In this document: in pieces, positions 1-64,000 of the stretch
How positions within the stretch are numbered: position 1 is the stretch's first letter
How the letters are laid out: every line of letters starts with the position of its first letter
Assembly (NCBI GenBank): GCA_018651925.1
Contig: JABIDC010000011.1
Location: 9,064-73,063 of the forward strand
DNA length: 64,000 nt
From: an archaeon
Lineage (GTDB): Archaea > Nanobdellota > Nanobdellia > Pacearchaeales > GW2011-AR1
Direction of reading: 5' to 3'
Made by a program: the position numbers and the translations under genes
The notes under the pieces: generated by a model
The model's database searches: none
Told to the model about the DNA's origin: nothing
The model's input: only the letters and a program-made list of their open reading frames with translations

Positions 1-285
1 CAAAACAATTTGTGAGACTCCAATAAGAAATGCAGAAAGACCAACTTCTCTAATTACTTTTGGATTCATATGCAATCCTACAATAAACAAAAGCAAAGCA
101 ATCCCGAACTCAGAAAAGAGATTAATCACCTCTGTAGAAGCTCCAGTACTTAAAATAAAGGGACTAATAATTACCCCTGCTAAAATATAACCAATAATAA
201 TCGGCTGTTTAAAGGATCTCGCGATAAACGAAACCACAAATGCTGTAAATAAAATTAATGCTAGTTGAATGAATATTTCTTCCAT
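1..285 (-). CDS. Cation:proton antiporter (Kef/NapA-type, CPA2-like), N-terminal fragment running off the left edge
   Basis: Not in the ORF track because there is no stop inside the window. Manual reverse translation from the ATG at 285..283 gives MEEIFIQLALILFTAFVVSFIARSFKQPIIIGYILAGVIISPFILSTGASTEVINLFSEFGIALLLFIVGLHMNPK... It shows consecutive hydrophobic helices and the QP.I.GY.LAG / LLF.VGL pattern typical of Na+/H+-exchanger family N-termini. Confidence 0.6.
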   Translation of the reverse strand, partial: MEEIFIQLALILFTAFVVSFIARSFKQPIIIGYILAGVIISPFILSTGASTEVINLFSEFGIALLLFIVGLHMNPKVIREVGLSAFLIGVSQIVL

Positions 286-434
286 TTTAGTAAAATTCCC
301 TCCTTACTAAATTGGTTGAAAATAAATTTATTTTACTTTTAGTAAATTTGTTTTCTTCCATCTTGTCCCCTTTTAACTATAATAGAAAAATCTCCTATAA
401 AAAGGTTTTTAAACTATTTTTCAGACATTTAAAC

Positions 435-743
435 ATGCCAAAGATAAGAATCAAACTAAATAGTGCAGATATCGAAATGCTTAACGCTGTTTGTGATGCA
501 ATTAAAGGATTTGCAAAATCAGCAGGAGTTACAATCTCCGGACCTGTTCCATTACCAACTAAAAAATTAAAAGTTACAACTAGAAAATCTCCTTGTGGAG
601 ATGGGACAGCAACTTTTGATAGATTTGAGATGAGAATTCATAAAAGATTAATTGAATTCCCAACAAACGAAAAAATTCTACACAGCATTATGAAAATGCG
701 AATTCCAAAGAATGTTAATATTAAGATTGAAATGAAAGACTAA
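435..743 (+). CDS. rps10: 30S ribosomal protein S10 (uS10)
   Basis: MPKIRIKLNS...ISGPVPLPTKKLKVTTRKSPCGDGTATFDRFEMRIHKRLIE matches the uS10 signature. The track ORF starts at an upstream TTG (312). The ATG at 435 gives the canonical protein of about 102 aa. Confidence 0.92.
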   Translation: MPKIRIKLNSADIEMLNAVCDAIKGFAKSAGVTISGPVPLPTKKLKVTTRKSPCGDGTATFDRFEMRIHKRLIEFPTNEKILHSIMKMRIPKNVNIKIEMKD

Positions 744-1879
744 TTAAAAATTTCCTTAACAACATTTGTTGCATAACTTCCTTTATCTAAACCAAATGAA
801 AGAATCATCTTTGTCTTACCAAGATTTAACTCATCTTTGTCTTCAGACAAAATCTTGAAAGAATTAATTTGAATTCGAGTTTGCCGGATAATTTCTTTTG
901 GCCGAATAGTGGGACTTTTTAACATCTTAAATGATTCTAAATTAATTCCATCCTGGCTCATTAATTGTTGGACATATTTACCCCAATCCCCAGCAAGCTT
1001 AGTTCTAAAAGAAACCAAAGGCAATTCAGAGTATTCCTTAAACTTCCCAATAGAAATTAAATATTTTATTGTCTCATTAAATAAGTAAGATTGATATGAA
1101 TTAACATACATTGTTCTAATTTTTTTATGCAATAAATTAATCGCTCCAAGAAAATTATTTTCATATTTTCTCACATAATTAATCATATTAATTTCTTCCT
1201 TTAACCAAAAAGGAATTTTATCTAAAACTTCTTTCCACCGATTCTCATAAACAATCTTTTCCCAATTTTCTTCAATATAATCTACAAATTCCCGATGTTC
1301 TTTCTTTTGATTTTCTTCAGGAATTGCAGTAAGAATATGAAAAAAAGCTTTCTTAAAATCTCCCCTAATCAGATATTTTCCAATAACCGGATTTTTATCT
1401 CCAAATCCAAATCTTTGAGAATCAAAATAATTCGGAATTCCTTCATCTGAAATTTCTTTTATTCTTTTCTTTGCATTAACTATCTCTTTCTCTTCTAAAT
1501 CCCGAATAACAATCCTAAATTCATTTCCGATATTATCTCCCAGGTTTAATCTCGCTGGAAATTTCCCAATTTTTTCTAAATTCAATCCATTATAATTAGG
1601 ATTAAACTTTTCCACATTTTCCTCGATATTGGCAGCATTAATAATTGAAATCAACTGCGTTGTAACTCCTTGCCGATCCTTCATTCCAGCAAAATGAACA
1701 TTCTTCTGAGAAATAAGAAAAATTTTTGAAATATTTTCCATCGCCCGATTTAAAGTATAATTTTTCTTTTTTAAAATAAAATAATAAACCTCTTCTCCAA
1801 TAGATTGTTTTTTCCTTAATTTGTCTAAATCATAAATCTCTTTCACCACAAAGTCTTCGGGAATTTGTTTTAATTTCAT
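740..1879 (-). CDS. truD: tRNA pseudouridine synthase TruD/Pus7 family
   Basis: The N-terminus MKLKQIPEDFVVKEI matches the TruD PEDF.V.E motif. The catalytic box AGMKDRQGVTTQ matches G.KD..A.T.Q. The internal ATG at 1879 is preferred over the track start at 1954. Confidence 0.85.
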   Translation of the reverse strand: MKLKQIPEDFVVKEIYDLDKLRKKQSIGEEVYYFILKKKNYTLNRAMENISKIFLISQKNVHFAGMKDRQGVTTQLISIINAANIEENVEKFNPNYNGLNLEKIGKFPARLNLGDNIGNEFRIVIRDLEEKEIVNAKKRIKEISDEGIPNYFDSQRFGFGDKNPVIGKYLIRGDFKKAFFHILTAIPEENQKKEHREFVDYIEENWEKIVYENRWKEVLDKIPFWLKEEINMINYVRKYENNFLGAINLLHKKIRTMYVNSYQSYLFNETIKYLISIGKFKEYSELPLVSFRTKLAGDWGKYVQQLMSQDGINLESFKMLKSPTIRPKEIIRQTRIQINSFKILSEDKDELNLGKTKMILSFGLDKGSYATNVVKEIFN

Positions 1880-1954
1880 AATAAAAACATAGAATAAGAT
1901 TTTATAAATAATTCTCTCCAAAACTCTTAAAAATAAACAAACCTTTGCTTCCAC

Positions 1955-2524
1955 ATGAAAGCACCAAAATTCCTAATTTTTGCTTTAATTGCAATTTTTA
2001 TAATTGCATTAATTTTTATTTTTCCAAGCAAAACTTCTAACACAGTAAAAATTGAAACCACAAAAGGAAATATTACATTTGAATTAAATGAAAATAAGGC
2101 GCCTATAACCGTAGAAAATTTTAAACAATATGTGGAAGAAGGATTTTATGATGGAACAATCTTTCACAGAGTGATTCCAGGATTCATGGTTCAAGGAGGA
2201 GGATTTATTTCAGATGGGACTCAAAAACAAACAAGAAATCCAATAGAATTAGAATCAAAAAATGGTTTATCAAATGAAGTTGGAACTATCGCGATGGCCA
2301 GAACTCAAATTCCAGATAGCGCAACATCTCAATTTTTCATAAATGTTGCTGACAATAATTTTTTAGATTACAAACTAGGAAATGCTGGCTATGCTGTTTT
2401 CGGAAAAGTAACTGAAGGAATGGATGTAGTAAAAGAAATTGAATCTGCAACAACCATTACTAAAAACGAAATGGAAAACTGGCCAGTTGAAGAAATCAAA
2501 ATAATTAGAATAACATTAATTTAA
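1955..2524 (+). CDS. Cyclophilin-type peptidyl-prolyl isomerase with an N-terminal membrane anchor or signal (exported)
   Basis: Carries FHRVIPGFMVQGGGF, MARTQIPDSATSQFFINV and YAVFGKVTEGMDVV cyclophilin motifs. The N-terminal hydrophobic helix is KFLIFALIAIFIIALIFIF. Confidence 0.9.
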   Translation: MKAPKFLIFALIAIFIIALIFIFPSKTSNTVKIETTKGNITFELNENKAPITVENFKQYVEEGFYDGTIFHRVIPGFMVQGGGFISDGTQKQTRNPIELESKNGLSNEVGTIAMARTQIPDSATSQFFINVADNNFLDYKLGNAGYAVFGKVTEGMDVVKEIESATTITKNEMENWPVEEIKIIRITLI

Positions 2525-2558
2525 TAAAACTTATAAATTAAAAAAATTTAAACTTAAT

Positions 2559-3020
2559 ATGACAAAAGTAAAATTAAAAACAACGTTAGGAGATATTGTA
2601 ATTAATTTATATGAAGACATGCCAATTACTACTGCAAATTTTGTAAACCTAATAAAAAAAGGAACTTACAATAATGTAATCTTCCACAGAATTATTGATG
2701 GCTTTATGATTCAAGGAGGAGATCCAACTGGAACAGGTTTTGGAGATCCAAAAATCCCAAATATTGAAGACGAATTCACACATGAAGGTGGAAACAAAAA
2801 CAACAGGGGAACAATTGCAATGGCAAATGCAGGTCCAAACACAGGATCTTCACAATTCTTCATAAATTTAGCAGATAACAACTATCTTGACTCAGGACAT
2901 CCAGCATTTGGCCTTGTTATTGAAGGAATGGATGTTGTAGATAAGATGGCAAAAGTAGATGTTGACCAAATGGACAAGCCCCTGAAAGAAGTGAAAATTA
3001 TTTCTGCAAGTTTATTGTAA
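2559..3020 (+). CDS. Cyclophilin-type peptidyl-prolyl isomerase (cytosolic)
   Basis: Carries FHRIIDGFMIQGGDPTGTG, GTIAMANAGPNTGSSQFFINL and PAFGLVIEGMDVV. There is no N-terminal hydrophobic segment. Confidence 0.92.
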   Translation: MTKVKLKTTLGDIVINLYEDMPITTANFVNLIKKGTYNNVIFHRIIDGFMIQGGDPTGTGFGDPKIPNIEDEFTHEGGNKNNRGTIAMANAGPNTGSSQFFINLADNNYLDSGHPAFGLVIEGMDVVDKMAKVDVDQMDKPLKEVKIISASLL

Positions 3021-3074
3021 ATATTGTTCTAAAATCCCCATAAACTTTATATATAAAACTTAATTCTAAAAATC

Positions 3075-3368
3075 ATGGAAAAAGACATTGGAAAAATTAA
3101 GAAAAACGACACAACAGACGTTCTATTAAGAATTGATGACTTTGGCGGAAGACGAGGATTCACAATCCGAGAATTTGTAACCTCAGATAGATATACTGGA
3201 TTTACAAAGGCAGGAGTGAGAATTCTAGCTGCAGACTTTCCAAAGCTTAAAGAAATGATTAATTCTATTTCTGACGAAGACATGAAAGATGAAGAAGCAG
3301 TTCCAGAACCACCAAAAGAACAGAAAACCTTAGGTGAACCCTCAAATGGTGAATTACCAGATTATTAA
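3075..3368 (+). CDS. PC4/p15-like single-stranded DNA-binding protein (tentative)
   Basis: VLLRIDDFGGRRGFTIREFVTSDRYTGFTKAGVRILAADFPKLKEMI follows the PC4-like pattern (V.I..F.G....DIRE-F......G.TKKGI.L....W..L). The C-terminal tail is acidic. The antisense ORF 3047..3283 is judged to be a shadow. Confidence 0.5.
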   Translation: MEKDIGKIKKNDTTDVLLRIDDFGGRRGFTIREFVTSDRYTGFTKAGVRILAADFPKLKEMINSISDEDMKDEEAVPEPPKEQKTLGEPSNGELPDY

Positions 3369-3412
3369 TTTTTAAGAAAAAGATTTTTAAAATAAAACTT
3401 CTTTAGCACATT

Positions 3413-3745
3413 ATGAAAAAAGATAAAGTGATAACAATTCTTACAATTTTAGTTATTTTAGCTATAGCATTTCTTGCATTAAATAAACCAAAAGTCAATA
3501 CTCCCGAAGGAATTATTCAGTGTATTGGAAAAGAATCAAAATTATATGTTCAAGATGGATGCCCTCATTGTAGAAATCAGGAAAATCTTTTTGGAGAAAA
3601 CTTAGATGATTTAAATCTTATTTCATGTAGTGATGATTGGACAAAATGTCAAAATATCAAGGCAACTCCTTCTTGGGAAATAAATAATGAAGTAATAATT
3701 GGAATACAATCAATAGAAAAACTTCAAGAATTAACTGGATGTTAA
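3413..3745 (+). CDS. Membrane-anchored thioredoxin-fold thiol:disulfide oxidoreductase with a CPHC active site (resembles the VKOR-associated Trx-like domain)
   Basis: It has an N-terminal TM helix. After that, LYVQDGCPHCRNQENLFGENLDDLNLISCSDDWTKCQNIKATPSWEINNEVIIGIQSIEKLQELTG parallels the W-CPHC..QK.LFG....Y.EC.....C....I...PTW.ING....G..SLE.L pattern. Confidence 0.7.
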   Translation: MKKDKVITILTILVILAIAFLALNKPKVNTPEGIIQCIGKESKLYVQDGCPHCRNQENLFGENLDDLNLISCSDDWTKCQNIKATPSWEINNEVIIGIQSIEKLQELTGC

Positions 3746-3746
3746 A

Positions 3747-4451
3747 ATGCAAGAAACATTAGACCTCGGAAGAATAGTTGTATTGGCCTTAGCAGACTCG
3801 GTAAACCCCTGTGCAATTGCAATTTTGACAATGGTTCTTTTAACCGTTCTAACAAGCGATCCCACAAAAAAGAAAAAAGTTTTACTTTCCGGATTAGCAT
3901 TTATTTCATCGATAATGATAGGATATTTATTCTACGGGATTGTAATTGTTCAACTCTTCAAAACAATCGGAGAATTCATTTCTCATTATTCAATTTATCT
4001 CTATAATGGGCTAGCAATTTTTGCAATGCTAATGGGGGGATTACAAATTAAAGATTTCTTCCTTTACAAAAAAGGAAGTTTTGGAACAGAGATGCCCCTT
4101 TGGATGAGGCCAAAAGCAAAAAAAGTAATAAATAATATCACTTCTCCAAGAGGAGCATTCATAATTGGATTTTTAGTAACAGTCTTTTTACTTCCCTGCA
4201 CAATTGGACCATATATCATTGCTTCTGCACTTCTCTCTCCATTAGGAATTCTGCAATCAATTCCTTGGTTAATTCTTTATAATTTTATTTTTGTTATTCC
4301 AATGTTTATTATTGTCCTGATTGTTTATTACGGGATAAAAAAAGTAGACGAAGTTTCTGGATGGAAAGAAAAAAATATTAAAATCCTCCATCTAATCGCG
4401 GGAATTCTTCTCTTCCTTGTAGGATTTAGTCTACTTATAGGATTTATTTAA
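3747..4451 (+). CDS. CcdA/DsbD-family transmembrane thiol-disulfide electron transporter
   Basis: A polytopic membrane protein with the two hallmark Pro-Cys helices (ADSVNPCAIAILT and FLLPCTIGPY). Its start lies 1 nt after the stop of the CPHC protein. Confidence 0.75.
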   Translation: MQETLDLGRIVVLALADSVNPCAIAILTMVLLTVLTSDPTKKKKVLLSGLAFISSIMIGYLFYGIVIVQLFKTIGEFISHYSIYLYNGLAIFAMLMGGLQIKDFFLYKKGSFGTEMPLWMRPKAKKVINNITSPRGAFIIGFLVTVFLLPCTIGPYIIASALLSPLGILQSIPWLILYNFIFVIPMFIIVLIVYYGIKKVDEVSGWKEKNIKILHLIAGILLFLVGFSLLIGFI

Positions 4452-4511
4452 TTAACAATAAATCAGAATAATAACAAAATAGATAAAGTAGAAACTCTTC
4501 ATTTAATCAGC

Positions 4512-6383
4512 ATGAGTGATATCATTTCTAATTATGGTCCGGCAGAATTTGCTATAAAGCTAAATAAAATAAAACATTACATCGCAAAATTTAAAGATCC
4601 TTCAAAATTTATAAATAAAATTCTTGAATCACTCAATCATCCATTTTATATAATTGATGTAAAAACTTATGAAATAAAATACCATACCTCTGCAACACAA
4701 TTTAAAGAGAATGATAATCCGATTTTTTGCTATGAAACAAATATGGGATTGGAGAGGCCTTGTCAAGAATGTAATAAAAAGGTTATTTGTATATTAAAAA
4801 AAGTTATTGATACTAAAAAACCAATAAAATTACACAAATTTATGAATTTCCAAGGGAAGAAAAATACTTATGTAGAAATCAATGCCACTCCAATATTTAA
4901 TAAAAACGGAGAAATAGCAGAAATAATTAGATATGATCTTAGCATGGATGAATTAAAAAAGAAGAATCAAGAACTAAAAAAAACAAAAAACCAATTAAAC
5001 CTTTTAATGGATTCCCAAAATATCGGAATTTCTCAACTAGATGAAAAGGGAAATTTTAAATTTGCAAATAAAGTTTTTTGTAAAATGATTGGAGTTCCAA
5101 AATCAAAATTAAAAGACCTAAATTTATTAAGAGATTTGGAAGAAGAAGTAAAAAAGAAGTTTAAATTAAAAAAAGAATTTTCTTTTGATTATTCAACTAA
5201 TAAAAGAATTCTTTCTTCAAATTTGGTTCCAAGTCTACAAGAAAAAGAATTCAAAGGATATTTTGGAACAACAACAGATACAACAGAATTGAGCGAAGTC
5301 AAAAAAGAAATAAAAAAATATCAAGAAAAAGCAAATAATTCTCTTTTTGATAAAAAAGTTAAAGAAAGAAAAATATTAAATGCGAAAGAAAAATTATGTC
5401 TTTATGGAATTTGCAAGTATCCGTTGGCATCCGACCAAAAACTTGCATCTAAATTAAACCTAAATCGCTCAACAGTAACTGCGATAAAAAATAGGTTAAA
5501 GGAAGATAATTGGTTTAATTTAGTTTATTGTCCAAATTTTTCTGCCGTTGGGGGAGAAGTAATTACACTATTAATTAATAAATGGAATCTTTCAAAAGAC
5601 AAGCAAAGATCTTCAAAAATAATAAAAGAAATACGCGAATCAGATGAATTAGTTTTTAATCAAGATAATGAATCTCAATCCCTTTCTTTTTTTGTTTCTA
5701 AAAATTATGCAACAATACAAAGAAATTTGAATAAATTTTATCACAAAGATCTAATAAACAATGAGGAAGTTAAGAGGCTGACATTCCTATTAGAATTAGA
5801 TTCATTATATGTGGGCTGTTATTCATCTTTAATCAACCATCACTTTAAATTAAATCTTGAACATACTCCATTGAAAAAAATTGAAAAGATTGAAAAAAAC
5901 TATTTAAAAAATTCAATTAATAAAAAAATCTTTTATTCAATTGCAAAATTCCCAGAATGCTCAATTGAAGAACTTTCAAAAAAAAATTTCATTTCAAAAC
6001 CCACAATTTCTAAAATAAAAAAACAATTAATTGAAAATAATCTTTTAATTCCAAAAACAATGATTAATCTAAAGAAATTAGGCATAAATTCATTACAAAT
6101 AGTAACCTTCGAATTTGAACAAAATATTTCTCAAAGACAAAAAGAAAAAGAAAGAAAAAAATTTGAACCCCAAACAATATTGAAAGTTAAAGGGAAAAAC
6201 AAAGTTACTAGAATGATGTTTTTTGAAGAAAAAGAAGGAACAAAAGCAATAAATGAATTAAGAGAATTCTATAAAAAAGAATTTAATCCCTTTGAAATTA
6301 TTGTAACAAAACATCCCCTTCAACAAAAAACTAACTTCTTTAAAATAGACTTTGCAACACTTTTAGAACAATTAATTTTTTAA
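4512..6383 (+). CDS. PAS-like sensor domain protein with two winged-helix (MarR/TrmB-like) modules; putative transcription regulator
   Basis: Two PAS-like segments are present (HPFYIIDVKTYEIKY...INATPIFNKNGEIAEIIRYD and NIGISQLDEKGNFKFANKVFCKMIG). Two HTH-like segments are present (SDQKLASKLNLNRSTVTAIKNRLKEDNW and SIEELSKKNFISKPTISKIKKQLIENNLL). Confidence 0.5.
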   Translation: MSDIISNYGPAEFAIKLNKIKHYIAKFKDPSKFINKILESLNHPFYIIDVKTYEIKYHTSATQFKENDNPIFCYETNMGLERPCQECNKKVICILKKVIDTKKPIKLHKFMNFQGKKNTYVEINATPIFNKNGEIAEIIRYDLSMDELKKKNQELKKTKNQLNLLMDSQNIGISQLDEKGNFKFANKVFCKMIGVPKSKLKDLNLLRDLEEEVKKKFKLKKEFSFDYSTNKRILSSNLVPSLQEKEFKGYFGTTTDTTELSEVKKEIKKYQEKANNSLFDKKVKERKILNAKEKLCLYGICKYPLASDQKLASKLNLNRSTVTAIKNRLKEDNWFNLVYCPNFSAVGGEVITLLINKWNLSKDKQRSSKIIKEIRESDELVFNQDNESQSLSFFVSKNYATIQRNLNKFYHKDLINNEEVKRLTFLLELDSLYVGCYSSLINHHFKLNLEHTPLKKIEKIEKNYLKNSINKKIFYSIAKFPECSIEELSKKNFISKPTISKIKKQLIENNLLIPKTMINLKKLGINSLQIVTFEFEQNISQRQKEKERKKFEPQTILKVKGKNKVTRMMFFEEKEGTKAINELREFYKKEFNPFEIIVTKHPLQQKTNFFKIDFATLLEQLIF

Positions 6384-7051
6384 TTATTCTTTGGATTTTC
6401 AACATCTCTTTCTTTAAATTTCCTAAAAATCAAAAGAATCAAATATAAAATAATCAAAGAAGAAAGAATGATTAGAATTTGCCGAGAAATTGATTTTTCA
6501 TCTTTTATCTCAAATTCATTTACAAAGAGATCTGTAACATCTTCTCCATAAATAGACTTAAAAACAAATTTATATCTTCCTTTTTCCAAGCTTAAATCCT
6601 CAAATTTCTCGATTACAAATAATTCAGTTTCGACCTCAATCAACTTTTGTCTTTCAAAAACAAGTTCTCCATCTAAATTAAAAATACTATAGGTCATATT
6701 AACCGAAGATTTTTCTATTCCAAAGTTTTCAAACCTTACCCAGGCAGTTAAATCACTGGAATCATAAATTATCTCTTCTGCCAACTCCAGTTTAATATCA
6801 AAGAGTTGGGAAACTTCACTTTCACAACCTCTTGATTCAATAGGGGGCTTATAACTATCCAGACAATCTCCCGCATTAGTACATACTCTTGTTTGAATTC
6901 CATTATCCGGGCACAATTCCGGAGACCATTCTGTACAAAACCATCGATAATTACAAGTCTCTGCACTATCAATAGAACCAGTTATTTCAGAACTAACTAT
7001 TCCAATAAAAAACAAAACAAGACATAAAGAAAACAATTTTACATTTTTCAT
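6380..7051 (-). CDS. Exported Cys-rich / Ig-like protein with a C-terminal TM anchor
   Basis: Signal-like N-terminus followed by EITGS. It has a C..W.C..WS..C Cys-rich module (CNYRWFCTEWSPELCPDNGIQTRVCTNAGDC) and a C-terminal TM helix followed by RKFKERD. Confidence 0.55.
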   Translation of the reverse strand: MKNVKLFSLCLVLFFIGIVSSEITGSIDSAETCNYRWFCTEWSPELCPDNGIQTRVCTNAGDCLDSYKPPIESRGCESEVSQLFDIKLELAEEIIYDSSDLTAWVRFENFGIEKSSVNMTYSIFNLDGELVFERQKLIEVETELFVIEKFEDLSLEKGRYKFVFKSIYGEDVTDLFVNEFEIKDEKSISRQILIILSSLIILYLILLIFRKFKERDVENPKNN

Positions 7052-7105
7052 TAATAAAAAGATTCAAATAAACCCTATATACTCTAAGGCGAATATGTTT
7101 GGAAA

Positions 7106-7768
7106 TTAAATCGTGGAAGGATTTCTAAAGAACAATTCTGAATGATCTGAATTAAACACCTTGCTTTCAATCTTTTGTAAATGAACACACAAAGTAGAAG
7201 GAGAAATACCAATTTTCTCAGAAAGACCATTTAAACTAATCTTCTTCGGAAATTGGTAATAACCATATTTCAAACAAGGTTCTAAAATATCTTTTTGCTT
7301 GGGAGTCAAAAAACCACTAAAATCAAAATCAACATTAATAATGGACAAATTAACAATTTCTATTTTTTTCTTTTCGATTTCTTCAAGTAAATCATTTACA
7401 AATTTACGTTTAATAATAATCTTAGTTTTTTTAAATTCAGGGTGAAAACTAACTGGCCACCGAAATTTACATTTTTTACCACAAATGCTTTTTGCTAAAA
7501 AAGAATTATTCTCCTCATAAAAATAAATTCCCGAATTTGGATGAAAATTATCTAAATAAACATTTGAATAATTGTCCAAAAATTTCTGAATCTTAGAAAT
7601 ATTTCCTCCATCAATTTTTAATAATCCTTGAAAAGTTTTATTTGAACTTATGTTTCCATCATGAATTGTAAAACTAGCCTTCGGAAACTCTTTTGAAAGA
7701 TCATTTTCCCAAAAAGAGGGAACTTTCAATGTTAAAGTCAATAAAACCAATTGTTCATAATCATCCAT
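7106..7768 (-). CDS. HTH_10 (bacterio-opsin-activator-type) transcription regulator
   Basis: The C-terminal LTPKQKDILEPCLKYGYYQFPKKISLNGLSEKIGISPSTLCVHLQKIESKV matches the LT..Q.e.L..A...GYy..PR.....elA..lgis.st...HLR.ae.K signature. Confidence 0.65.
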   Translation of the reverse strand: MDDYEQLVLLTLTLKVPSFWENDLSKEFPKASFTIHDGNISSNKTFQGLLKIDGGNISKIQKFLDNYSNVYLDNFHPNSGIYFYEENNSFLAKSICGKKCKFRWPVSFHPEFKKTKIIIKRKFVNDLLEEIEKKKIEIVNLSIINVDFDFSGFLTPKQKDILEPCLKYGYYQFPKKISLNGLSEKIGISPSTLCVHLQKIESKVFNSDHSELFFRNPSTI

Positions 7769-8024
7769 TAAAAAAAGTGTTTTCCAATTTTAATAAAATT
7801 TTTTTATTGCTAATATTTATCAAAAAAAAATCTCCACCCGGGAAAGGTTTTATTTTTTGATAAAAATTTTAAATAATCAATTTATCAATTTATCAAAAAA
7901 TAAAATTAAAAAAATAAATCTCAATTAAAAAATTAAAAAATTAGGGTAATCTATTCGTATTAATCAATATAACAATTTTTTAAAACGAATAGGTGAGTAT
8001 CTTATGAAATGACGACGATAAAAT

Positions 8025-9221
8025 TTATTCTTTGTTAAAAGAATCAAATTTTTTAAAGAAATCTTCCTTAGTATTTTTCTTATCTACTTCAGATAACCCA
8101 ATATGTTCTGCCATTTTCCAAAAAGTTTCAGGCTTATATCCTCTCTTTTTTAAAGAAATAACAGTTGGCAATCTAACGTCATCCCAACCAGAATAATTTC
8201 CTTTTTCAATTTCTTCTCTAAATTTAGAAGTGGATAAAACCATGTCTGTAAAATGATATCTTCCCAAATAACCAGCCCAAGGATATTTTTTATTAAAAAC
8301 TTCAAAAATCATTTCCTGCCTTTTTGCATTATCACGATGATCTTTTCCTCGAATAATATGTGTCATCCCCATTTCCATGTCATCAACACCAACAGATAAA
8401 TTCATCAAAGGCCAAACCCGATATTTCTTTTTTTGCCTTGGATGTTCTTCTAAATTGATTCTTGCTAAAGGAAAATCTCTTAATGCAGGATTTTTATTTT
8501 TCATATCAGACTTGAATCTTAATACAACTTCGCCAGGAGAATATCCTTTTTTATCCAACATCTTTTCCCATTTCAAAAGATTTTCTTTTTTGCTTGAACT
8601 TCTACAAGGACATTCTTTTTTTACTTTTGCAAACTCCCTAAATTCGTCTCCAGAACAAGAACACACATAAGCTTTTTCTTTTTCAATTAATTCTTTTGCA
8701 TATTTATAGTAAAGTTCCATTCTATCTGATTGGATAAAAAATTCAGCTTCCCCTTTGAATAAGAAATTTGTATCTTCTTTGATTAATTCATAAGAATCAG
8801 GCGAAATATTCTCTGGATTTGTATCTTCAACTCGAACAATCATTTTCCCCCCATATTTTTTAACATAATTATAACTCAATGAAGCAACAATTGCATGCAT
8901 TATATGTAAGGGTCCAGAAGCAGAAGGAGCAATACGCATAACAACTCCTTTTTCAGCATTAGGAAGCTCAGGCAAACCTTCCCGAATAACTCGGTGACCA
9001 ATTAAATCCTCCATTTTAGAAAATTCTTTTTTTTGCTCTTCAACAGATTTAGAATTAACTTCCGCTACAACAGAATTTAACTTTGGCATAAATTCTTTTA
9101 TCTCAGATTTCTCTAAACCTTCTGCAAAAAGCCCAGATAAAACATTTGCTGCTCTGGCAGAACCATCATTCTCCACAGCATTCTTCAAAACATATGCCCT
9201 AATTTTATTATCTTCAATCAT
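8025..9221 (-). CDS. gltX: Glutamyl-tRNA synthetase, archaeal/eukaryotic type, apparently lacking the C-terminal anticodon-binding domain
   Basis: It has the archaeal GluRS N-terminal helical domain (YVLKNAVENDGSARAANVLSGL) and a HIGH-type motif (PSASGPLHIMHA). Also present are the KMSKS-equivalent VLSTSKF and WDDVRLPTVISLKKRGYKPETF. The ORF stops about 25 aa after that. Confidence 0.8.
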   Translation of the reverse strand: MIEDNKIRAYVLKNAVENDGSARAANVLSGLFAEGLEKSEIKEFMPKLNSVVAEVNSKSVEEQKKEFSKMEDLIGHRVIREGLPELPNAEKGVVMRIAPSASGPLHIMHAIVASLSYNYVKKYGGKMIVRVEDTNPENISPDSYELIKEDTNFLFKGEAEFFIQSDRMELYYKYAKELIEKEKAYVCSCSGDEFREFAKVKKECPCRSSSKKENLLKWEKMLDKKGYSPGEVVLRFKSDMKNKNPALRDFPLARINLEEHPRQKKKYRVWPLMNLSVGVDDMEMGMTHIIRGKDHRDNAKRQEMIFEVFNKKYPWAGYLGRYHFTDMVLSTSKFREEIEKGNYSGWDDVRLPTVISLKKRGYKPETFWKMAEHIGLSEVDKKNTKEDFFKKFDSFNKE

Positions 9222-9251
9222 ACTAAAATCAAATAATTTAACTTTTTATAA

Positions 9252-9566
9252 TTAACTAGAATGTCTTCTTCTAGTTTCACGATTATGATTCAAAACCACT
9301 TCCCTCAATCCATCTTTTGTTTTCTTCCTTGCCCCCACAATTTTCCTTCCAATAAAAGAAATCCCAAATTCATCTTCTGGATTTTGATAGAGAATTTCTT
9401 CTACTTCAAAATAAACCTTTTTCCACCCATTAACATTAACCCCTTCAACATAGCCAGTAGATTTGAATTCAAAACTCTCATCACAATTTCCTCCAACCAT
9501 CACCGTGTACCTATTGCGATCTTCTTGGGAAATAAAAATTCTCATATTAGTTTTCATATAAAACAA
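9252..9566 (-). CDS. Hypothetical small protein
   Basis: This ORF competes with the antisense ORF 9261..9602. The minus-strand product has normal composition (MKTNMRIFISQEDRNRYTVMVGGNCDESFEFKSTGYVEGVNVNGWKKVYFEVEE...). The plus-strand product is low-complexity Phe/Ile/Ser-rich. Confidence 0.45.
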   Translation of the reverse strand: MFYMKTNMRIFISQEDRNRYTVMVGGNCDESFEFKSTGYVEGVNVNGWKKVYFEVEEILYQNPEDEFGISFIGRKIVGARKKTKDGLREVVLNHNRETRRRHSS

Positions 9567-9607
9567 TTCATCTTAACCTTTAAAAATAAACTTCTTCTTT
9601 AAGAGAT

Positions 9608-11341
9608 ATGAAAATCAGACAACCAATTGTAACAGTTTGTGGTCATGTAGACCATGGAAAAACAAGTATTTTAGATTGCCTTAGAAGCTCTTGCGTCCAA
9701 GAGGGGGAATCAGGAGGAATTACGCAAAAAATTTCTTTCACTTCTTATCCAATGAATCAATTAAAAGCAGCTTGTCCACTAATAGAAAAATCAGGAATTA
9801 AATTAGATATTCCAGGTTTCTTACTTATTGACACTCCGGGTCATGCAGCATTTACAAATTTAAGAAAACGAGGAGGAAGTTTAGCAGATTTAGCTGTTTT
9901 AGTAATTGATATTAATGATGGGATTAAACCTCAAACAGCAGAAGTAATTCAAATCCTAAAAATGAACCACACCCCATTTATTATTGCATTAAATAAAATT
10001 GATAATATTTCCGGATGGAGAACAAATAAAGAAATTCCTTTGCAAGAATCAATCGAATCTCAACCTCAAAATGTAAAACAAGTTTTTGACGAAAGATACA
10101 TGACCTTGGCAGGAAGTCTTCATTCACATGGTTTTGAATCAGATTTGTTTTATAATATAACAGATTTTACAAAGAAAATTGCCTTAGTTCCAACTTCAGC
10201 AAAAACAAAACAAGGAATCGCAGAATTAATTATGATGCTCTGTGGACTTTCTCAAAAATATTTAGGAAAAAAATTAGAATTAAATGAAGATGCAAAAGGA
10301 GTAATGTTAGAAATTAAAAAAACAAAATCAACTAATTATATTGAAGCAATTTTGCATGATGGAGAATTAAAGAAAACAGATGAAATTGCAGTTGCAAGCT
10401 TAGAAGGTGATCCAACCATTTCAAAAATAAGAATTTTAGAAGAAATAGAGCCCTTATGTGCAAGATTTAAACCAAAAGATAAAGTTCAAGCATCAACTGG
10501 CCTTCGAATGCAATTAATTTCCAAAGAAGAAATCTCTTCTGGTATGCCTTTTGAAATATATAGGGGAAATTTTGAAGAATTAAAAGAACGATTCAAAAAA
10601 GAAATGGCCGAAAGCATTAAAACCTCCACTCAAGGAATAATTGCAAAAGCGGATTCATTAGGAAGCTTAGAAGCATTATTGGTTTTATTAAAACAACAAA
10701 ATATTCCAGTGGTAAAAGCCGGTATCGGAAACATAAATAAAAAAGATGTAATTTCTGCAAAAGCAAATTTAGATATAAATGAACTAGATGCAATAATTGT
10801 TGGATTTAATGTAGAGAAAGAAGAAGATTTAGAGATTCATAAAAAAATTAAAATCTTAACAGATGATGTAGTCTACAAATTAATTGAAAATGTAACTGAT
10901 TTTAGAATTAAAAGAAAAAAAGACATAGAAAAGAAAAGATTGATGGGGTTAACAACAATTTGTAAATTAAAAATTCTTCCAGAATATGTTTTTAGAAATA
11001 CAAGTCCTGCAATTTTTGGAGTCCGAGTTGAAGGAGGAAAACTAACTTCAGACTTAAACATGATTGATAGTGATAATGAAAAAGTTGGAAGAATAAAAAA
11101 TATTCAAAAAGATAGAAAATCCGTTGGAGAGGCAATTGAAGGAGATGAATTAGCAATTTCTATCCCCGGAGTTAATTTTGAAAGACAACTAAAAGATAAG
11201 GAATATTTATTAACCGAGTTGGGAGAATCCCAATTTAAAGAGTTTAAGAAAAATAAGGATTTACTTTCTCAAAATGAAATTAAAATTTTACAAGGTATTG
11301 CAGAAATCAAACGAAGAGAACAACCTGAATGGGGAATGTAA
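9608..11341 (+). CDS. infB: Translation initiation factor aIF5B (IF2-type GTPase)
   Basis: Carries the G1 motif GHVDHGKTSILD, DTPGHAAF and NKID, with domain organisation and length typical of aIF5B. Confidence 0.92.
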   Translation: MKIRQPIVTVCGHVDHGKTSILDCLRSSCVQEGESGGITQKISFTSYPMNQLKAACPLIEKSGIKLDIPGFLLIDTPGHAAFTNLRKRGGSLADLAVLVIDINDGIKPQTAEVIQILKMNHTPFIIALNKIDNISGWRTNKEIPLQESIESQPQNVKQVFDERYMTLAGSLHSHGFESDLFYNITDFTKKIALVPTSAKTKQGIAELIMMLCGLSQKYLGKKLELNEDAKGVMLEIKKTKSTNYIEAILHDGELKKTDEIAVASLEGDPTISKIRILEEIEPLCARFKPKDKVQASTGLRMQLISKEEISSGMPFEIYRGNFEELKERFKKEMAESIKTSTQGIIAKADSLGSLEALLVLLKQQNIPVVKAGIGNINKKDVISAKANLDINELDAIIVGFNVEKEEDLEIHKKIKILTDDVVYKLIENVTDFRIKRKKDIEKKRLMGLTTICKLKILPEYVFRNTSPAIFGVRVEGGKLTSDLNMIDSDNEKVGRIKNIQKDRKSVGEAIEGDELAISIPGVNFERQLKDKEYLLTELGESQFKEFKKNKDLLSQNEIKILQGIAEIKRREQPEWGM

Positions 11342-11351
11342 TTAATTGAAA

Positions 11352-11741
11352 TTATTTATCTAACCTTTTAAGCGCCTTACCTAAATCATCTCTTTTGGCC
11401 TGAATTGATTCTCTTACTTCTGATTTAGTAACAATTAATGGTAATCTTCCAGCATCTCTTTCAATTTCAGAATACCTAAAACTTCTAAGTTCACTTGAAC
11501 CAATTTGGGGTTGATCATAAATAACATTTGTTTTGGGATCAGTAACCCAAGAATTTCCAATTCTCATCATAGAACTGCCAAACCTTGCCATAGCTTCTTC
11601 ATGACTTACAACTCTTCCAAACATTCGCTCAACACCATTAGCTTCATATCCAATCATTGTCGCCAAATTAATCCACTCCTCAGCAGCATAACATTCTCTT
11701 GTTTGAGCATTTCTAACTTGGTCTTTTGTTCTAATTGACAT
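11352..11741 (-). CDS. Hypothetical protein
   Basis: An intact ORF whose composition is less Lys/Asn/Ile-biased than its neighbours. I recognised no motif. It is preceded by a TATA box and the shared AAAGTAGTTACA element. Confidence 0.5.
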   Translation of the reverse strand: MSIRTKDQVRNAQTRECYAAEEWINLATMIGYEANGVERMFGRVVSHEEAMARFGSSMMRIGNSWVTDPKTNVIYDQPQIGSSELRSFRYSEIERDAGRLPLIVTKSEVRESIQAKRDDLGKALKRLDK

Positions 11742-11790
11742 ATTAAAATTTAAAAAATATTATTTATAAATTTTTAGGTTGTAACTACTT

Positions 11791-12156
11791 TTAAATAACT
11801 CTCATGTCAACTGTTGGAAGCATAGAATAAATGCGCTCCACATAACTTTCTGAAAATTCATCTTCACCTTCAACACTTAAAATATAATTTTTTCCATATT
11901 TGGGTCCACCTAATCCAAGGATAGCACTAATTTGATCGCATTCAAAAGATTCGGGACAATCAACTGTTCCCCCTTTCCCATCTGGAAAACTTTTAACTCC
12001 CGAGCCATCTTGAGTTAAAATTGGTCTTTCAACAGAATTCCTTTTACAAAAATCAGAAACCCTTACAGCAACTTTCTCACTAACCGGCTCTCTCAAAATA
12101 ACATCTGCCAAAGTCCTCCCATTTTCAATTCTTATTTCTGGAAAAGTTTCTTTCAT
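11791..12156 (-). CDS. Hypothetical protein
   Basis: An intact ORF with no recognised motif. It is preceded by a TATA box and the shared AAAGTAGTTACA element. Confidence 0.5.
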   Translation of the reverse strand: MKETFPEIRIENGRTLADVILREPVSEKVAVRVSDFCKRNSVERPILTQDGSGVKSFPDGKGGTVDCPESFECDQISAILGLGGPKYGKNYILSVEGEDEFSESYVERIYSMLPTVDMRVI

Positions 12157-12265
12157 AAAAAAACAAAAGCTCCAAAATATATAAATGTTCTTATTATGTA
12201 ACTACTTTAAAATAAATTAAATAAAATTCCATAATCTTTAAAAGGTAATTAATCTAGTAATAATC

Positions 12266-13111
12266 ATGAAAAAAGAAGTGTTACCAATAATTTTTGCGCT
12301 ATTTTTAATTTCAATAATTAGTGCAGAAACCTGTAATCTAGAAGTTTCTTTATTAAACCAAGATCCATACCCAGCAATTCCAGGGGAATATGTAGAAGTT
12401 GTTTTCCAAATTGAAGGAATTGCAAACGCAGAATGTGGCACAGTTTATTTTGAATTATTAGAAAATTACCCAATTCAATTTGATCCTAACACAAATGGAA
12501 GAGTAACAATAGAATCTGGAACTTACAAAAAAGATTTTAGTTCTTTTTTAATTGCACCATACAAAGTAAGAGTTGACGAAGATGCAATTGATGGAGACAC
12601 TCCAATTGAAGTTAGATTTAAACACAGTTTAAATGACGGCTACGAAGTAAAAGAATTTAATTTAAACATAGAAGATACAAAAGCAGATTTTGAAATCTAT
12701 GTTCAAGAATACGATCACTCAACAAAAGAAATAACTTTTGAAATTTTAAACATTGCAAAATCAGACATTTTATCTTTAACCGTTGAAATACCAAAACAAG
12801 ATAATTTGGAAATTATTGGATCAAAAACAAACATCGTAGGGGATTTAGACTCAAATGAATATACTACTGCAGATTTTAAAGCAAATCCCAGTGAAGGAGA
12901 AATAAAATTAAACCTTCTTTACACAGATTCGACTGGAACAAGGAGAAAAATAGAAAAAACAGTTTTATTTGAATCAGATTACTTTCAACCAGAATCAAAA
13001 GATGTGCCAGTTGTTACAATTCTTATTTGGTTAATTGTAATTGCATTAATTGTTTGGTTTTTCTATAGAAGAAATAAGAAGAAAAAATTATTACAACAAA
13101 AAAAGAAATAA
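12266..13111 (+). CDS. Exported COG1361/CARDB-like (S-layer-domain-like) protein with a C-terminal TM anchor
   Basis: Has a signal peptide. LLNQDPYPAIPGEYVEVVFQIEGIANAEC...YKVRVDEDAIDGDTPIEVRF follows the COG1361 pattern. A C-terminal TM helix is followed by RRNKKKK. It sits next to a MacB-type ABC transporter, as this family usually does. Confidence 0.6.
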   Translation: MKKEVLPIIFALFLISIISAETCNLEVSLLNQDPYPAIPGEYVEVVFQIEGIANAECGTVYFELLENYPIQFDPNTNGRVTIESGTYKKDFSSFLIAPYKVRVDEDAIDGDTPIEVRFKHSLNDGYEVKEFNLNIEDTKADFEIYVQEYDHSTKEITFEILNIAKSDILSLTVEIPKQDNLEIIGSKTNIVGDLDSNEYTTADFKANPSEGEIKLNLLYTDSTGTRRKIEKTVLFESDYFQPESKDVPVVTILIWLIVIALIVWFFYRRNKKKKLLQQKKK

Positions 13112-13154
13112 ATAATTCTTAATCTTTTTTTATTAAATTCCCTTAAAATTAATT

Positions 13155-14360
13155 CTATTCATATCTCAAAGCATCAACCGTATTTGTCTTAGATGCATTC
13201 CAAGCAGGAATTGCTCCACTAATTGCACCAGTTAAAACAGAAAATAAAATTAACAATCCAAATAACTCAAGGGCCAAATAAGGTTGTAAAAAAGCAAATC
13301 CTAATCCGGATAAAATTATTCCCCCAACATAACTAATTCCTGCACCCAAAATTACTCCGAAAATTCCAGCCACGAAACCTAAGAATGCCGACTCAAATAA
13401 GAAAATTCCAAAGATCTCTGAATTTCTTGCTCCAATTGCCTTCAAAACCCCAATTTCTTTGTATCTTTCTAAGACAGAAGTAATCATTGTATTTGCAGTA
13501 TTAACTGCAGAAACAAAAATAGAAATCAACGCAATTAAAAAAACAAATCCAATCACAATATTCAACACTTGAGAAAAAGATTCAATTAAGTCTACAAAAG
13601 ATTGAACAAAAAAATCCTCTTTACCTTCTTCTTGACCCCTTTCTTTCCTCAAATTTCTTTCAACTCGATCTACAATCAAATCAATTTTATCTGTATCCTC
13701 AACAACCCCAATAATCTCAACATAAGAATCAGCTTCGGGAAAAAAATCAACATAATATTCTTCGGTAATATAAAGCTGAGAATCATCTGTTGAGCTTCCA
13801 ACTTCACTAACAAATCCCACAATTTTCAAACTCTCTCCATTAACTTCAATATTATCATTAACCTTTAAACCATCTTCAAAAATCTTTCCAGGAATTTTAT
13901 AATTATATCCAGCTAAAACCTTTTTCTTTTCATTCTTTTGTAAATCTCTTCCTTCAATAACTTCAACTGTTTGTAACTCAAATAATAAATTATTATCCGG
14001 CTCATAAGAAACAAGGTAGACATATTTACTTTCCTGATTCTTTTCAATATTTACAACTCCAAAATAGACCCCCATTGCTTGAGAAACCCCCGCAGTTTTT
14101 TCTATTGTTTCTTTGTCTTCCTCATTTAAAATAAATGGGCTATCAAGATTAATTGCTCCCCCCCCTCCCATCACTAAAATCTTGTTTGCACTAGTTCCAG
14201 TCTTGTAATCTTCAATATAATCATAAAGCCCATAACCAAAACTCACAAAAATAAAAATTGTTGCAATTCCAACTAAAATTGAAAATACTGTTAAAAGATT
14301 CCTTGCTTTTCTATGCTTCATATTTCGAAGCGAATATTTTATACTTTCTGTTCCAATCAT
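13155..14360 (-). CDS. ABC transporter permease, MacB/FtsX type
   Basis: An N-terminal TM helix, a large extracytoplasmic domain and a C-terminal FtsX-type 3-TM bundle. Motifs include RKARNLLTVFSILVGIATI and ERYKEIGVLKAIGARNSEI. Confidence 0.85.
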   Translation of the reverse strand: MIGTESIKYSLRNMKHRKARNLLTVFSILVGIATIFIFVSFGYGLYDYIEDYKTGTSANKILVMGGGGAINLDSPFILNEEDKETIEKTAGVSQAMGVYFGVVNIEKNQESKYVYLVSYEPDNNLLFELQTVEVIEGRDLQKNEKKKVLAGYNYKIPGKIFEDGLKVNDNIEVNGESLKIVGFVSEVGSSTDDSQLYITEEYYVDFFPEADSYVEIIGVVEDTDKIDLIVDRVERNLRKERGQEEGKEDFFVQSFVDLIESFSQVLNIVIGFVFLIALISIFVSAVNTANTMITSVLERYKEIGVLKAIGARNSEIFGIFLFESAFLGFVAGIFGVILGAGISYVGGIILSGLGFAFLQPYLALELFGLLILFSVLTGAISGAIPAWNASKTNTVDALRYE

Positions 14361-14361
14361 C

Positions 14362-15582
14362 TTATCCTCGTAAAGCCGTTACCGGGTCCTCCTTTGATGC
14401 ATTCATTGCAGGAACAATCCCAGAAACCGCCCCAATTAAAAAACTACCAAGTAAAGCGAAAAAAATTAATCCAAAATTTAAACTGATTCCGATCTCTGAA
14501 CCAATCCAATTATTGATTGCCATCGTCCCCCCAAAACCAATCAAGGTTCCAAAAATAATTCCAACAATACCTCCAACTAATCCTAAAAGCCCAGATTCAA
14601 CAAAAAATTGGGAAAAAACATGTTCATTCCTAGCACCAATTGCTTTCATAATTCCAATCTCTTTTTTACGTTCAAGTACAGAAGTAGTCATAGTATTAAC
14701 AATTCCAATGGCACCAATAAAAACAGAAATTAATGCAACTATTACAATAAATGCCTGAACTCCCCCAATAACTCCATTAACAGTAGCTAAACTTGCTTCA
14801 GGAGTTGAGGCTTCAAAATCATCATCTTCTCCACGCTTAATATCCCTTCGTTTACGAAGAAGCTTTTCAATATCTTCAACAGTTCCATCCATATCTTTTT
14901 TGTTTACTGGCTGAACAAGGATTGCATTAACTTCATCCCCATAATCAAATAATTCTTCTAAATCTTTATCATTAAGATAAACAGCATTATCAAAAATCAA
15001 ACTTCCTTTTTTATCCGAAACTCCCACAACTTCAAAATCTTCATCTTGGATTAAAATAGTTTTTCCCGGGATAACTTCTTTTTCAAGTCCAACTTTGTCC
15101 ACATAAAAATTATATCCTAAAAAGACCTTTCCCACATCTGAATCTTTCAAGAATCTTCCACTAATTGGCTCTTGATCTAATTGTTCATAAATAAAATCTC
15201 TTGCTTCTCCGGAAGGGATATTTACAGCATAACCAAAAATTAATTTGTCATTATATTCTAACTTTCCATTTTCAATATTTCTTGCTACAGCAAGTTTCAC
15301 ACTACTTAGTCTTTGTATTGCTTCTAAATCTGCAGTAGTTAAGGGATTTACCACATTTGAACCGGGAGGTCCTTGCCCCGAAATACCCCCTGCTTGAACA
15401 GTAATAATTTCTGTATCACTAATTCCAAATTGGCTTGAAACTGCAAACTGTAATGCATTTCCCAAAGAAATCAAAGCGACAACCGCGGTAACCCCAATAA
15501 AAATTCCAAGAAGAGTAAGCCAACTTCTAGCTCCACGATGTTTTAAATTTTTTACTGCCAAAAAGAAATAATCTTGAATCAT
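14362..15582 (-). CDS. ABC transporter permease, MacB/FtsX type (paralogue)
   Basis: Same architecture as its neighbour, with HRGARSWLTLLGIFIGVTAVV and ERKKEIGIMKAIGARNEHV. It lies 1 nt upstream of the paralogue. Confidence 0.85.
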   Translation of the reverse strand: MIQDYFFLAVKNLKHRGARSWLTLLGIFIGVTAVVALISLGNALQFAVSSQFGISDTEIITVQAGGISGQGPPGSNVVNPLTTADLEAIQRLSSVKLAVARNIENGKLEYNDKLIFGYAVNIPSGEARDFIYEQLDQEPISGRFLKDSDVGKVFLGYNFYVDKVGLEKEVIPGKTILIQDEDFEVVGVSDKKGSLIFDNAVYLNDKDLEELFDYGDEVNAILVQPVNKKDMDGTVEDIEKLLRKRRDIKRGEDDDFEASTPEASLATVNGVIGGVQAFIVIVALISVFIGAIGIVNTMTTSVLERKKEIGIMKAIGARNEHVFSQFFVESGLLGLVGGIVGIIFGTLIGFGGTMAINNWIGSEIGISLNFGLIFFALLGSFLIGAVSGIVPAMNASKEDPVTALRG

Positions 15583-15655
15583 TATTTCCTTCCTTTCATT
15601 AATTTTTTTTCTTTATGCGAAACGACTATGTTCGGCGAGCATCCATGAAAAAAAT

Positions 15656-16405
15656 TCATTTTCCTTTCCTCATTAATTTTTTTTCTTCCTCAACAATTCC
15701 AAACCCATTTTTTTTATGAGTAACTTTTTCAACTTTACCATCTCTCATCCAATAAACTACACTCGCATGTTTTTGGGCTAACTCTGGCTCATGAGTAACC
15801 ATAATAATAGTTTTTCCTTCACGATTCAATTGTTCTAAGAATTCCATTACTTTTTCCCCAGTTTTTGTATCCAAATTTCCAGTTGGCTCATCTGCTAAAA
15901 TTACTTCTGGATCATTTGCCAAACTTCTAGCAATAGCAACTCTTTGCATTTGCCCCCCAGAAATTTCTGTGGGATAATGATCCATTCTATCTCCCAGATC
16001 AACTTTCTTTAATAATTCTTCAGCTTTAATTTCCCTTTCATAATCTGGAGTTCCCTGGAACATCATCGGCAACATAACATTTTCCTTGACAGTTAAATTG
16101 GGAATTAAATTAAATGATTGAAAAATAAAACCAATTTTCTTCCCACGAATTTGTGCCAAGTCTGACTCACTTAATTGAGAAATATCTTCTTTATCTAAAT
16201 AAATTTTTCCCTGAGTTGGGATATCCAAACTTCCAATTAAATTCATAGAAGTAGATTTACCAGAACCAGAAGGACCCATTACTGCAACAAACTCTCCTTC
16301 TTTAATTGAAATATTAACTCCATCAACAGCTTTTACAACACTTTCTCCCATATGATAGTGTTTTCGCACGTTCTTTAACTCAATAATTATCTCCCCTTTC
16401 ACCAT
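15656..16405 (-). CDS. ABC transporter ATP-binding protein (MacB/LolD-like)
   Basis: Carries Walker A GPSGSGKST, Q-loop, signature SGGQMQRVAIARSL, Walker B ILADEPTGNLD and H-loop VTHE. The ATG at 16405 (MVKGEIIIELKNV) is preferred, with a TATA box about 21 nt upstream. Confidence 0.92.
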   Translation of the reverse strand: MVKGEIIIELKNVRKHYHMGESVVKAVDGVNISIKEGEFVAVMGPSGSGKSTSMNLIGSLDIPTQGKIYLDKEDISQLSESDLAQIRGKKIGFIFQSFNLIPNLTVKENVMLPMMFQGTPDYEREIKAEELLKKVDLGDRMDHYPTEISGGQMQRVAIARSLANDPEVILADEPTGNLDTKTGEKVMEFLEQLNREGKTIIMVTHEPELAQKHASVVYWMRDGKVEKVTHKKNGFGIVEEEKKLMRKGK

Positions 16406-16486
16406 AGAGAAAATAAACTTATTTCGTATATAAATATTTGGAAAAGTTATCAAAACCTTTAAAAACTAAATTCAATGTTATTCATT
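16406..16486. promoter_or_regulatory. Divergent promoter region (ABC ATPase / rps6e) with two TATA-like boxes
   Basis: On the minus strand, TTTATATA (16427..16434) lies about 21 nt before the ATG at 16405. On the plus strand, TTTAAAAA (about 16458..16465) lies about 22 nt before the ATG at 16487. The spacing suggests leaderless or very short-leader mRNAs. Confidence 0.4.
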
Positions 16487-16933
16487 ATGGTATTAAAGAT
16501 TAACATCTCAGAAAAATCAGGCAAAACATACAAATTCGAATCTGAAGAACAATTACTTTTAGAAAAAGAACTTGGAGGAAAGATTGAAGGTTCAGAAATT
16601 ACTCCAGATTTAAGCGGATATGAATTTGAAATTACTGGAGCAAGCGACAAATCAGGATTTACTTCTTTCTTAAATGTTGAAGGAATTGGAATAAAGAAAC
16701 TTCTTTTAACATATGGTAAAGGGATGCATAAAAAACCAAAGGGAGAAAAAAAGAAAGGTTCAAGACCAAAAGGACTTAGAAAAAGAAAAACTGTTCGAGG
16801 AAAAATAATTTCTGAACACACAAGACAAATTAATTTAAAATTAATCAAAGAAGGCGGAAAGAAATTATCTGAAGTTTTCCCAGAACAAAACAAAGCTCCT
16901 GAAACAACCCCTGTTGAACCAAAAGCAGAATAG
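16487..16933 (+). CDS. rps6e: 30S ribosomal protein S6e (eS6)
   Basis: MVLKINISEKSGKTYKFE...ITGASDKSGFTSFLNVEGIGIKKLLLTYG...RKRKTVRG has the S6e pattern. The antisense ORF 16459..16956 is rejected. Confidence 0.85.
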   Translation: MVLKINISEKSGKTYKFESEEQLLLEKELGGKIEGSEITPDLSGYEFEITGASDKSGFTSFLNVEGIGIKKLLLTYGKGMHKKPKGEKKKGSRPKGLRKRKTVRGKIISEHTRQINLKLIKEGGKKLSEVFPEQNKAPETTPVEPKAE

Positions 16934-16995
16934 TTATTATTTCTCAGTAACAACATAATAGAAACATTTATAAAACTAAAATTTCTAAAATTAAT

Positions 16996-17382
16996 ATGAC
17001 AAGGAAAGTTACTCCAGAAACAGTTTTTGCAACAAGAAGAAACCCTCCAAGAAAAACTCTAAGAGAAAAATTATCTCAAAATAGGGGAAAAATAATTGGA
17101 GCAGGAATTACACTTTTAGCATTAGCTGGAACAGCAAAATTTATTGATTCAAAATATTTATTGATTCCAGATTTCAATCAAGCCGAAAAAATTCAGTATA
17201 ACAATCCATCTGGAGAACTTTGGGATGCATACATGGGAGAAAATGTTCCAAGAAATAGATTTAATTGGGAGGCTTACCAAATAGAAGTAGATAAATTAAA
17301 TCCAAATGGACGAGAAGGATTAATATATTTACCAGATTTAGATGAAAACGGAAAAGTTGGAGAAGGATCAAATTCAAAATAA
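16996..17382 (+). CDS. Single-pass membrane protein, member 1 of a tandem trio
   Basis: N-terminal KTLREKLSQNRGKIIGAGITLLALAG (a basic motif followed by a TM helix), then a small extracytoplasmic domain. Confidence 0.55.
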   Translation: MTRKVTPETVFATRRNPPRKTLREKLSQNRGKIIGAGITLLALAGTAKFIDSKYLLIPDFNQAEKIQYNNPSGELWDAYMGENVPRNRFNWEAYQIEVDKLNPNGREGLIYLPDLDENGKVGEGSNSK

Positions 17383-17383
17383 A

Positions 17384-17746
17384 ATGGAAAATAAAAAAGA
17401 ATCTAATCTGAGAAAATATATCTCAAGAAACATAACACCAATCGTTCTTGGAGGATTAACAACCGTAATAGTTGCAGCAACTGCATTATCCTCTTTTGGA
17501 CCCACAATTCATTTAGACGGAAAAATTGAGTCAACAAAAATGAACGGAGGAAGATTTGAATCAATGATAGTAGAATCTCCAGGAACTAATTATTTCGCAG
17601 ATACAAACAATAGAAGGGTTGTAGATACATCTGCAATGAGTTATAAGAACCTCCAAGAAGGAGAAAATTATCATTTTGTATTAGTTAATCCAATTATTAG
17701 TGGTACTTATATGCGATCAGCCACTCCAGATACAACCAAAAATTAA
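17384..17746 (+). CDS. Single-pass membrane protein, member 2 of a tandem trio
   Basis: The ATG at 17384 lies 1 nt after the upstream stop. The N-terminus reads MENKKESNLRKYISRNITPIVLGGLTTVIVAATAL. Confidence 0.5.
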   Translation: MENKKESNLRKYISRNITPIVLGGLTTVIVAATALSSFGPTIHLDGKIESTKMNGGRFESMIVESPGTNYFADTNNRRVVDTSAMSYKNLQEGENYHFVLVNPIISGTYMRSATPDTTKN

Positions 17747-17760
17747 ACACCTCAAGAAAA

Positions 17761-18132
17761 ATGACTAAAACACTAAGAGAAAAATTAATCAAACATCGAG
17801 GGAAGGTTGCTACAGCGATTATTCTTCCAGCATTAATTGGACTCGGAGTATATCTCTCAGGAAATGATATTAGAGAAGAAACATTAGTATATCGAGGACA
17901 CCAATTTGGAGGAAAATGGGGAAATCTTTTAGTTTTTGATGATAAGAAAAAAAGCGAAAGAGGAAATGAATCTCCAGACTTAGAAATTTACGATACTCGC
18001 GCTCTTCTTTTAAATCAAACATATAATTTAACAATTGCGAGCCCAAGATTGGGAGGAAGAGAAAAACTTCTAAAAGCAAATTGGAATGAAAATCAAAGTG
18101 AAGAACCACTTGAATGGTTAGATCATGATTAA
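17761..18132 (+). CDS. Single-pass membrane protein, member 3 of a tandem trio
   Basis: MTKTLREKLIKHRGKVATAIILPALIGLGVYL shares the KTLREKL..[NH]RGK[IV] + TM N-terminus with member 1. Confidence 0.55.
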   Translation: MTKTLREKLIKHRGKVATAIILPALIGLGVYLSGNDIREETLVYRGHQFGGKWGNLLVFDDKKKSERGNESPDLEIYDTRALLLNQTYNLTIASPRLGGREKLLKANWNENQSEEPLEWLDHD

Positions 18133-18177
18133 TTCTCAATAAAGAAACTTTAAAAACTTCTTAAAATATAATTTTAT

Positions 18178-19362
18178 ATGACAAATATACCCGAATTAAA
18201 TGTAGGAGTTGTAGGACACATTGATCACGGAAAAACAACCTTACTTGGAAGATTAACTGGAAAATTCACAGACACTCATTCTGAAGAATTAAAACGAGGA
18301 ATTACAATCAAATTAGGTTATGCAGACATAACTATTTCTAAAGATAAAGACGGATTCAATACTGAAGGAAAAGGAGAACCACAAAGATACATCTCTTTCA
18401 TCGACGCACCAGGACATGAAATGCTTATGGCAACAATGCTTTCAGGAGCAGCAATTATTGATTCAGCAATCTTAGTTGTTTCAGCAAACGAGGGAATCAG
18501 ACCTCAAACTCGAGAACATTTTACTGCCCTTCAAGCAAAACAAGTAAAAAATATAATCATTGTTCAAAATAAAATAGATTTAGTTTCAGAAGAACAAGCC
18601 CTTGAAAACTACAAAAAAATCAAAGAATTCGTAAAAGGAACAATTGCAGAAAATTCTCCAATAATTCCCATCTCTGCACAACAAGGAATAAACATGGATA
18701 TTTTACTTGAAGAATTAAATAAACTTGAAGTTCCAAAAAGAGATGCAAATGCAACACCAATGTTTTTAGTTGCTAGAAGTTTTGATATAAATAAACCTGG
18801 AAAAGAAATTAAAGATCTAAACGGGGGCGTTCTCGGAGGAATCCTTAAACAAGGGACTCTAAAGGTCGGAGACGAAATTGAAATTAAACCAGGATTGATG
18901 ATAAAAAAAGCTGGACAAGTAAGTTATGAAACATTAACAACAAAAATTCTTTCATTACATAAAGGAACTGGAAAAGTCAATGAAGTTCTGCCAGGAGCAA
19001 GCATCTCAATTGAAACATCTCTTGACCCTTTCTTAACAAAAACAGATTCTTTAATTGGTTGTGTTGCATCCACAAAAGGTTCTTTACCAGAAATTAGTCA
19101 TAAAGTTAAAATAAAAACAAAATTATTCAAAAAAGTAATGGGCTCAAGTAAGGAAGAAGCCGTTGAACCAATTAGAACAAAAGAAATGTTAATGTTAAAT
19201 GTAAATACAACAATTACTGTTGGAACAGTTGTTTCAATAAAAGGGGATGAAATCGAATTAAATCTTAACATCCCAATAGTTGCATTAAAGGACGATAATT
19301 TAGGAATTGCCAGAAACATTGAAGGTCATTGGAGACTCATTGGTTGGGGAACCATTGAATGA
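18178..19362 (+). CDS. eif2g: Translation initiation factor aIF2 gamma subunit
   Basis: Carries GHIDHGKTTL, ELKRGITIKLGYA, FIDAPGHE and NKIDL, followed by beta-barrel domains II and III. The usual Cys4 knuckle between the G2 and G3 motifs is replaced by the Cys-free SKDKDGFNTEGKGEPQ. Confidence 0.9.
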   Translation: MTNIPELNVGVVGHIDHGKTTLLGRLTGKFTDTHSEELKRGITIKLGYADITISKDKDGFNTEGKGEPQRYISFIDAPGHEMLMATMLSGAAIIDSAILVVSANEGIRPQTREHFTALQAKQVKNIIIVQNKIDLVSEEQALENYKKIKEFVKGTIAENSPIIPISAQQGINMDILLEELNKLEVPKRDANATPMFLVARSFDINKPGKEIKDLNGGVLGGILKQGTLKVGDEIEIKPGLMIKKAGQVSYETLTTKILSLHKGTGKVNEVLPGASISIETSLDPFLTKTDSLIGCVASTKGSLPEISHKVKIKTKLFKKVMGSSKEEAVEPIRTKEMLMLNVNTTITVGTVVSIKGDEIELNLNIPIVALKDDNLGIARNIEGHWRLIGWGTIE

Positions 19363-19673
19363 GCGAACAAGGATTTTTGAAAATACTCGGATTAAAAGGA
19401 GAAGATTATTGTTTAATTGCAAGAAATATTCGAAGAATGATAAATACTTCTTCCCATTCATTTAGAAGAATAGAAGAAGACGCAATAGCACAATTCAATT
19501 TAGATACTCCAGAAAGAAGACAAGCAATTATTGATTTTAAAAATGACCTTAGCAATGTAGAAACAGTATATGAAATTGCAGGAGTAAAATGGGAAAATGG
19601 ATTGCCTCCAAGGGAAACATATATGGCAATTTATGATCATATGTTAAGGCATCCTCCAGAAGACTCATCTTAA
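19359..19673 (+). CDS. Hypothetical protein translationally coupled to aIF2-gamma
   Basis: ATGA start/stop overlap with eif2g. No motif recognised. Confidence 0.5.
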   Translation: MSEQGFLKILGLKGEDYCLIARNIRRMINTSSHSFRRIEEDAIAQFNLDTPERRQAIIDFKNDLSNVETVYEIAGVKWENGLPPRETYMAIYDHMLRHPPEDSS

Positions 19674-19733
19674 TTCCAACAAAACTTATAAAGAGATTTG
19701 TTTTTTTCTACTTACTTAAAAGAGGATTTTAAA

Positions 19734-20570
19734 ATGGTAATGTATTCACACTCAAGATTATCGACATTTGAACAATGTCCCTATAGATATAAACTTAGAT
19801 ACATCGACAAAATAAAACCAGAAGTTGAAAAGTCAATAGAAGCCCATTTAGGAACATGTGTTCACGATACATTGGAATGGCTTTATATTGAAGTAAAAAA
19901 AGGAAAAATTCCGACAATCGACGACGCAATAACTTATTATTCGGAAAAATGGCAAAATGAATTTAAACCAAGTTTCATTATTGTAAAAAAAGAATTTACT
20001 GCAAAAGATTATTTTGAAAAAGGAGTAAAATTTCTTCTTGGATATTATGTAAAACATACTCCCTTTCAAGACGGGACATTAGAATTAGAAAAAAGAATTT
20101 TTATTAAACTAACAGAAGAACACAAACTTATTGGATTCATTGATAGACTCTCTTACAATAAAGAAAAAAATCGTTATGAAGTTCATGATTACAAAACTGC
20201 AAACACTCTTCCAACCCAAGCTAAAATGGACGAAGACAGGCAACTAGCACTTTATTCAATAGCAATAAAAGAACTCTATGGTCTGGAAAAAGAAGTAGCA
20301 TTAATTTGGCATTATCTAGCACATGATACAATAATAGAATCTTTCAGAACAAATGAAGAACTTTCTCAATTAAAAGAATCTACAATTAATTTAATTAAAA
20401 CCATTGAAACTGCAATGGAATACCCAACAAAAAAATGTATTCTTTGTAATTGGTGTGAATATAAATCAATGTGCCCTGAATTTGGAGGCACAATTAAAAC
20501 TAAAGAACCAAAAGAAAAACAAGTAAGTTTAGATAATTATCCAACACTAAAAAAATACATTAACGATTAA
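19734..20570 (+). CDS. PD-(D/E)XK nuclease, Cas4/AddB-like, with a putative 4-Cys Fe-S cluster
   Basis: YSHSRLSTFEQCPYRYKLRYI supplies the first Cys. GFIDRLS...YEVHDYKT is the D...E.K catalytic core, and QLALYS is the QxxxY motif. The C-terminal CILCNWCEYKSMCPEF supplies the other three Cys. No CRISPR or other cas genes are nearby. Confidence 0.75.
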   Translation: MVMYSHSRLSTFEQCPYRYKLRYIDKIKPEVEKSIEAHLGTCVHDTLEWLYIEVKKGKIPTIDDAITYYSEKWQNEFKPSFIIVKKEFTAKDYFEKGVKFLLGYYVKHTPFQDGTLELEKRIFIKLTEEHKLIGFIDRLSYNKEKNRYEVHDYKTANTLPTQAKMDEDRQLALYSIAIKELYGLEKEVALIWHYLAHDTIIESFRTNEELSQLKESTINLIKTIETAMEYPTKKCILCNWCEYKSMCPEFGGTIKTKEPKEKQVSLDNYPTLKKYIND

Positions 20571-20842
20571 TCTTCAATCCTTATTGCTTTTCCATTAATT
20601 ATAGAATCAGCAATTTTCTTTCTTGCAGACAAAATTAATCTATGAAAAGTAGACTGGGAAACCTCCATTTTTTTAGCACATTCAGTTTGATCTAAACCTA
20701 AAAAATCTTTCAATCTGATAGATTCAAATTCATCTTTTGCTAAAACAGATTCTTCTAAATCAACCATTCGAATTCCTGCAGGTTTGAAATAAAAAGAATT
20801 AGGTCTCCCACGAATTCTTCTTCTCTTAAAAGGCCTAGGCAT
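20567..20842 (-). CDS. DUF134-family putative DNA-binding protein
   Basis: MPRPFKRRRIRGRPNSFYFKPAGI...DEFESIRLKDFLGLDQTECAKKMEVSQSTFHRLILSARKKIADSIINGKAIRI is the canonical DUF134 pattern. The start is at 20842, not the track start at 20908. Confidence 0.8.
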   Translation of the reverse strand: MPRPFKRRRIRGRPNSFYFKPAGIRMVDLEESVLAKDEFESIRLKDFLGLDQTECAKKMEVSQSTFHRLILSARKKIADSIINGKAIRIED

Positions 20843-20996
20843 CTTGTTCTTTCCAAGCCCTAGCACCACAGCCACGTCTTCTTCCGAATCCTCTTGGACA
20901 AGAGTCATCTTCCGGAGTCGCGCCTTCGCATTTTCCTTTCTTTCTTCCAGTCAAAGGGCCTTTACCTTCTGGACCAGTTCCGTCATTATTTGGCAT
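20835..20996 (-). CDS. DUF5320-like small Gly/Arg/Cys protein (53 aa); missing from the ORF track
   Basis: Manual translation from the ATG at 20996 gives MPNNDGTGPEGKGPLTGRKKGKCEGATPEDDSCPRGFGRRRGCGARAWKEQDA*. The MP..DGTGP.G.GP.TGR opening is the DUF5320 hallmark. Its TAG stop (20837..20835) overlaps the DUF134 ATG (20842..20840). The region is visibly more GC-rich than its surroundings. Confidence 0.6.
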   Translation of the reverse strand: MPNNDGTGPEGKGPLTGRKKGKCEGATPEDDSCPRGFGRRRGCGARAWKEQDA

Positions 20997-21077
20997 TTTA
21001 TTTTGTCTCCAATTTAGTTATGAATATATATTCATAACACTATATAAAGTTTTTGTTTATTAAAATAAAAAGAACAA

Positions 21078-23531
21078 CTATTCAATATCAACAGCATCTT
21101 GAACTTTCACCACATCAGTTACTTTGTCGCCATCTTGCAACTTAACAATTCTAACTCCTTGTGCAGCACGACCCATTACTCGAATATTTTCCAATCCCGT
21201 CCTAATTACAATTCCTTTTGCAGTTGTAATTATTATGCTATCTGCATCTTTAACAGAAACCGTATTCACAACATTTCCTGTCTTCGGAGAAATCTTTAAA
21301 TTTATAACTCCTTTTCCTGCACGAGCAGTTTTACGATAATCTTCAACAGCAGTTCTTTTCCCATAACCATTTTCAGTAATTGTCAAAATTGCTTCTTTAC
21401 CAAGAATTTCTAAACTCACTACTACATCTCCTTTATCCATCTTAATTCCAGTAACCCCATAACTTGCTCTTCCCATTGCTCGAACATCAGCCTCATTAAA
21501 CCGGATAGATTTTCCATGCTTTGTAGCCAAACTTACTTCCTGACCCTTCTTAACAACTTCCACACCAATTAAAACATCAGAATTATCTACTGGTAAATTT
21601 ATTGCTTTAACTCCTGAAGCTCTTGGTTTAGAAAAATTACTCAAAGAAATTTTCTTCACTTGCCCAGCACGAGTAGCCATAAATAAATGATCTTCAAAAT
21701 TCTTAACAGAAATTACATTTGTAACACTTTCATCTCGAAGTCCCAAAAGGTTAATCAAAGCTTTTCCTTTCCCATATCTTTCCGCCTCAGGAAGCTCATA
21801 AGCTTTTAACCAAAGAACCCTTCCTCTCGAAGTGAAAAACATTAAATGATCATGAGTAGAACAAGTTAAAAGTTGTTTTACAAAGTCTCCTGTTGCCAAA
21901 TTGCTACCAATAACTCCCCTTCCTCCACGTTTCTGTTCCTTGTAAGTTTGAATATCCATTCTTTTACAATAACCCTTATCAGTGATATTAACTACAACTT
22001 CTTTTTCTTGAACTAAATCTTTTTCAGAAAATTCTCCAATTCTTTTCAAAACAGTTGTTCTTCGGTTGTCACCATATTTTTCCTTTAATTCTTTAACTTC
22101 TTTAACAATTATCTTCAAAACCTCATTAATGTCTCCTAAAATTTGTTCTAATCTCTCAATTATACGATGCAAATCTTTTTGTTCATTTTCTAACTTTTGA
22201 ACTTCCAAAGAAGTCAAAGCTTGAAGCTTAGTCTCCAAAATTGCTTCTGCTTGTTTCTTTGACAAAGAATATTTTTGAATCAGTGCATCCATGGCTTCAG
22301 CTTTTGTTTTAGATTTTTTGATTAATGCGATAACTCCATCAATATCTTTCAATGCAATGAGTAATCCTTCAACAATTTCAAGTCGAGACTTTGCTTTCTT
22401 TAATTCAAATTTAGAACGATTAATAATAATTGATTTTCGATGACGAACATAATGGGATAAAACTTCTCTCAATCCAAGAGTCTTTGGTTTTCCTTCCACT
22501 AATGCCAAAAAATTCACGCTAAAAGATTCTTGAAGACGAGTATATTTGAAAATTGAATTTGTAATAAACTTTGGATTGGCTCCTTTCTTTAATTCAAGAA
22601 CAATTCTAATTTTTCCTTTAGAAGATTCATCTCTCAAATCAGAAACATCCCTAATTTTCTTTTCAGAAACTAATTTTGCAATTGAAGTAATCAAAACAGA
22701 TTTATTTACCATATAAGGAATTTCTGTAATCACTACTGCTTCTTTTGTCTTAATCTGCTCAATTGTAGTCTTACCTCTCATTATTAATCTTGAACGACCA
22801 GTTTTGTAAAGTTCAACCATATCTCCTTGAACTTGTCCCCCAGTAGGAAAATCTGGGCCCGTAATAAATTTACATAATTCCTCGACAGTAATTTCTGGAT
22901 TTTGAACATATTCGATAATTGCACTACAAACCTCAGTTAAATTATGTGGAGGAATATTTGTAGCCATTCCAACTGCAATTCCAGTTGCCCCATTAAGCAT
23001 TAAAGCTGGAAGCTTTCCTGGAAGCAACACCGGTTCCTTCAATGAACCATCATAATTATCTCTAAATTCAACAGTTTCTTTATCCAAATCATCTAATAGT
23101 TCAAAAGAAAGCTTTTCCATTTTGACTTCTGTATAACGCATAGCTGCAGGACGATCTCCATCTATCGAACCAAAATTTCCTTGCCCAAAAACTAAAGGAT
23201 ATCTTAAAGAAAAATCTTGGGCCATACGCGCCATAGCCTCATAAACAGCAGTATCTCCGTGAGGATGATATTTACCAATTACATCCCCTACAACTCTTGC
23301 CGATTTCTTTGTAGGAGTATTTGGTTTTAATCCCATTTGTTGCATGGCATAAAGAATTCTTCGCTGCACAGGTTTCATTCCATCTTCAATTGAAGGAATC
23401 GCACGACTAACAATTACACTCATTGCATAATCCAAATAAGATTTTTTCATTTCCTTAGAAATTTCTGTTTGAACTATTCCTTTTTCTTCTTCGATTACTC
23501 GGTTTTCATCTATACTAGTATTTGAGGTCAT
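21078..23531 (-). CDS. gyrA: DNA gyrase subunit A
   Basis: Carries [31 protein letters not shown], the catalytic AAMRYTE and C-terminal beta-pinwheel repeats. Confidence 0.96.
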
Positions 23532-23767
23532 TCTAATTCTCCCTCCTCTGTTTCTTCATAAGAAATTAAAAAAGAATTTTCCTCATCAACATCGAAATTA
23601 AAAGGTTCTCTATTTGTTTTCAATAAACATAATTTTGTTATTAGTTCGTCAATCTCCAACTCAGTTAAAGAAAATTCCATTTCTTCACCCACTAATTCCG
23701 TATTGCCAGGTACACCGAGCGGTGCTGATTCAACATCTTCCATTTTATTTATATTTTCTTCTTCCAT
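23528..23767 (-). CDS. Small, highly acidic protein (79 aa) coupled between gyrB and gyrA
   Basis: [18 protein letters not shown]...[21 protein letters not shown]. Its ATG overlaps the upstream TAA (TAATG), and its TGA overlaps the gyrA ATG (ATGA). Confidence 0.55.
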
Positions 23768-24069
23768 TACGCAACCTCCTCTCCTTTTTCATCTAAATAT
23801 TTCATAAATTCTTCCTCTCCAAATTCTTTTGTTATAATCTTTGTTCCTTCCCATTTACACTTTCTACATTCCCACATATTCTTTGTTTCTCTTCCCACAA
23901 CAACTCCAACTTGATCGCTCCCACATTCTGGACATTCACGAACTTTGAAAACTTTTCCAGCTTTCTTTACCGAATCCTTTTTTCCCATTGCGGCCTCATA
24001 TTCTGCAGGGGAATCATATCCTTCTTTTATCCATTCTGGTGTCGCTAATTTTCCTTTCTTTTTTGCCAT
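23767..24069 (-). CDS. Zn-ribbon protein (100 aa; CPEC...CRKC) coupled between gyrB and gyrA
   Basis: MAKKKGKLATPEW...VRECPECGSDQVGVVVGRETKNMWECRKCKWEG...EEFMKYLDEKGEEVA. The ATG at 24069 lies 1 nt after the gyrB stop. The longer track ORF (to 24183) would overlap gyrB. Confidence 0.6.
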   Translation of the reverse strand: MAKKKGKLATPEWIKEGYDSPAEYEAAMGKKDSVKKAGKVFKVRECPECGSDQVGVVVGRETKNMWECRKCKWEGTKIITKEFGEEEFMKYLDEKGEEVA

Positions 24070-24070
24070 A

Positions 24071-25957
24071 TTATATGTCCAAGTTTGCATTAAGAGCATT
24101 TTCTGTGATAAAAGTCTTTCGACCTTGAACATCATCGCCCATAAGCATTGAAAACACTTGATCTGCTTCAACAGCGTCTTCAATATAAATTTTTTTTAAT
24201 TTACGAGTTTTGGGATTCATTGTAGTGTCCCACAATTGAGTAGAACTCATTTCCCCCAATCCTTTAAATCGTGTAACATTTGTAGTATTTAATTTTTCAC
24301 AAACTTTCTTTAATTCTTTTTCTGAATAAACATAATGATCCTTTTTCTTTCGAACACGATATAAGGGAGGCATAGCAGCAAATACATTTCCATTTTCAAT
24401 TAATTGTGGCATAAATCTAAAGAAAAAAGTCAATAGTAAAGCAGTAATATGTTCTCCATCCACGTCTGCATCCGCCATTAAAATAATTTTATTATATCTC
24501 AATTTATCAATATCAAATTGTTCGCCAACTCCAGTTCCAATTGCAGTAATCATATTTGTAATTTCTTCGCTAGATAAAGCTCTTGCAGCATTTGCTTTTT
24601 CAACATTTAAAATTTTACCTTTCAAAGGTAAAATTGCTTGCATTTCCTTATTTCTCGCTTGCCTAGCTGAACCTCCCGCACTATCTCCCTCAACCAAATA
24701 AATTTCAGATTCCTCTTTCTTTTTTGCAGAACAATCAGCCAATTTTCCAGGTAAACCCCCAAGAGAAAAAACATTCTTTCTTCTAACTAACTCTCTCGCT
24801 TTCTTAGCTGCCAATCTTGCCTTTGCCGAAGCCATTGCTTTATCTACAATCTTTTTAATTACCGAAGGATTCTCTTCAAAAAACTCTCCTAATGCCACAG
24901 TCGCAATTGAATCAACAAAACCTTTTACTTCAGAATTTCCTAATTTAGTTTTTGTCTGACCTTCAAATTGAGGTTCGGCAATCTTAACACTAACAATTGC
25001 AGAAATTCCTTCACGAGCATCATCTCCAGTTAAAACAATTTTATTATTTGCTCCGCCCTTCTTTTTAATATAATCATTAATTACTCTCGTTAATGCAGTT
25101 TTAAATCCAGAAACATGGGTTCCCCCTTCGATAGTATTAATAGTATTAACAAACCCAAAAATATTTTCTCTATAACTATTATTATACTGAACTGCAACCT
25201 CCACCACAGTTGTTCCTTCTTGTTTTTTAAAGTAGATTGGTTTATGTAAAACTTCTTTAGACTTATTAATCCATTTAACAAATTCCATTAATCCTCCAGG
25301 AGCAAGAAATTTCTCTTTTTTTCCTTGAATTTTATCTTCTAAATTTATTTCAAGCCCAGCATTCAAAAAAGCAACTTCTCTAAATCTCGATTCTAAAATT
25401 TTATAATCAAAAATTAAAGTTGAAAAGATTTGTTCATCTGGCCAGAAAGTCATAGTAGTTCCAGTTTCATCTCCACAAGTTCCACTTTGAACAAGTTTAG
25501 TCATAGCAGCTCCTCGAGAATATTCTTGTTTGTAAACCTTCCCTGCTCGTTTAATTTCAACTAATAATTTAGAAGACAAAGCATTTACACAACTCATTCC
25601 TACTCCATGCAATCCTCCAGAAATAGCATAAGAATCCTTATCGAACTTTCCTCCTGCATGAAGTTTAGTTAATGCAACCTGAACAGCAGGAATTTTAAAT
25701 TGGGCGTGAATATCCACCGGGATTCCCCTCCCATTATCCTTAACAGTTACAGACCCATCTGCATTTATCGAAACATAAATTTTACTACAATATCCTGCTA
25801 AAGCCTCATCAACAGAATTATCCAATAACTCATAAACCAAGTGATGTAATCCTTCTTTTGAAGTAGAACCAATATACATTGCAGGCCTACGCCTAACACC
25901 TTCAAGCCCTTCAAGGACCTTAATTGAACCCGCACCATAATCTTTATTTGTAACCAT
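24071..25957 (-). CDS. gyrB: DNA gyrase subunit B
   Basis: The GHKL ATPase motifs are HHLVYELLDNSVDE and DNGRGIPV. The Toprim motifs are EIYLVEGDSAGGSA and PLKGKILNVE. Also DADVDGEHI and the C-terminal tail. Confidence 0.96.
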   Translation of the reverse strand: MVTNKDYGAGSIKVLEGLEGVRRRPAMYIGSTSKEGLHHLVYELLDNSVDEALAGYCSKIYVSINADGSVTVKDNGRGIPVDIHAQFKIPAVQVALTKLHAGGKFDKDSYAISGGLHGVGMSCVNALSSKLLVEIKRAGKVYKQEYSRGAAMTKLVQSGTCGDETGTTMTFWPDEQIFSTLIFDYKILESRFREVAFLNAGLEINLEDKIQGKKEKFLAPGGLMEFVKWINKSKEVLHKPIYFKKQEGTTVVEVAVQYNNSYRENIFGFVNTINTIEGGTHVSGFKTALTRVINDYIKKKGGANNKIVLTGDDAREGISAIVSVKIAEPQFEGQTKTKLGNSEVKGFVDSIATVALGEFFEENPSVIKKIVDKAMASAKARLAAKKARELVRRKNVFSLGGLPGKLADCSAKKKEESEIYLVEGDSAGGSARQARNKEMQAILPLKGKILNVEKANAARALSSEEITNMITAIGTGVGEQFDIDKLRYNKIILMADADVDGEHITALLLTFFFRFMPQLIENGNVFAAMPPLYRVRKKKDHYVYSEKELKKVCEKLNTTNVTRFKGLGEMSSTQLWDTTMNPKTRKLKKIYIEDAVEADQVFSMLMGDDVQGRKTFITENALNANLDI

Positions 25958-26028
25958 TTTAAATCAATCACCGACGACAACTCTTTTTTAGTAGTCTATC
26001 ATTATAAAATTTTTTTACTTTAAAAACC

Positions 26029-26050
26029 TTGTTATAGTTTTTTATAACAA
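26029..26050 (-). terminator. Hairpin plus T-run downstream of the Cys-rich gene (possible terminator)
   Basis: On the minus strand, TTGTTATA-AAAAAC-TATAACAA (an 8-bp stem) is followed by GGTTTTTAAAG. It lies between the stop at 26094 and the gyrB TATA-like box (ATTTTATAAT, 26001..26010). Confidence 0.3.
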
Positions 26051-26093
26051 TAATGTTTTAAAACTAAAAGTTCTTTTTATCGAGGAGAAATTA

Positions 26094-27461
26094 TTACTTT
26101 TTCTTTCTTTTAACAACCTTTCTTATCTTTTTTTTCTTCGCTTTTTTACTCTTTTTTCTTTTAAAACTAACCTTAAAATAATTCAAGACCACAAAAATGA
26201 TCAAAACAATCAAAACAATAATCCCCATTGCTATTGGAATCCCCCACTTCGAAGACAAAGCATTTCTTACCCGATAAGTTATTGCTTCTGGAGAGAAATC
26301 ATCAGTACCAAAATCCTCACTAAAAAACTCTTTATCTCCTTCAGGAGATTCTTCTTCACTAGCCCCATCACTTTTACTTGTACCATCTTTTTCCGGAGAT
26401 TGATATATTCCATCCAAAGAATAATTCAAATCTTCAGATTCATTTGTATCATTAACCTCTTCGATTTCTTTTTTAGTAGTTGAAGAGCTTTTAGAAGGAA
26501 TTACTGCAAGAATTCCATCATCAATCATGATTGGCACAGCAGTTGAATTCGAAATGCAACTCGAATTATCAAAACCAGAACAATCATTTAAACAAGTTAA
26601 ATTTCCCGAAACAAAACCCAAACTAATACAAGTAGAATCACTTAAATTTTCTAAATCACAAACCTCAGAATTTCCAGAATTAATAATTGAATCTCCACAA
26701 AAAGAACCAGTTAAAGTAATATTAAGACATTCATCTGAGCAATAAGTACAATTTTCTCCATAACTTGAATTGCAAGAAACCCCATTACTATTTGTGCCCA
26801 AATCACATTCTTCTCCTGAATCAACATTACCATTTCCACAACTTGAAGCTAAAGAAATAGAACAAGTTCCAACTCCAAAATTCTCTTCACAAACTTTTCC
26901 CTCTTCACAAGCAGGAGCGCCAGTAACATTAACACAATCTGCGAGACACGAAGAACAAGTTTCATCGAGATCGCAAGTTCCATCTCCACAATAAGAAGCA
27001 GGAGTATAAGTTAAAATAATAATTTCGCAATCTTCACTACAATAATTACAATTAGAACTAGAATTATCGCAGACATCCCCGTTAGAACCCCCATTATCAC
27101 ACTCTTCCATAACTCCATCATAACCATTTCCACAAACATCTGGCATACAACAAGTATCTCCCGCAGAAACAACCTCTTTAGGAGTAAATGATCCTGGATC
27201 AAAAACATCATATTCGCAAGAATCGCTAGAAACATAATTATTTCCAATACACTCCATTAAACAAACACCCCCATTCAAATCACAGATACTTCCAATCGTT
27301 TGTCCAGTTAAAGGCAACTCTCCAAAAAAAAGATAGCTTGTGAAATCATCAACTCCTTCAAATAAAAAAAATCCAATTATTCCAACAACCAAAACCATTC
27401 CTAAAATTAAACTTACTTTAAGAGCCATATCTTTCTTTAACCTCATATTATTTTTAAACAA
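26094..27461 (-). CDS. Cys-rich surface protein with DUF4215 (Myxococcus-type cysteine-rich) repeats; N- and C-terminal TM segments (paralogue 1)
   Basis: The repeats CGNGYDGVMEECDNGGSNGD, CGDGTCDLDETCSSCLADC and CGNGNVDSGEECDLG match the CGNG....GEECDDGN..DGDGCS..C pattern. An acidic Ser/Glu linker leads to a C-terminal TM helix and a poly-Lys tail. Confidence 0.7.
   Translation of the reverse strand: MFKNNMRLKKDMALKVSLILGMVLVVGIIGFFLFEGVDDFTSYLFFGELPLTGQTIGSICDLNGGVCLMECIGNNYVSSDSCEYDVFDPGSFTPKEVVSAGDTCCMPDVCGNGYDGVMEECDNGGSNGDVCDNSSSNCNYCSEDCEIIILTYTPASYCGDGTCDLDETCSSCLADCVNVTGAPACEEGKVCEENFGVGTCSISLASSCGNGNVDSGEECDLGTNSNGVSCNSSYGENCTYCSDECLNITLTGSFCGDSIINSGNSEVCDLENLSDSTCISLGFVSGNLTCLNDCSGFDNSSCISNSTAVPIMIDDGILAVIPSKSSSTTKKEIEEVNDTNESEDLNYSLDGIYQSPEKDGTSKSDGASEEESPEGDKEFFSEDFGTDDFSPEAITYRVRNALSSKWGIPIAMGIIVLIVLIIFVVLNYFKVSFKRKKSKKAKKKKIRKVVKRKKK
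26846..26917 (-). repeat. 72-nt patch shared with 28719..28790 (paralogues 1 and 2)
   Basis: A 52-nt identical core (gaagctaaagaaatagaacaagttccaactccaaaattctcttcacaaactt) encodes part of the shared peptide EEGKVCEENFGVGTCSISLASSCGNG. Confidence 0.85.
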
Positions 27462-27523
27462 AATAGTATTTATAAAAGTTTATCTTAAAAAAAGTTTAAA
27501 AAGTTTAAAAAATAAGAAATACT

Positions 27524-28021
27524 ATGATAGGAATAGAAGTTATAGCAATAATTATCTTAGGAGTAATTCTCTTAATTCTTTTAATCTTAAAATTCATTGA
27601 AAGTCATCTTTCAAAAGAAGTGGTAATTGCAAAAACAAAAAGAGATGAACTTTATCAAAAAGAATTAGACAACTTAAATCTAACAGAAAAAGATACCATG
27701 AAAAAAATAGATTCTATTGCAAGAAATTTTTTCTACGAAGCCTATAATTTTAATATGAAAGAATATTCTGAGATGGAAGAAAAATTTAAAGAAATGAAAA
27801 ATAAAAACGGAATAAAATTCTGTAAAATTATGGAAAAGAATGACTATTCTACAGAAGAGATAACTTCAGAAGAAAAAGAGAAATTAAAAGGGCTTCTTCG
27901 TGAAATAACAAAGAAAACCCATATCATCTCAAAAATTGAAACTCCTAAAGAAGAATTGATTAAGAAAGAAAAATTAAAAAAGACTAAAGCAACAGAAGAT
28001 AAAAAAGAAATTAAAAAATAA
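27524..28021 (+). CDS. N-anchored Lys/Glu-rich coiled-coil protein, hypothetical
   Basis: An N-terminal TM helix (VIAIIILGVILLILLILKF) followed by charged helical sequence. It is the only plus-strand gene inside the 26-38.6 kb minus-strand block. Confidence 0.5.
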   Translation: MIGIEVIAIIILGVILLILLILKFIESHLSKEVVIAKTKRDELYQKELDNLNLTEKDTMKKIDSIARNFFYEAYNFNMKEYSEMEEKFKEMKNKNGIKFCKIMEKNDYSTEEITSEEKEKLKGLLREITKKTHIISKIETPKEELIKKEKLKKTKATEDKKEIKK

Positions 28022-28024
28022 AAC

Positions 28025-29314
28025 TTATTTAATCTCATTCTTACCATTCGTTTTTGCAGGAAATAAAATCCTTCGAGTTAATTTTTCCCAGAAAGAGAAA
28101 TGGAATTTTCTCATAACAAAGAAGACTGCAAAGATTAATACGATTAAAACTACTATTTTTACAAATAAATAATCTGAAGCAGAAAGGATATTCTCAATTG
28201 TTCCAATTTCTCCTCCAGGAGAAATATCTGAATCTTCTCTTCCAACCTCTTGACCTGAATCCATGGAAGAGTCATTTACTCCATCATCTGTTGAATCTAA
28301 CCCCGAACTTGAATCAGTTGGAGAATAAGTATTATTTGATTGTTCTCCAGAAGCAACACAACAAATTAAAGAAACACCATAATCTTCTGTACATTTATCA
28401 TCTGAAAATTCTTCCCCATAATGAACATCTCCCTCAATACATATTGAAGCACAAGTTCCATTAACCTCTAAACAAGTTTTTCTAACAGGAGATAAACTTT
28501 CATCCCCTCCTTCCCTTCCATCTGCTACATTAATCGAAGTAAGATTATCCGAAGTTAAATTTGAAATAGAAAAGGATTTACAATCACCAAAATCAAAAAG
28601 ACAGACATCATTACAAGCTAAATTTCCGGAATTAAATTCTAAACTTTCGCAAGTTTTACCATTAAGATTATTTCCATCACATTCTTCTCCTTCATCAATC
28701 TGCCCATTACCACAACTCGAAGCTAAAGAAATAGAACAAGTTCCAACTCCAAAATTCTCTTCACAAACTTTCCCCTCTTCACAAGCAGGATTTCCAACAA
28801 CTCCCTCACAATCTTCTAAACAGCCAAAACAACTTTCTCCTACATCGCAAACATCATTTCCACAATATTCTTCTACACATTCAGAACTACATCCATCTCC
28901 ATCTTCCGTATTTCCATCATCACATTCTTCTCCCACTCCAAGATGATCATTTCCGCAAGTATCGGGCATACAACAAATGAATCCAGAAACCACTTCCCCT
29001 GTAATCAATACGCTAACTTCCTTTTCATATTTCGTGTCATCAATAGATTGACAACTTAAAGAACTTTCATATTGTCCAGAATTACAAACAGTCTGACAGC
29101 TTCCTCCTGAAGAAGCACAATAATTTATCGAGGAAACTCTTCCAGTCAGTTTATCAAAAAATGAATTATCTTTAACTTCTTGAAAATTAATTAATAAAAT
29201 TCCCAGTAAAAAGATAAAGCCAAAAAGAATAATCTTTTTGTATTTTCTCTTCTTTTTAATTTCTCTTTTCATTTTCTTAAATAGTAAAAACTTCTTTATA
29301 AAATAGATGGACAA
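28025..29314 (-). CDS. Cys-rich surface protein with DUF4215 repeats (paralogue 2)
   Basis: Carries CGNDHLGVGEECDDGNTEDGDGCSSECVEEYCGNDVCDVGESC and CGNGQIDEGEECDG. The C-terminal TM helix and tail are nearly identical to paralogue 3. Confidence 0.72.
   Translation of the reverse strand: MSIYFIKKFLLFKKMKREIKKKRKYKKIILFGFIFLLGILLINFQEVKDNSFFDKLTGRVSSINYCASSGGSCQTVCNSGQYESSLSCQSIDDTKYEKEVSVLITGEVVSGFICCMPDTCGNDHLGVGEECDDGNTEDGDGCSSECVEEYCGNDVCDVGESCFGCLEDCEGVVGNPACEEGKVCEENFGVGTCSISLASSCGNGQIDEGEECDGNNLNGKTCESLEFNSGNLACNDVCLFDFGDCKSFSISNLTSDNLTSINVADGREGGDESLSPVRKTCLEVNGTCASICIEGDVHYGEEFSDDKCTEDYGVSLICCVASGEQSNNTYSPTDSSSGLDSTDDGVNDSSMDSGQEVGREDSDISPGGEIGTIENILSASDYLFVKIVVLIVLIFAVFFVMRKFHFSFWEKLTRRILFPAKTNGKNEIK
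28054..28234 (-). repeat. 181-nt near-identical patch shared with 43780..43960 (3' ends of Cys-rich paralogues 2 and 3)
   Basis: Aligned by eye: 5 substitutions, all transitions, and no indels over 181 nt. The patch encodes DISPGGEIGTIENILSASDYLFVKIVVLI(V/I)LIFAVFFVMRKFHFSFWEKLTRRILFPA. Confidence 0.9.
28719..28790 (-). repeat. Partner copy of the patch at 26846..26917
   Basis: See the partner entry. Confidence 0.85.
28831..28975 (-). repeat. Patch shared with 44512..44656 (DUF4215 repeat region of paralogues 2 and 3)
   Basis: The first 76 nt or so are identical (aactttctcctacatcgcaaacatcatttccacaatattcttctacacattcagaactacatccatctccatcttc). After that there are scattered differences. Confidence 0.85.
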
Positions 29315-29322
29315 TTAAGAAT

Positions 29323-30246
29323 CTATGGAAGATTCAAAAATTTTGTATTCGATAAAAAGAAAATTAATAAGAAACAGATAATTGAAAAAAACAACAAATA
29401 TCTCGAATAATCAACTTTTACTTGTTTCTCATTAAATTGTAAAATCTCATTAAAGGCATTAGTTAGATTATTTTTATCTTGTACATCAAAACTAACTCCC
29501 CCAGTATTAAATGAGAGGGCCTTTAACGTATCTGAATCTAATTTACTTAAAGCCCCATCAAAATATCCTCCTTCAGAAGTCCCCATTGCAATTGTATGAA
29601 CCAACACATCATTTTTATTTGCATAATAAATTGTGTCCTCAATTTCCCCTGAATTAAGTTGGCCATCTGAAATTAATATTACTGCTTTTGAATTCTCTCC
29701 TCGTAAAAGATTAATTGAATTAATTACTGCATCTTCCAAATCAGTTCCCCCCGTAGTTTCAATTTCAATTGAATCAATTGAGTTTTTTGAAAGTAATTTA
29801 TCTTGACTTAATTCATTTATGACAAATGTGCTTCCAGAAAAAGAAACAACTCCTATCTTTGTTCCAATACCACTTGAATCAATAAAATTTTTAGCAGTCT
29901 CTTTTGCCACCGCAATTCTTGTAGGATTCAAATCATCAGAATTCATACTCTGAGAAGAATCAATTGCAATAATAAAAGAAAAATCTGTTGCTTTTGCAGT
30001 TGTTTCAAGTTGCATTCCAGAAAGCGAAAAAACAATTGATAAAATCAAGAGAGAAGAAATAATTAACATTACAATATTTTTTGAAAAGAAATCAATTCCC
30101 TTAATTTTTGCAATTGCATCAAAATTTGCAAATCGCAAAGCAACTTTTCTCTTATAATTTAATGCAAAAAAATGAATTACAAAAAGTAAAGGGATTGCAA
30201 ATAAGAAATACAAATATTGAGGATACAAAAAATATATATTCACCAT
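29323..30246 (-). CDS. BatA-like membrane-anchored von Willebrand factor A (VWA) protein
   Basis: Two N-terminal TM helices, a MIDAS motif (IIAIDSSQSMNSDD), a VWA core (ILISDGQ, VHTIAMG) and a C-terminal TM helix. Confidence 0.8.
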   Translation of the reverse strand: MVNIYFLYPQYLYFLFAIPLLFVIHFFALNYKRKVALRFANFDAIAKIKGIDFFSKNIVMLIISSLLILSIVFSLSGMQLETTAKATDFSFIIAIDSSQSMNSDDLNPTRIAVAKETAKNFIDSSGIGTKIGVVSFSGSTFVINELSQDKLLSKNSIDSIEIETTGGTDLEDAVINSINLLRGENSKAVILISDGQLNSGEIEDTIYYANKNDVLVHTIAMGTSEGGYFDGALSKLDSDTLKALSFNTGGVSFDVQDKNNLTNAFNEILQFNEKQVKVDYSRYLLFFSIICFLLIFFLSNTKFLNLP

Positions 30247-31196
30247 TATCTCTTAAGTAACCTCTCCTTTAAAAAAATTGCCAATTCAACAACAAAATCT
30301 TTATCCGTTGTTAAATCAAGATAGTCCAAATCGCATTTCTTAAAAATATTTTCCACCAGCAACCCTTGCTGAAAAGTATATTTTTCATAAGTAGCTTTTG
30401 CAACTCGAGGATTGATCAAAACTTGTTCATTCGTTCTAATGTCCTCAATTAATACTTCTTCATCGACATCTGGTAAGGACAAATCCAAAGGATCTCGAAC
30501 TCTAATTGCAATTGTTTCAAACCTATTCGAAAGTAAATTCATTCTTTTAGAAGTTTCTTCATTCGCACTTAAAAAATCAGATACAACAATTACTGCCACC
30601 ACAGAACTATCCAAATAATCCATTGCATAATCAATTGCCATATTTATATTACTAGTTCCCCCATATGTTGTGCCATCTTTCATCAAATCAGTAAAACGAT
30701 TAAAATGTTTAAATCCAGATTTAAAGTTTGAATATTCTTTAATTTCATCTCCAAATAAAATAAAACCAATTTTATCATTTGTATTTACTAAAATATGGGA
30801 AAAAGCTGCAGTTAGTTCTGTTGCATATTCACACTTAAGCTTTGGAGTTGAACCAAAAACCATATTATCTCCAACATCAACTAAAAACATAATTTTCAAA
30901 TCTCTCTCTTCTTTATATCTCTTAACAATTGTTCTTCCACTTCGAGAACTTGCTTTCCAATCAATATCCTGGGCATCATCATCTGGACTAAAATCTCGAT
31001 ATCCGTCAAATTCCAAACCCTTCCCCCTAAACATTATTTTAAAAATATCCTGCTTTAAATTAAACTCTTTTAACATTGCGTCTAACTTAGCTATAGCACC
31101 TGCAATATCCACATTTAACTTTCTATCATTATCACCCATTTTATCTAAAACATAGAAGATAAAATTGTTTATGAATGTTTTTATTAAAAAAATCAA
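30246..31196 (-). CDS. DUF58-family protein (MoxR-associated)
   Basis: GLEFDGYRDFSPDDDAQDIDWKASSRSGRTIVKRYKEERDLKIMFLVDVGDNMVFGS is the DUF58 signature. The start may be at 31196 (ATGA overlap with moxR) or at the internal ATG at 31139. Confidence 0.8.
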   Translation of the reverse strand: MIFLIKTFINNFIFYVLDKMGDNDRKLNVDIAGAIAKLDAMLKEFNLKQDIFKIMFRGKGLEFDGYRDFSPDDDAQDIDWKASSRSGRTIVKRYKEERDLKIMFLVDVGDNMVFGSTPKLKCEYATELTAAFSHILVNTNDKIGFILFGDEIKEYSNFKSGFKHFNRFTDLMKDGTTYGGTSNINMAIDYAMDYLDSSVVAVIVVSDFLSANEETSKRMNLLSNRFETIAIRVRDPLDLSLPDVDEEVLIEDIRTNEQVLINPRVAKATYEKYTFQQGLLVENIFKKCDLDYLDLTTDKDFVVELAIFLKERLLKR

Positions 31197-32506
31197 ATAC
31201 TAATAATAGAAAGTATTTCGTCAATGACCTTATCAGAAGTAATTCCCTCGGCATGCGCCTTATAATTCAAAATAATCCGATGTCTCAAAACATAATGAGA
31301 AATTTTCCTAACATCTTCAGGAATAACATAAGTTCTCCCTTGCATCAATGCCCAAGCCTTAGAAGCAATAAACAAAGCAATAGTTGCACGAGGACTTCCT
31401 CCCCAGTCTACAAATTCCCCATAATTAAAATCTTTCTTTCTTGTTTTATGAACAATTTTAACAATATAATCTTTAATTTTATCATCCATGTAAACTTTTT
31501 TTACAACCCCTTGCATTCGAATAATTTTATTCGGATTCAAAACAGGCTGAATTCCAAAATCTTCAAACTTTTTTGTAGTCATATTAGTATCCATAATCTT
31601 CTTTTCATCTTCTGGGCTTTCGGGATACCCCACAATTAATTTAAACAAAAAACGATCAACCTGCGCTTCAGGTAAATCATAAACTCCACTTGACTCTAAA
31701 GGGTTTTCAGTAGCCATAACAAAGAATGGTTGAGGTAATTTATAGGTCTCCTTAGCAATTGTAACTTGCTTCTCCTGCATTGATTCAATTAAAGCCGATT
31801 GAGTTTTAGGAGGACTACGATTAATTTCATCTGCTAAAAGAAAGTTTGCAAAAATAGGTCCTTTTATCGTCTCAAAACCTCTCTCAGGAGTATAAGTTGT
31901 AATTCCAGTAATATCACTAGGTAACAAATCAACTGTAAACTGAATACGCTTAGATTCAGAACCAAGGGCATCTGACATAGATTTTACAAGCAAAGTCTTA
32001 GCAATTCCAGGAACTCCTTCAAGCAAAACATGCCCATTACATAAAATGGCACATAAAACTGCATTAACAGTTTCTTTTTGACCAATTAAAGATTTAGAAA
32101 TTTCATGACGAACTAGTTCAAGTAATCGAGAAACTTCTTTAACTTCCTGGGAAAATTCAGAATCCACTTCGGGTTTTTTCTCCCGATGTAAAACTCTAGA
32201 AGCAATTTTATTTATTTCTCTTTTATCTCTTTCAGGAGAAATTTTTGTGACAGGTAAAGGTTTTATTTTCTTTTCCCCAATAGTTTCTTTTAATTCTTCA
32301 AAAGAAGGCATATCACTTTTTACTGATTCATCAAAATTTAAATTTTTTCCAAAATCTTTAGAAGATTTAACTTCTTCAATTGATTTTTTAATATCTAAAA
32401 TTTTATAACCATTATCTAAAAGCAATTCCTTAATTTCCGAATCACGATATCCCCTACTCAAAGCATCAAGAATCCATTTTTTTGTTTCATCACCAATTCT
32501 TTTCAT
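31193..32506 (-). CDS. MoxR-family AAA+ ATPase with an N-terminal extension of about 130 aa
   Basis: Carries Walker A LLEGVPGIAKTLL, KRIQFTVDLLPSDITG, Walker B LLADEINRSPPKTQSALIESMQE and VMATENP. Confidence 0.9.
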   Translation of the reverse strand: MKRIGDETKKWILDALSRGYRDSEIKELLLDNGYKILDIKKSIEEVKSSKDFGKNLNFDESVKSDMPSFEELKETIGEKKIKPLPVTKISPERDKREINKIASRVLHREKKPEVDSEFSQEVKEVSRLLELVRHEISKSLIGQKETVNAVLCAILCNGHVLLEGVPGIAKTLLVKSMSDALGSESKRIQFTVDLLPSDITGITTYTPERGFETIKGPIFANFLLADEINRSPPKTQSALIESMQEKQVTIAKETYKLPQPFFVMATENPLESSGVYDLPEAQVDRFLFKLIVGYPESPEDEKKIMDTNMTTKKFEDFGIQPVLNPNKIIRMQGVVKKVYMDDKIKDYIVKIVHKTRKKDFNYGEFVDWGGSPRATIALFIASKAWALMQGRTYVIPEDVRKISHYVLRHRIILNYKAHAEGITSDKVIDEILSIISI

Positions 32507-32530
32507 ATTATACTATTACAAAAGATTTTT

Positions 32531-35500
32531 TTAAATACTTTCCTTTTCTCCTTTTTTTAATTTTTCAGCTTCAAAATCCAGAGATGCCTTACTAAGTTTC
32601 ATTCTTCTATAAAAATAAGAGATAATTGTTAAAATAAATATTCCAGCAATAGAACCAAAAACATAAAGATAAATGGAAATATCTGCAGCTGCTTTTTCTT
32701 TTAATTTACTGGTTTGAGAAATAGCTACTTTACATGCATCAACTGCTTGATTAATTTTCTGCATTGCTAATTCTATTTCCCCAGATTCCAAAAGATCTTT
32801 TGCAGAATTAACTAACTCAGTTAACTCAATGCATTCGGGATTTTCCATAACAAATTCTTCAGTAAAAAGCAATCTTTCCTGAACATTTTCATCTTCTTCA
32901 ATAGTTAAATAAAACTTTCCCCAATCTTTATATTCTGGGTCATCAATATCTGCTAAGACTGTAATCTCATAAAGGCCAAGACTCTCCGTATCAATATCTA
33001 TTGTTAATGTAAAATTTTTCTCTTCTCCGGCAAGCAAAGTATCAAAATGAATTTGAGAAAAAGTCATATTAAAATCTTCTCTTGAAACATTATCCTTTAA
33101 AACTAATCCCGATAAATCAATTCCCTTCAAATTTATTTCCCCATCATTAAATAAAGAAATAGGCAAAACAATTTTCTCTTTCTTAAATGCAGAAATTGGA
33201 TCTGGCATAATTAATCTCAAGGAAACAGGTTTTGTAACAGTCCTAGTTGAACTAGATGAACTAGCAGCAGGAGAACTAATTGTTAACTGAACATCAAATT
33301 CATTACTTGTTACATTACTAAGTATTTGGGAATCGTCAGAAGAATTATATTCATAAGCAGTAACAGAAAATCTTGCTTCAGAATTCGAGCTTGCAGTAAA
33401 AGTCACTGAAGGCGTAACCCCGTCAACCCAATTAATCACTGAAGAAGAAACTCCAGATCCAGAAATCGAATTTATTACAAAACGAACAGATTGATTATAA
33501 TAAGAATCACTCGCATCATAATCCGTAAAATAATTTGATAAAGTAATTACTTGAGGAGAACCCCCGATGGCATCAAGAATACTTGTGCTTTGAGTTAAAT
33601 TATGATTAGTATGATTAATAACCAAATCCCAAGAATAAGTCACATTATAATCAGTAGAATTTATCAAATTTTCATTTGAAGGGTAGGCAACCATTGTCAA
33701 ATTAAATATTTCTCCATAAGTTTCATCAGTGAAATTTGGAGCAAAAGACCAAGTATTGTTTGTAGAATTTCCAAATGCAGTTACATTTTGCTTCAAAAAA
33801 CTTTCACTTCCATTTTCAATATAAAATAAATAAGTTAAATCATCCAACACAGAATGATTTACAGAATAAATTATATTTGTTGAAACATTTTCTACTAAAG
33901 AAAAAGATTCAGAAACAGAGGGAAAAATAATTTCAGGAATATCATATACAAACAAATAAAATGAATCATAAGTAAATAAATTTTCTGAATCATTAACAGT
34001 CACATTAATACGATACTTGCCTCCGTGAGTAGAATTAAAATTAAGATTAAAAATTCCAGAACTTGTATTAAATAAACTTTCATTATTAGAAATAAAGTCA
34101 TTACCTTCCAAAAAATTATAAGAATAAACTAAATTTCCAGAACTATCATTTCCATTTTCAACATCTGTAGAATTAATATCATAAGTCCAAGTTCTATTAA
34201 TTCCTGTTGTTTGATTGGTCAAATTATCTAAAACCGGTGCATGATTTATATCATTAATTGTTAAATTAAAATTAATTAAATCGCTTGCATTTCCTTGATC
34301 AGTAATATTTATCGTAACATTATATTTCCCAATATGCTCTTTACCGGGAGTAAATGTTGCATCAAAACGAGTTTGATAATCTTCTGGAGCAAAAGGAGTC
34401 GGGGTTGTGGCTTCTCTATTCTCAGTAAAATTAAATAAATCAACTTCTAACATTGAAGAATAATTAACAAAAGAAATAGTGAAATCAAAACTCTCATTGT
34501 AAAATCCTTTTTCTGATTGATTTGAAGGAATCAGCAAATCATAATCATTCACCCTCAAATAAATTTTTCCTTCATCATCTTCAGAGATATTTATTTCAGA
34601 ATCATCTCCTGCAATAAGAGCATCAACAACATCTAATTCAATAATAGAAAGATCATCAACTAAATTTAAAACAGTAAAATTAAAAGATGTTAAATTAGAA
34701 AGATATCCATCACTAACACTAATTGATACAATATGCTCTCCTACATCTGAATCATTAAAAGTCATATTAACTATCCCAAGATTTGTCATATTCATTGAAG
34801 GAAAAAGATAATCATCTAATGAATAAGAAAAGGTTAATGCATCGTTATCAGAGTCACTCGCATTTAAACTCAAATTTAAATAAAGAGAACCATTTTCATA
34901 ACTTAAAAAAGAAGTATTCAATAATCCATCCCATTGAGGAGCATGATTATCCAAGATAACGATTTCAAAAACTTGAGAAACATTCGTTCCCGCTTTATCT
35001 CCAATTGTAAGATTAATTGAATATGTCCCAGTTTCATTTGAATCTGGAGTAAAAGTTACATGTGCCGTTGTTTTATTTGTGAAATGATTTCCTTCTACGA
35101 CCGGCATAGAATCCACAACAACATTAAATGTTTCATTAACAGTAGAATTAGACGTTAAAATATCTAAATAAAAAGTAATTGTTTCTTCATATCCTCCAAA
35201 AGAATCATTTTTATCTGGAATTAATAAATCGTTATCAAAAACCTCAAAATTAATTGTGGTTTCCAAATCCGAAGAAGTTTCAACATCTGAAATTGTAGAT
35301 AAAACAGGATTTACCTCTAAAGAATCATTTTTATTTACTTGAAGAAAAATTTCTTCATCCACATAAAGGACTTCACTTAAATCAAAAACAGACAAATTAA
35401 TTGACCAATTTCCCACCTCATTTTTTGAAGGAGTCACATTAATTGAAACAGTTTTAATAAAATTACTTGAAGAAGTAGACCCAAGTGCATAGAACCAACT

Positions 35501-36469
35501 AGTATTCAAAATATTATCGTCTGCATAGTTCCTTAATTCAGCATTAGAAACAACGCTCAAAGAATCACTCTCTCCAGGAGTGGTAATATTTACCTCACAA
35601 GTAAATTCTTGAGATTCATTTAAAATTTTATTTTCACAATCACTTGCATTTATTTCCAAATTAGCTTTAATATTGAACACAACCATTTCAGAATAATAAG
35701 TTGTTTTATTTTCTTCATAAGTAGAAGAATCACAATATGAATGAGGGCAAGTTCCATTAAAATCAGTAATACTAATATTTGCATAATAAGTTCCCACATC
35801 ATTTAGGCTAGGAGTAAAATTAATCATCGAAGAAAGGTTATTTGTTTCAGCCACATTAAACCCAAAATCAAACAAAGAACAATTCTCATTTGCAGCTCTG
35901 CCACTCCAAGAAGCATGAGTACAAGTTGAATTAAAATTAACAGAGAAATTCAAAGGATAATGCTCTTCTTCATCAGTCCCATTAAGGAAATAATATTCAT
36001 TTTCATTATGGGACCAATTATAATGAGTTTCTATTTGACTAAATTCTGGATAGTCGTTTGTTGCATTAATTTGAAATTCAAAATCAGTAATAGTGTCATC
36101 TCCACTTGCATTATTTGCTTGTATCGGAATAACAAAAAAACCAGATTGATTATCATAAGTTGCATTAATTGTAAAATTGCCCGTAGTAGAATTTAAAAGC
36201 CTAATCCATTTTGAAACATCACTTTCAGAAACAGCATACGTTCCACTAGCATTTGTCCAATTAATTGGTTGGGTATCAATTGTAAAAGTAATCTCGCTAC
36301 TAAATCCACTAACATTTTTACTAAGATTATGAATATAATAAATATCTTCAGGAGCATGATAAATTACATCTGATCCAATCCATTGAACTCCATAAACAAA
36401 CCCCAAAAACAAAATCCCAAATATCAAAAAACTAAAAATAAATTTATTTTTTTTCGACCCCTTTTCCAT
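32531..36469 (-). CDS. 1312-aa surface protein of repeated cadherin/Ig-like modules, with signal peptide and C-terminal TM anchor
   Basis: An N-terminal hydrophobic signal. Repeated module starts read N.AP.(W/L/F) (NDYPEF, NHAPQW, INHAPVL). The protein is very Asn/Ser/Thr-rich. The C-terminal TM helix IYLYVFGSIAGIFILTIISYFY is followed by RRMK. Confidence 0.7.
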   Translation of the reverse strand: MEKGSKKNKFIFSFLIFGILFLGFVYGVQWIGSDVIYHAPEDIYYIHNLSKNVSGFSSEITFTIDTQPINWTNASGTYAVSESDVSKWIRLLNSTTGNFTINATYDNQSGFFVIPIQANNASGDDTITDFEFQINATNDYPEFSQIETHYNWSHNENEYYFLNGTDEEEHYPLNFSVNFNSTCTHASWSGRAANENCSLFDFGFNVAETNNLSSMINFTPSLNDVGTYYANISITDFNGTCPHSYCDSSTYEENKTTYYSEMVVFNIKANLEINASDCENKILNESQEFTCEVNITTPGESDSLSVVSNAELRNYADDNILNTSWFYALGSTSSSNFIKTVSINVTPSKNEVGNWSINLSVFDLSEVLYVDEEIFLQVNKNDSLEVNPVLSTISDVETSSDLETTINFEVFDNDLLIPDKNDSFGGYEETITFYLDILTSNSTVNETFNVVVDSMPVVEGNHFTNKTTAHVTFTPDSNETGTYSINLTIGDKAGTNVSQVFEIVILDNHAPQWDGLLNTSFLSYENGSLYLNLSLNASDSDNDALTFSYSLDDYLFPSMNMTNLGIVNMTFNDSDVGEHIVSISVSDGYLSNLTSFNFTVLNLVDDLSIIELDVVDALIAGDDSEINISEDDEGKIYLRVNDYDLLIPSNQSEKGFYNESFDFTISFVNYSSMLEVDLFNFTENREATTPTPFAPEDYQTRFDATFTPGKEHIGKYNVTINITDQGNASDLINFNLTINDINHAPVLDNLTNQTTGINRTWTYDINSTDVENGNDSSGNLVYSYNFLEGNDFISNNESLFNTSSGIFNLNFNSTHGGKYRINVTVNDSENLFTYDSFYLFVYDIPEIIFPSVSESFSLVENVSTNIIYSVNHSVLDDLTYLFYIENGSESFLKQNVTAFGNSTNNTWSFAPNFTDETYGEIFNLTMVAYPSNENLINSTDYNVTYSWDLVINHTNHNLTQSTSILDAIGGSPQVITLSNYFTDYDASDSYYNQSVRFVINSISGSGVSSSVINWVDGVTPSVTFTASSNSEARFSVTAYEYNSSDDSQILSNVTSNEFDVQLTISSPAASSSSSTRTVTKPVSLRLIMPDPISAFKKEKIVLPISLFNDGEINLKGIDLSGLVLKDNVSREDFNMTFSQIHFDTLLAGEEKNFTLTIDIDTESLGLYEITVLADIDDPEYKDWGKFYLTIEEDENVQERLLFTEEFVMENPECIELTELVNSAKDLLESGEIELAMQKINQAVDACKVAISQTSKLKEKAAADISIYLYVFGSIAGIFILTIISYFYRRMKLSKASLDFEAEKLKKGEKESI

Positions 36470-36512
36470 ATGTAAAATAATAAAAATTACTTAATAAAGT
36501 TATTTATCTTCC

Positions 36513-38579
36513 TCAAGGAAGTACTTTTTTCTCTTCATCTCCAAGACTTTTTTTAACCCGAACAATTTTAACAATTCTACTAATAATCAACGCCAGAAGT
36601 AAAATAATAAGTCCAATAAAAATGTATAAAGTCCCCTTTCTTTGTGCAAAAGGTTGTTCAACTTCACATTTCCAAGGGCAAGGACCTCCGCAATCAACCC
36701 CTTCTTCCTTTTGATTCTTAATTCCATCAGTACAAGTAGGACAAGCACCACAAGTACCCCCACAATCAATTAAAATCTCACAAGCACCATCATGACAATT
36801 CTTCAAACCATCTTCGCAAGAAGGATTTTCAGTATAATAACAAGATTGAATTTCAGCAGGCTTATTTGCCAAATAATTACACTCTAATAAATCCGTACAA
36901 GTCTTTAATTGAAAACCACAAAATCTTTCATCAAATCCCTGTTGTTCACATTCATATTGAATTAATCTATAATCTTCTCCTGCTAAAACTCCAAAATCTA
37001 AAGAATCTTTTGCATTTTGACAAACATCCCAATCTTCACAAATCCATTGAGGAGAACATCCGCCTCCGCCACCGCCTCCGCCAGAAGTAGCTCCTTCAGG
37101 ACAAGTAGACGCAAAAAGAATAACTTCCCATGCAAAAGAATCATTCAACAAACCGTCAGTAATCACAACTTCAATTTCATGCAATCCCGACAACCCACAA
37201 GAAAAGGCATAATTAAACGAATCTGTTAAATTCCCCGAAGCATAATCTTTTTGGACAGAATCAACATACCAATAAACATCTGGAATTGTGTGGTCTGGAT
37301 CATAAGTTGTAACATTTAATAAAATACTTTTTTCTCCAACTGCAATAAAAGTTTGATTTGGAAAGGAATCAATAATTGTTGGAGGCCGATTATCGTCTAC
37401 AACAGTAATTGTAAAATCCTCACACACAGAATTTGATAAACCAGTTTGATTACAATAAACTTCTATATCCTCATAAGGGTCAGGAAGTTCCATATCCATT
37501 GCACAAATAGAAACATTATGAATTCCGAGCGGAGTTGAATTATCTGCAGTAAAATCAATTATTCCGTCATTTGTCACCCCAAACAATTCTGGACCAGAAT
37601 TAAAACTAATATTAAAACTAATTTGAGGGGAATCTTCCATTCCACTTTCAGAGTCATTTACAGAAATGGTTTTATGCAAGGTGGCATTATCTCCCCGAGT
37701 GTAAACAGTTTGAACGCCAATTATTTCTTTTTCTAAAAGATCATTTATTTCAATTACAGTAATATTTGTTTGGATTGAGTCTACATTATTTCCATCGTCC
37801 ACACTAATATTTCTTAAATAAGTTCTAAAACTCCCTGCAAATCCTCCTGCCTGTTCCTCCGTTAATTCAGCGCTAGAAGCAAGATATGCCGTAGCATTTG
37901 AGTTTCCATAAATATACCCATAAATTAAATTCGGATTATACAAAGGATTATCTGTAGAAAAAATAGTTTGAGGATACATAAAAAATATTTCAGAAGGGGC
38001 AATACTTAAAGATAATTCATTTATATCCTCATCACTCACATTAAATTCATAAAACAAACTTTCCCCCTCACAAACATAAATTGAATCATTCAAATAAACT
38101 ACTGGCGCAGAATTACTTACATTAACAAAAAAAGTAACTTCTTCAGAATAAAGAACGTCTAAAGTAGAATTTGAATAAACATAAACCGTATTCAATCCCC
38201 TTTCTGCAATAAAAGTTATATTTGGAGAAAATGAAGAATTTTCAATAATCCACAAAGAAGATCTTTCATTCCAAACACTAAACCACCACTCGGCAGGCTC
38301 AAAGTTAAAAGGATGAACAGATAAATTTATTTCTAAATCTTCTGCCGGGAAAAAATCATAAGTTGTATTTAGAGGTTCAGTGATATTAATCCAAGCAGCA
38401 TCTTGAACCACCAAAGAAATTGTTGCACTCGTAAGTCCAGCATTACCTGTTAATTTAATTGCTGGAGAATCTTGTGAAAGTAAAAGGTAAGTATTTACCA
38501 TTGAGAACAAAATAAAAATAATAAGATAAAAAGCCAACTTAAATTCAAACGAAAAACCCTTTTTCTTCCTCTTTATCAT
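36513..38579 (-). CDS. 688-aa surface protein: Ig/cadherin-like modules, poly-Gly linker, C-terminal Cys-rich module and TM anchor
   Basis: N-terminal TM helix followed by KLTGN. Module starts read SNSAPVV and DDNRPPTI. TSGGGGGGGCSPQWICEDWDVC opens a Cys-rich region that ends with a C-terminal TM helix. Confidence 0.7.
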   Translation of the reverse strand: MIKRKKKGFSFEFKLAFYLIIFILFSMVNTYLLLSQDSPAIKLTGNAGLTSATISLVVQDAAWINITEPLNTTYDFFPAEDLEINLSVHPFNFEPAEWWFSVWNERSSLWIIENSSFSPNITFIAERGLNTVYVYSNSTLDVLYSEEVTFFVNVSNSAPVVYLNDSIYVCEGESLFYEFNVSDEDINELSLSIAPSEIFFMYPQTIFSTDNPLYNPNLIYGYIYGNSNATAYLASSAELTEEQAGGFAGSFRTYLRNISVDDGNNVDSIQTNITVIEINDLLEKEIIGVQTVYTRGDNATLHKTISVNDSESGMEDSPQISFNISFNSGPELFGVTNDGIIDFTADNSTPLGIHNVSICAMDMELPDPYEDIEVYCNQTGLSNSVCEDFTITVVDDNRPPTIIDSFPNQTFIAVGEKSILLNVTTYDPDHTIPDVYWYVDSVQKDYASGNLTDSFNYAFSCGLSGLHEIEVVITDGLLNDSFAWEVILFASTCPEGATSGGGGGGGGCSPQWICEDWDVCQNAKDSLDFGVLAGEDYRLIQYECEQQGFDERFCGFQLKTCTDLLECNYLANKPAEIQSCYYTENPSCEDGLKNCHDGACEILIDCGGTCGACPTCTDGIKNQKEEGVDCGGPCPWKCEVEQPFAQRKGTLYIFIGLIILLLALIISRIVKIVRVKKSLGDEEKKVLP

Positions 38580-38683
38580 GAAAAACTAAATCTATTTTAA
38601 TATAAAAACCTTATTAATAAAAATAGGCCACCCAAAACCTTATAAAATATTATTTTTTTGAATTTTTAGAGAAAAAAATAAAA

Positions 38684-39106
38684 ATGAATGACAAAATATT
38701 TGGACAATCATCTTGTATCGGAGGAACCTCTTGCAATTACACTCTCTTTAATGGAGTCTTTAAACCAAGAGAAGGCATTCTTAGAGGAATCTCTACAGAA
38801 GAAGCGAGAACGATGATTCAAGACAAATTACAAATAACCGAAGCTTCAGGATTAATTGCTTTAGCATTTGATAATCTAGAGGTTGGAAATGGAATAGAAA
38901 TTAGATCATTAGACAGAACAGAGACTTTTCCATTGACAGACTTTCAAAAAGCAGGATGTGCAAGAATAAGCGAAGTATTAAGTCAACTTAAATCATACGA
39001 AGAAAGATTTTATCAAGAAGGAACTGAAAGGTATTTGATAACAGATATTAATTTAGGATGTTGTGAAAAAAATGCTCAACAAGCAGGAACTTTTCATCTT
39101 TTCTAA
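38684..39106 (+). CDS. Hypothetical cytosolic protein
   Basis: A clean ORF with normal composition and no competing antisense ORF. No motif recognised. Confidence 0.5.
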   Translation: MNDKIFGQSSCIGGTSCNYTLFNGVFKPREGILRGISTEEARTMIQDKLQITEASGLIALAFDNLEVGNGIEIRSLDRTETFPLTDFQKAGCARISEVLSQLKSYEERFYQEGTERYLITDINLGCCEKNAQQAGTFHLF

Positions 39107-39109
39107 AGT

Positions 39110-39562
39110 TTAGTATATTAAAATAGCAAGAATGGAATCAATTTCTTCGAATCTTATTTTTCCATCATCAAAATTAACATTGTCTCCTTTTGTAATAAAA
39201 TAATCTCCAAATTCATCTTCACCTTTTTCAATAACCCTATGAACAATTAATTTCTCTCCATGATAAAAACTAATAATATCTCCGACGAAAATATCCTCTG
39301 AAGAATTCGGACGAATTCCGATACCATTTGCATTTGAATCGATTACCGGAACCATGCTTTTAGTTGAATTATATCTACTCACAACATAATTAGACAAATT
39401 AATTACAACTGAATCTTCATAAACTAAAATATTCTTTTCCTCAATAATGTTGTGTGGAGAGAATTCCTTGGCTACAAAACCAGTCAATTCAAAACCAGAA
39501 AAGAAAATTATTCCCAGCACAAAAATTATCAAAAGAATAATTATCTCAAATCGAGTTTTCAT
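39110..39562 (-). CDS. Signal peptidase I, Sec11/SipW (S26B) type
   Basis: N-terminal TM helix, the Ser box KSMVPVID (SM.P), the His box LIVHRVIE and the conserved TKGDNVNFDD (GDNN..D box). The start at MKTRF (39562) is preferred over the track start at 39649. Confidence 0.8.
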   Translation of the reverse strand: MKTRFEIIILLIIFVLGIIFFSGFELTGFVAKEFSPHNIIEEKNILVYEDSVVINLSNYVVSRYNSTKSMVPVIDSNANGIGIRPNSSEDIFVGDIISFYHGEKLIVHRVIEKGEDEFGDYFITKGDNVNFDDGKIRFEEIDSILAILIY

Positions 39563-39602
39563 AAAGAAAATTAACAAAAATGCCTTATAAAAATTATTAT
39601 AC

Positions 39603-40019
39603 TCAATGTTTTCCAATTCTAACAAACAAAGTTCCCGTATAAACCCCAAAAGGTTGATTCTCTATAACAATAGTTCCAATTGAAATTCTTTTGGATTCAT
39701 TAATTGGCAATTCAACTCTTTCCTCAAAAATTAAGAAATCAGTTATATTTCCTTTAACAAAAATATTCGCAAAAACTGGATAAGGATAAGAATTATTTAA
39801 AATTATGTCTCTTTGGGAACTTGATCCTTTACTAATTTCTCCCAAATTAAGTACAGAGCTCTCTAAATTAAAAGAAGTCTTATTTGAAATTTCGAGGATA
39901 ACTGGGACCTTAAGTTCTTCAAGATTATCTGTAGAGATAATATACATTGAAGAAAATAAAATAACTAAACTAATAATTAAAATACCAATTCCAAAATAAA
40001 GTTTATTTCTTTTTCTCAT
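39603..40019 (-). CDS. N-anchored small beta-sandwich (Ig-like) protein
   Basis: N-terminal TM helix followed by about 110 aa of alternating beta pattern (LNLGEISKGSSSQRDIILNNSYPYPV...VYTGTLFVRI). Its start overlaps the upstream gene by 17 nt. Confidence 0.55.
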   Translation of the reverse strand: MRKRNKLYFGIGILIISLVILFSSMYIISTDNLEELKVPVILEISNKTSFNLESSVLNLGEISKGSSSQRDIILNNSYPYPVFANIFVKGNITDFLIFEERVELPINESKRISIGTIVIENQPFGVYTGTLFVRIGKH

Positions 40020-41145
40020 TAATCTTCTTTCTTTTCTTTTTCAAGAAAATAAAAATTACCCCTCCAATAATTAAAATTGCAAGAATTACTGCTCCAATAA
40101 TTAAAGTTGTATTTGTTTTGCTAATAAATTCTACTTGAATTTGTTTACTTGCAGATTTCCCAACACTCTTTCCAAAATAAGAAACAGTTACATTTCCATA
40201 ATAGATTCCTTCTTCAAAAGAATTTGTATCAAAAAATCCACTAATTGTTTTTCGTTCCCAAGGAGATAAATCCGTAGTAGAAGTCTTAAAACTAATTTTC
40301 TCAGAATTATTTTCAAACAAAATTATTTCTGCACTCGCACCATCAATTTGATCATTCCAACCACTCTCAATATCAACTTCAAATACCCCATATCCCCCAA
40401 TTTCAATGATCTCGGTATAATTTAATATATCAATAGTCAAATCCCCGATTCTAAAATTTTTTGATTCGTTTGCAATTTTTGAACCATATGGAACAATTAA
40501 ATTTGCAAGATAATTCCCCGCATTATAATTTGTAGTGTCAAGAGATTTCTTTAATTCAATTCCTTCTTGGCTTCCCAATGTTCTTTCTTTCAAAATTAAA
40601 GTTTCCAACAACTTTCCAAAATTATCCTCAATCTCAATTCTTGGAGAAGCAACAATTGTTTTATCTCCTTGACTTTTCAAATTAATTTCAAAAGTAACTT
40701 CTTCCCCAACATTGACGTCAGGAGCAATTAAATGGGCATCCAAATATTCTCCAGGATAAGGGACATCAATAATTAATGCTAATCTTAAAGTAACAGTAGT
40801 TCCAACAGTTGAAGATAAAAGTTCTTCATCAACCGCTTCAGCAATTTGAACAACTAAACGATGTGGGCCAGGAAGATCAACTTTTTCCGGCATCTCGAGA
40901 GTTAAAATAAATGAATCTTCCCCGATTAATTTTTCTTTTGATAATTTAACATAAGGGGCAAAATATCCTTCGACAGAAACAAATAATTCAGTATCCGAAT
41001 CAATTGCAAAAGTAATGTATTCTATTTCCAAAGTTTTTCCAGCTTCAAAATTTACCATTTTCTTAGCAGGACTCGCTCCAAGAGCACTAGCAAAGCTCAT
41101 CAATGAAATAAACAACAAACAAAAAATCAAACCTCTTTTAATCAT
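40003..41145 (-). CDS. Exported three-domain Ig/CARDB-like protein with a C-terminal TM anchor (paralogue B)
   Basis: A signal peptide ending ASALGASP, with NFEAG, VGTTVTLRLALIIDVPYPGEYLD and a C-terminal TM helix followed by KKKRKK. It aligns along its whole length with 42042..43244. Confidence 0.65.
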   Translation of the reverse strand: MIKRGLIFCLLFISLMSFASALGASPAKKMVNFEAGKTLEIEYITFAIDSDTELFVSVEGYFAPYVKLSKEKLIGEDSFILTLEMPEKVDLPGPHRLVVQIAEAVDEELLSSTVGTTVTLRLALIIDVPYPGEYLDAHLIAPDVNVGEEVTFEINLKSQGDKTIVASPRIEIEDNFGKLLETLILKERTLGSQEGIELKKSLDTTNYNAGNYLANLIVPYGSKIANESKNFRIGDLTIDILNYTEIIEIGGYGVFEVDIESGWNDQIDGASAEIILFENNSEKISFKTSTTDLSPWERKTISGFFDTNSFEEGIYYGNVTVSYFGKSVGKSASKQIQVEFISKTNTTLIIGAVILAILIIGGVIFIFLKKKRKKINEKKK

Positions 41146-41188
41146 AAGTATTCTTGGGAAAATCTCCTTTTATAATTTACTAAAAAAA

Positions 41189-41797
41189 TTAAACAACTTC
41201 TGCAGTTGCAGTAATGATACTTCCTTTTGACCCAATTGGAACTCCTGTTTCAGGAATTCTTATATGAACATTAACATACAATTCATCTACCCCAGAAGCA
41301 GTTGTAAGGTTCCCACAATATAAAAATTCAGTTGTATTAATACTATTCCAAGTGTTACTATGAACCATTCCCCCAGAACAAGCTCCAGCATCTTTTTCAG
41401 TAACATTAACTTGGTAAAGAGCAGACGCACTTCCAATAAAACCTGCCGCATCATTACTTGCTTTCAAAGAAATATTTGCATTTTCATTTCCAGCATTTTC
41501 AATAACTAAAGGAGAACTAACAGCACTCCAACTTCCCCCAACAATTGTCCCATTAGTATAGAGGTCTGCATTTCCAGCACCAGGAGTTACATATCCAGTA
41601 CCCCAATCAACACTATCAGTAGTAAAATTAATTAATAAATTTGAAGCAACAGATAAATTAACATCTGCAGTGTCTGTAACTGCAAAACCAGTTAATTTCT
41701 CAACATCTTGAACTTTATTCACCGTAATTATTAAATTGAACATTGCTAAACCAACTGCCAAAACCGCAATAACCATTAAAACATTTGTTGATTTCAT
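41189..41797 (-). CDS. 202-aa exported Gly/Thr/Asn/Val-rich beta protein; candidate fibre or pilus-like subunit
   Basis: The N-terminus MKSTNVLMVIAVLAVGLAMFNLIITV...EKLTGFAVTDTADVNLSV is followed by beta-rich, low-charge sequence ending ...GSIITATAEVV. The LTG codons are at 41687..41695. Confidence 0.55.
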   Translation of the reverse strand: MKSTNVLMVIAVLAVGLAMFNLIITVNKVQDVEKLTGFAVTDTADVNLSVASNLLINFTTDSVDWGTGYVTPGAGNADLYTNGTIVGGSWSAVSSPLVIENAGNENANISLKASNDAAGFIGSASALYQVNVTEKDAGACSGGMVHSNTWNSINTTEFLYCGNLTTASGVDELYVNVHIRIPETGVPIGSKGSIITATAEVV

Positions 41798-42015
41798 TCT
41801 TGATTTTCAATAATATTCATTGGTGGCTCTTCCACAACCAATTGAACATTCCCATTTAAATTTCCTGAATCTATTACGGAAGAACTTTGAGGCTGACCAG
41901 TATCAAGATTCATTGTAACAACCACAGAACTAACAGACAACATAATCGTTATCAATAATAAAGTTACCACAACTTTTTCTCTCCTTACTTCCATAGCTTC
42001 CCAAGGAAAAATCAC
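41794..42015 (-). CDS. Small single-TM protein
   Basis: (M)EVRREKVVVTLLLITIMLSVSSVVVT. Its stop overlaps the next gene's start by 4 nt. Confidence 0.45.
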   Translation of the reverse strand: MIFPWEAMEVRREKVVVTLLLITIMLSVSSVVVTMNLDTGQPQSSSVIDSGNLNGNVQLVVEEPPMNIIENQE

Positions 42016-42041
42016 TTTATAAATATTATGTTGAGAAAAAA

Positions 42042-43244
42042 CTATTTTTTACGTCTCATAAATTTCCTAATTATTACGAACCACACAATATTTAGGACAA
42101 GCAAAACAACGATAACAATAATTAAAATGGTATTCCAATTGATATCCGAATCTCCCCCTCGAACAATTACCTGACCAGTAATCCCAATAACTTCTAATTC
42201 ATCACTGCTAATTTTTAGTTGAATATTTTTTTCAATCTCTCTATCTCCATACTTTAAAATTAATTTACCTTCGTAAGTTCCTGCAGAAACTCCTCCAGTA
42301 TCCCAATATGCAACTAGTTCTGATTTACTTAATCCAGAAAGATCATAATTCGGAGATTTAAAATCTGCCATAACTTCTCCTTCTTCATTGTACACAATAA
42401 TATTCAAATAAGAATCAGAAATTTGATCAGACCATTTATTTTCAATTAGTGCATTAAACTTAGCAATTTCCCCTAATTGAAAATCTTTAACCAAGACTTC
42501 TAAAATTTGTAAAGACATCTCTCCAATCAAAAATTCTTTTTCAATTTCAAAAACTTCATTATCATAAAAAACATTTACTTTTGCAAAATATTTTCCAGAA
42601 TTAATTTCTATGTTATCTAATCTTGCAACCAACTCTTTTCTTTCTAGACTTAAAAGAGATTGTTCATTTGTTTCGATAGTTGCAACTTTCTCGTTTAATG
42701 CAGTATAAATATCAATTGTAGCCCTTGCATTAACAATATCTAATTTTCCCCTGTTAGTTACAGGTATGGAAAAAATCGTCTCAGAATCAGATTCTAAAAC
42801 ATTTACTTCTCCGTCCAGATATTTGTTTGGATAAGGAACTTGGATATGTAATTGGGTAATCACTGCAACGGTTGCCCCAACAGTAGCACCAGCTTTTTCC
42901 AAGTCTTTGGGCAGTTCAAGTGCAACAATTTCAACCTCATATTTCCCAGGGTCTTCGATCTTTGAAGGAAGATTTACGGTATAGGTGAAGGATTTAGAAG
43001 CCTCTGTAGAAGAGAATTCAGCATATGCTTGATTCAAGGTCACAGTTTCGTTTAACTCTCCCCTAATCATTAAAACAACAGACATATCTTTATTCTCAGA
43101 ATTTAAAACAGAAAAAGAAACTTCTTTTTGTAAATTTGGTTCAAAATTAAGAGTTGTTCTTCCCGGAGTAATTCCCAAAGGAGAAACAAAATTCATTAAA
43201 ATAATTCCAACGAAAAGAAATAAAAATAATTTTTCTAATCTCAT
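42042..43244 (-). CDS. Exported three-domain Ig/CARDB-like protein with a C-terminal TM anchor (paralogue A)
   Basis: A signal peptide ending VSPLGITP, with NFEPN, VGATVAVITQLHIQVPYPNKYLD and a C-terminal TM helix followed by RKFMRRKK. Confidence 0.65.
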   Translation of the reverse strand: MRLEKLFLFLFVGIILMNFVSPLGITPGRTTLNFEPNLQKEVSFSVLNSENKDMSVVLMIRGELNETVTLNQAYAEFSSTEASKSFTYTVNLPSKIEDPGKYEVEIVALELPKDLEKAGATVGATVAVITQLHIQVPYPNKYLDGEVNVLESDSETIFSIPVTNRGKLDIVNARATIDIYTALNEKVATIETNEQSLLSLERKELVARLDNIEINSGKYFAKVNVFYDNEVFEIEKEFLIGEMSLQILEVLVKDFQLGEIAKFNALIENKWSDQISDSYLNIIVYNEEGEVMADFKSPNYDLSGLSKSELVAYWDTGGVSAGTYEGKLILKYGDREIEKNIQLKISSDELEVIGITGQVIVRGGDSDINWNTILIIVIVVLLVLNIVWFVIIRKFMRRKK

Positions 43245-43714
43245 TTTTGTTTTGCCTCATAAGTTTGATTTTCAGCAATCTTTTTTATTTGATTGACTCC
43301 TAAAATAAATCCTTCTTCTTCAGAAGTAATATTTAAATCAACATTTCCAGAATTAACAATTTCGTAAATTCCTTCGGTTTCAATTAAATTCAAAGAAACT
43401 TGGCTTTGAAGCGTAAAATTATTTATCCCGCTTTCCTTAAATTGATTTTTAACTTTCCAGAAATAAATTCCAGGAGCCAAAGTAACCTCTGTTTCAGGAT
43501 TTAAAATAATTGGATGAGTAAAATTATAATCAATAGATAAAATCACTTCTCTCGCATTTTCAATCTCAAAGACAAAATCCGAGTCAGCAATAGTCATCCC
43601 ACTTAGAGGATAAATTGGCGTAGGCATATTAAAAAAAAATAAATAAAGAATTGAAAATATAACAAAGAGCCCTTCAAAAACAAGAAACTTTTTTCCTAAT
43701 ATCCTCCTTCTCAT
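43241..43714 (-). CDS. N-anchored single Ig-like-domain protein
   Basis: A TM helix, then PLSGMTIADSDFVFEIENAREVILSIDYNF...GIYFWKV. The same P.(N/S)G......F.W....Y.L...G.Y.W.V module recurs in the giant protein. Confidence 0.5.
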   Translation of the reverse strand: MRRRILGKKFLVFEGLFVIFSILYLFFFNMPTPIYPLSGMTIADSDFVFEIENAREVILSIDYNFTHPIILNPETEVTLAPGIYFWKVKNQFKESGINNFTLQSQVSLNLIETEGIYEIVNSGNVDLNITSEEEGFILGVNQIKKIAENQTYEAKQK

Positions 43715-43759
43715 AAATAAAATAAATCAATTGTTCCTTATAAAATTATTGAACCAAAA

Positions 43760-45019
43760 TCACTTAGATTTTTTCTTGCTTGCAGGAAATAAAATTCTTC
43801 GAGTTAATTTTTCCCAGAAAGAGAAATGGAATTTTCTCATAACAAAGAAGACCGCAAAGATTAATATGATTAAAACTACTATTTTTACAAATAAATAATC
43901 TGAAGCAGAAAGAATATTCTCAATTGTTCCAATTTCTCCTCCAGGAGAAATGTCTGAATCAGTTGAAGAATCATTTTCTTCATCTCCATCATCTGTTGAA
44001 TCTGAACCTGAACTTGAGTCTGGTGCATAATAGGTATCATTTGATTCTTCCCCAGAAGAAACACAACAAATTAAAGAAACTCCATAATCTTCTGTACATC
44101 TCTCATCTGCAAATTCTTCACCATAATTAACATCTCCTTCAAGACAAGTAGATGCGCAAGTTCCGTTAACCTCTGAACAAGTTTTTCTAACAACAGTAGT
44201 TCCACCTCCAGAACCAGGACTATCTGTATCTTCATTCGGATCTTCACCGGAAGTACCCACACAACCACTTTTATCAAAAGAACAATCATCTTTACAAATT
44301 AAACTTCCTGTATCAAACCCTAAACTCACACAAGTTTCATCATTCAAATTATCTAAATCACATTCTTCGCCAGCATCAATTTGCCCATTTCCACAACTTG
44401 AAAACTCATAAGGAACACATTCAAATCCAAAATCCCCTTCTCCACAAACTTGAGTATCATCGCAAACTGGCCAACCAACATTTCCTTCACAATCTCCAGG
44501 ACAACCAGAACAACTTTCTCCTACATCGCAAACATCATTTCCACAATATTCTTCTACACATTCAGAACTACATCCATCTCCATCTTCAGTGTTTCCATCA
44601 TCACATTCTTCTCCAATTCCAACAATGTCATTTCCACAAGTATCAGACATACAACAAACATTTGCAGAAGAAATAATTGCATTTCCAGTAATTCCATTTT
44701 CAAGGATTACATCTCCAAGAATTCCTCCTATTTCATCCCCCTCAATACCCCCGGCAACACGCTCATAAACATCTTTATCATCAACATTAAGATCACAAGA
44801 ATAATCTATCTCATATTCTCCTACACTACAACTTGTTCTACAATTTCCACTATAAATTCCACAAGCAGTCCAAGAAGCTTGTCCAGTTAATTGCAATTTT
44901 CCTAAAAAAACATAATTTACAACAGAATTAAAACCATCAAAAAGAAAAAAACCAACAACACCGATTAGTAAAACAACTGCTAAAATTATCAACACTCGAA
45001 AAGTAGTTTTATTCTTCAT
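43760..45019 (-). CDS. Cys-rich surface protein with DUF4215 repeats (paralogue 3)
   Basis: Carries CGNDIVGIGEECDDGNTEDGDGCSSECVEEYCGNDVCDVGESC and CGNGQIDAGEECDL. The N-terminus resembles paralogue 1 and the C-terminus is nearly identical to paralogue 2. Confidence 0.72.
   Translation of the reverse strand: MKNKTTFRVLIILAVVLLIGVVGFFLFDGFNSVVNYVFLGKLQLTGQASWTACGIYSGNCRTSCSVGEYEIDYSCDLNVDDKDVYERVAGGIEGDEIGGILGDVILENGITGNAIISSANVCCMSDTCGNDIVGIGEECDDGNTEDGDGCSSECVEEYCGNDVCDVGESCSGCPGDCEGNVGWPVCDDTQVCGEGDFGFECVPYEFSSCGNGQIDAGEECDLDNLNDETCVSLGFDTGSLICKDDCSFDKSGCVGTSGEDPNEDTDSPGSGGGTTVVRKTCSEVNGTCASTCLEGDVNYGEEFADERCTEDYGVSLICCVSSGEESNDTYYAPDSSSGSDSTDDGDEENDSSTDSDISPGGEIGTIENILSASDYLFVKIVVLIILIFAVFFVMRKFHFSFWEKLTRRILFPASKKKSK
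43780..43960 (-). repeat. Partner copy of the 181-nt patch at 28054..28234
   Basis: See the partner entry. Flanking sequence on both sides is much more diverged. Confidence 0.9.
44512..44656 (-). repeat. Partner copy of the patch at 28831..28975
   Basis: See the partner entry. Confidence 0.85.
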
Positions 45020-45074
45020 TTGTTCCTCTTAGTTGTAAAACATAATATATCTTTATAAAACTTTTTATAAAAAA

Positions 45075-46739
45075 CTATCTTAGTTCATTAATATCAATTG
45101 CTTGTGTCATCTGATATTTTGTCCTCGGTGAAGGCTTATTCAAACAACGTCCTTCATTACACCCATAAAAACATCTTGTGTTTGTAGAAATAATATTATT
45201 TCCATCACAACTAAATTGTTGAACATACTTTGCACTCCCAATCAAAATACAAGAATCACTTTCATTTCCATATTCACCATTATAATTAATTACATTACCT
45301 TGAACTTTTGAATTATCTTCAACATCAGTATCTTCGCATCCCATTGATTGATAAGTTACTTCTGCATAATTTGATTCATTAGTTACCTGATCAAACCTAT
45401 CTGTTGCACGAACATTAAATACATAATCTCCCCATTCTGAAATTCCCTCATAGACAGAAACATACTCTTCAAAGAAATCATCAAATGCCCCATCAATTGC
45501 AGAAGCAGTAATCCAAGAATTATCATTTACTCTAAATTCAACTTCTTCAATTGAATTAACAGTGCTATCTCTATAAGAAGGATTTATCGCACTAACAATA
45601 CCAGAATTCGCACTCCCATTAATTTCAAATTCTTCTCCAACAAGCCCTGCAAAATAATTATTAACAACAGGTTCAAAATCAACAATATCTAAAACCCCAT
45701 TTTCATTATCATCGGTCCATCCAATTTGTCCTCGAGCATAAATATCAACTAAACCATCTTCATAAGCCAATCCTTGATATTTCATGATGGAAGGTTCATC
45801 CAATAAACATTCATTAGCGCAATTTTCATTTACATAATTTAAATATCCCCCATCATAATTACATTGACAACCAGATTGAGCATATTCATCTTTTGCACCA
45901 AAAATATGCCCCATTTCATGGGCAAAAATATTATTCATATTCTCAATTCCAAAATAATTATTATCATAAGTCATAACTAAATAAGGATTATCTCCGTCAA
46001 GATTATATGTAGAAAAAGCAGAATAATTATCTGCAAATTTTCCCCCGTCATCATCATTTGTTGAATCTGCAACAAAAACTATAAATCCCCAATCAGTTCC
46101 TTGTTCAATTCTTTTATCATTAATTAAATCGTGCATTGGATCATAATAATTATTTTCTCCAGGAATATATATATATCCTAAAGCATCAATAGAGTGGGGG
46201 ATCCACCAAGATATCCCGGGATTCTCAATTGGCTCTTCTGGTATTTCAACCCTGTCATAAAAAGTAAAATTAAATTCTAAATTTGCATTAGGTTCTCTAT
46301 CTGTCCACCAATTAGCTCCCTCAATAATCATATTATGAACATTTGCAATTTCTTCATCTGTCCAGTTTTCAGAACCATCAATACTTTCAGGCAAAACAAC
46401 AATTACACTAACACTTCCAATCATATATTGATTAACATCTGTATCTCCAATCTCTTCTCCAGTAACTTTAGCTAAATTTGAAGTAGCATATTTTCCGCCA
46501 TAAGTATAATAATCTGCATAAGAAGTTGCACCCTTAGGTAAAAAATCTTTCAAAAAAGGATCATCCATTAAACTAACAACATCATTCAAAATATAATCTT
46601 CTCCTGCCCTATTATATTTATTCTTATCTAATTTCTTAAAAGAATTATCTGTAGACATTTGAACCTTTGCAACCGCCATAGGCATAACTAAAATAAGAAA
46701 CATTGCAACGAAAGCAAACACCTTTTTCATATTATTCAT
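45075..46739 (-). CDS. Secreted zinc metalloprotease, HExxH...DEY type (M6/M64-like), with a C-terminal Cys-rich domain
   Basis: A signal peptide (MKKVFAFVAMFLILVMPMAVA). The active site FAHEMGHIFGAKDEY resembles the HE.GH..G..DEY signature of the InhA (M6) and M64 families. The C-terminus holds 8 or more Cys. Confidence 0.65.
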   Translation of the reverse strand: MNNMKKVFAFVAMFLILVMPMAVAKVQMSTDNSFKKLDKNKYNRAGEDYILNDVVSLMDDPFLKDFLPKGATSYADYYTYGGKYATSNLAKVTGEEIGDTDVNQYMIGSVSVIVVLPESIDGSENWTDEEIANVHNMIIEGANWWTDREPNANLEFNFTFYDRVEIPEEPIENPGISWWIPHSIDALGYIYIPGENNYYDPMHDLINDKRIEQGTDWGFIVFVADSTNDDDGGKFADNYSAFSTYNLDGDNPYLVMTYDNNYFGIENMNNIFAHEMGHIFGAKDEYAQSGCQCNYDGGYLNYVNENCANECLLDEPSIMKYQGLAYEDGLVDIYARGQIGWTDDNENGVLDIVDFEPVVNNYFAGLVGEEFEINGSANSGIVSAINPSYRDSTVNSIEEVEFRVNDNSWITASAIDGAFDDFFEEYVSVYEGISEWGDYVFNVRATDRFDQVTNESNYAEVTYQSMGCEDTDVEDNSKVQGNVINYNGEYGNESDSCILIGSAKYVQQFSCDGNNIISTNTRCFYGCNEGRCLNKPSPRTKYQMTQAIDINELR

Positions 46740-46852
46740 TGGATTTTATAGTTTAAATTTATTTTGGTTCAAAACAAATCTTTTATTTTGATAATATTAA
46801 CAACATTATTTATTATATAAACCTTTCCATTTGTCACCACTGCCCTATGACA

Positions 46853-49800
46853 CTATTCTGCCAAAGTAGAAACAAATACAATTTGTGAATACTTTTCTCC
46901 AGAAAACTCCGTAGCTGGAACTTCTATTTGTATATCAATTTGAGCAGAATCATTCGAATCAGTCCAATTTAATTCTGCAAGAGCAAAACTAATACTTTCT
47001 GAGAAATTTGTAAAAGAAGTAACACTCGAAGCATAATCAAAACTATTCAATTCATCATAATCCACTTTATACTGATAATATTTTGAGGCTCCGAGAACAG
47101 ATTCCCATAAGGCACTTGCATTAGTACTAATATTAATTAAAACATTTCCATCATTTTGTAAAACTAACGGAGGAGGAACATTTCCCAAAGTATTACTTAT
47201 TTCTTCTACAGAGAGAACACCAAAATCAAGCCCAGAAACAGGTAAACTCACAATCACTTCTGCTTGAATCATAAAATTAAATTCATCTGCCCAATCTCCC
47301 CAAGTTGTTCCCGAATCATCTGTTGCCCGAACAGTCCAGTTATAGGAATATCCATTATCAAATAAATATTTCAAATAATTTGTGACATTATAAAATTCAT
47401 CCCCATTAGTAATATCATAATTTCTATTATCAACTGAACAAAGATTACAAGTAATATTCAATTCATATTCTAAAGCGTCCGAATCTCCATCTTGCCCACT
47501 CCAAGTAAGAACAGGAGACCTATTTGTAATCGCCTCACCATTTGTTGGAGAAATCAAAGTAACTACAGGAATTGAATTAAGAATGTCAATTGATTTATTA
47601 TTCCAATCACCTTCATAAGTAGTTCCATCATATCCTTTAATTGAACAAGTCCAAGTTTCTCCTTTTATTAAATTACTAGCATCAATTGTTGAAACTAAAC
47701 TTAAAGTTCCATTAGTAAGACTAGTTTGTCCTGAAGAGAAAACAGTTGAACCATTATACCAAGTATAATTTGCATAAAGACTTCCGATTGAAGGAGATTC
47801 AACTTTTGCATAACAAGAAATATCTTCATTAGAAGTATTTGTTCCCAAACTTGAATTCAAAACCATTTCAGTTGTATCTACATCAGATATACAAGTTGGA
47901 TCCCTTCCTCCATCAAGTATGTTCCAACTATATGTTCCAATTAAAGTATCATTTCTTGCTGTTTCTCCTTCACAATATAAAGAATTTCCTCCATCAAAAT
48001 CCACGCTAGTTTGCAATAATGGTAATCCTCCCCAGCCCATAAGCAAAGAATCATAATTAGTAGTCGATAAAGTCGCTCCTTGAATAAATCTATTCATACT
48101 CCCCACGTTACTAACATTCCAAGAACCAATATCTTGATCAAACCCATGTGAACCTTGAAACATTTCATACATCGAAGTTACTTTACTTACATCCCAAGAA
48201 GAAATATTTCGATTAAAATAAGAACTCTCAAACATATTTCTCATACTCGTCACGCTACTAGTATTCCAACTATTAATGTCCTGATTAAAATCCCTTGTAC
48301 CAAAAAATACATATCCCATATTCGTCACCTTGCTTGTATCCCAATTTCCGATTGGTTGATTGAAATCATCTGCATCAATAAACATAAAATACATACTGCC
48401 CACATTGCTTACATCCCAATTACTTATATCTTGATTGAAATCTCCCGCATATCCAAAAGTATACTCCATGCTTGTTACTTTACTTGTATTCCAATTACTT
48501 ATATTTCCATTAAAATTTGATGCACCATAAAACATTGAATCCATTATAATTACTTCTGAAATATCCCACTGATGAATATTTGGAATTAAAGTTAAATTTA
48601 CACTTCTAAAAATATTTTCAAAATTAGTTGTGCCAGTTAAATTCAAAATATCTGTTGCAGAAATAACCAGTTGGTTACAACCATGGAAATAGCCTCCAGA
48701 ATTTCCAAGATTCAATCCTCCCCATTGCTGAATTTGTAAAAGTTTTTCTTCATCACCATTATTACTAAAATTCCATCCTTCTATTGTTCCAGAAATATTT
48801 ACAAAATAAGTTCCTGCTGAAGAATAAGTATGAAGTACTTCTGCTTGATCATATGCTGTTATTGTGTCATTACTTCCATCTCCCCAAAACACTTGAAAAT
48901 CATAATTTCCAAGAGAATCTAATGGCAAAATTATTTGATTATCATTAGTTATTCCAGTATTATTTGTTTTCCAAACCGAGTTAAACATTGGATTAATTAT
49001 TTCAATTGAATTGGTTTCAATTTGAGTTTCATATCCTCCCTTAGAACAAGTCATATTATATTCATAAATTCCTGCTGAAGAAAAAGAACGATTTACTTCC
49101 CATTTGTCAAGAATCTCATCCCAATTCATTGAATAAGTTCCATCATCAAAACTAGCAACACAAGTTACTTCTTGAACAACATACCCATAATTAGAATCAG
49201 AAGCAACAGCAATATCGTCAACACCATCTAAATTGAAATCTCCATTTGCAATTCCTGCCCCCACTCCATCACTTGTATAATCTGAAATTGAACCTCCCAC
49301 AGTATAAGAAAATAATTCTCCTCCAGATAAATTATATACGTGAATAACCCCATCATTTGCACCACCAAGAATTTCTTTAACTCCATCATCATTTACATCT
49401 TCTAAAATCATAGTATCAATACGATTTGCAGAATCAAAGGAAACACTCCAATTCTCATAAAGACCAGTTTCATTTGCATTATACATTATTAAATTTTCAT
49501 TCATAGCAGTAGCAATAAAATCATCCGTATATCCATCTCCATCAAAATCTCCTACAATAAATTCTCGTCCATATCCTTCAGTAAAAAGATTTGTTGTCCA
49601 AAGAGTATTTCCAGCTGAATCTATTGCCCTAAGTTCTCTTCCAGCTCCAGAACCCATACCAATTACCATTTCATCTCTTTCACCATCATTATCTAAATCA
49701 AGAATTGCTGCTCCCCTTGCATCAATATTTGTAGTATTCCAAATAATTTCTCCATCACTTCCATTGATCGCAAAAACTTCTCGAGCATAACCCACAACAA

Positions 49801-52800
49801 TTATATCTTTTATTAAATCTCCATTCAAATCATCAATTACATGCACCTCGGTAGCATGGCCCTCATCAATTTGATTAACCCACTTTTCAGTAAGATTTCT
49901 ATAAAATAATCCAATTCTCCCATAAGTGTCACCTGCAATAATTTCTTCAATAAAATCTGAATCTAAATCCCCAACCGCAACAGGAACCCCCCATGAAAAA
50001 TCCGAAGTTTCAGAAAATAAATTATCTGTTAAATTATAAACTTTCAATCCAGCTGTAGTATAACTTGATGTTACAAATTCATTTTTATAGCCATCGCCAT
50101 TTGCATCAAAAGCAACCATCTCATGGACTCCAGACTGGTCAAATTGAGAAACTAAACCTTCAGTAATATTATAAATATTTATCTCATTATTACTCGTTAC
50201 TTTCCCTAAAACTAAACAATTCATTTTCCCAGAACCTTGGCAGTCAAAAAATTCAACAGCCTCAACATCATCTCCAAGGTTACCAGTATCATAAACAAAA
50301 GATCCTACATCCCCAAAAAGAGAACTAGAAAAATTTGCATAAAAAGAAACATCTTCATCAATAGAAGCATTTTCCACATTATCACTTAAACTTAAACTTG
50401 TAGAATAATTACTAATAATAATTGAAGCATTAACTCTGGTTGAAACTCCTCCGACACTTTCAGAGATTACAGAACAAGTAACATTTTCTCCATGATGAGT
50501 AAAATTAGAACTAAGATTATACAATCCAATTTCTCCACTCGTAACAGCAACAGAATTATTCTCTTGGATTAAAACCCCGTCAATATAAAAACTCATATTT
50601 GCAACCGCACTTTCTTGACTAGTAATATTATACTTACAACTTACTAAATCTTTAGTATACAAAGGAGATTCCAAGAAAGCAACTTCATTTATCACTGGCG
50701 GAGAAATAAAATAAGAAACATCCCTAGAAGAAATATTAAAATTTCCAGTTTCATCAATTGCATAAGCAGAATAAGTATAATTTCCTAAATCAAGATTAGT
50801 AAAATTAGAATAAAGAAAATATTGACTATTATTATAACTTGCATTAACTTCTTCTGGAGTCAAAGCACGATTATGAATTGTAAATTCATCAAAACTCCCA
50901 TTAAAAAAATTATTGTTATGAGCTGAATTTGCTCCAATAATTAAATTAATTGGATCTCCTGCTAAAGGACCAGTCGCTTCAAAAGAAGTTTTTAAAATTC
51001 CATCATTATATATTGAAATAAAATTATCTTCAACTGCAATTGCCACATGGGACCACTCTCCATCTGAAGCAGTATACAGGAAAGGTTGGAGTTCAAAATC
51101 TTGATCAATGTCAAGTGAAATAAAATATATTTCGTTAGAACTTGCCACCTTATCTAAATAATATCCATATGTATCTAATTTTGAAAAAAGAATTTGAGAA
51201 GCCCCCATCAAATTATTAAATTTAACCCAAAAAGTAATTGAATAATTTTCTCCAAGTCGAAGTTGTTCAGTATCCTCAATCTCCAAATAATCATCCACTC
51301 CATCAAAATCTAAAGCATCTCCATAAACTCCCGAAGAAATATTTGATTGACTTAATCCCCCTCCGAATTTCGCAAAATTAGAATAGCTTGAATTGCCATA
51401 AATTCCAGTTGAATTTGAATATTCAAAATTCCAGTAACCTGCCACGCTATTATTCCAATCAAAGAAAGCACTTGAATCTAAAGAATCCTCAATGGTTGTA
51501 TTCAAATAAACAAAATTTGAATCAATAACTTCGTCATTTTCCGGAGTTGGAATTTCCCAAGTAACATTTGGAGCCAAAGAATCTTGGAAAAAATAAATTG
51601 AATCATTTACTCCCCAATTATCTGCATAATCTTTTGCATAAACAAATAATTGATGCAATCCATCGCCCAAAACTCCAAGACTAACATTTGGAGTAAAGGT
51701 ATTATTCGCTTCTCCATCTATATTCCAATACCAAGTTTCAATGGATTCAGCAGAGTAAACATCCAAGGAAATTCCTGTCTTTGAATAACTTATATTTTCT
51801 GGAGAAAAAACATTAATTGTTGGAGTAACAAAATCTATTTCAAAAGTTCTTTCTTCTGTTGAATTAACTTGCCCAGCTTCATCTTGAACATACGCACGAA
51901 TTGAATGATTCCCTTCAACAAGAGAGGTAAAATTAGTCTCTAAGCGATTGGCTCCAGAATCATAACTTGCCTTAATTTCTTCTAAACTTAAACTTCTATT
52001 CCAAAATTGAAGTTCATCCAAACTTCCATTAAAATAATTTGCAGAGTGAATTGCATTTGAACCTAAAATCAAATTAGAAGTCCAGGGAAGAATATATCCT
52101 TCTGTCAAAAAAGAATTTTCATAAACCCCATTTTTATACATCAAAACAGTAGTACCATTAAATGTAAAAGCAACATGCGCCCATTGTTTATCTGGAATAT
52201 CCCAATTTAAAGATCCATATTTTTGATTTGTTCCATTATGGACAATAAAAGAAAAATCTGAACTTATCCCATTTTTATAAACATAATATCCTGCATTAAT
52301 TGATTCAGCAAGATAATACTCTTTCGAAAAAGGTTCTTCTTGATTTCCATTCTCAAATCCATTAAACTTTATCCAAAAAGCAATGGAATAATTATACCCC
52401 AAATCTAATTCATCTGAATCATTAATATAAACAAAATCATCAATCCCATCAAATTCTAATCCAGAACCAAACCTTCCAGAAGACCAAGAAGGATCTTCAG
52501 AAGTAGATGCAGAAGTTTCTCCAAGAAACCCATTATTTGAATAACCCGAACTATCAACCACCTCTTGCATAGAATTTTCATTCAACCTATACCAAGCAAT
52601 TAAACTCTCATCTAAATTGATTAAAGAAGTTAAATCATTCGGATCAGTAGTTGTTACATTTACCAAAGTAATAGCAGAATTAATTTTTTCTCCATCTGTA
52701 ATAGTTGGACTAACAAAATCAATTGTAGGAACAATGGTGTCAACTAAAAAAGTATTTTGGCCTGAATCATAACTATTTCCAACCTGATCGATTGCACCTA

Positions 52801-55800
52801 AACTCAACTCGTGATTTCCCTCAGATAAACCAGAAAAAGTATAATTAGAATTTTCCATTCCAACATCCAGCAATCCAAAAGTATTTTCCGAATATGTACC
52901 AAAAGCCAATTTACCATCACTAAAAGATAAGTAATTAGCATCAAGGTCTGTACTAGATAAAACCTCTACAATAACTGGATTAGAAACATTTGAAATATCC
53001 ACCTCTACAATAGCATCTCCTGTCCCACAAGAAACATATAAAGAATTTTCAAAAACAACTAAATCCTGTTGAGATGAACAAGGAAGAGTTAAGGTTGAAA
53101 CAATTTCAGGAGAAGATTTGTTAGAAACATTAATAATATTTACCTTAGAAGTTGCAAGAGTATAAAGATAATTTCCCCTCTTAAAAGGGCTATTAATCGC
53201 TCCAAAATTTGTGGAATTATAAATTGTTGAAACAATAGAAAGATTATCTTTTTGCAAGGCATCTATTATGGTCATTGAGGCACCATTAGATGAACCAGCA
53301 TAAAGATAACCTGAAGAAGCAAAAATCCCAAGAATAATATTAAAAGAACTATCAGTAAGATCATCCAAATAAACTGGATTACTTCTATTAGAAACATCCA
53401 CTGCAGTAATTTTATTTCCTATTATTGAAGAAACATATGCAACATCATTTTCATAAGCTAATCCAAATGGAATAAAAATTGAACTATGGGAAAAAGAAGA
53501 AGCAACAAAAGGATTTTCCACATCACTTATATCCACAATTACTAAATTTGAAGTATCTCCAGTAGTAATGTAAGCATAATTTCCTTCTACCTCAATAGTA
53601 TTTGGCCCATCAAGACTTACTCCAGAAATTGCTCCAACAATAGAAATCTCTGAAGGAGCACTAATATTCACAATAGTTAACGAATTATTTGTATATGAAA
53701 CAATATAGGCATAATCTCCCAAAATTTGTAACCCATTTGCTGCAACAAAATATCCACTTACAAGAGTATCTAAATAAGTATTTTTTCTTTTACAAAGATT
53801 TGTAGAATTAATTGAATCATCTAAATCATAAGAACAAAAAGAAAGAGTTTTATCTGCAGTCCAATTTAAATCAACATCATTTGTCGTGAACTTAGAATTA
53901 TTTAAGGGACTTAAAAGAGTAAAATCTATCTCACTTGAATCAACTCCAAAACTAATGAAATCACTTAAGACAGTATTTCCTCCAGAATCACTTGCATAAA
54001 CTTTCAAATTGTAATTTCCATCTGAAACTGAATAATAATTTCCAGGAACAAAAGTAAAATTAGTTCCATTATAATTTGCTATCCAAGAAGAAATTTCTTC
54101 TGTAGCGTCCGCATCAAAAAGAATTGAATTAGTAGAATAATTATAGTTCCAAGGAGAACGCACTTCAATTGCAGGCAAAGTAGTGTCCACAGTAAAATAA
54201 ATTTCATCATTCAAATACCATTCTCCAGTTGAAGAATCATTACCATATAAAAATAAATGATGATTTCCATTCTCAACTTCTAAAGAACTATTGATTGAAA
54301 TTGTAACATTTGTTCCATTATAATTTACTTTCCAAGAATCAATAGTTTCGCTAGAAGTAGCATTAAACCAAATTGTTGAACCATTTGAAACACTATAACT
54401 TGAATTGCTTGGGGACTGTATTTGAATTTTGGTAGGTTCAGTATAAAAAATATATAATTCTGGATCCGCCCCAGTAGGACTTATAGTGGTTGAAAGTTCT
54501 CTTGTAACATAAGCTTTAGATTCGACATGTCCAAAATTAAAAAAAGATGATGCAGAAAATTTAATTCCAACAGGAATAGCAGAATAATCTGCATCATAAG
54601 CTTTAATTGTTAAATATTCATCTCGATCACAGGCCTCATTTACAAATTTTGTAATACTCACATTAGAAAGCCCCCCTCCAGTATTACTAAACCAATTTGA
54701 ATAAGTTGTTGAATTATACTGGGCCATGCCATGCAATTGAATAGCAGTACTAGATTCGCTCATAGATTGATTACGAATATAATTTACAGTTGCATCATTA
54801 TCTGGAGAGCCCAAAATTCTACTAACATTAAATTGTAAATAAACATTATCTGCACTTAAATCCAAATTACAAAAATCACTAATATTCCATTTATGAAAAA
54901 ATCCAGCATCATAAACAATATTTACTGCATCTGAATATCCAACTTCTGCTAAAATATAAGTTGAATTAAAAAAACATTTTCCATCCGAGCAAAGAGTTGA
55001 TTCAAACACCCCAACATCATTCAAAGTAATATACTCCTGAACAGTTGAAGTTACATTAATTTCCCTACTGTCATTTCCATAAGTAGAAAAAGGAGAAGTT
55101 GTATTCAAAGTATAATTATTAAAGTAAGTATATGCTCCATTAAAAAGGACATAATCTGTTAAATTTGTTTTAACATCTCCAATAGAATTTGTAAAACCAC
55201 TAAATTCTAAATTATCTACATTATCATATGCCTCCACTTTTGCACCAGATAAATCTCCGTTAGAAGTATTTACATTTACCTCTAAAAACTCTTTTTTAGT
55301 AAATTCATGAGCAGAAGAAATAGCTAACTGGTCCCAAGTAGAATTTATTGCAGTAGTATAATTTCCATAAGTATTCGTCGAAGCAATATCCCATCCCAAA
55401 CCACCAAAAGATGAACTAACAAAGGTTGTATTATAGAAATCATAAATATAAACTCCTTGATTCGAAGAAACAAGTTGAGAAAAAGTATCAGCATAAAATG
55501 AATTATTTATTGAAGGAAAAGTAGTATCCCCTAATAAAGCCAAATTATCAGTAGAATTTGCAATTATATTATTTCTAAATACATTATGATTAAAATAAGT
55601 AGTTATTCTCAATCCAAAATCTCCTCCCCCAATAAAATTATTCGAATCAAAAACATTATAATTAGAGTTCGCCCCAAACATTGCATTCCCCCCATAAGAA
55701 GAAGATTTCCAATTATCACTAACATTATTATTTGAAAAAGTGGTATAATTTACACCATACAAAATAAAACCAACTCCCGAATTATCGTGAATATTATTTG

Positions 55801-58800
55801 AATCAATAAAATTATTGTGATTATTTCTTGCATAAAGTCCAGAGGAAGGCGAACCATAAATTTCATTATTACTAACATTATTATAATTTGAACCAGTGTA
55901 AAAATAAACCTCAATAGAACCATTATTATCATGAACTTTATTATTAAAAATTGTTGAATTTTGAGCAACAAAGAATATCCCATACCGAAGATTATGATAA
56001 ATATCATTTGAATCAATTAAAGTATTATTTCCAGTAAAAGTTGTCCATGCCCCAGCCGCAATACCATAATCATAATTCCCATATACCGTATTATTTGTAA
56101 TATTGTTTCGCTCATTTGTGCTTCCAGAAAGAAAAATTCCAGAATCAGTTGTACTTTGGCGAAGAATATTATTTTTAATTAAACTATCAGATGTCCCCTG
56201 CATAAGAATATTTTCATCCTCATTCAAATAAATATCATTTGAATCAACAGTTATATTATTAGAACTTCCTAATCTTAAACCGTAATCAGTATTATTATAA
56301 ATTTTATTATTTACCACACTACTATCAGAAAAAACACTCAAATAAACTCCAGACTGTCTAGAATCATAAACAATATTATTTGAAAAATTAAGATTATTTC
56401 CCGAAGCCAGATAAACTCCCCGAGCAGCACTAGTATTATAAAAAGTATTATTGTAAATTAGATTTCCGTTAGAACCGGATGCAGAAATAAAAAGATTATA
56501 ATTCAAACTAGAATGGACAGTGTTATTAATAATCTTTAAATTTGTTGCAGGATTATAAGTATGCATTCCTCGCTCAAATTGTTTAACCACACAATTTTTA
56601 ATTGTAACATTATGTGCATTTTGGAAAAAAATTCCCCACTTGCCTGCAGCCATTGTTCCATCAATTGTGTAACCCGCACAATCAAGAGTATAATCTCCAC
56701 TATTATATCCTAAAAGAATTCCGTGACCTGCACAATCAACCAAATCCCCATCTAAAGTAGTATCTCCATAAATTATGTCTCCACAAACTGCAGAATTTCT
56801 TGCATAAGCCTTTATTCCTCCAAAGTCAAATTCAAGATAATGCCCTCCAGCAGTTCTAACTCGGCTACTTTCATATCCAGTTCCATCACAAGAATAATTA
56901 CTTGCAACAATTGTTTCATTTTCCCAATGAGTTGAAAAAATTTCATCCCCGCAACGAACTTGTAAAAACATTAAATCATTTTCAGTTGAAGTCGTTCCCC
57001 AAGTTGTTCCATTAATCGGAGTAATTCTTAAATCAGCAGTTCCACTTGTATTAAATTGAACAGTCCAATTTTTCCCAACAATGGGATAACTTTGAACATT
57101 CAAAATAGTTAATTCAATTTCATAAGTTTGATTTGATAAATGAGGGACAATCCATTCAATATAATCAACTAAAGAATTATTATCTAAATCATAAGAAACA
57201 AACTCCGTTCTTCTTTTCACTCCTTCTTCAAGATGATACAAATTAATTGAATTTCTATAAACTTGTTCTTCAAAATAAGTAAAAGCTAAAATATTTTCAT
57301 AACCAAATTCATTTGGATCAGAAACAATAATCTCTTTTCCACTTTCTAAATCTCGCTCATAACTAATTGGCCCAGGAGTTTCATAAACAATTTCAAAAGT
57401 AGTTGCATTTTCATCAATTACAACAGTTTTATTTTCTCCTTCCTCAATAGAAATAACTTGACCAGTAAATGAATTAAACAAATTCTTAAAGAAATTTCCA
57501 ATACTAGATTCTTCTCCCAATTCAATATCTAAAGAAACTTTTCCAGAAATAGATATAATTTCTCCAGAAGAATCTATTTCTAATCCCTCACTAATTGTCT
57601 CATTAAAATCCTCTCCTTCAATAACTTCAAAAACCTCAATATTCTCTGCACCCTTTGGAATTTCAACTTCTAAAACCTCACTAGAATTTGCAACAATTAT
57701 TTTTTTCCATTTAACCGGCTTTCCAACAACTACTGAATATTGTATTGTTTCCAAAGTAACATTCAAAAAAGATTCATTCAAAGTTTCATTAAATAAAGTC
57801 TCATTTAAAATTGATTCGTTAATTACAGTTTGATTATTCAAGACAATTCCAATAGCATCTTCAGCAAGTTTTTCTTGGTAACCTTCAACACTAATTAAAA
57901 CAGAATTAGAAACAATTTCCTCTCCAAAATAATCCAAAGCAAGATTCAATGTTCCCTCTCTTGCAGTTAAATTTAATTTGGAAAAGTTAATAACAATCTC
58001 AAGTTCTTCATCTCCCAAAAAATCTTCTCCAAATCCAGATTCCATTTCAACATAATCTGTAGTAAAAATTACTTGGTTATCTTTAATTTCAAAATTAACT
58101 TCTTCATCTGAAGAAATAATCTCAACTTCTTTTTCTCCAATAAAATCCCAAGCCACCGATTCACCAAACTTTACAACTCCCCCAAATTCTTCAAACTCTT
58201 GCTCAACAACTGAACTAACAATTTCAGTAGTTGTTTCTGGTTCAATTTCTTCTTCAGATTCTGTTTCAATTTCTTCGATAATTTCTATTTCATCAGAAAC
58301 TTCTTCTTCAACCAAATCTTCAGAAACATCTTCCAATTCAGAATCAGAACTATCTTCAACAGAAGCCTCTTCAGTTGTTTCAGAACTTCCAACTGAACTT
58401 TCTTCAATTAAATCATAAAGACGAAAAACAAATTCAACTTCCGGATAAGTCTCCTTTTCTCCTGCAACCCCATATCCTTCTCCAGAACCATTAATTAATT
58501 TATTTTCTACATAAAAATCTCCTTCCAATAAATCCAAATCAACCAACTCTTCCAACCCGTACTCTTTTTCTTCACCAACATTATTAATCTTAAAAATTGT
58601 TTCCTTTGACAAAAATTCTCCTTCCTTTAAAATTAATTTTACACTTCCAGAAATAGAATCTCCTAATTCATAAGATTCATCAATAGAAATTGAAACGTTT
58701 CCAGTCAAATTATTAATATGTCCTACAAAAAATAAAGCAAAAGCCAAGATAAACAAAAACATAAAACTTTTTTTCAAAAGATTTTTATTAAGAGAATCAT

Positions 58801-64000: not shown

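What the first reader, a model, noticed from the sequence alone, without database searches (positions are those of the whole stretch)
39110..43714. Seven-gene operon ending in a Sec11/SipW-type signal peptidase: candidate ATPase-independent surface-fibre or adhesion system
All seven ORFs are on the minus strand with coupled junctions. The overlaps are 4 nt at 43244/43241, 4 nt at 41797/41794 and 17 nt at 40019/40003, and the other gaps are about 26-43 nt.

Contents, in transcription order:
- a 157-aa N-anchored Ig-like protein;
- a 400-aa exported protein and, further down, its 380-aa paralogue. Both share the G[IA][TS]P...NFE start, VG[AT]TV, VPYP[NG][KE]YLD, and a C-terminal TM helix with a Lys/Arg tail;
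- a single-TM protein of about 70 aa;
- a 202-aa Gly/Thr/Asn/Val-rich beta-type protein with only two Cys;
- a 138-aa N-anchored Ig-like protein;
- an S26B signal peptidase with SMVP, IVHRV and TKGDNVNFDD boxes.

The window contains no PilB/FlaI-type ATPase, no PilC/FlaJ platform protein and no prepilin peptidase. The known cases where an S26B peptidase sits in an operon with its fibre substrate are Bacillus tapA-sipW-tasA and TasA-like archaeal pili. Those polymerise by donor-strand complementation without an ATPase. The architecture here differs, with two large membrane-anchored Ig-repeat paralogues and small anchored Ig proteins. I do not recognise it as a described system.
Basis: partly seen in the sequence, partly recalled or inferred. 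Interest (0 to 1): 0.78.

Follow-up and report, generated by a model that had tools for sequence, protein, structure and literature searches.

The report
DPANN surface adhesin-anchoring gene cluster
The seven genes are real and form the centre of a larger, apparently undescribed gene cluster conserved across Woese-/Pacearchaeota-type DPANN archaea, which most likely ties a giant adhesin to the cell membrane through pilin-like domains; this makes it a candidate for how these tiny symbionts attach to hosts.

Summary
All seven minus-strand ORFs, their overlaps, the B/E paralogy and the Sec11-type peptidase boxes are confirmed. The unit is larger than reported. In 76 related loci, all labelled DPANN apart from two probably mis-binned contigs, the order is: giant protein, A, B, (C-D) x0-4, E, F, (G), H, I, MoxR, DUF58, VWA.

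New findings:
- The 202-aa protein D models confidently (pLDDT 92). Its best PDB fold matches, all weak, are almost all donor-strand fibre subunits: cannulae, FimG/F/A, Caf1, Csu and the Sulfolobus thread.
- The giant upstream protein ends in a D-like domain (hhalign 99%, E 4e-18).
- The ~66-aa protein C is a membrane-tethered copy of D's N-terminal strand, and it co-occurs with D.
- B/E are WxLIP-like three-Ig proteins with a C-terminal anchor. F is a PapD/ASH-like domain.
- The peptidase is in only 10 of 43 assessable loci.
- A MoxR AAA+ ATPase is conserved downstream.

Best reading (confidence 0.45): a strand-complementation surface assembly that anchors or extends a giant adhesin. It is a new variant of known kinds (Tafi/TasA-type pili, Gram-positive WxL clusters), not a peptidase-defined fibre operon. 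Polymerisation is untested.

The parts
46853..58924 (-). Giant surface protein (4023 aa): N-terminal TM helix, then an LTG motif, then adhesin-type domains (DUF285, Laminin_G_3, beta-helix, LVIVD, Big_13).
   Evidence: ORF. Pfam domains. TM helix and LTG motif. A large protein in the equivalent position is present in 56 of 62 assessable related loci.
46856..47593 (-). C-terminal D-like domain of the giant protein (residues ~3778-4023), with no TM helix after it.
   Evidence: The iterated D-family HMM gives E 1.4e-36 on residues 3778-4023. hhalign of the D family against the giant C-terminal family gives probability 99.0%, E 3.9e-18 over 141 columns. A clean small-D HMM hits the extreme C-termini of upstream large proteins in 12 loci at E 2e-7 to 5e-13.
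45075..46739 (-). 554-aa secreted protein with weak reprolysin/M64-like Zn-metalloprotease matches. It is a lineage-specific insert between the giant gene and A.
   Evidence: Pfam hits are weak and below cut-off. The gene is present in the closest relative (JGI contig) but absent between the giant gene and A in most loci.
43760..45019 (-). 419-aa Cys-rich protein with N- and C-terminal TM helices. It is a paralogue of 28025-29314 and 26094-27461, so these paralogues flank the cluster.
   Evidence: TIGR02232 Cys-rich repeat at E 2.8e-7. 57% amino-acid and 78% nucleotide identity to 28025-29314.
43737..43744 (-). TATA-like box TTTATAAG, with its 5' end 30 nt upstream of the A start codon.
   Evidence: The motif occurs only 20 times on this strand in 64 kb.
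43241..43714 (-). A: 157-aa N-anchored beta-rich protein, translationally coupled to B (4-nt overlap). It carries the L-x-N-x-G-N-V-x-L-N-V motif also seen in D-like domains.
   Evidence: Present in 63 of 67 assessable loci. No Pfam or PDB sequence match, so the fold is not established.
42042..43244 (-). B: signal peptide, three beta-sandwich domains and a C-terminal TM helix with a Lys/Arg tail. It is WxLIP-like, with PapD/ASH-like Ig domains.
   Evidence: AF2 pLDDT 87.9. Pfam WxLIP_HBD at E 7e-7, above its cut-off, and matched by 86 of 121 family members. Foldseek: E. faecium WxLIP 9i25_C at E 1.4e-9, and ASH-repeat proteins at E 5e-12. The 120 best of 324 homologues found are 52-93% identical, and every source name they carry is archaeal or DPANN.
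42016..42023 (-). TATA-like box TTTATAAA 29 nt upstream of the C ATG (41994), preceded by a T6 run directly after the B stop codon.
41794..41994 (-). C: ~66-aa micro-protein made of an N-terminal TM helix, a variable linker and one beta-strand (G-N-V-x-L-x-I-E). The strand is a tethered copy of D's N-terminal strand. Its stop codon overlaps the D start codon.
   Evidence: hhalign of C against the D N-terminus gives 91.6%, E 8e-7. Per-locus C/D pairs with -4/-1 junctions are listed. C co-occurs with D: 29 of 33 D-containing loci against 0 of 8 D-less loci, Fisher p 5e-6.
41189..41797 (-). D: 202-aa subunit. It has an N-terminal TM/signal helix, an LTG motif, a conserved alternating strand (TGTANLTIES consensus), and a beta-sandwich with one conserved Cys pair. 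A T7 run follows its stop codon.
   Evidence: AF2 pLDDT 91.9; residues ~36-55 are not in a strand. Most of the top Foldseek PDB hits are donor-strand fibre subunits, all with weak E-values (E 3e-3 or worse). 2265 cluster representatives at E<=1e-3. Present in 0-4 copies per locus. T-run.
40003..41145 (-). E: 380-aa paralogue of B (signal peptide, Ig repeats, C-terminal TM helix with Lys tail).
   Evidence: BLASTP of B against E gives E 9e-37. A second B/E paralogue is present in 45 of 54 assessable loci.
39603..40019 (-). F: 138-aa N-anchored single PapD/ASH-like Ig domain, overlapping the E stop codon by 17 nt.
   Evidence: The F-family profile hits Hydin, FAP65 and CEP192 ASH domains in PDB sequences (E 7e-7 to 1e-3). 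hhalign of B against F gives 90.5%. F co-occurs with D: 26 of 33 against 0 of 8, p 7e-5.
39584..39591 (-). TATA-like box TTTATAAG 29 nt upstream of the G ATG (39562).
39110..39562 (-). G: 150-aa S26B (Sec11/SipW-type) signal peptidase I. It is divergent, has one N-terminal TM helix, and carries the Ser (SMVP), His (IVHRV) and GDN..DD boxes.
   Evidence: TIGR02228 at E 2e-8, below cut-off. Aligns to SEC11A/C. NCBI annotates it only as a hypothetical protein. Present in only 10 of 43 assessable related loci.
36513..38579 (-). H: 688-aa surface protein with an N-terminal TM helix, an LTG motif followed by a strand, a Cys-rich C-terminal region and a C-terminal TM helix.
   Evidence: Orthologues in related loci, present in 25 of 41 assessable. 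Homologous to I (hhalign 100%).
32531..36469 (-). I: 1312-aa surface protein, a paralogue of H, with N- and C-terminal TM helices.
   Evidence: Present in 22 of 37 assessable loci.
31193..32506 (-). MoxR-type AAA+ ATPase (AAA_3 plus AAA_lid_2), predicted cytoplasmic.
   Evidence: Pfam E 1.4e-57. Follows I in the JGI contig, L001, L003, L005 and many GTDB loci.
30246..31196 (-). DUF58 protein, the usual partner of MoxR.
   Evidence: Pfam E 4.9e-40. Follows MoxR in L057, L061, L062, L065 and L077.
29323..30246 (-). Membrane VWA protein with a BatA-like N-terminus.
   Evidence: Pfam VWA_2 at E 1.4e-15; BatA N-terminal domain is weak. TM helices. In L002 and L017 the VWA gene directly follows E.
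28025..29314 (-). 429-aa Cys-rich paralogue of 43760-45019, marking the downstream edge of the block.

Best explanation
The seven ORFs are the central part of a surface-assembly locus of about 15 genes that is conserved across Woese-/Pacearchaeota-type DPANN archaea.

Its organising element is a pilin-like beta-sandwich, the 'D domain'. This domain occurs in two forms: as the free ~200-aa subunit D, and as the last domain of the giant adhesin encoded upstream.

Proposed mechanism (inferred):
1. The proteins are exported by Sec.
2. Their N-terminal signal anchors are cut near a lineage-typical [LIV][TS]G motif. The cut is made by the housekeeping signal peptidase, or by the extra Sec11-type paralogue G where it is present.
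3. D domains are then joined to partners by beta-strand complementation. Each subunit's conserved N-terminal strand (alternating hydrophobic residues ending in Glu: hydrophobic-x-hydrophobic-x-I-E) would fill the next D domain's sheet.
4. This gives a chain running from the giant adhesin (tip), through zero to many D subunits (stalk or fibre), to a membrane tether.

Candidate tethers and holders:
- the micro-protein C, which is a TM helix plus a copy of D's donor strand;
- the C-terminally anchored WxLIP-like Ig-repeat proteins B and E;
- the small anchored Ig proteins A and F (F is PapD/ASH-like).

H, I and the MoxR-DUF58-VWA genes are a second, tightly linked module. Its role is not resolved; it may mature or activate the surface proteins.

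Shown: gene content, homologies, fold similarities and conservation. Inferred: cleavage, strand exchange, polymer length, and who binds whom.
For: Conservation:
- The same gene order occurs in 76 non-redundant loci, all labelled archaeal or DPANN except two short contigs binned as Methanosarcinales, which are probably mis-binned.
- Frequencies among assessable loci: A 63/67, upstream large protein with D-like C-terminus 56/62, second B/E paralogue 45/54, D 44/59.
- B is 52-65% identical across the phylum.

D as a fibre-type subunit:
- The AF2 model has pLDDT 91.9. Residues ~36-55, the conserved 'TGTANLTI' strand, are not paired in the monomer.
- Out of 350,542 PDB chains, the best Foldseek matches are almost all donor-strand fibre subunits. 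They include the Pyrodictium cannula subunit 9h8b (E 3e-3, TM 0.57), FimG/FimF/FimA, PapA/PapE, Caf1, Csu, CS pili, CanA and the Saci_0406 thread.

Adhesin link:
- The giant protein ends in a D-like domain. This matches tip adhesins such as FimH, and TafC as modelled in PMC11821415 (a pilin-like domain plus a laminin-G-like domain).

Tethered strand:
- C is a TM helix plus a single strand homologous to D's N-terminal strand.
- C is translationally coupled to D and is strictly co-distributed with it.

Anchors and holders:
- B/E are WxLIP-like. [quoted passage not shown]
- F is PapD/ASH-like.

Expression:
- C-D has its own TATA-like box and a T7 terminator-like run after D. This fits an abundant structural subunit.

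Variation:
- D is the variable, duplicated component (0-4 copies, 30-46% identity), while B is conserved. This is the pattern expected for exposed against buried parts.
Against: - No oligomer prediction or experiment was possible, so strand exchange is inferred.
- All Foldseek E-values for D are weak (3e-3 or worse) and TM-scores are 0.3-0.57.
- D has no sequence or profile similarity to TasA/Peptidase_M73, to WxL, or to any PDB pilin.
- The N-terminal 'strand after LTG' layout is shared by many proteins here (A, H, I, the giant). It could simply be the first strand of ordinary Ig domains.
- Eight of 41 loci lack C, D and F altogether, so a D fibre cannot be the essential function of the cluster.
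- The giant protein also has an N-terminal TM helix that may stay uncleaved, in which case it needs no docking domain.
- The roles of A, H, I and MoxR-DUF58-VWA are unexplained.
Confidence: 0.45

Rival explanations
1. A WxL-type docking complex with no polymer. B and E (WxLIP homologues) non-covalently hold D-domain proteins on the membrane. This mirrors Gram-positive Csc/WxL clusters, which contain a large WxL protein with a C-terminal docking domain, a small WxL protein that is only the docking domain, and a C-terminally anchored WxLIP. In this reading D is a small docking-domain protein (a filler, regulator or competitor), not a fibre subunit.
For: - B matches Pfam WxLIP_HBD above its cut-off, as do 86 of 121 family members.
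- Foldseek matches B to E. faecium WxLIP (9i25_C, 'bound to long WxL', E 1.4e-9).
- The architecture corresponds one-to-one: the docking domain is always C-terminal in the large protein, a small protein consists of that domain alone, and the interacting protein has a signal peptide, Ig domains and a C-terminal TM helix (PMC10599100; PMC9772566).
- Loci without D still keep the giant protein, A, B and E.
Against: - No WxL domain (PF13731) or DUF916 match was found in D, the giant protein or B.
- The WxL chain of 9i25 is not among D's top 50 fold matches, which are pilins instead.
- Archaea of this group lack peptidoglycan, the proposed WxL ligand (my own knowledge).
- This reading does not explain C (a tethered single strand) or why D is duplicated up to four times.
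Confidence: 0.25
2. One reading: a self-contained, ATPase-independent TasA/SipW-like fibre operon. The dedicated S26B peptidase G matures the major subunit D, which homopolymerises into long fibres. The other five genes are accessories.
For: - G has intact Ser/His/Asp boxes and sits in the cluster in the window and its closest relatives.
- Dedicated SPase I genes accompany TasA, AbpX and Tafi subunits (PMC9245690; 10.64898/2026.01.04.697558). Deleting tafD abolishes Tafi (PMC11821415).
- D has pilin-like fold matches.
- The window contains no type IV pilus genes.
Against: - G is present in only 10 of 43 assessable loci and is not associated with D (8/33 against 1/8, p 0.66).
- D is absent from 8 of 41 loci that keep the rest of the cluster.
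- No member of the D family matches Peptidase_M73/TasA, and a D-family profile finds no PDB chain by sequence at all, at E up to 10.
- The conserved unit extends to the giant adhesin, H, I and a MoxR ATPase.
- The seven genes appear to be at least four transcription units.
Confidence: 0.12
3. A co-located set of cell-envelope proteins with no strand complementation. Examples would be components of the cell coat or S-layer-like envelope, plus a Bat-like MoxR-DUF58-VWA module, kept together for co-regulation. In this reading the Ig-like similarities are generic.
For: - Ig-like and CARDB-like domains are ubiquitous in archaeal envelope proteins. B also matches S-layer, transglutaminase and RbmA Ig domains.
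- D-family members give only weak, generic Pfam hits such as NPCBM_assoc and Cep192_D3.
- B is unusually conserved for an adhesin-associated protein, which suits a housekeeping envelope role.
- MoxR-DUF58-VWA (Bat) operons are widespread, and their function is not established (PMC3557215; PMC5700661).
Against: - It does not explain why the same D domain appears both alone and at the extreme C-terminus of the neighbouring giant protein in 56 of 62 loci.
- It does not explain C as a tethered copy of D's strand.
- It does not explain why D's fold matches are pilins rather than generic Ig domains.
- It does not explain the tight coupling of A/B, C/D and E/F.
Confidence: 0.15

Closest known systems
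Haloarchaeal Tat-fimbriae (Tafi; tafA-G) and related TasA-superfamily archaeal donor-strand pili (AbpA/ABP, AbpX, cannulae CanA/CanX, Sulfolobus 0406 threads)
   Same: - A locus built from a small beta-sandwich subunit with an N-terminal strand, and a tip protein that carries adhesin-type domains (LamG) plus a subunit-like domain.
- A membrane-anchored protein with Ig-like ectodomains, proposed as the anchor (TafF).
- A locus-encoded S26-type signal peptidase I (TafD; the SPase I next to abpX).
- No type IV pilus ATPase.
- D's best fold match is a cannula subunit, and the thread subunit is also in the list.
- Sources: PMC11821415, PMC12337348, 10.1101/2024.12.30.630787, 10.64898/2026.01.04.697558.
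   Different: - No detectable sequence or profile relationship between D and Peptidase_M73/TasA or any solved pilin.
- Secretion is Sec-type, not Tat.
- No DUF5305 accessory protein was seen.
- The peptidase is small (one TM helix) and optional (10/43 loci).
- Extra parts have no Tafi/Abp counterpart: two WxLIP-like paralogues, the tethered-strand micro-protein C, a PapD/ASH-like F, H/I, and MoxR-DUF58-VWA.
- The adhesin is giant (up to >4000 aa), with the D-like domain at its C-terminus.
- The published archaeal surveys I read place these families in Thermoproteota and in the euryarchaeal lineages (Halobacteriales, Archaeoglobales, Thermococcales; Methanobacteriota in GTDB terms), and none of them mentions DPANN.
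Gram-positive WxL / Csc cell-surface clusters (small WxL, large WxL, WxLIP = DUF916-DUF3324-TM, small LPXTG protein)
   Same: - B/E share the WxLIP_HBD domain, the overall plan (signal peptide, tandem Ig domains, C-terminal TM helix) and fold similarity to solved WxLIP.
- The cluster logic is the same: a docking domain that is always C-terminal in the large protein, a small protein consisting of that domain alone, and small anchored proteins alongside.
- A beta-strand of WxLIP is predicted to insert into WxL (PMC10599100; PMC9772566; PMC1534035).
   Different: - D and the giant C-terminal domain are not WxL domains: no WxL motifs and no PF13731 hit.
- No DUF916 domain was detected, and B has three Ig domains, not two.
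- There is no sortase or LPXTG protein.
- There is no peptidoglycan to bind.
- The archaeal locus has two WxLIP-like paralogues per locus, plus MoxR-DUF58-VWA.
Bacterial chaperone-usher pili (Fim, Pap, Caf, Csu)
   Same: - D's fold matches are dominated by CU subunits (FimG, FimF, FimA, PapA, PapE, Caf1, CsuA/B).
- F and the B domains are PapD/ASH-like Ig domains.
- The adhesin has a C-terminal pilin-like domain, as in FimH.
- Subunits share an N-terminal alternating-hydrophobic strand.
   Different: - There is no usher and no outer membrane.
- The PapD-like proteins are membrane-tethered and are not two-domain soluble chaperones of the PapD family by sequence.
- The resemblance is structural or analogous; homology is not shown.
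Bacillus tapA-sipW-tasA operon
   Same: - An S26B (Sec11-like) peptidase is encoded next to exported beta-rich proteins.
- An accessory protein (TapA) supplies a strand to start TasA fibres (PMC10151520). This is the role I propose for C.
   Different: - D is not a TasA/camelysin family member by sequence.
- C is a 66-aa TM peptide, not a TapA homologue.
- The peptidase is dispensable for the cluster in most relatives.
Bat-type MoxR-DUF58-VWA operons (Bacteroides, Leptospira, Borrelia)
   Same: The same trio, in the same order, of a MoxR AAA_3 ATPase, DUF58 and a membrane VWA protein with a BatA-like N-terminus (PMC3557215; PMC5700661).
   Different: - No BatC, BatD or BatE matches.
- Here the trio is fused to a surface-adhesin cluster and preceded by two very large Ig-rich membrane proteins (H, I).

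Membership tests
S26B signal peptidase I (Sec11 / SipW / archaeal SPase I) | Catalytic Ser box (S-M-x-P), His box (H-R) and G-D-N...D box in the right order, following an N-terminal TM helix | tested here: met
   SMVP, IVHRV and TKGDNVNFDD are present. The His and GDN boxes align to SEC11A/C. TM helix at residues 34-52 of the long ORF.
S26B signal peptidase I (Sec11 / SipW / archaeal SPase I) | Score at or above the curated family cut-off (TIGR02228 equivalog) | tested here: not met
   34.3 bits against a cut-off of 51.85 (E 2e-8). SipW model NF046067: 18.6 against 190. G is therefore a divergent member, and NCBI calls it a hypothetical protein.
S26B signal peptidase I (Sec11 / SipW / archaeal SPase I) | Dedicated (second) copy as opposed to the genome's only SPase I | not testable with these tools
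   Only a 64-kb window is available. Indirect evidence: G is absent from 33 of 43 assessable related loci, 25 of which still encode D, so those genomes must process these proteins with another enzyme.
TasA superfamily donor-strand filaments (TasA, AbpA, AbpX, CanA/X, 0406 thread, Tafi) | Subunit detectably homologous to Peptidase_M73/TasA or to a solved member, by sequence or profile | tested here: not met
   None of 120 D-family members hits PF12389 at E<=0.1. A D-family profile against all PDB chain sequences gives no hit at E<=10. An HHpred-grade search against these families could not be run.
TasA superfamily donor-strand filaments (TasA, AbpA, AbpX, CanA/X, 0406 thread, Tafi) | Subunit fold similar to solved donor-strand subunits | tested here: inconclusive
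   The top Foldseek hit is the cannula subunit 9h8b (E 3e-3, TM 0.45/0.57). CanA 7uii and thread 7pnb are also listed. All hits are weaker than E 1e-3.
TasA superfamily donor-strand filaments (TasA, AbpA, AbpX, CanA/X, 0406 thread, Tafi) | Free N-terminal donor strand on the mature subunit after SPase I cleavage | tested here: inconclusive
   A conserved alternating strand (A-N-L-T-I-E) follows the LTG(F)A motif. It is not in a beta-strand in the AF2 monomer, where pLDDT is 60-77. Cleavage is not shown.
TasA superfamily donor-strand filaments (TasA, AbpA, AbpX, CanA/X, 0406 thread, Tafi) | Polymerisation by donor-strand complementation | not testable with these tools
Gram-positive WxL / Csc cluster | WxLIP protein: signal peptide, DUF916 (PGBD), DUF3324 (HBD) and a C-terminal TM helix | tested here: inconclusive
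   The HBD is met: PF11797 at 29.6 bits against a cut-off of 28.9, matched by 86 of 121 members, with Foldseek 9i25_C at E 1.4e-9. The signal peptide and C-terminal TM helix are met. DUF916 is not detected in any member, and B has three Ig domains instead of two.
Gram-positive WxL / Csc cluster | At least two WxL-domain proteins (dual Trp-x-Leu motif, PF13731) in the cluster | tested here: not met
   No PF13731 hit in D or in the giant protein. Only an analogous arrangement of a different domain is present.
Chaperone-usher pili | Outer-membrane usher and a soluble two-domain PapD-family chaperone | tested here: not met
   No usher or PapD_N/PapD_C Pfam hit in any cluster protein. Only ASH/PapD-like fold-level similarity for F and B.
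Type IV pili / archaella | PilB/FlaI ATPase, PilC/FlaJ platform, prepilin peptidase, and a class III signal peptide on the subunit | tested here: not met
   None of these was found in any window ORF scanned. The D-family N-termini do not keep a Gly/Ala/Ser at the would-be -1 position; for example, P0004 has MKL|TN. The rest of the genome was not seen.
Bat-type MoxR-DUF58-VWA module | Adjacent MoxR (AAA_3), DUF58 and membrane VWA genes | tested here: met
   E 1.4e-57, 4.9e-40 and 1.4e-15 respectively. The BatA N-terminal domain is weak, at 4e-4. The module is conserved downstream of I in related loci.

The most novel reading that the evidence does not exclude
This locus encodes the conserved host-attachment organelle of Woese-/Pacearchaeota DPANN archaea. 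It would be an archaeal counterpart of chaperone-usher pili, tethered to the cytoplasmic membrane. In this reading PapD/ASH-like anchored proteins (B, E, F) hold pilin-like D subunits. A 66-aa membrane peptide (C) supplies the terminating or initiating donor strand. A giant adhesin rides on the tip through its C-terminal D domain. A MoxR-VWA module primes the assembly. This would link Gram-positive WxL complexes, CU pili and archaeal strand-donation pili in one mechanistic class.
Probability: 0.2. Interest if true: 0.85.

Novelty: new variant of a known kind. Interest (0 to 1): 0.62.

Why it matters
Woese-/Pacearchaeota are among the most abundant and least understood DPANN archaea. Almost none are cultivated, and how they attach to host cells is an open question.

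This cluster is present in most related genomes sampled. It has one very conserved component (B, 52-65% identity) next to hypervariable giant adhesins. That gives concrete, testable candidates for the attachment apparatus.

It would also extend strand-complementation surface assemblies (Tafi, TasA and chaperone-usher types) and WxLIP-type anchors to DPANN. In addition, it offers a minimal natural 'tethered donor strand' protein (C) for mechanistic study.

All of these genes are currently annotated as hypothetical proteins.

Tried and rejected
- **D as a type IV pilin.** Rejected. There is no conserved class III cleavage motif and no type IV pilus genes in the window.
- **D as a TasA/camelysin family member.** No Pfam hit in 120 members. 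No PDB sequence hit with a single sequence or with a profile.
- **D or the giant C-terminus as a WxL domain.** No PF13731 hit.
- **A.** No Pfam or PDB sequence relative, with single sequences or a 60-sequence profile. Its fold is left open.
- **Prior description of the cluster.** Full-text searches using DPANN/Woesearchaeota terms combined with MoxR, DUF58, VWA, signal peptidase, giant surface protein, donor strand and TasA-like found nothing relevant. The 2026 Nanobdellota complete-genome preprint does not mention these genes. The library is incomplete, so this is absence of evidence only.
- **Counting SPase I genes in the source genome.** Not possible from a 64-kb window.
- **Multimer or donor-strand modelling.** Not available.
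- **The plus-strand ORF 38684-39106.** No hit in Pfam, NCBIfam, PADLOC, PHROGs or PDB.
- **Rfam and tRNA scans of the window.** Empty.
- **B against E labels in the neighbourhood table.** The iterated HMMs for B and E converge, so those labels are not reliable. I counted 'two paralogues' instead.

Full report
**1. The observation**

- B and E are true paralogues, 29% identical over 394 aa with E 9e-37. The quoted motifs are present.
- G has the SMVP, IVHRV and TKGDNVNFDD boxes. It matches the archaeal signal peptidase I model TIGR02228 (E 2e-8), but below its cut-off. It aligns to the His and GDN boxes of human SEC11A/C.
- The likely start codons are the ATG at 39562 for G (150 aa) and the ATG at 41994 for C (66 aa), as in the NCBI records MBT4258241.1 and MBT4258245.1.
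- All of these genes are annotated 'hypothetical protein' in an 'archaeon' MAG, locus tags HOD88_03615-03640.
- The window is about 30% G+C. It carries archaeal housekeeping genes: aIF2-gamma, aIF5B, Kae1, TruD, GluRS and gyrase.
- No type IV pilus ATPase, platform protein or prepilin peptidase was found in any ORF I scanned.

**2. It is bigger than seven genes and is probably several transcripts**

Homologues of D and B lie in the same order in independent contigs. BLASTP shows orthologues of A, B, C, D, E, F, G and of the next genes, the 688-aa protein H, the 1312-aa protein I and a MoxR ATPase.

In the window the block continues with H (36513-38579), I (32531-36469), MoxR AAA_3 (E 1.4e-57), DUF58 (E 4.9e-40) and a membrane VWA/BatA-like protein.

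A scan of GTDB species representatives with a B-family profile returned 73 loci. All are labelled Nanoarchaeota, Woesearchaeota, Pacearchaeota or unclassified DPANN. Two short contigs binned as Methanosarcinales are probably mis-binned.

Profile searches of all ORFs in 76 non-redundant loci give this consensus order: large protein, A, B, (C-D) x0-4, E, F, (G), H, I, MoxR, DUF58, VWA.

Frequencies among loci with enough sequence:

| Component | Present / assessable |
|---|---|
| A | 63/67 |
| Upstream large protein with D-like C-terminus | 56/62 |
| Second B/E paralogue | 45/54 |
| Small D | 44/59 |
| C | 36/59 |
| F | 28/47 |
| H | 25/41 |
| I | 22/37 |
| G | 10/43 |

C and F track D (Fisher p 5e-6 and 7e-5). 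G does not (p 0.66). These tests ignore phylogenetic non-independence.

Within the window, the strict motif T[TA]TATAA[AG] occurs only 20 times on the minus strand. It nevertheless lies exactly 29-30 nt upstream of the A, C and G start codons, with a variant 31 nt upstream of E. T6 and T7 runs directly follow the B and D stop codons. I infer units A-B | C-D | E-F | G rather than one operon.

**3. What the parts are**

*D.*
- A profile built from divergent members found 275 homologues at 30-46% identity. An exhaustive profile search found 2265 cluster representatives, and nearly all of the 150 best listed are ~200 aa.
- The consensus reads: N-terminal hydrophobic helix, 'LTGFA', then 'TDTGTANLTIES', then a beta-rich domain with two invariant Cys.
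- AlphaFold2 with 120 sequences gives pLDDT 91.9. It shows a TM helix at residues 3-28, no regular structure at ~36-55 (pLDDT 60-77), and eight strands from residue 56 to 201.
- Foldseek against 350,542 PDB chains gives only weak E-values (3e-3 or worse). Almost all of the top 14 hits, and most of the top 50, are subunits of donor-strand-complemented fibres. These include the Pyrodictium cannula subunit 9h8b (TM 0.57 on the target), FimG, FimF, FimA, PapA, PapE, Caf1, CsuA/B, CS17/CS20/CFA-I, CanA 7uii and the Sulfolobus 0406 thread.
- There is no sequence-level link to TasA/Peptidase_M73 or to WxL, nor to any PDB chain.

*The giant protein.*
- It is 4023 aa and contains DUF285, Laminin_G_3, beta-helix, LVIVD and Big_13 domains. 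It ends in a D-like domain.
- A clean small-D HMM hits the extreme C-termini of the upstream proteins in 12 loci (E 2e-7 to 5e-13).
- The iterated HMM hits 53 loci and the window protein at residues 3778-4023 (E 1.4e-36).
- Profile-profile alignment of the two families gives 99.0% probability and E 3.9e-18 over 141 columns.
- No TM helix follows this domain.

*B and E.*
- B models (pLDDT 87.9) as a signal peptide, three beta-sandwich domains, a short linker and a C-terminal TM helix.
- It passes the Pfam WxLIP_HBD cut-off, and 86 of 121 family members match that model.
- By fold it matches ASH/PapD-like repeats (E 5e-12) and solved E. faecium WxLIP, including the entry 'bound to long WxL' (9i25_C, E 1.4e-9).
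- DUF916 is not detected.
- B is unusually conserved: 52-65% identity among the 120 best of 324 homologues found.

*F.* Its family profile hits Hydin, FAP65 and CEP192 ASH (PapD-like) domains among PDB sequences (E 7e-7 to 1e-3). hhalign links F to B at 90.5%.

*C.*
- It is a TM helix, a variable 15-30-residue linker, one strand 'G-N-V-x-L-x-I-E-x-P' and a short tail.
- hhalign aligns its helix and strand to D's helix and 'TGTANLTI' strand (91.6%, E 8e-7).
- Its stop codon overlaps the D start codon in most loci.

*A.* It has an N-terminal anchor and the L-x-N-x-G-N-V-x-L-N-V motif seen in D-like domains. It has no database match.

*H and I.* They are paralogues with TM helices at both ends.

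*A shared motif.* An [LIV][TS]G motif 10-20 residues after the N-terminal helix occurs in the giant protein, A, D, G, H, I, three Cys-rich paralogues and one unrelated exported protein. I read this as the lineage's usual signal-peptidase site. L at -3 and G at -1 are acceptable to Sec11-type enzymes; this last point is from my own knowledge.

**4. How it most likely works**

*Shown:*
- The same pilin-like domain exists free (D) and at the end of the neighbouring giant adhesin.
- The locus also encodes membrane-anchored WxLIP/PapD-like Ig proteins and a tethered copy of D's N-terminal strand.
- D is variable and duplicated, while B is conserved.

*Inferred:*
1. After Sec export and cleavage, D domains are joined by beta-strand complementation.
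2. This gives a chain from adhesin (tip), through 0 to n D subunits, to a membrane tether (C and/or B, E, A).
3. F and the B/E domains hold subunits the way PapD-like chaperones do.
4. G is an auxiliary processing enzyme in some lineages.

The loci that lack C, D and F but keep the giant protein, A, B, E, H, I and MoxR argue that anchoring the giant protein is the core function. The D stalk or fibre would then be an add-on.

My confidence in this strand-complementation assembly is 0.45. Nothing here shows polymerisation.

**5. Rivals**
- *(a) WxL-type docking complex without a polymer (0.25).* It has the best support on the B/E side, but it does not explain C or the pilin-like fold matches of D.
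- *(c) Co-located envelope proteins without strand exchange (0.15).* It does not explain the shared D domain or C.

**6. Comparison with known systems**

*Closest by mechanism and layout: archaeal strand-donation pili.*
- In Tafi, TafC is the modelled tip (LamG plus a pilin-like domain), TafE an adaptor, TafA the major subunit and TafF a membrane anchor. The dedicated SPase I TafD is required for TafA processing (PMC11821415; PMC12337348).
- abpX loci encode an SPase I, minor subunits and tip proteins (10.64898/2026.01.04.697558).
- The TasA superfamily was surveyed across archaea in 10.1101/2024.12.30.630787.

*Closest by demonstrable homology: the Gram-positive WxLIP protein of WxL/Csc clusters.* Their logic (large protein with a C-terminal docking domain, small protein made of that domain alone, anchored Ig protein predicted to insert a strand) is mirrored here with a different docking domain (PMC10599100; PMC9772566; PMC1534035).

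*The MoxR-DUF58-VWA trio* is the Bat-type module, whose function is not established (PMC3557215; PMC5700661).

Membership fails for the TasA family (sequence), for WxL clusters (no WxL domain), for CU pili (no usher) and for type IV pili. The resemblance is therefore at the level of 'works like', not 'is a member of'.

**7. Novelty and verdict**

I found no description of this cluster, and all of its genes are annotated as hypothetical. I rate it a new variant of a known kind. It is a DPANN-wide surface assembly combining WxLIP-like anchors, a new pilin-like domain family, a tethered-strand micro-protein, an optional Sec11-type peptidase and a MoxR-VWA module.

Interest is 0.62. It gives concrete candidates for DPANN host attachment, but the mechanism is unproven and the components belong to recognisable classes.

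Noticed in passing
window 38580-39109 (plus-strand ORF 38684-39106): A ~530-bp stretch sits between the peptidase gene and H and carries a 140-aa ORF on the opposite strand. In L001, L005 and the JGI contig, H follows the peptidase after only ~35 nt, so this is a lineage-specific insertion. The ORF has no hit in Pfam, NCBIfam, PADLOC, PHROGs or PDB sequences.
   Followed up: partly
window 43760-45019, 28025-29314 and 26094-27461: Three Cys-rich paralogues have N- and C-terminal TM helices and match myxo_disulf_rpt/DUF4215-type repeats. Two of them flank the A-to-VWA block in the same orientation. They are 57% identical at the amino-acid level and 78% at the nucleotide level over 929 bp, with nearly identical C-terminal tails.
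   Followed up: partly
window: N-termini of ORFs at 58924, 45019, 43714, 41797, 39562, 38579, 36469, 29314, 27461 and 7051 (all minus strand): A recurrent [LIV][TS]G motif (mostly LTG) lies 10-20 residues after the N-terminal hydrophobic helix of many exported proteins. It is possibly the lineage's signal-peptidase site. The spacing from the helix is unusually long for a Sec signal peptide.
   Followed up: partly
window 45075-46739: A 554-aa secreted protein has weak reprolysin/M64-like Zn-metalloprotease matches. It is inserted between the giant adhesin gene and the cluster only in this sublineage (it is also in the JGI relative). It could process the adhesin.
   Followed up: no
L003/L004 (archaeon GW2011_AR13 lineage) 10001-21194: This relative has two nearly identical tandem C-D pairs. 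It has no separate A gene (B starts 2 nt after the giant gene ends) and no peptidase gene in the cluster.
   Followed up: partly
L017 6131-13900 and L002 5383-6303: A rearranged version of the cluster: the VWA gene directly follows E, and F, G, DUF58, MoxR and I lie inverted downstream. The two modules stay linked despite the rearrangement, which argues for a functional connection.
   Followed up: no
L021 and L035: Two short contigs carrying this DPANN cluster are binned in MAGs labelled 'uncultured Methanosarcinales archaeon'. This is probably mis-binning.
   Followed up: no
L050 5775-8260, L053 4587-7690: Up to three or four tandem, diverged copies of the small D gene occur in one locus, reminiscent of major/minor pilin sets or antigenic variation.
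   Followed up: no
window 13155-16453: A MacB/FtsX-type ABC exporter (two permease genes plus an ATPase) lies on the minus strand, 12 kb from the edge of the cluster. No link to the cluster was seen in related loci.
   Followed up: no
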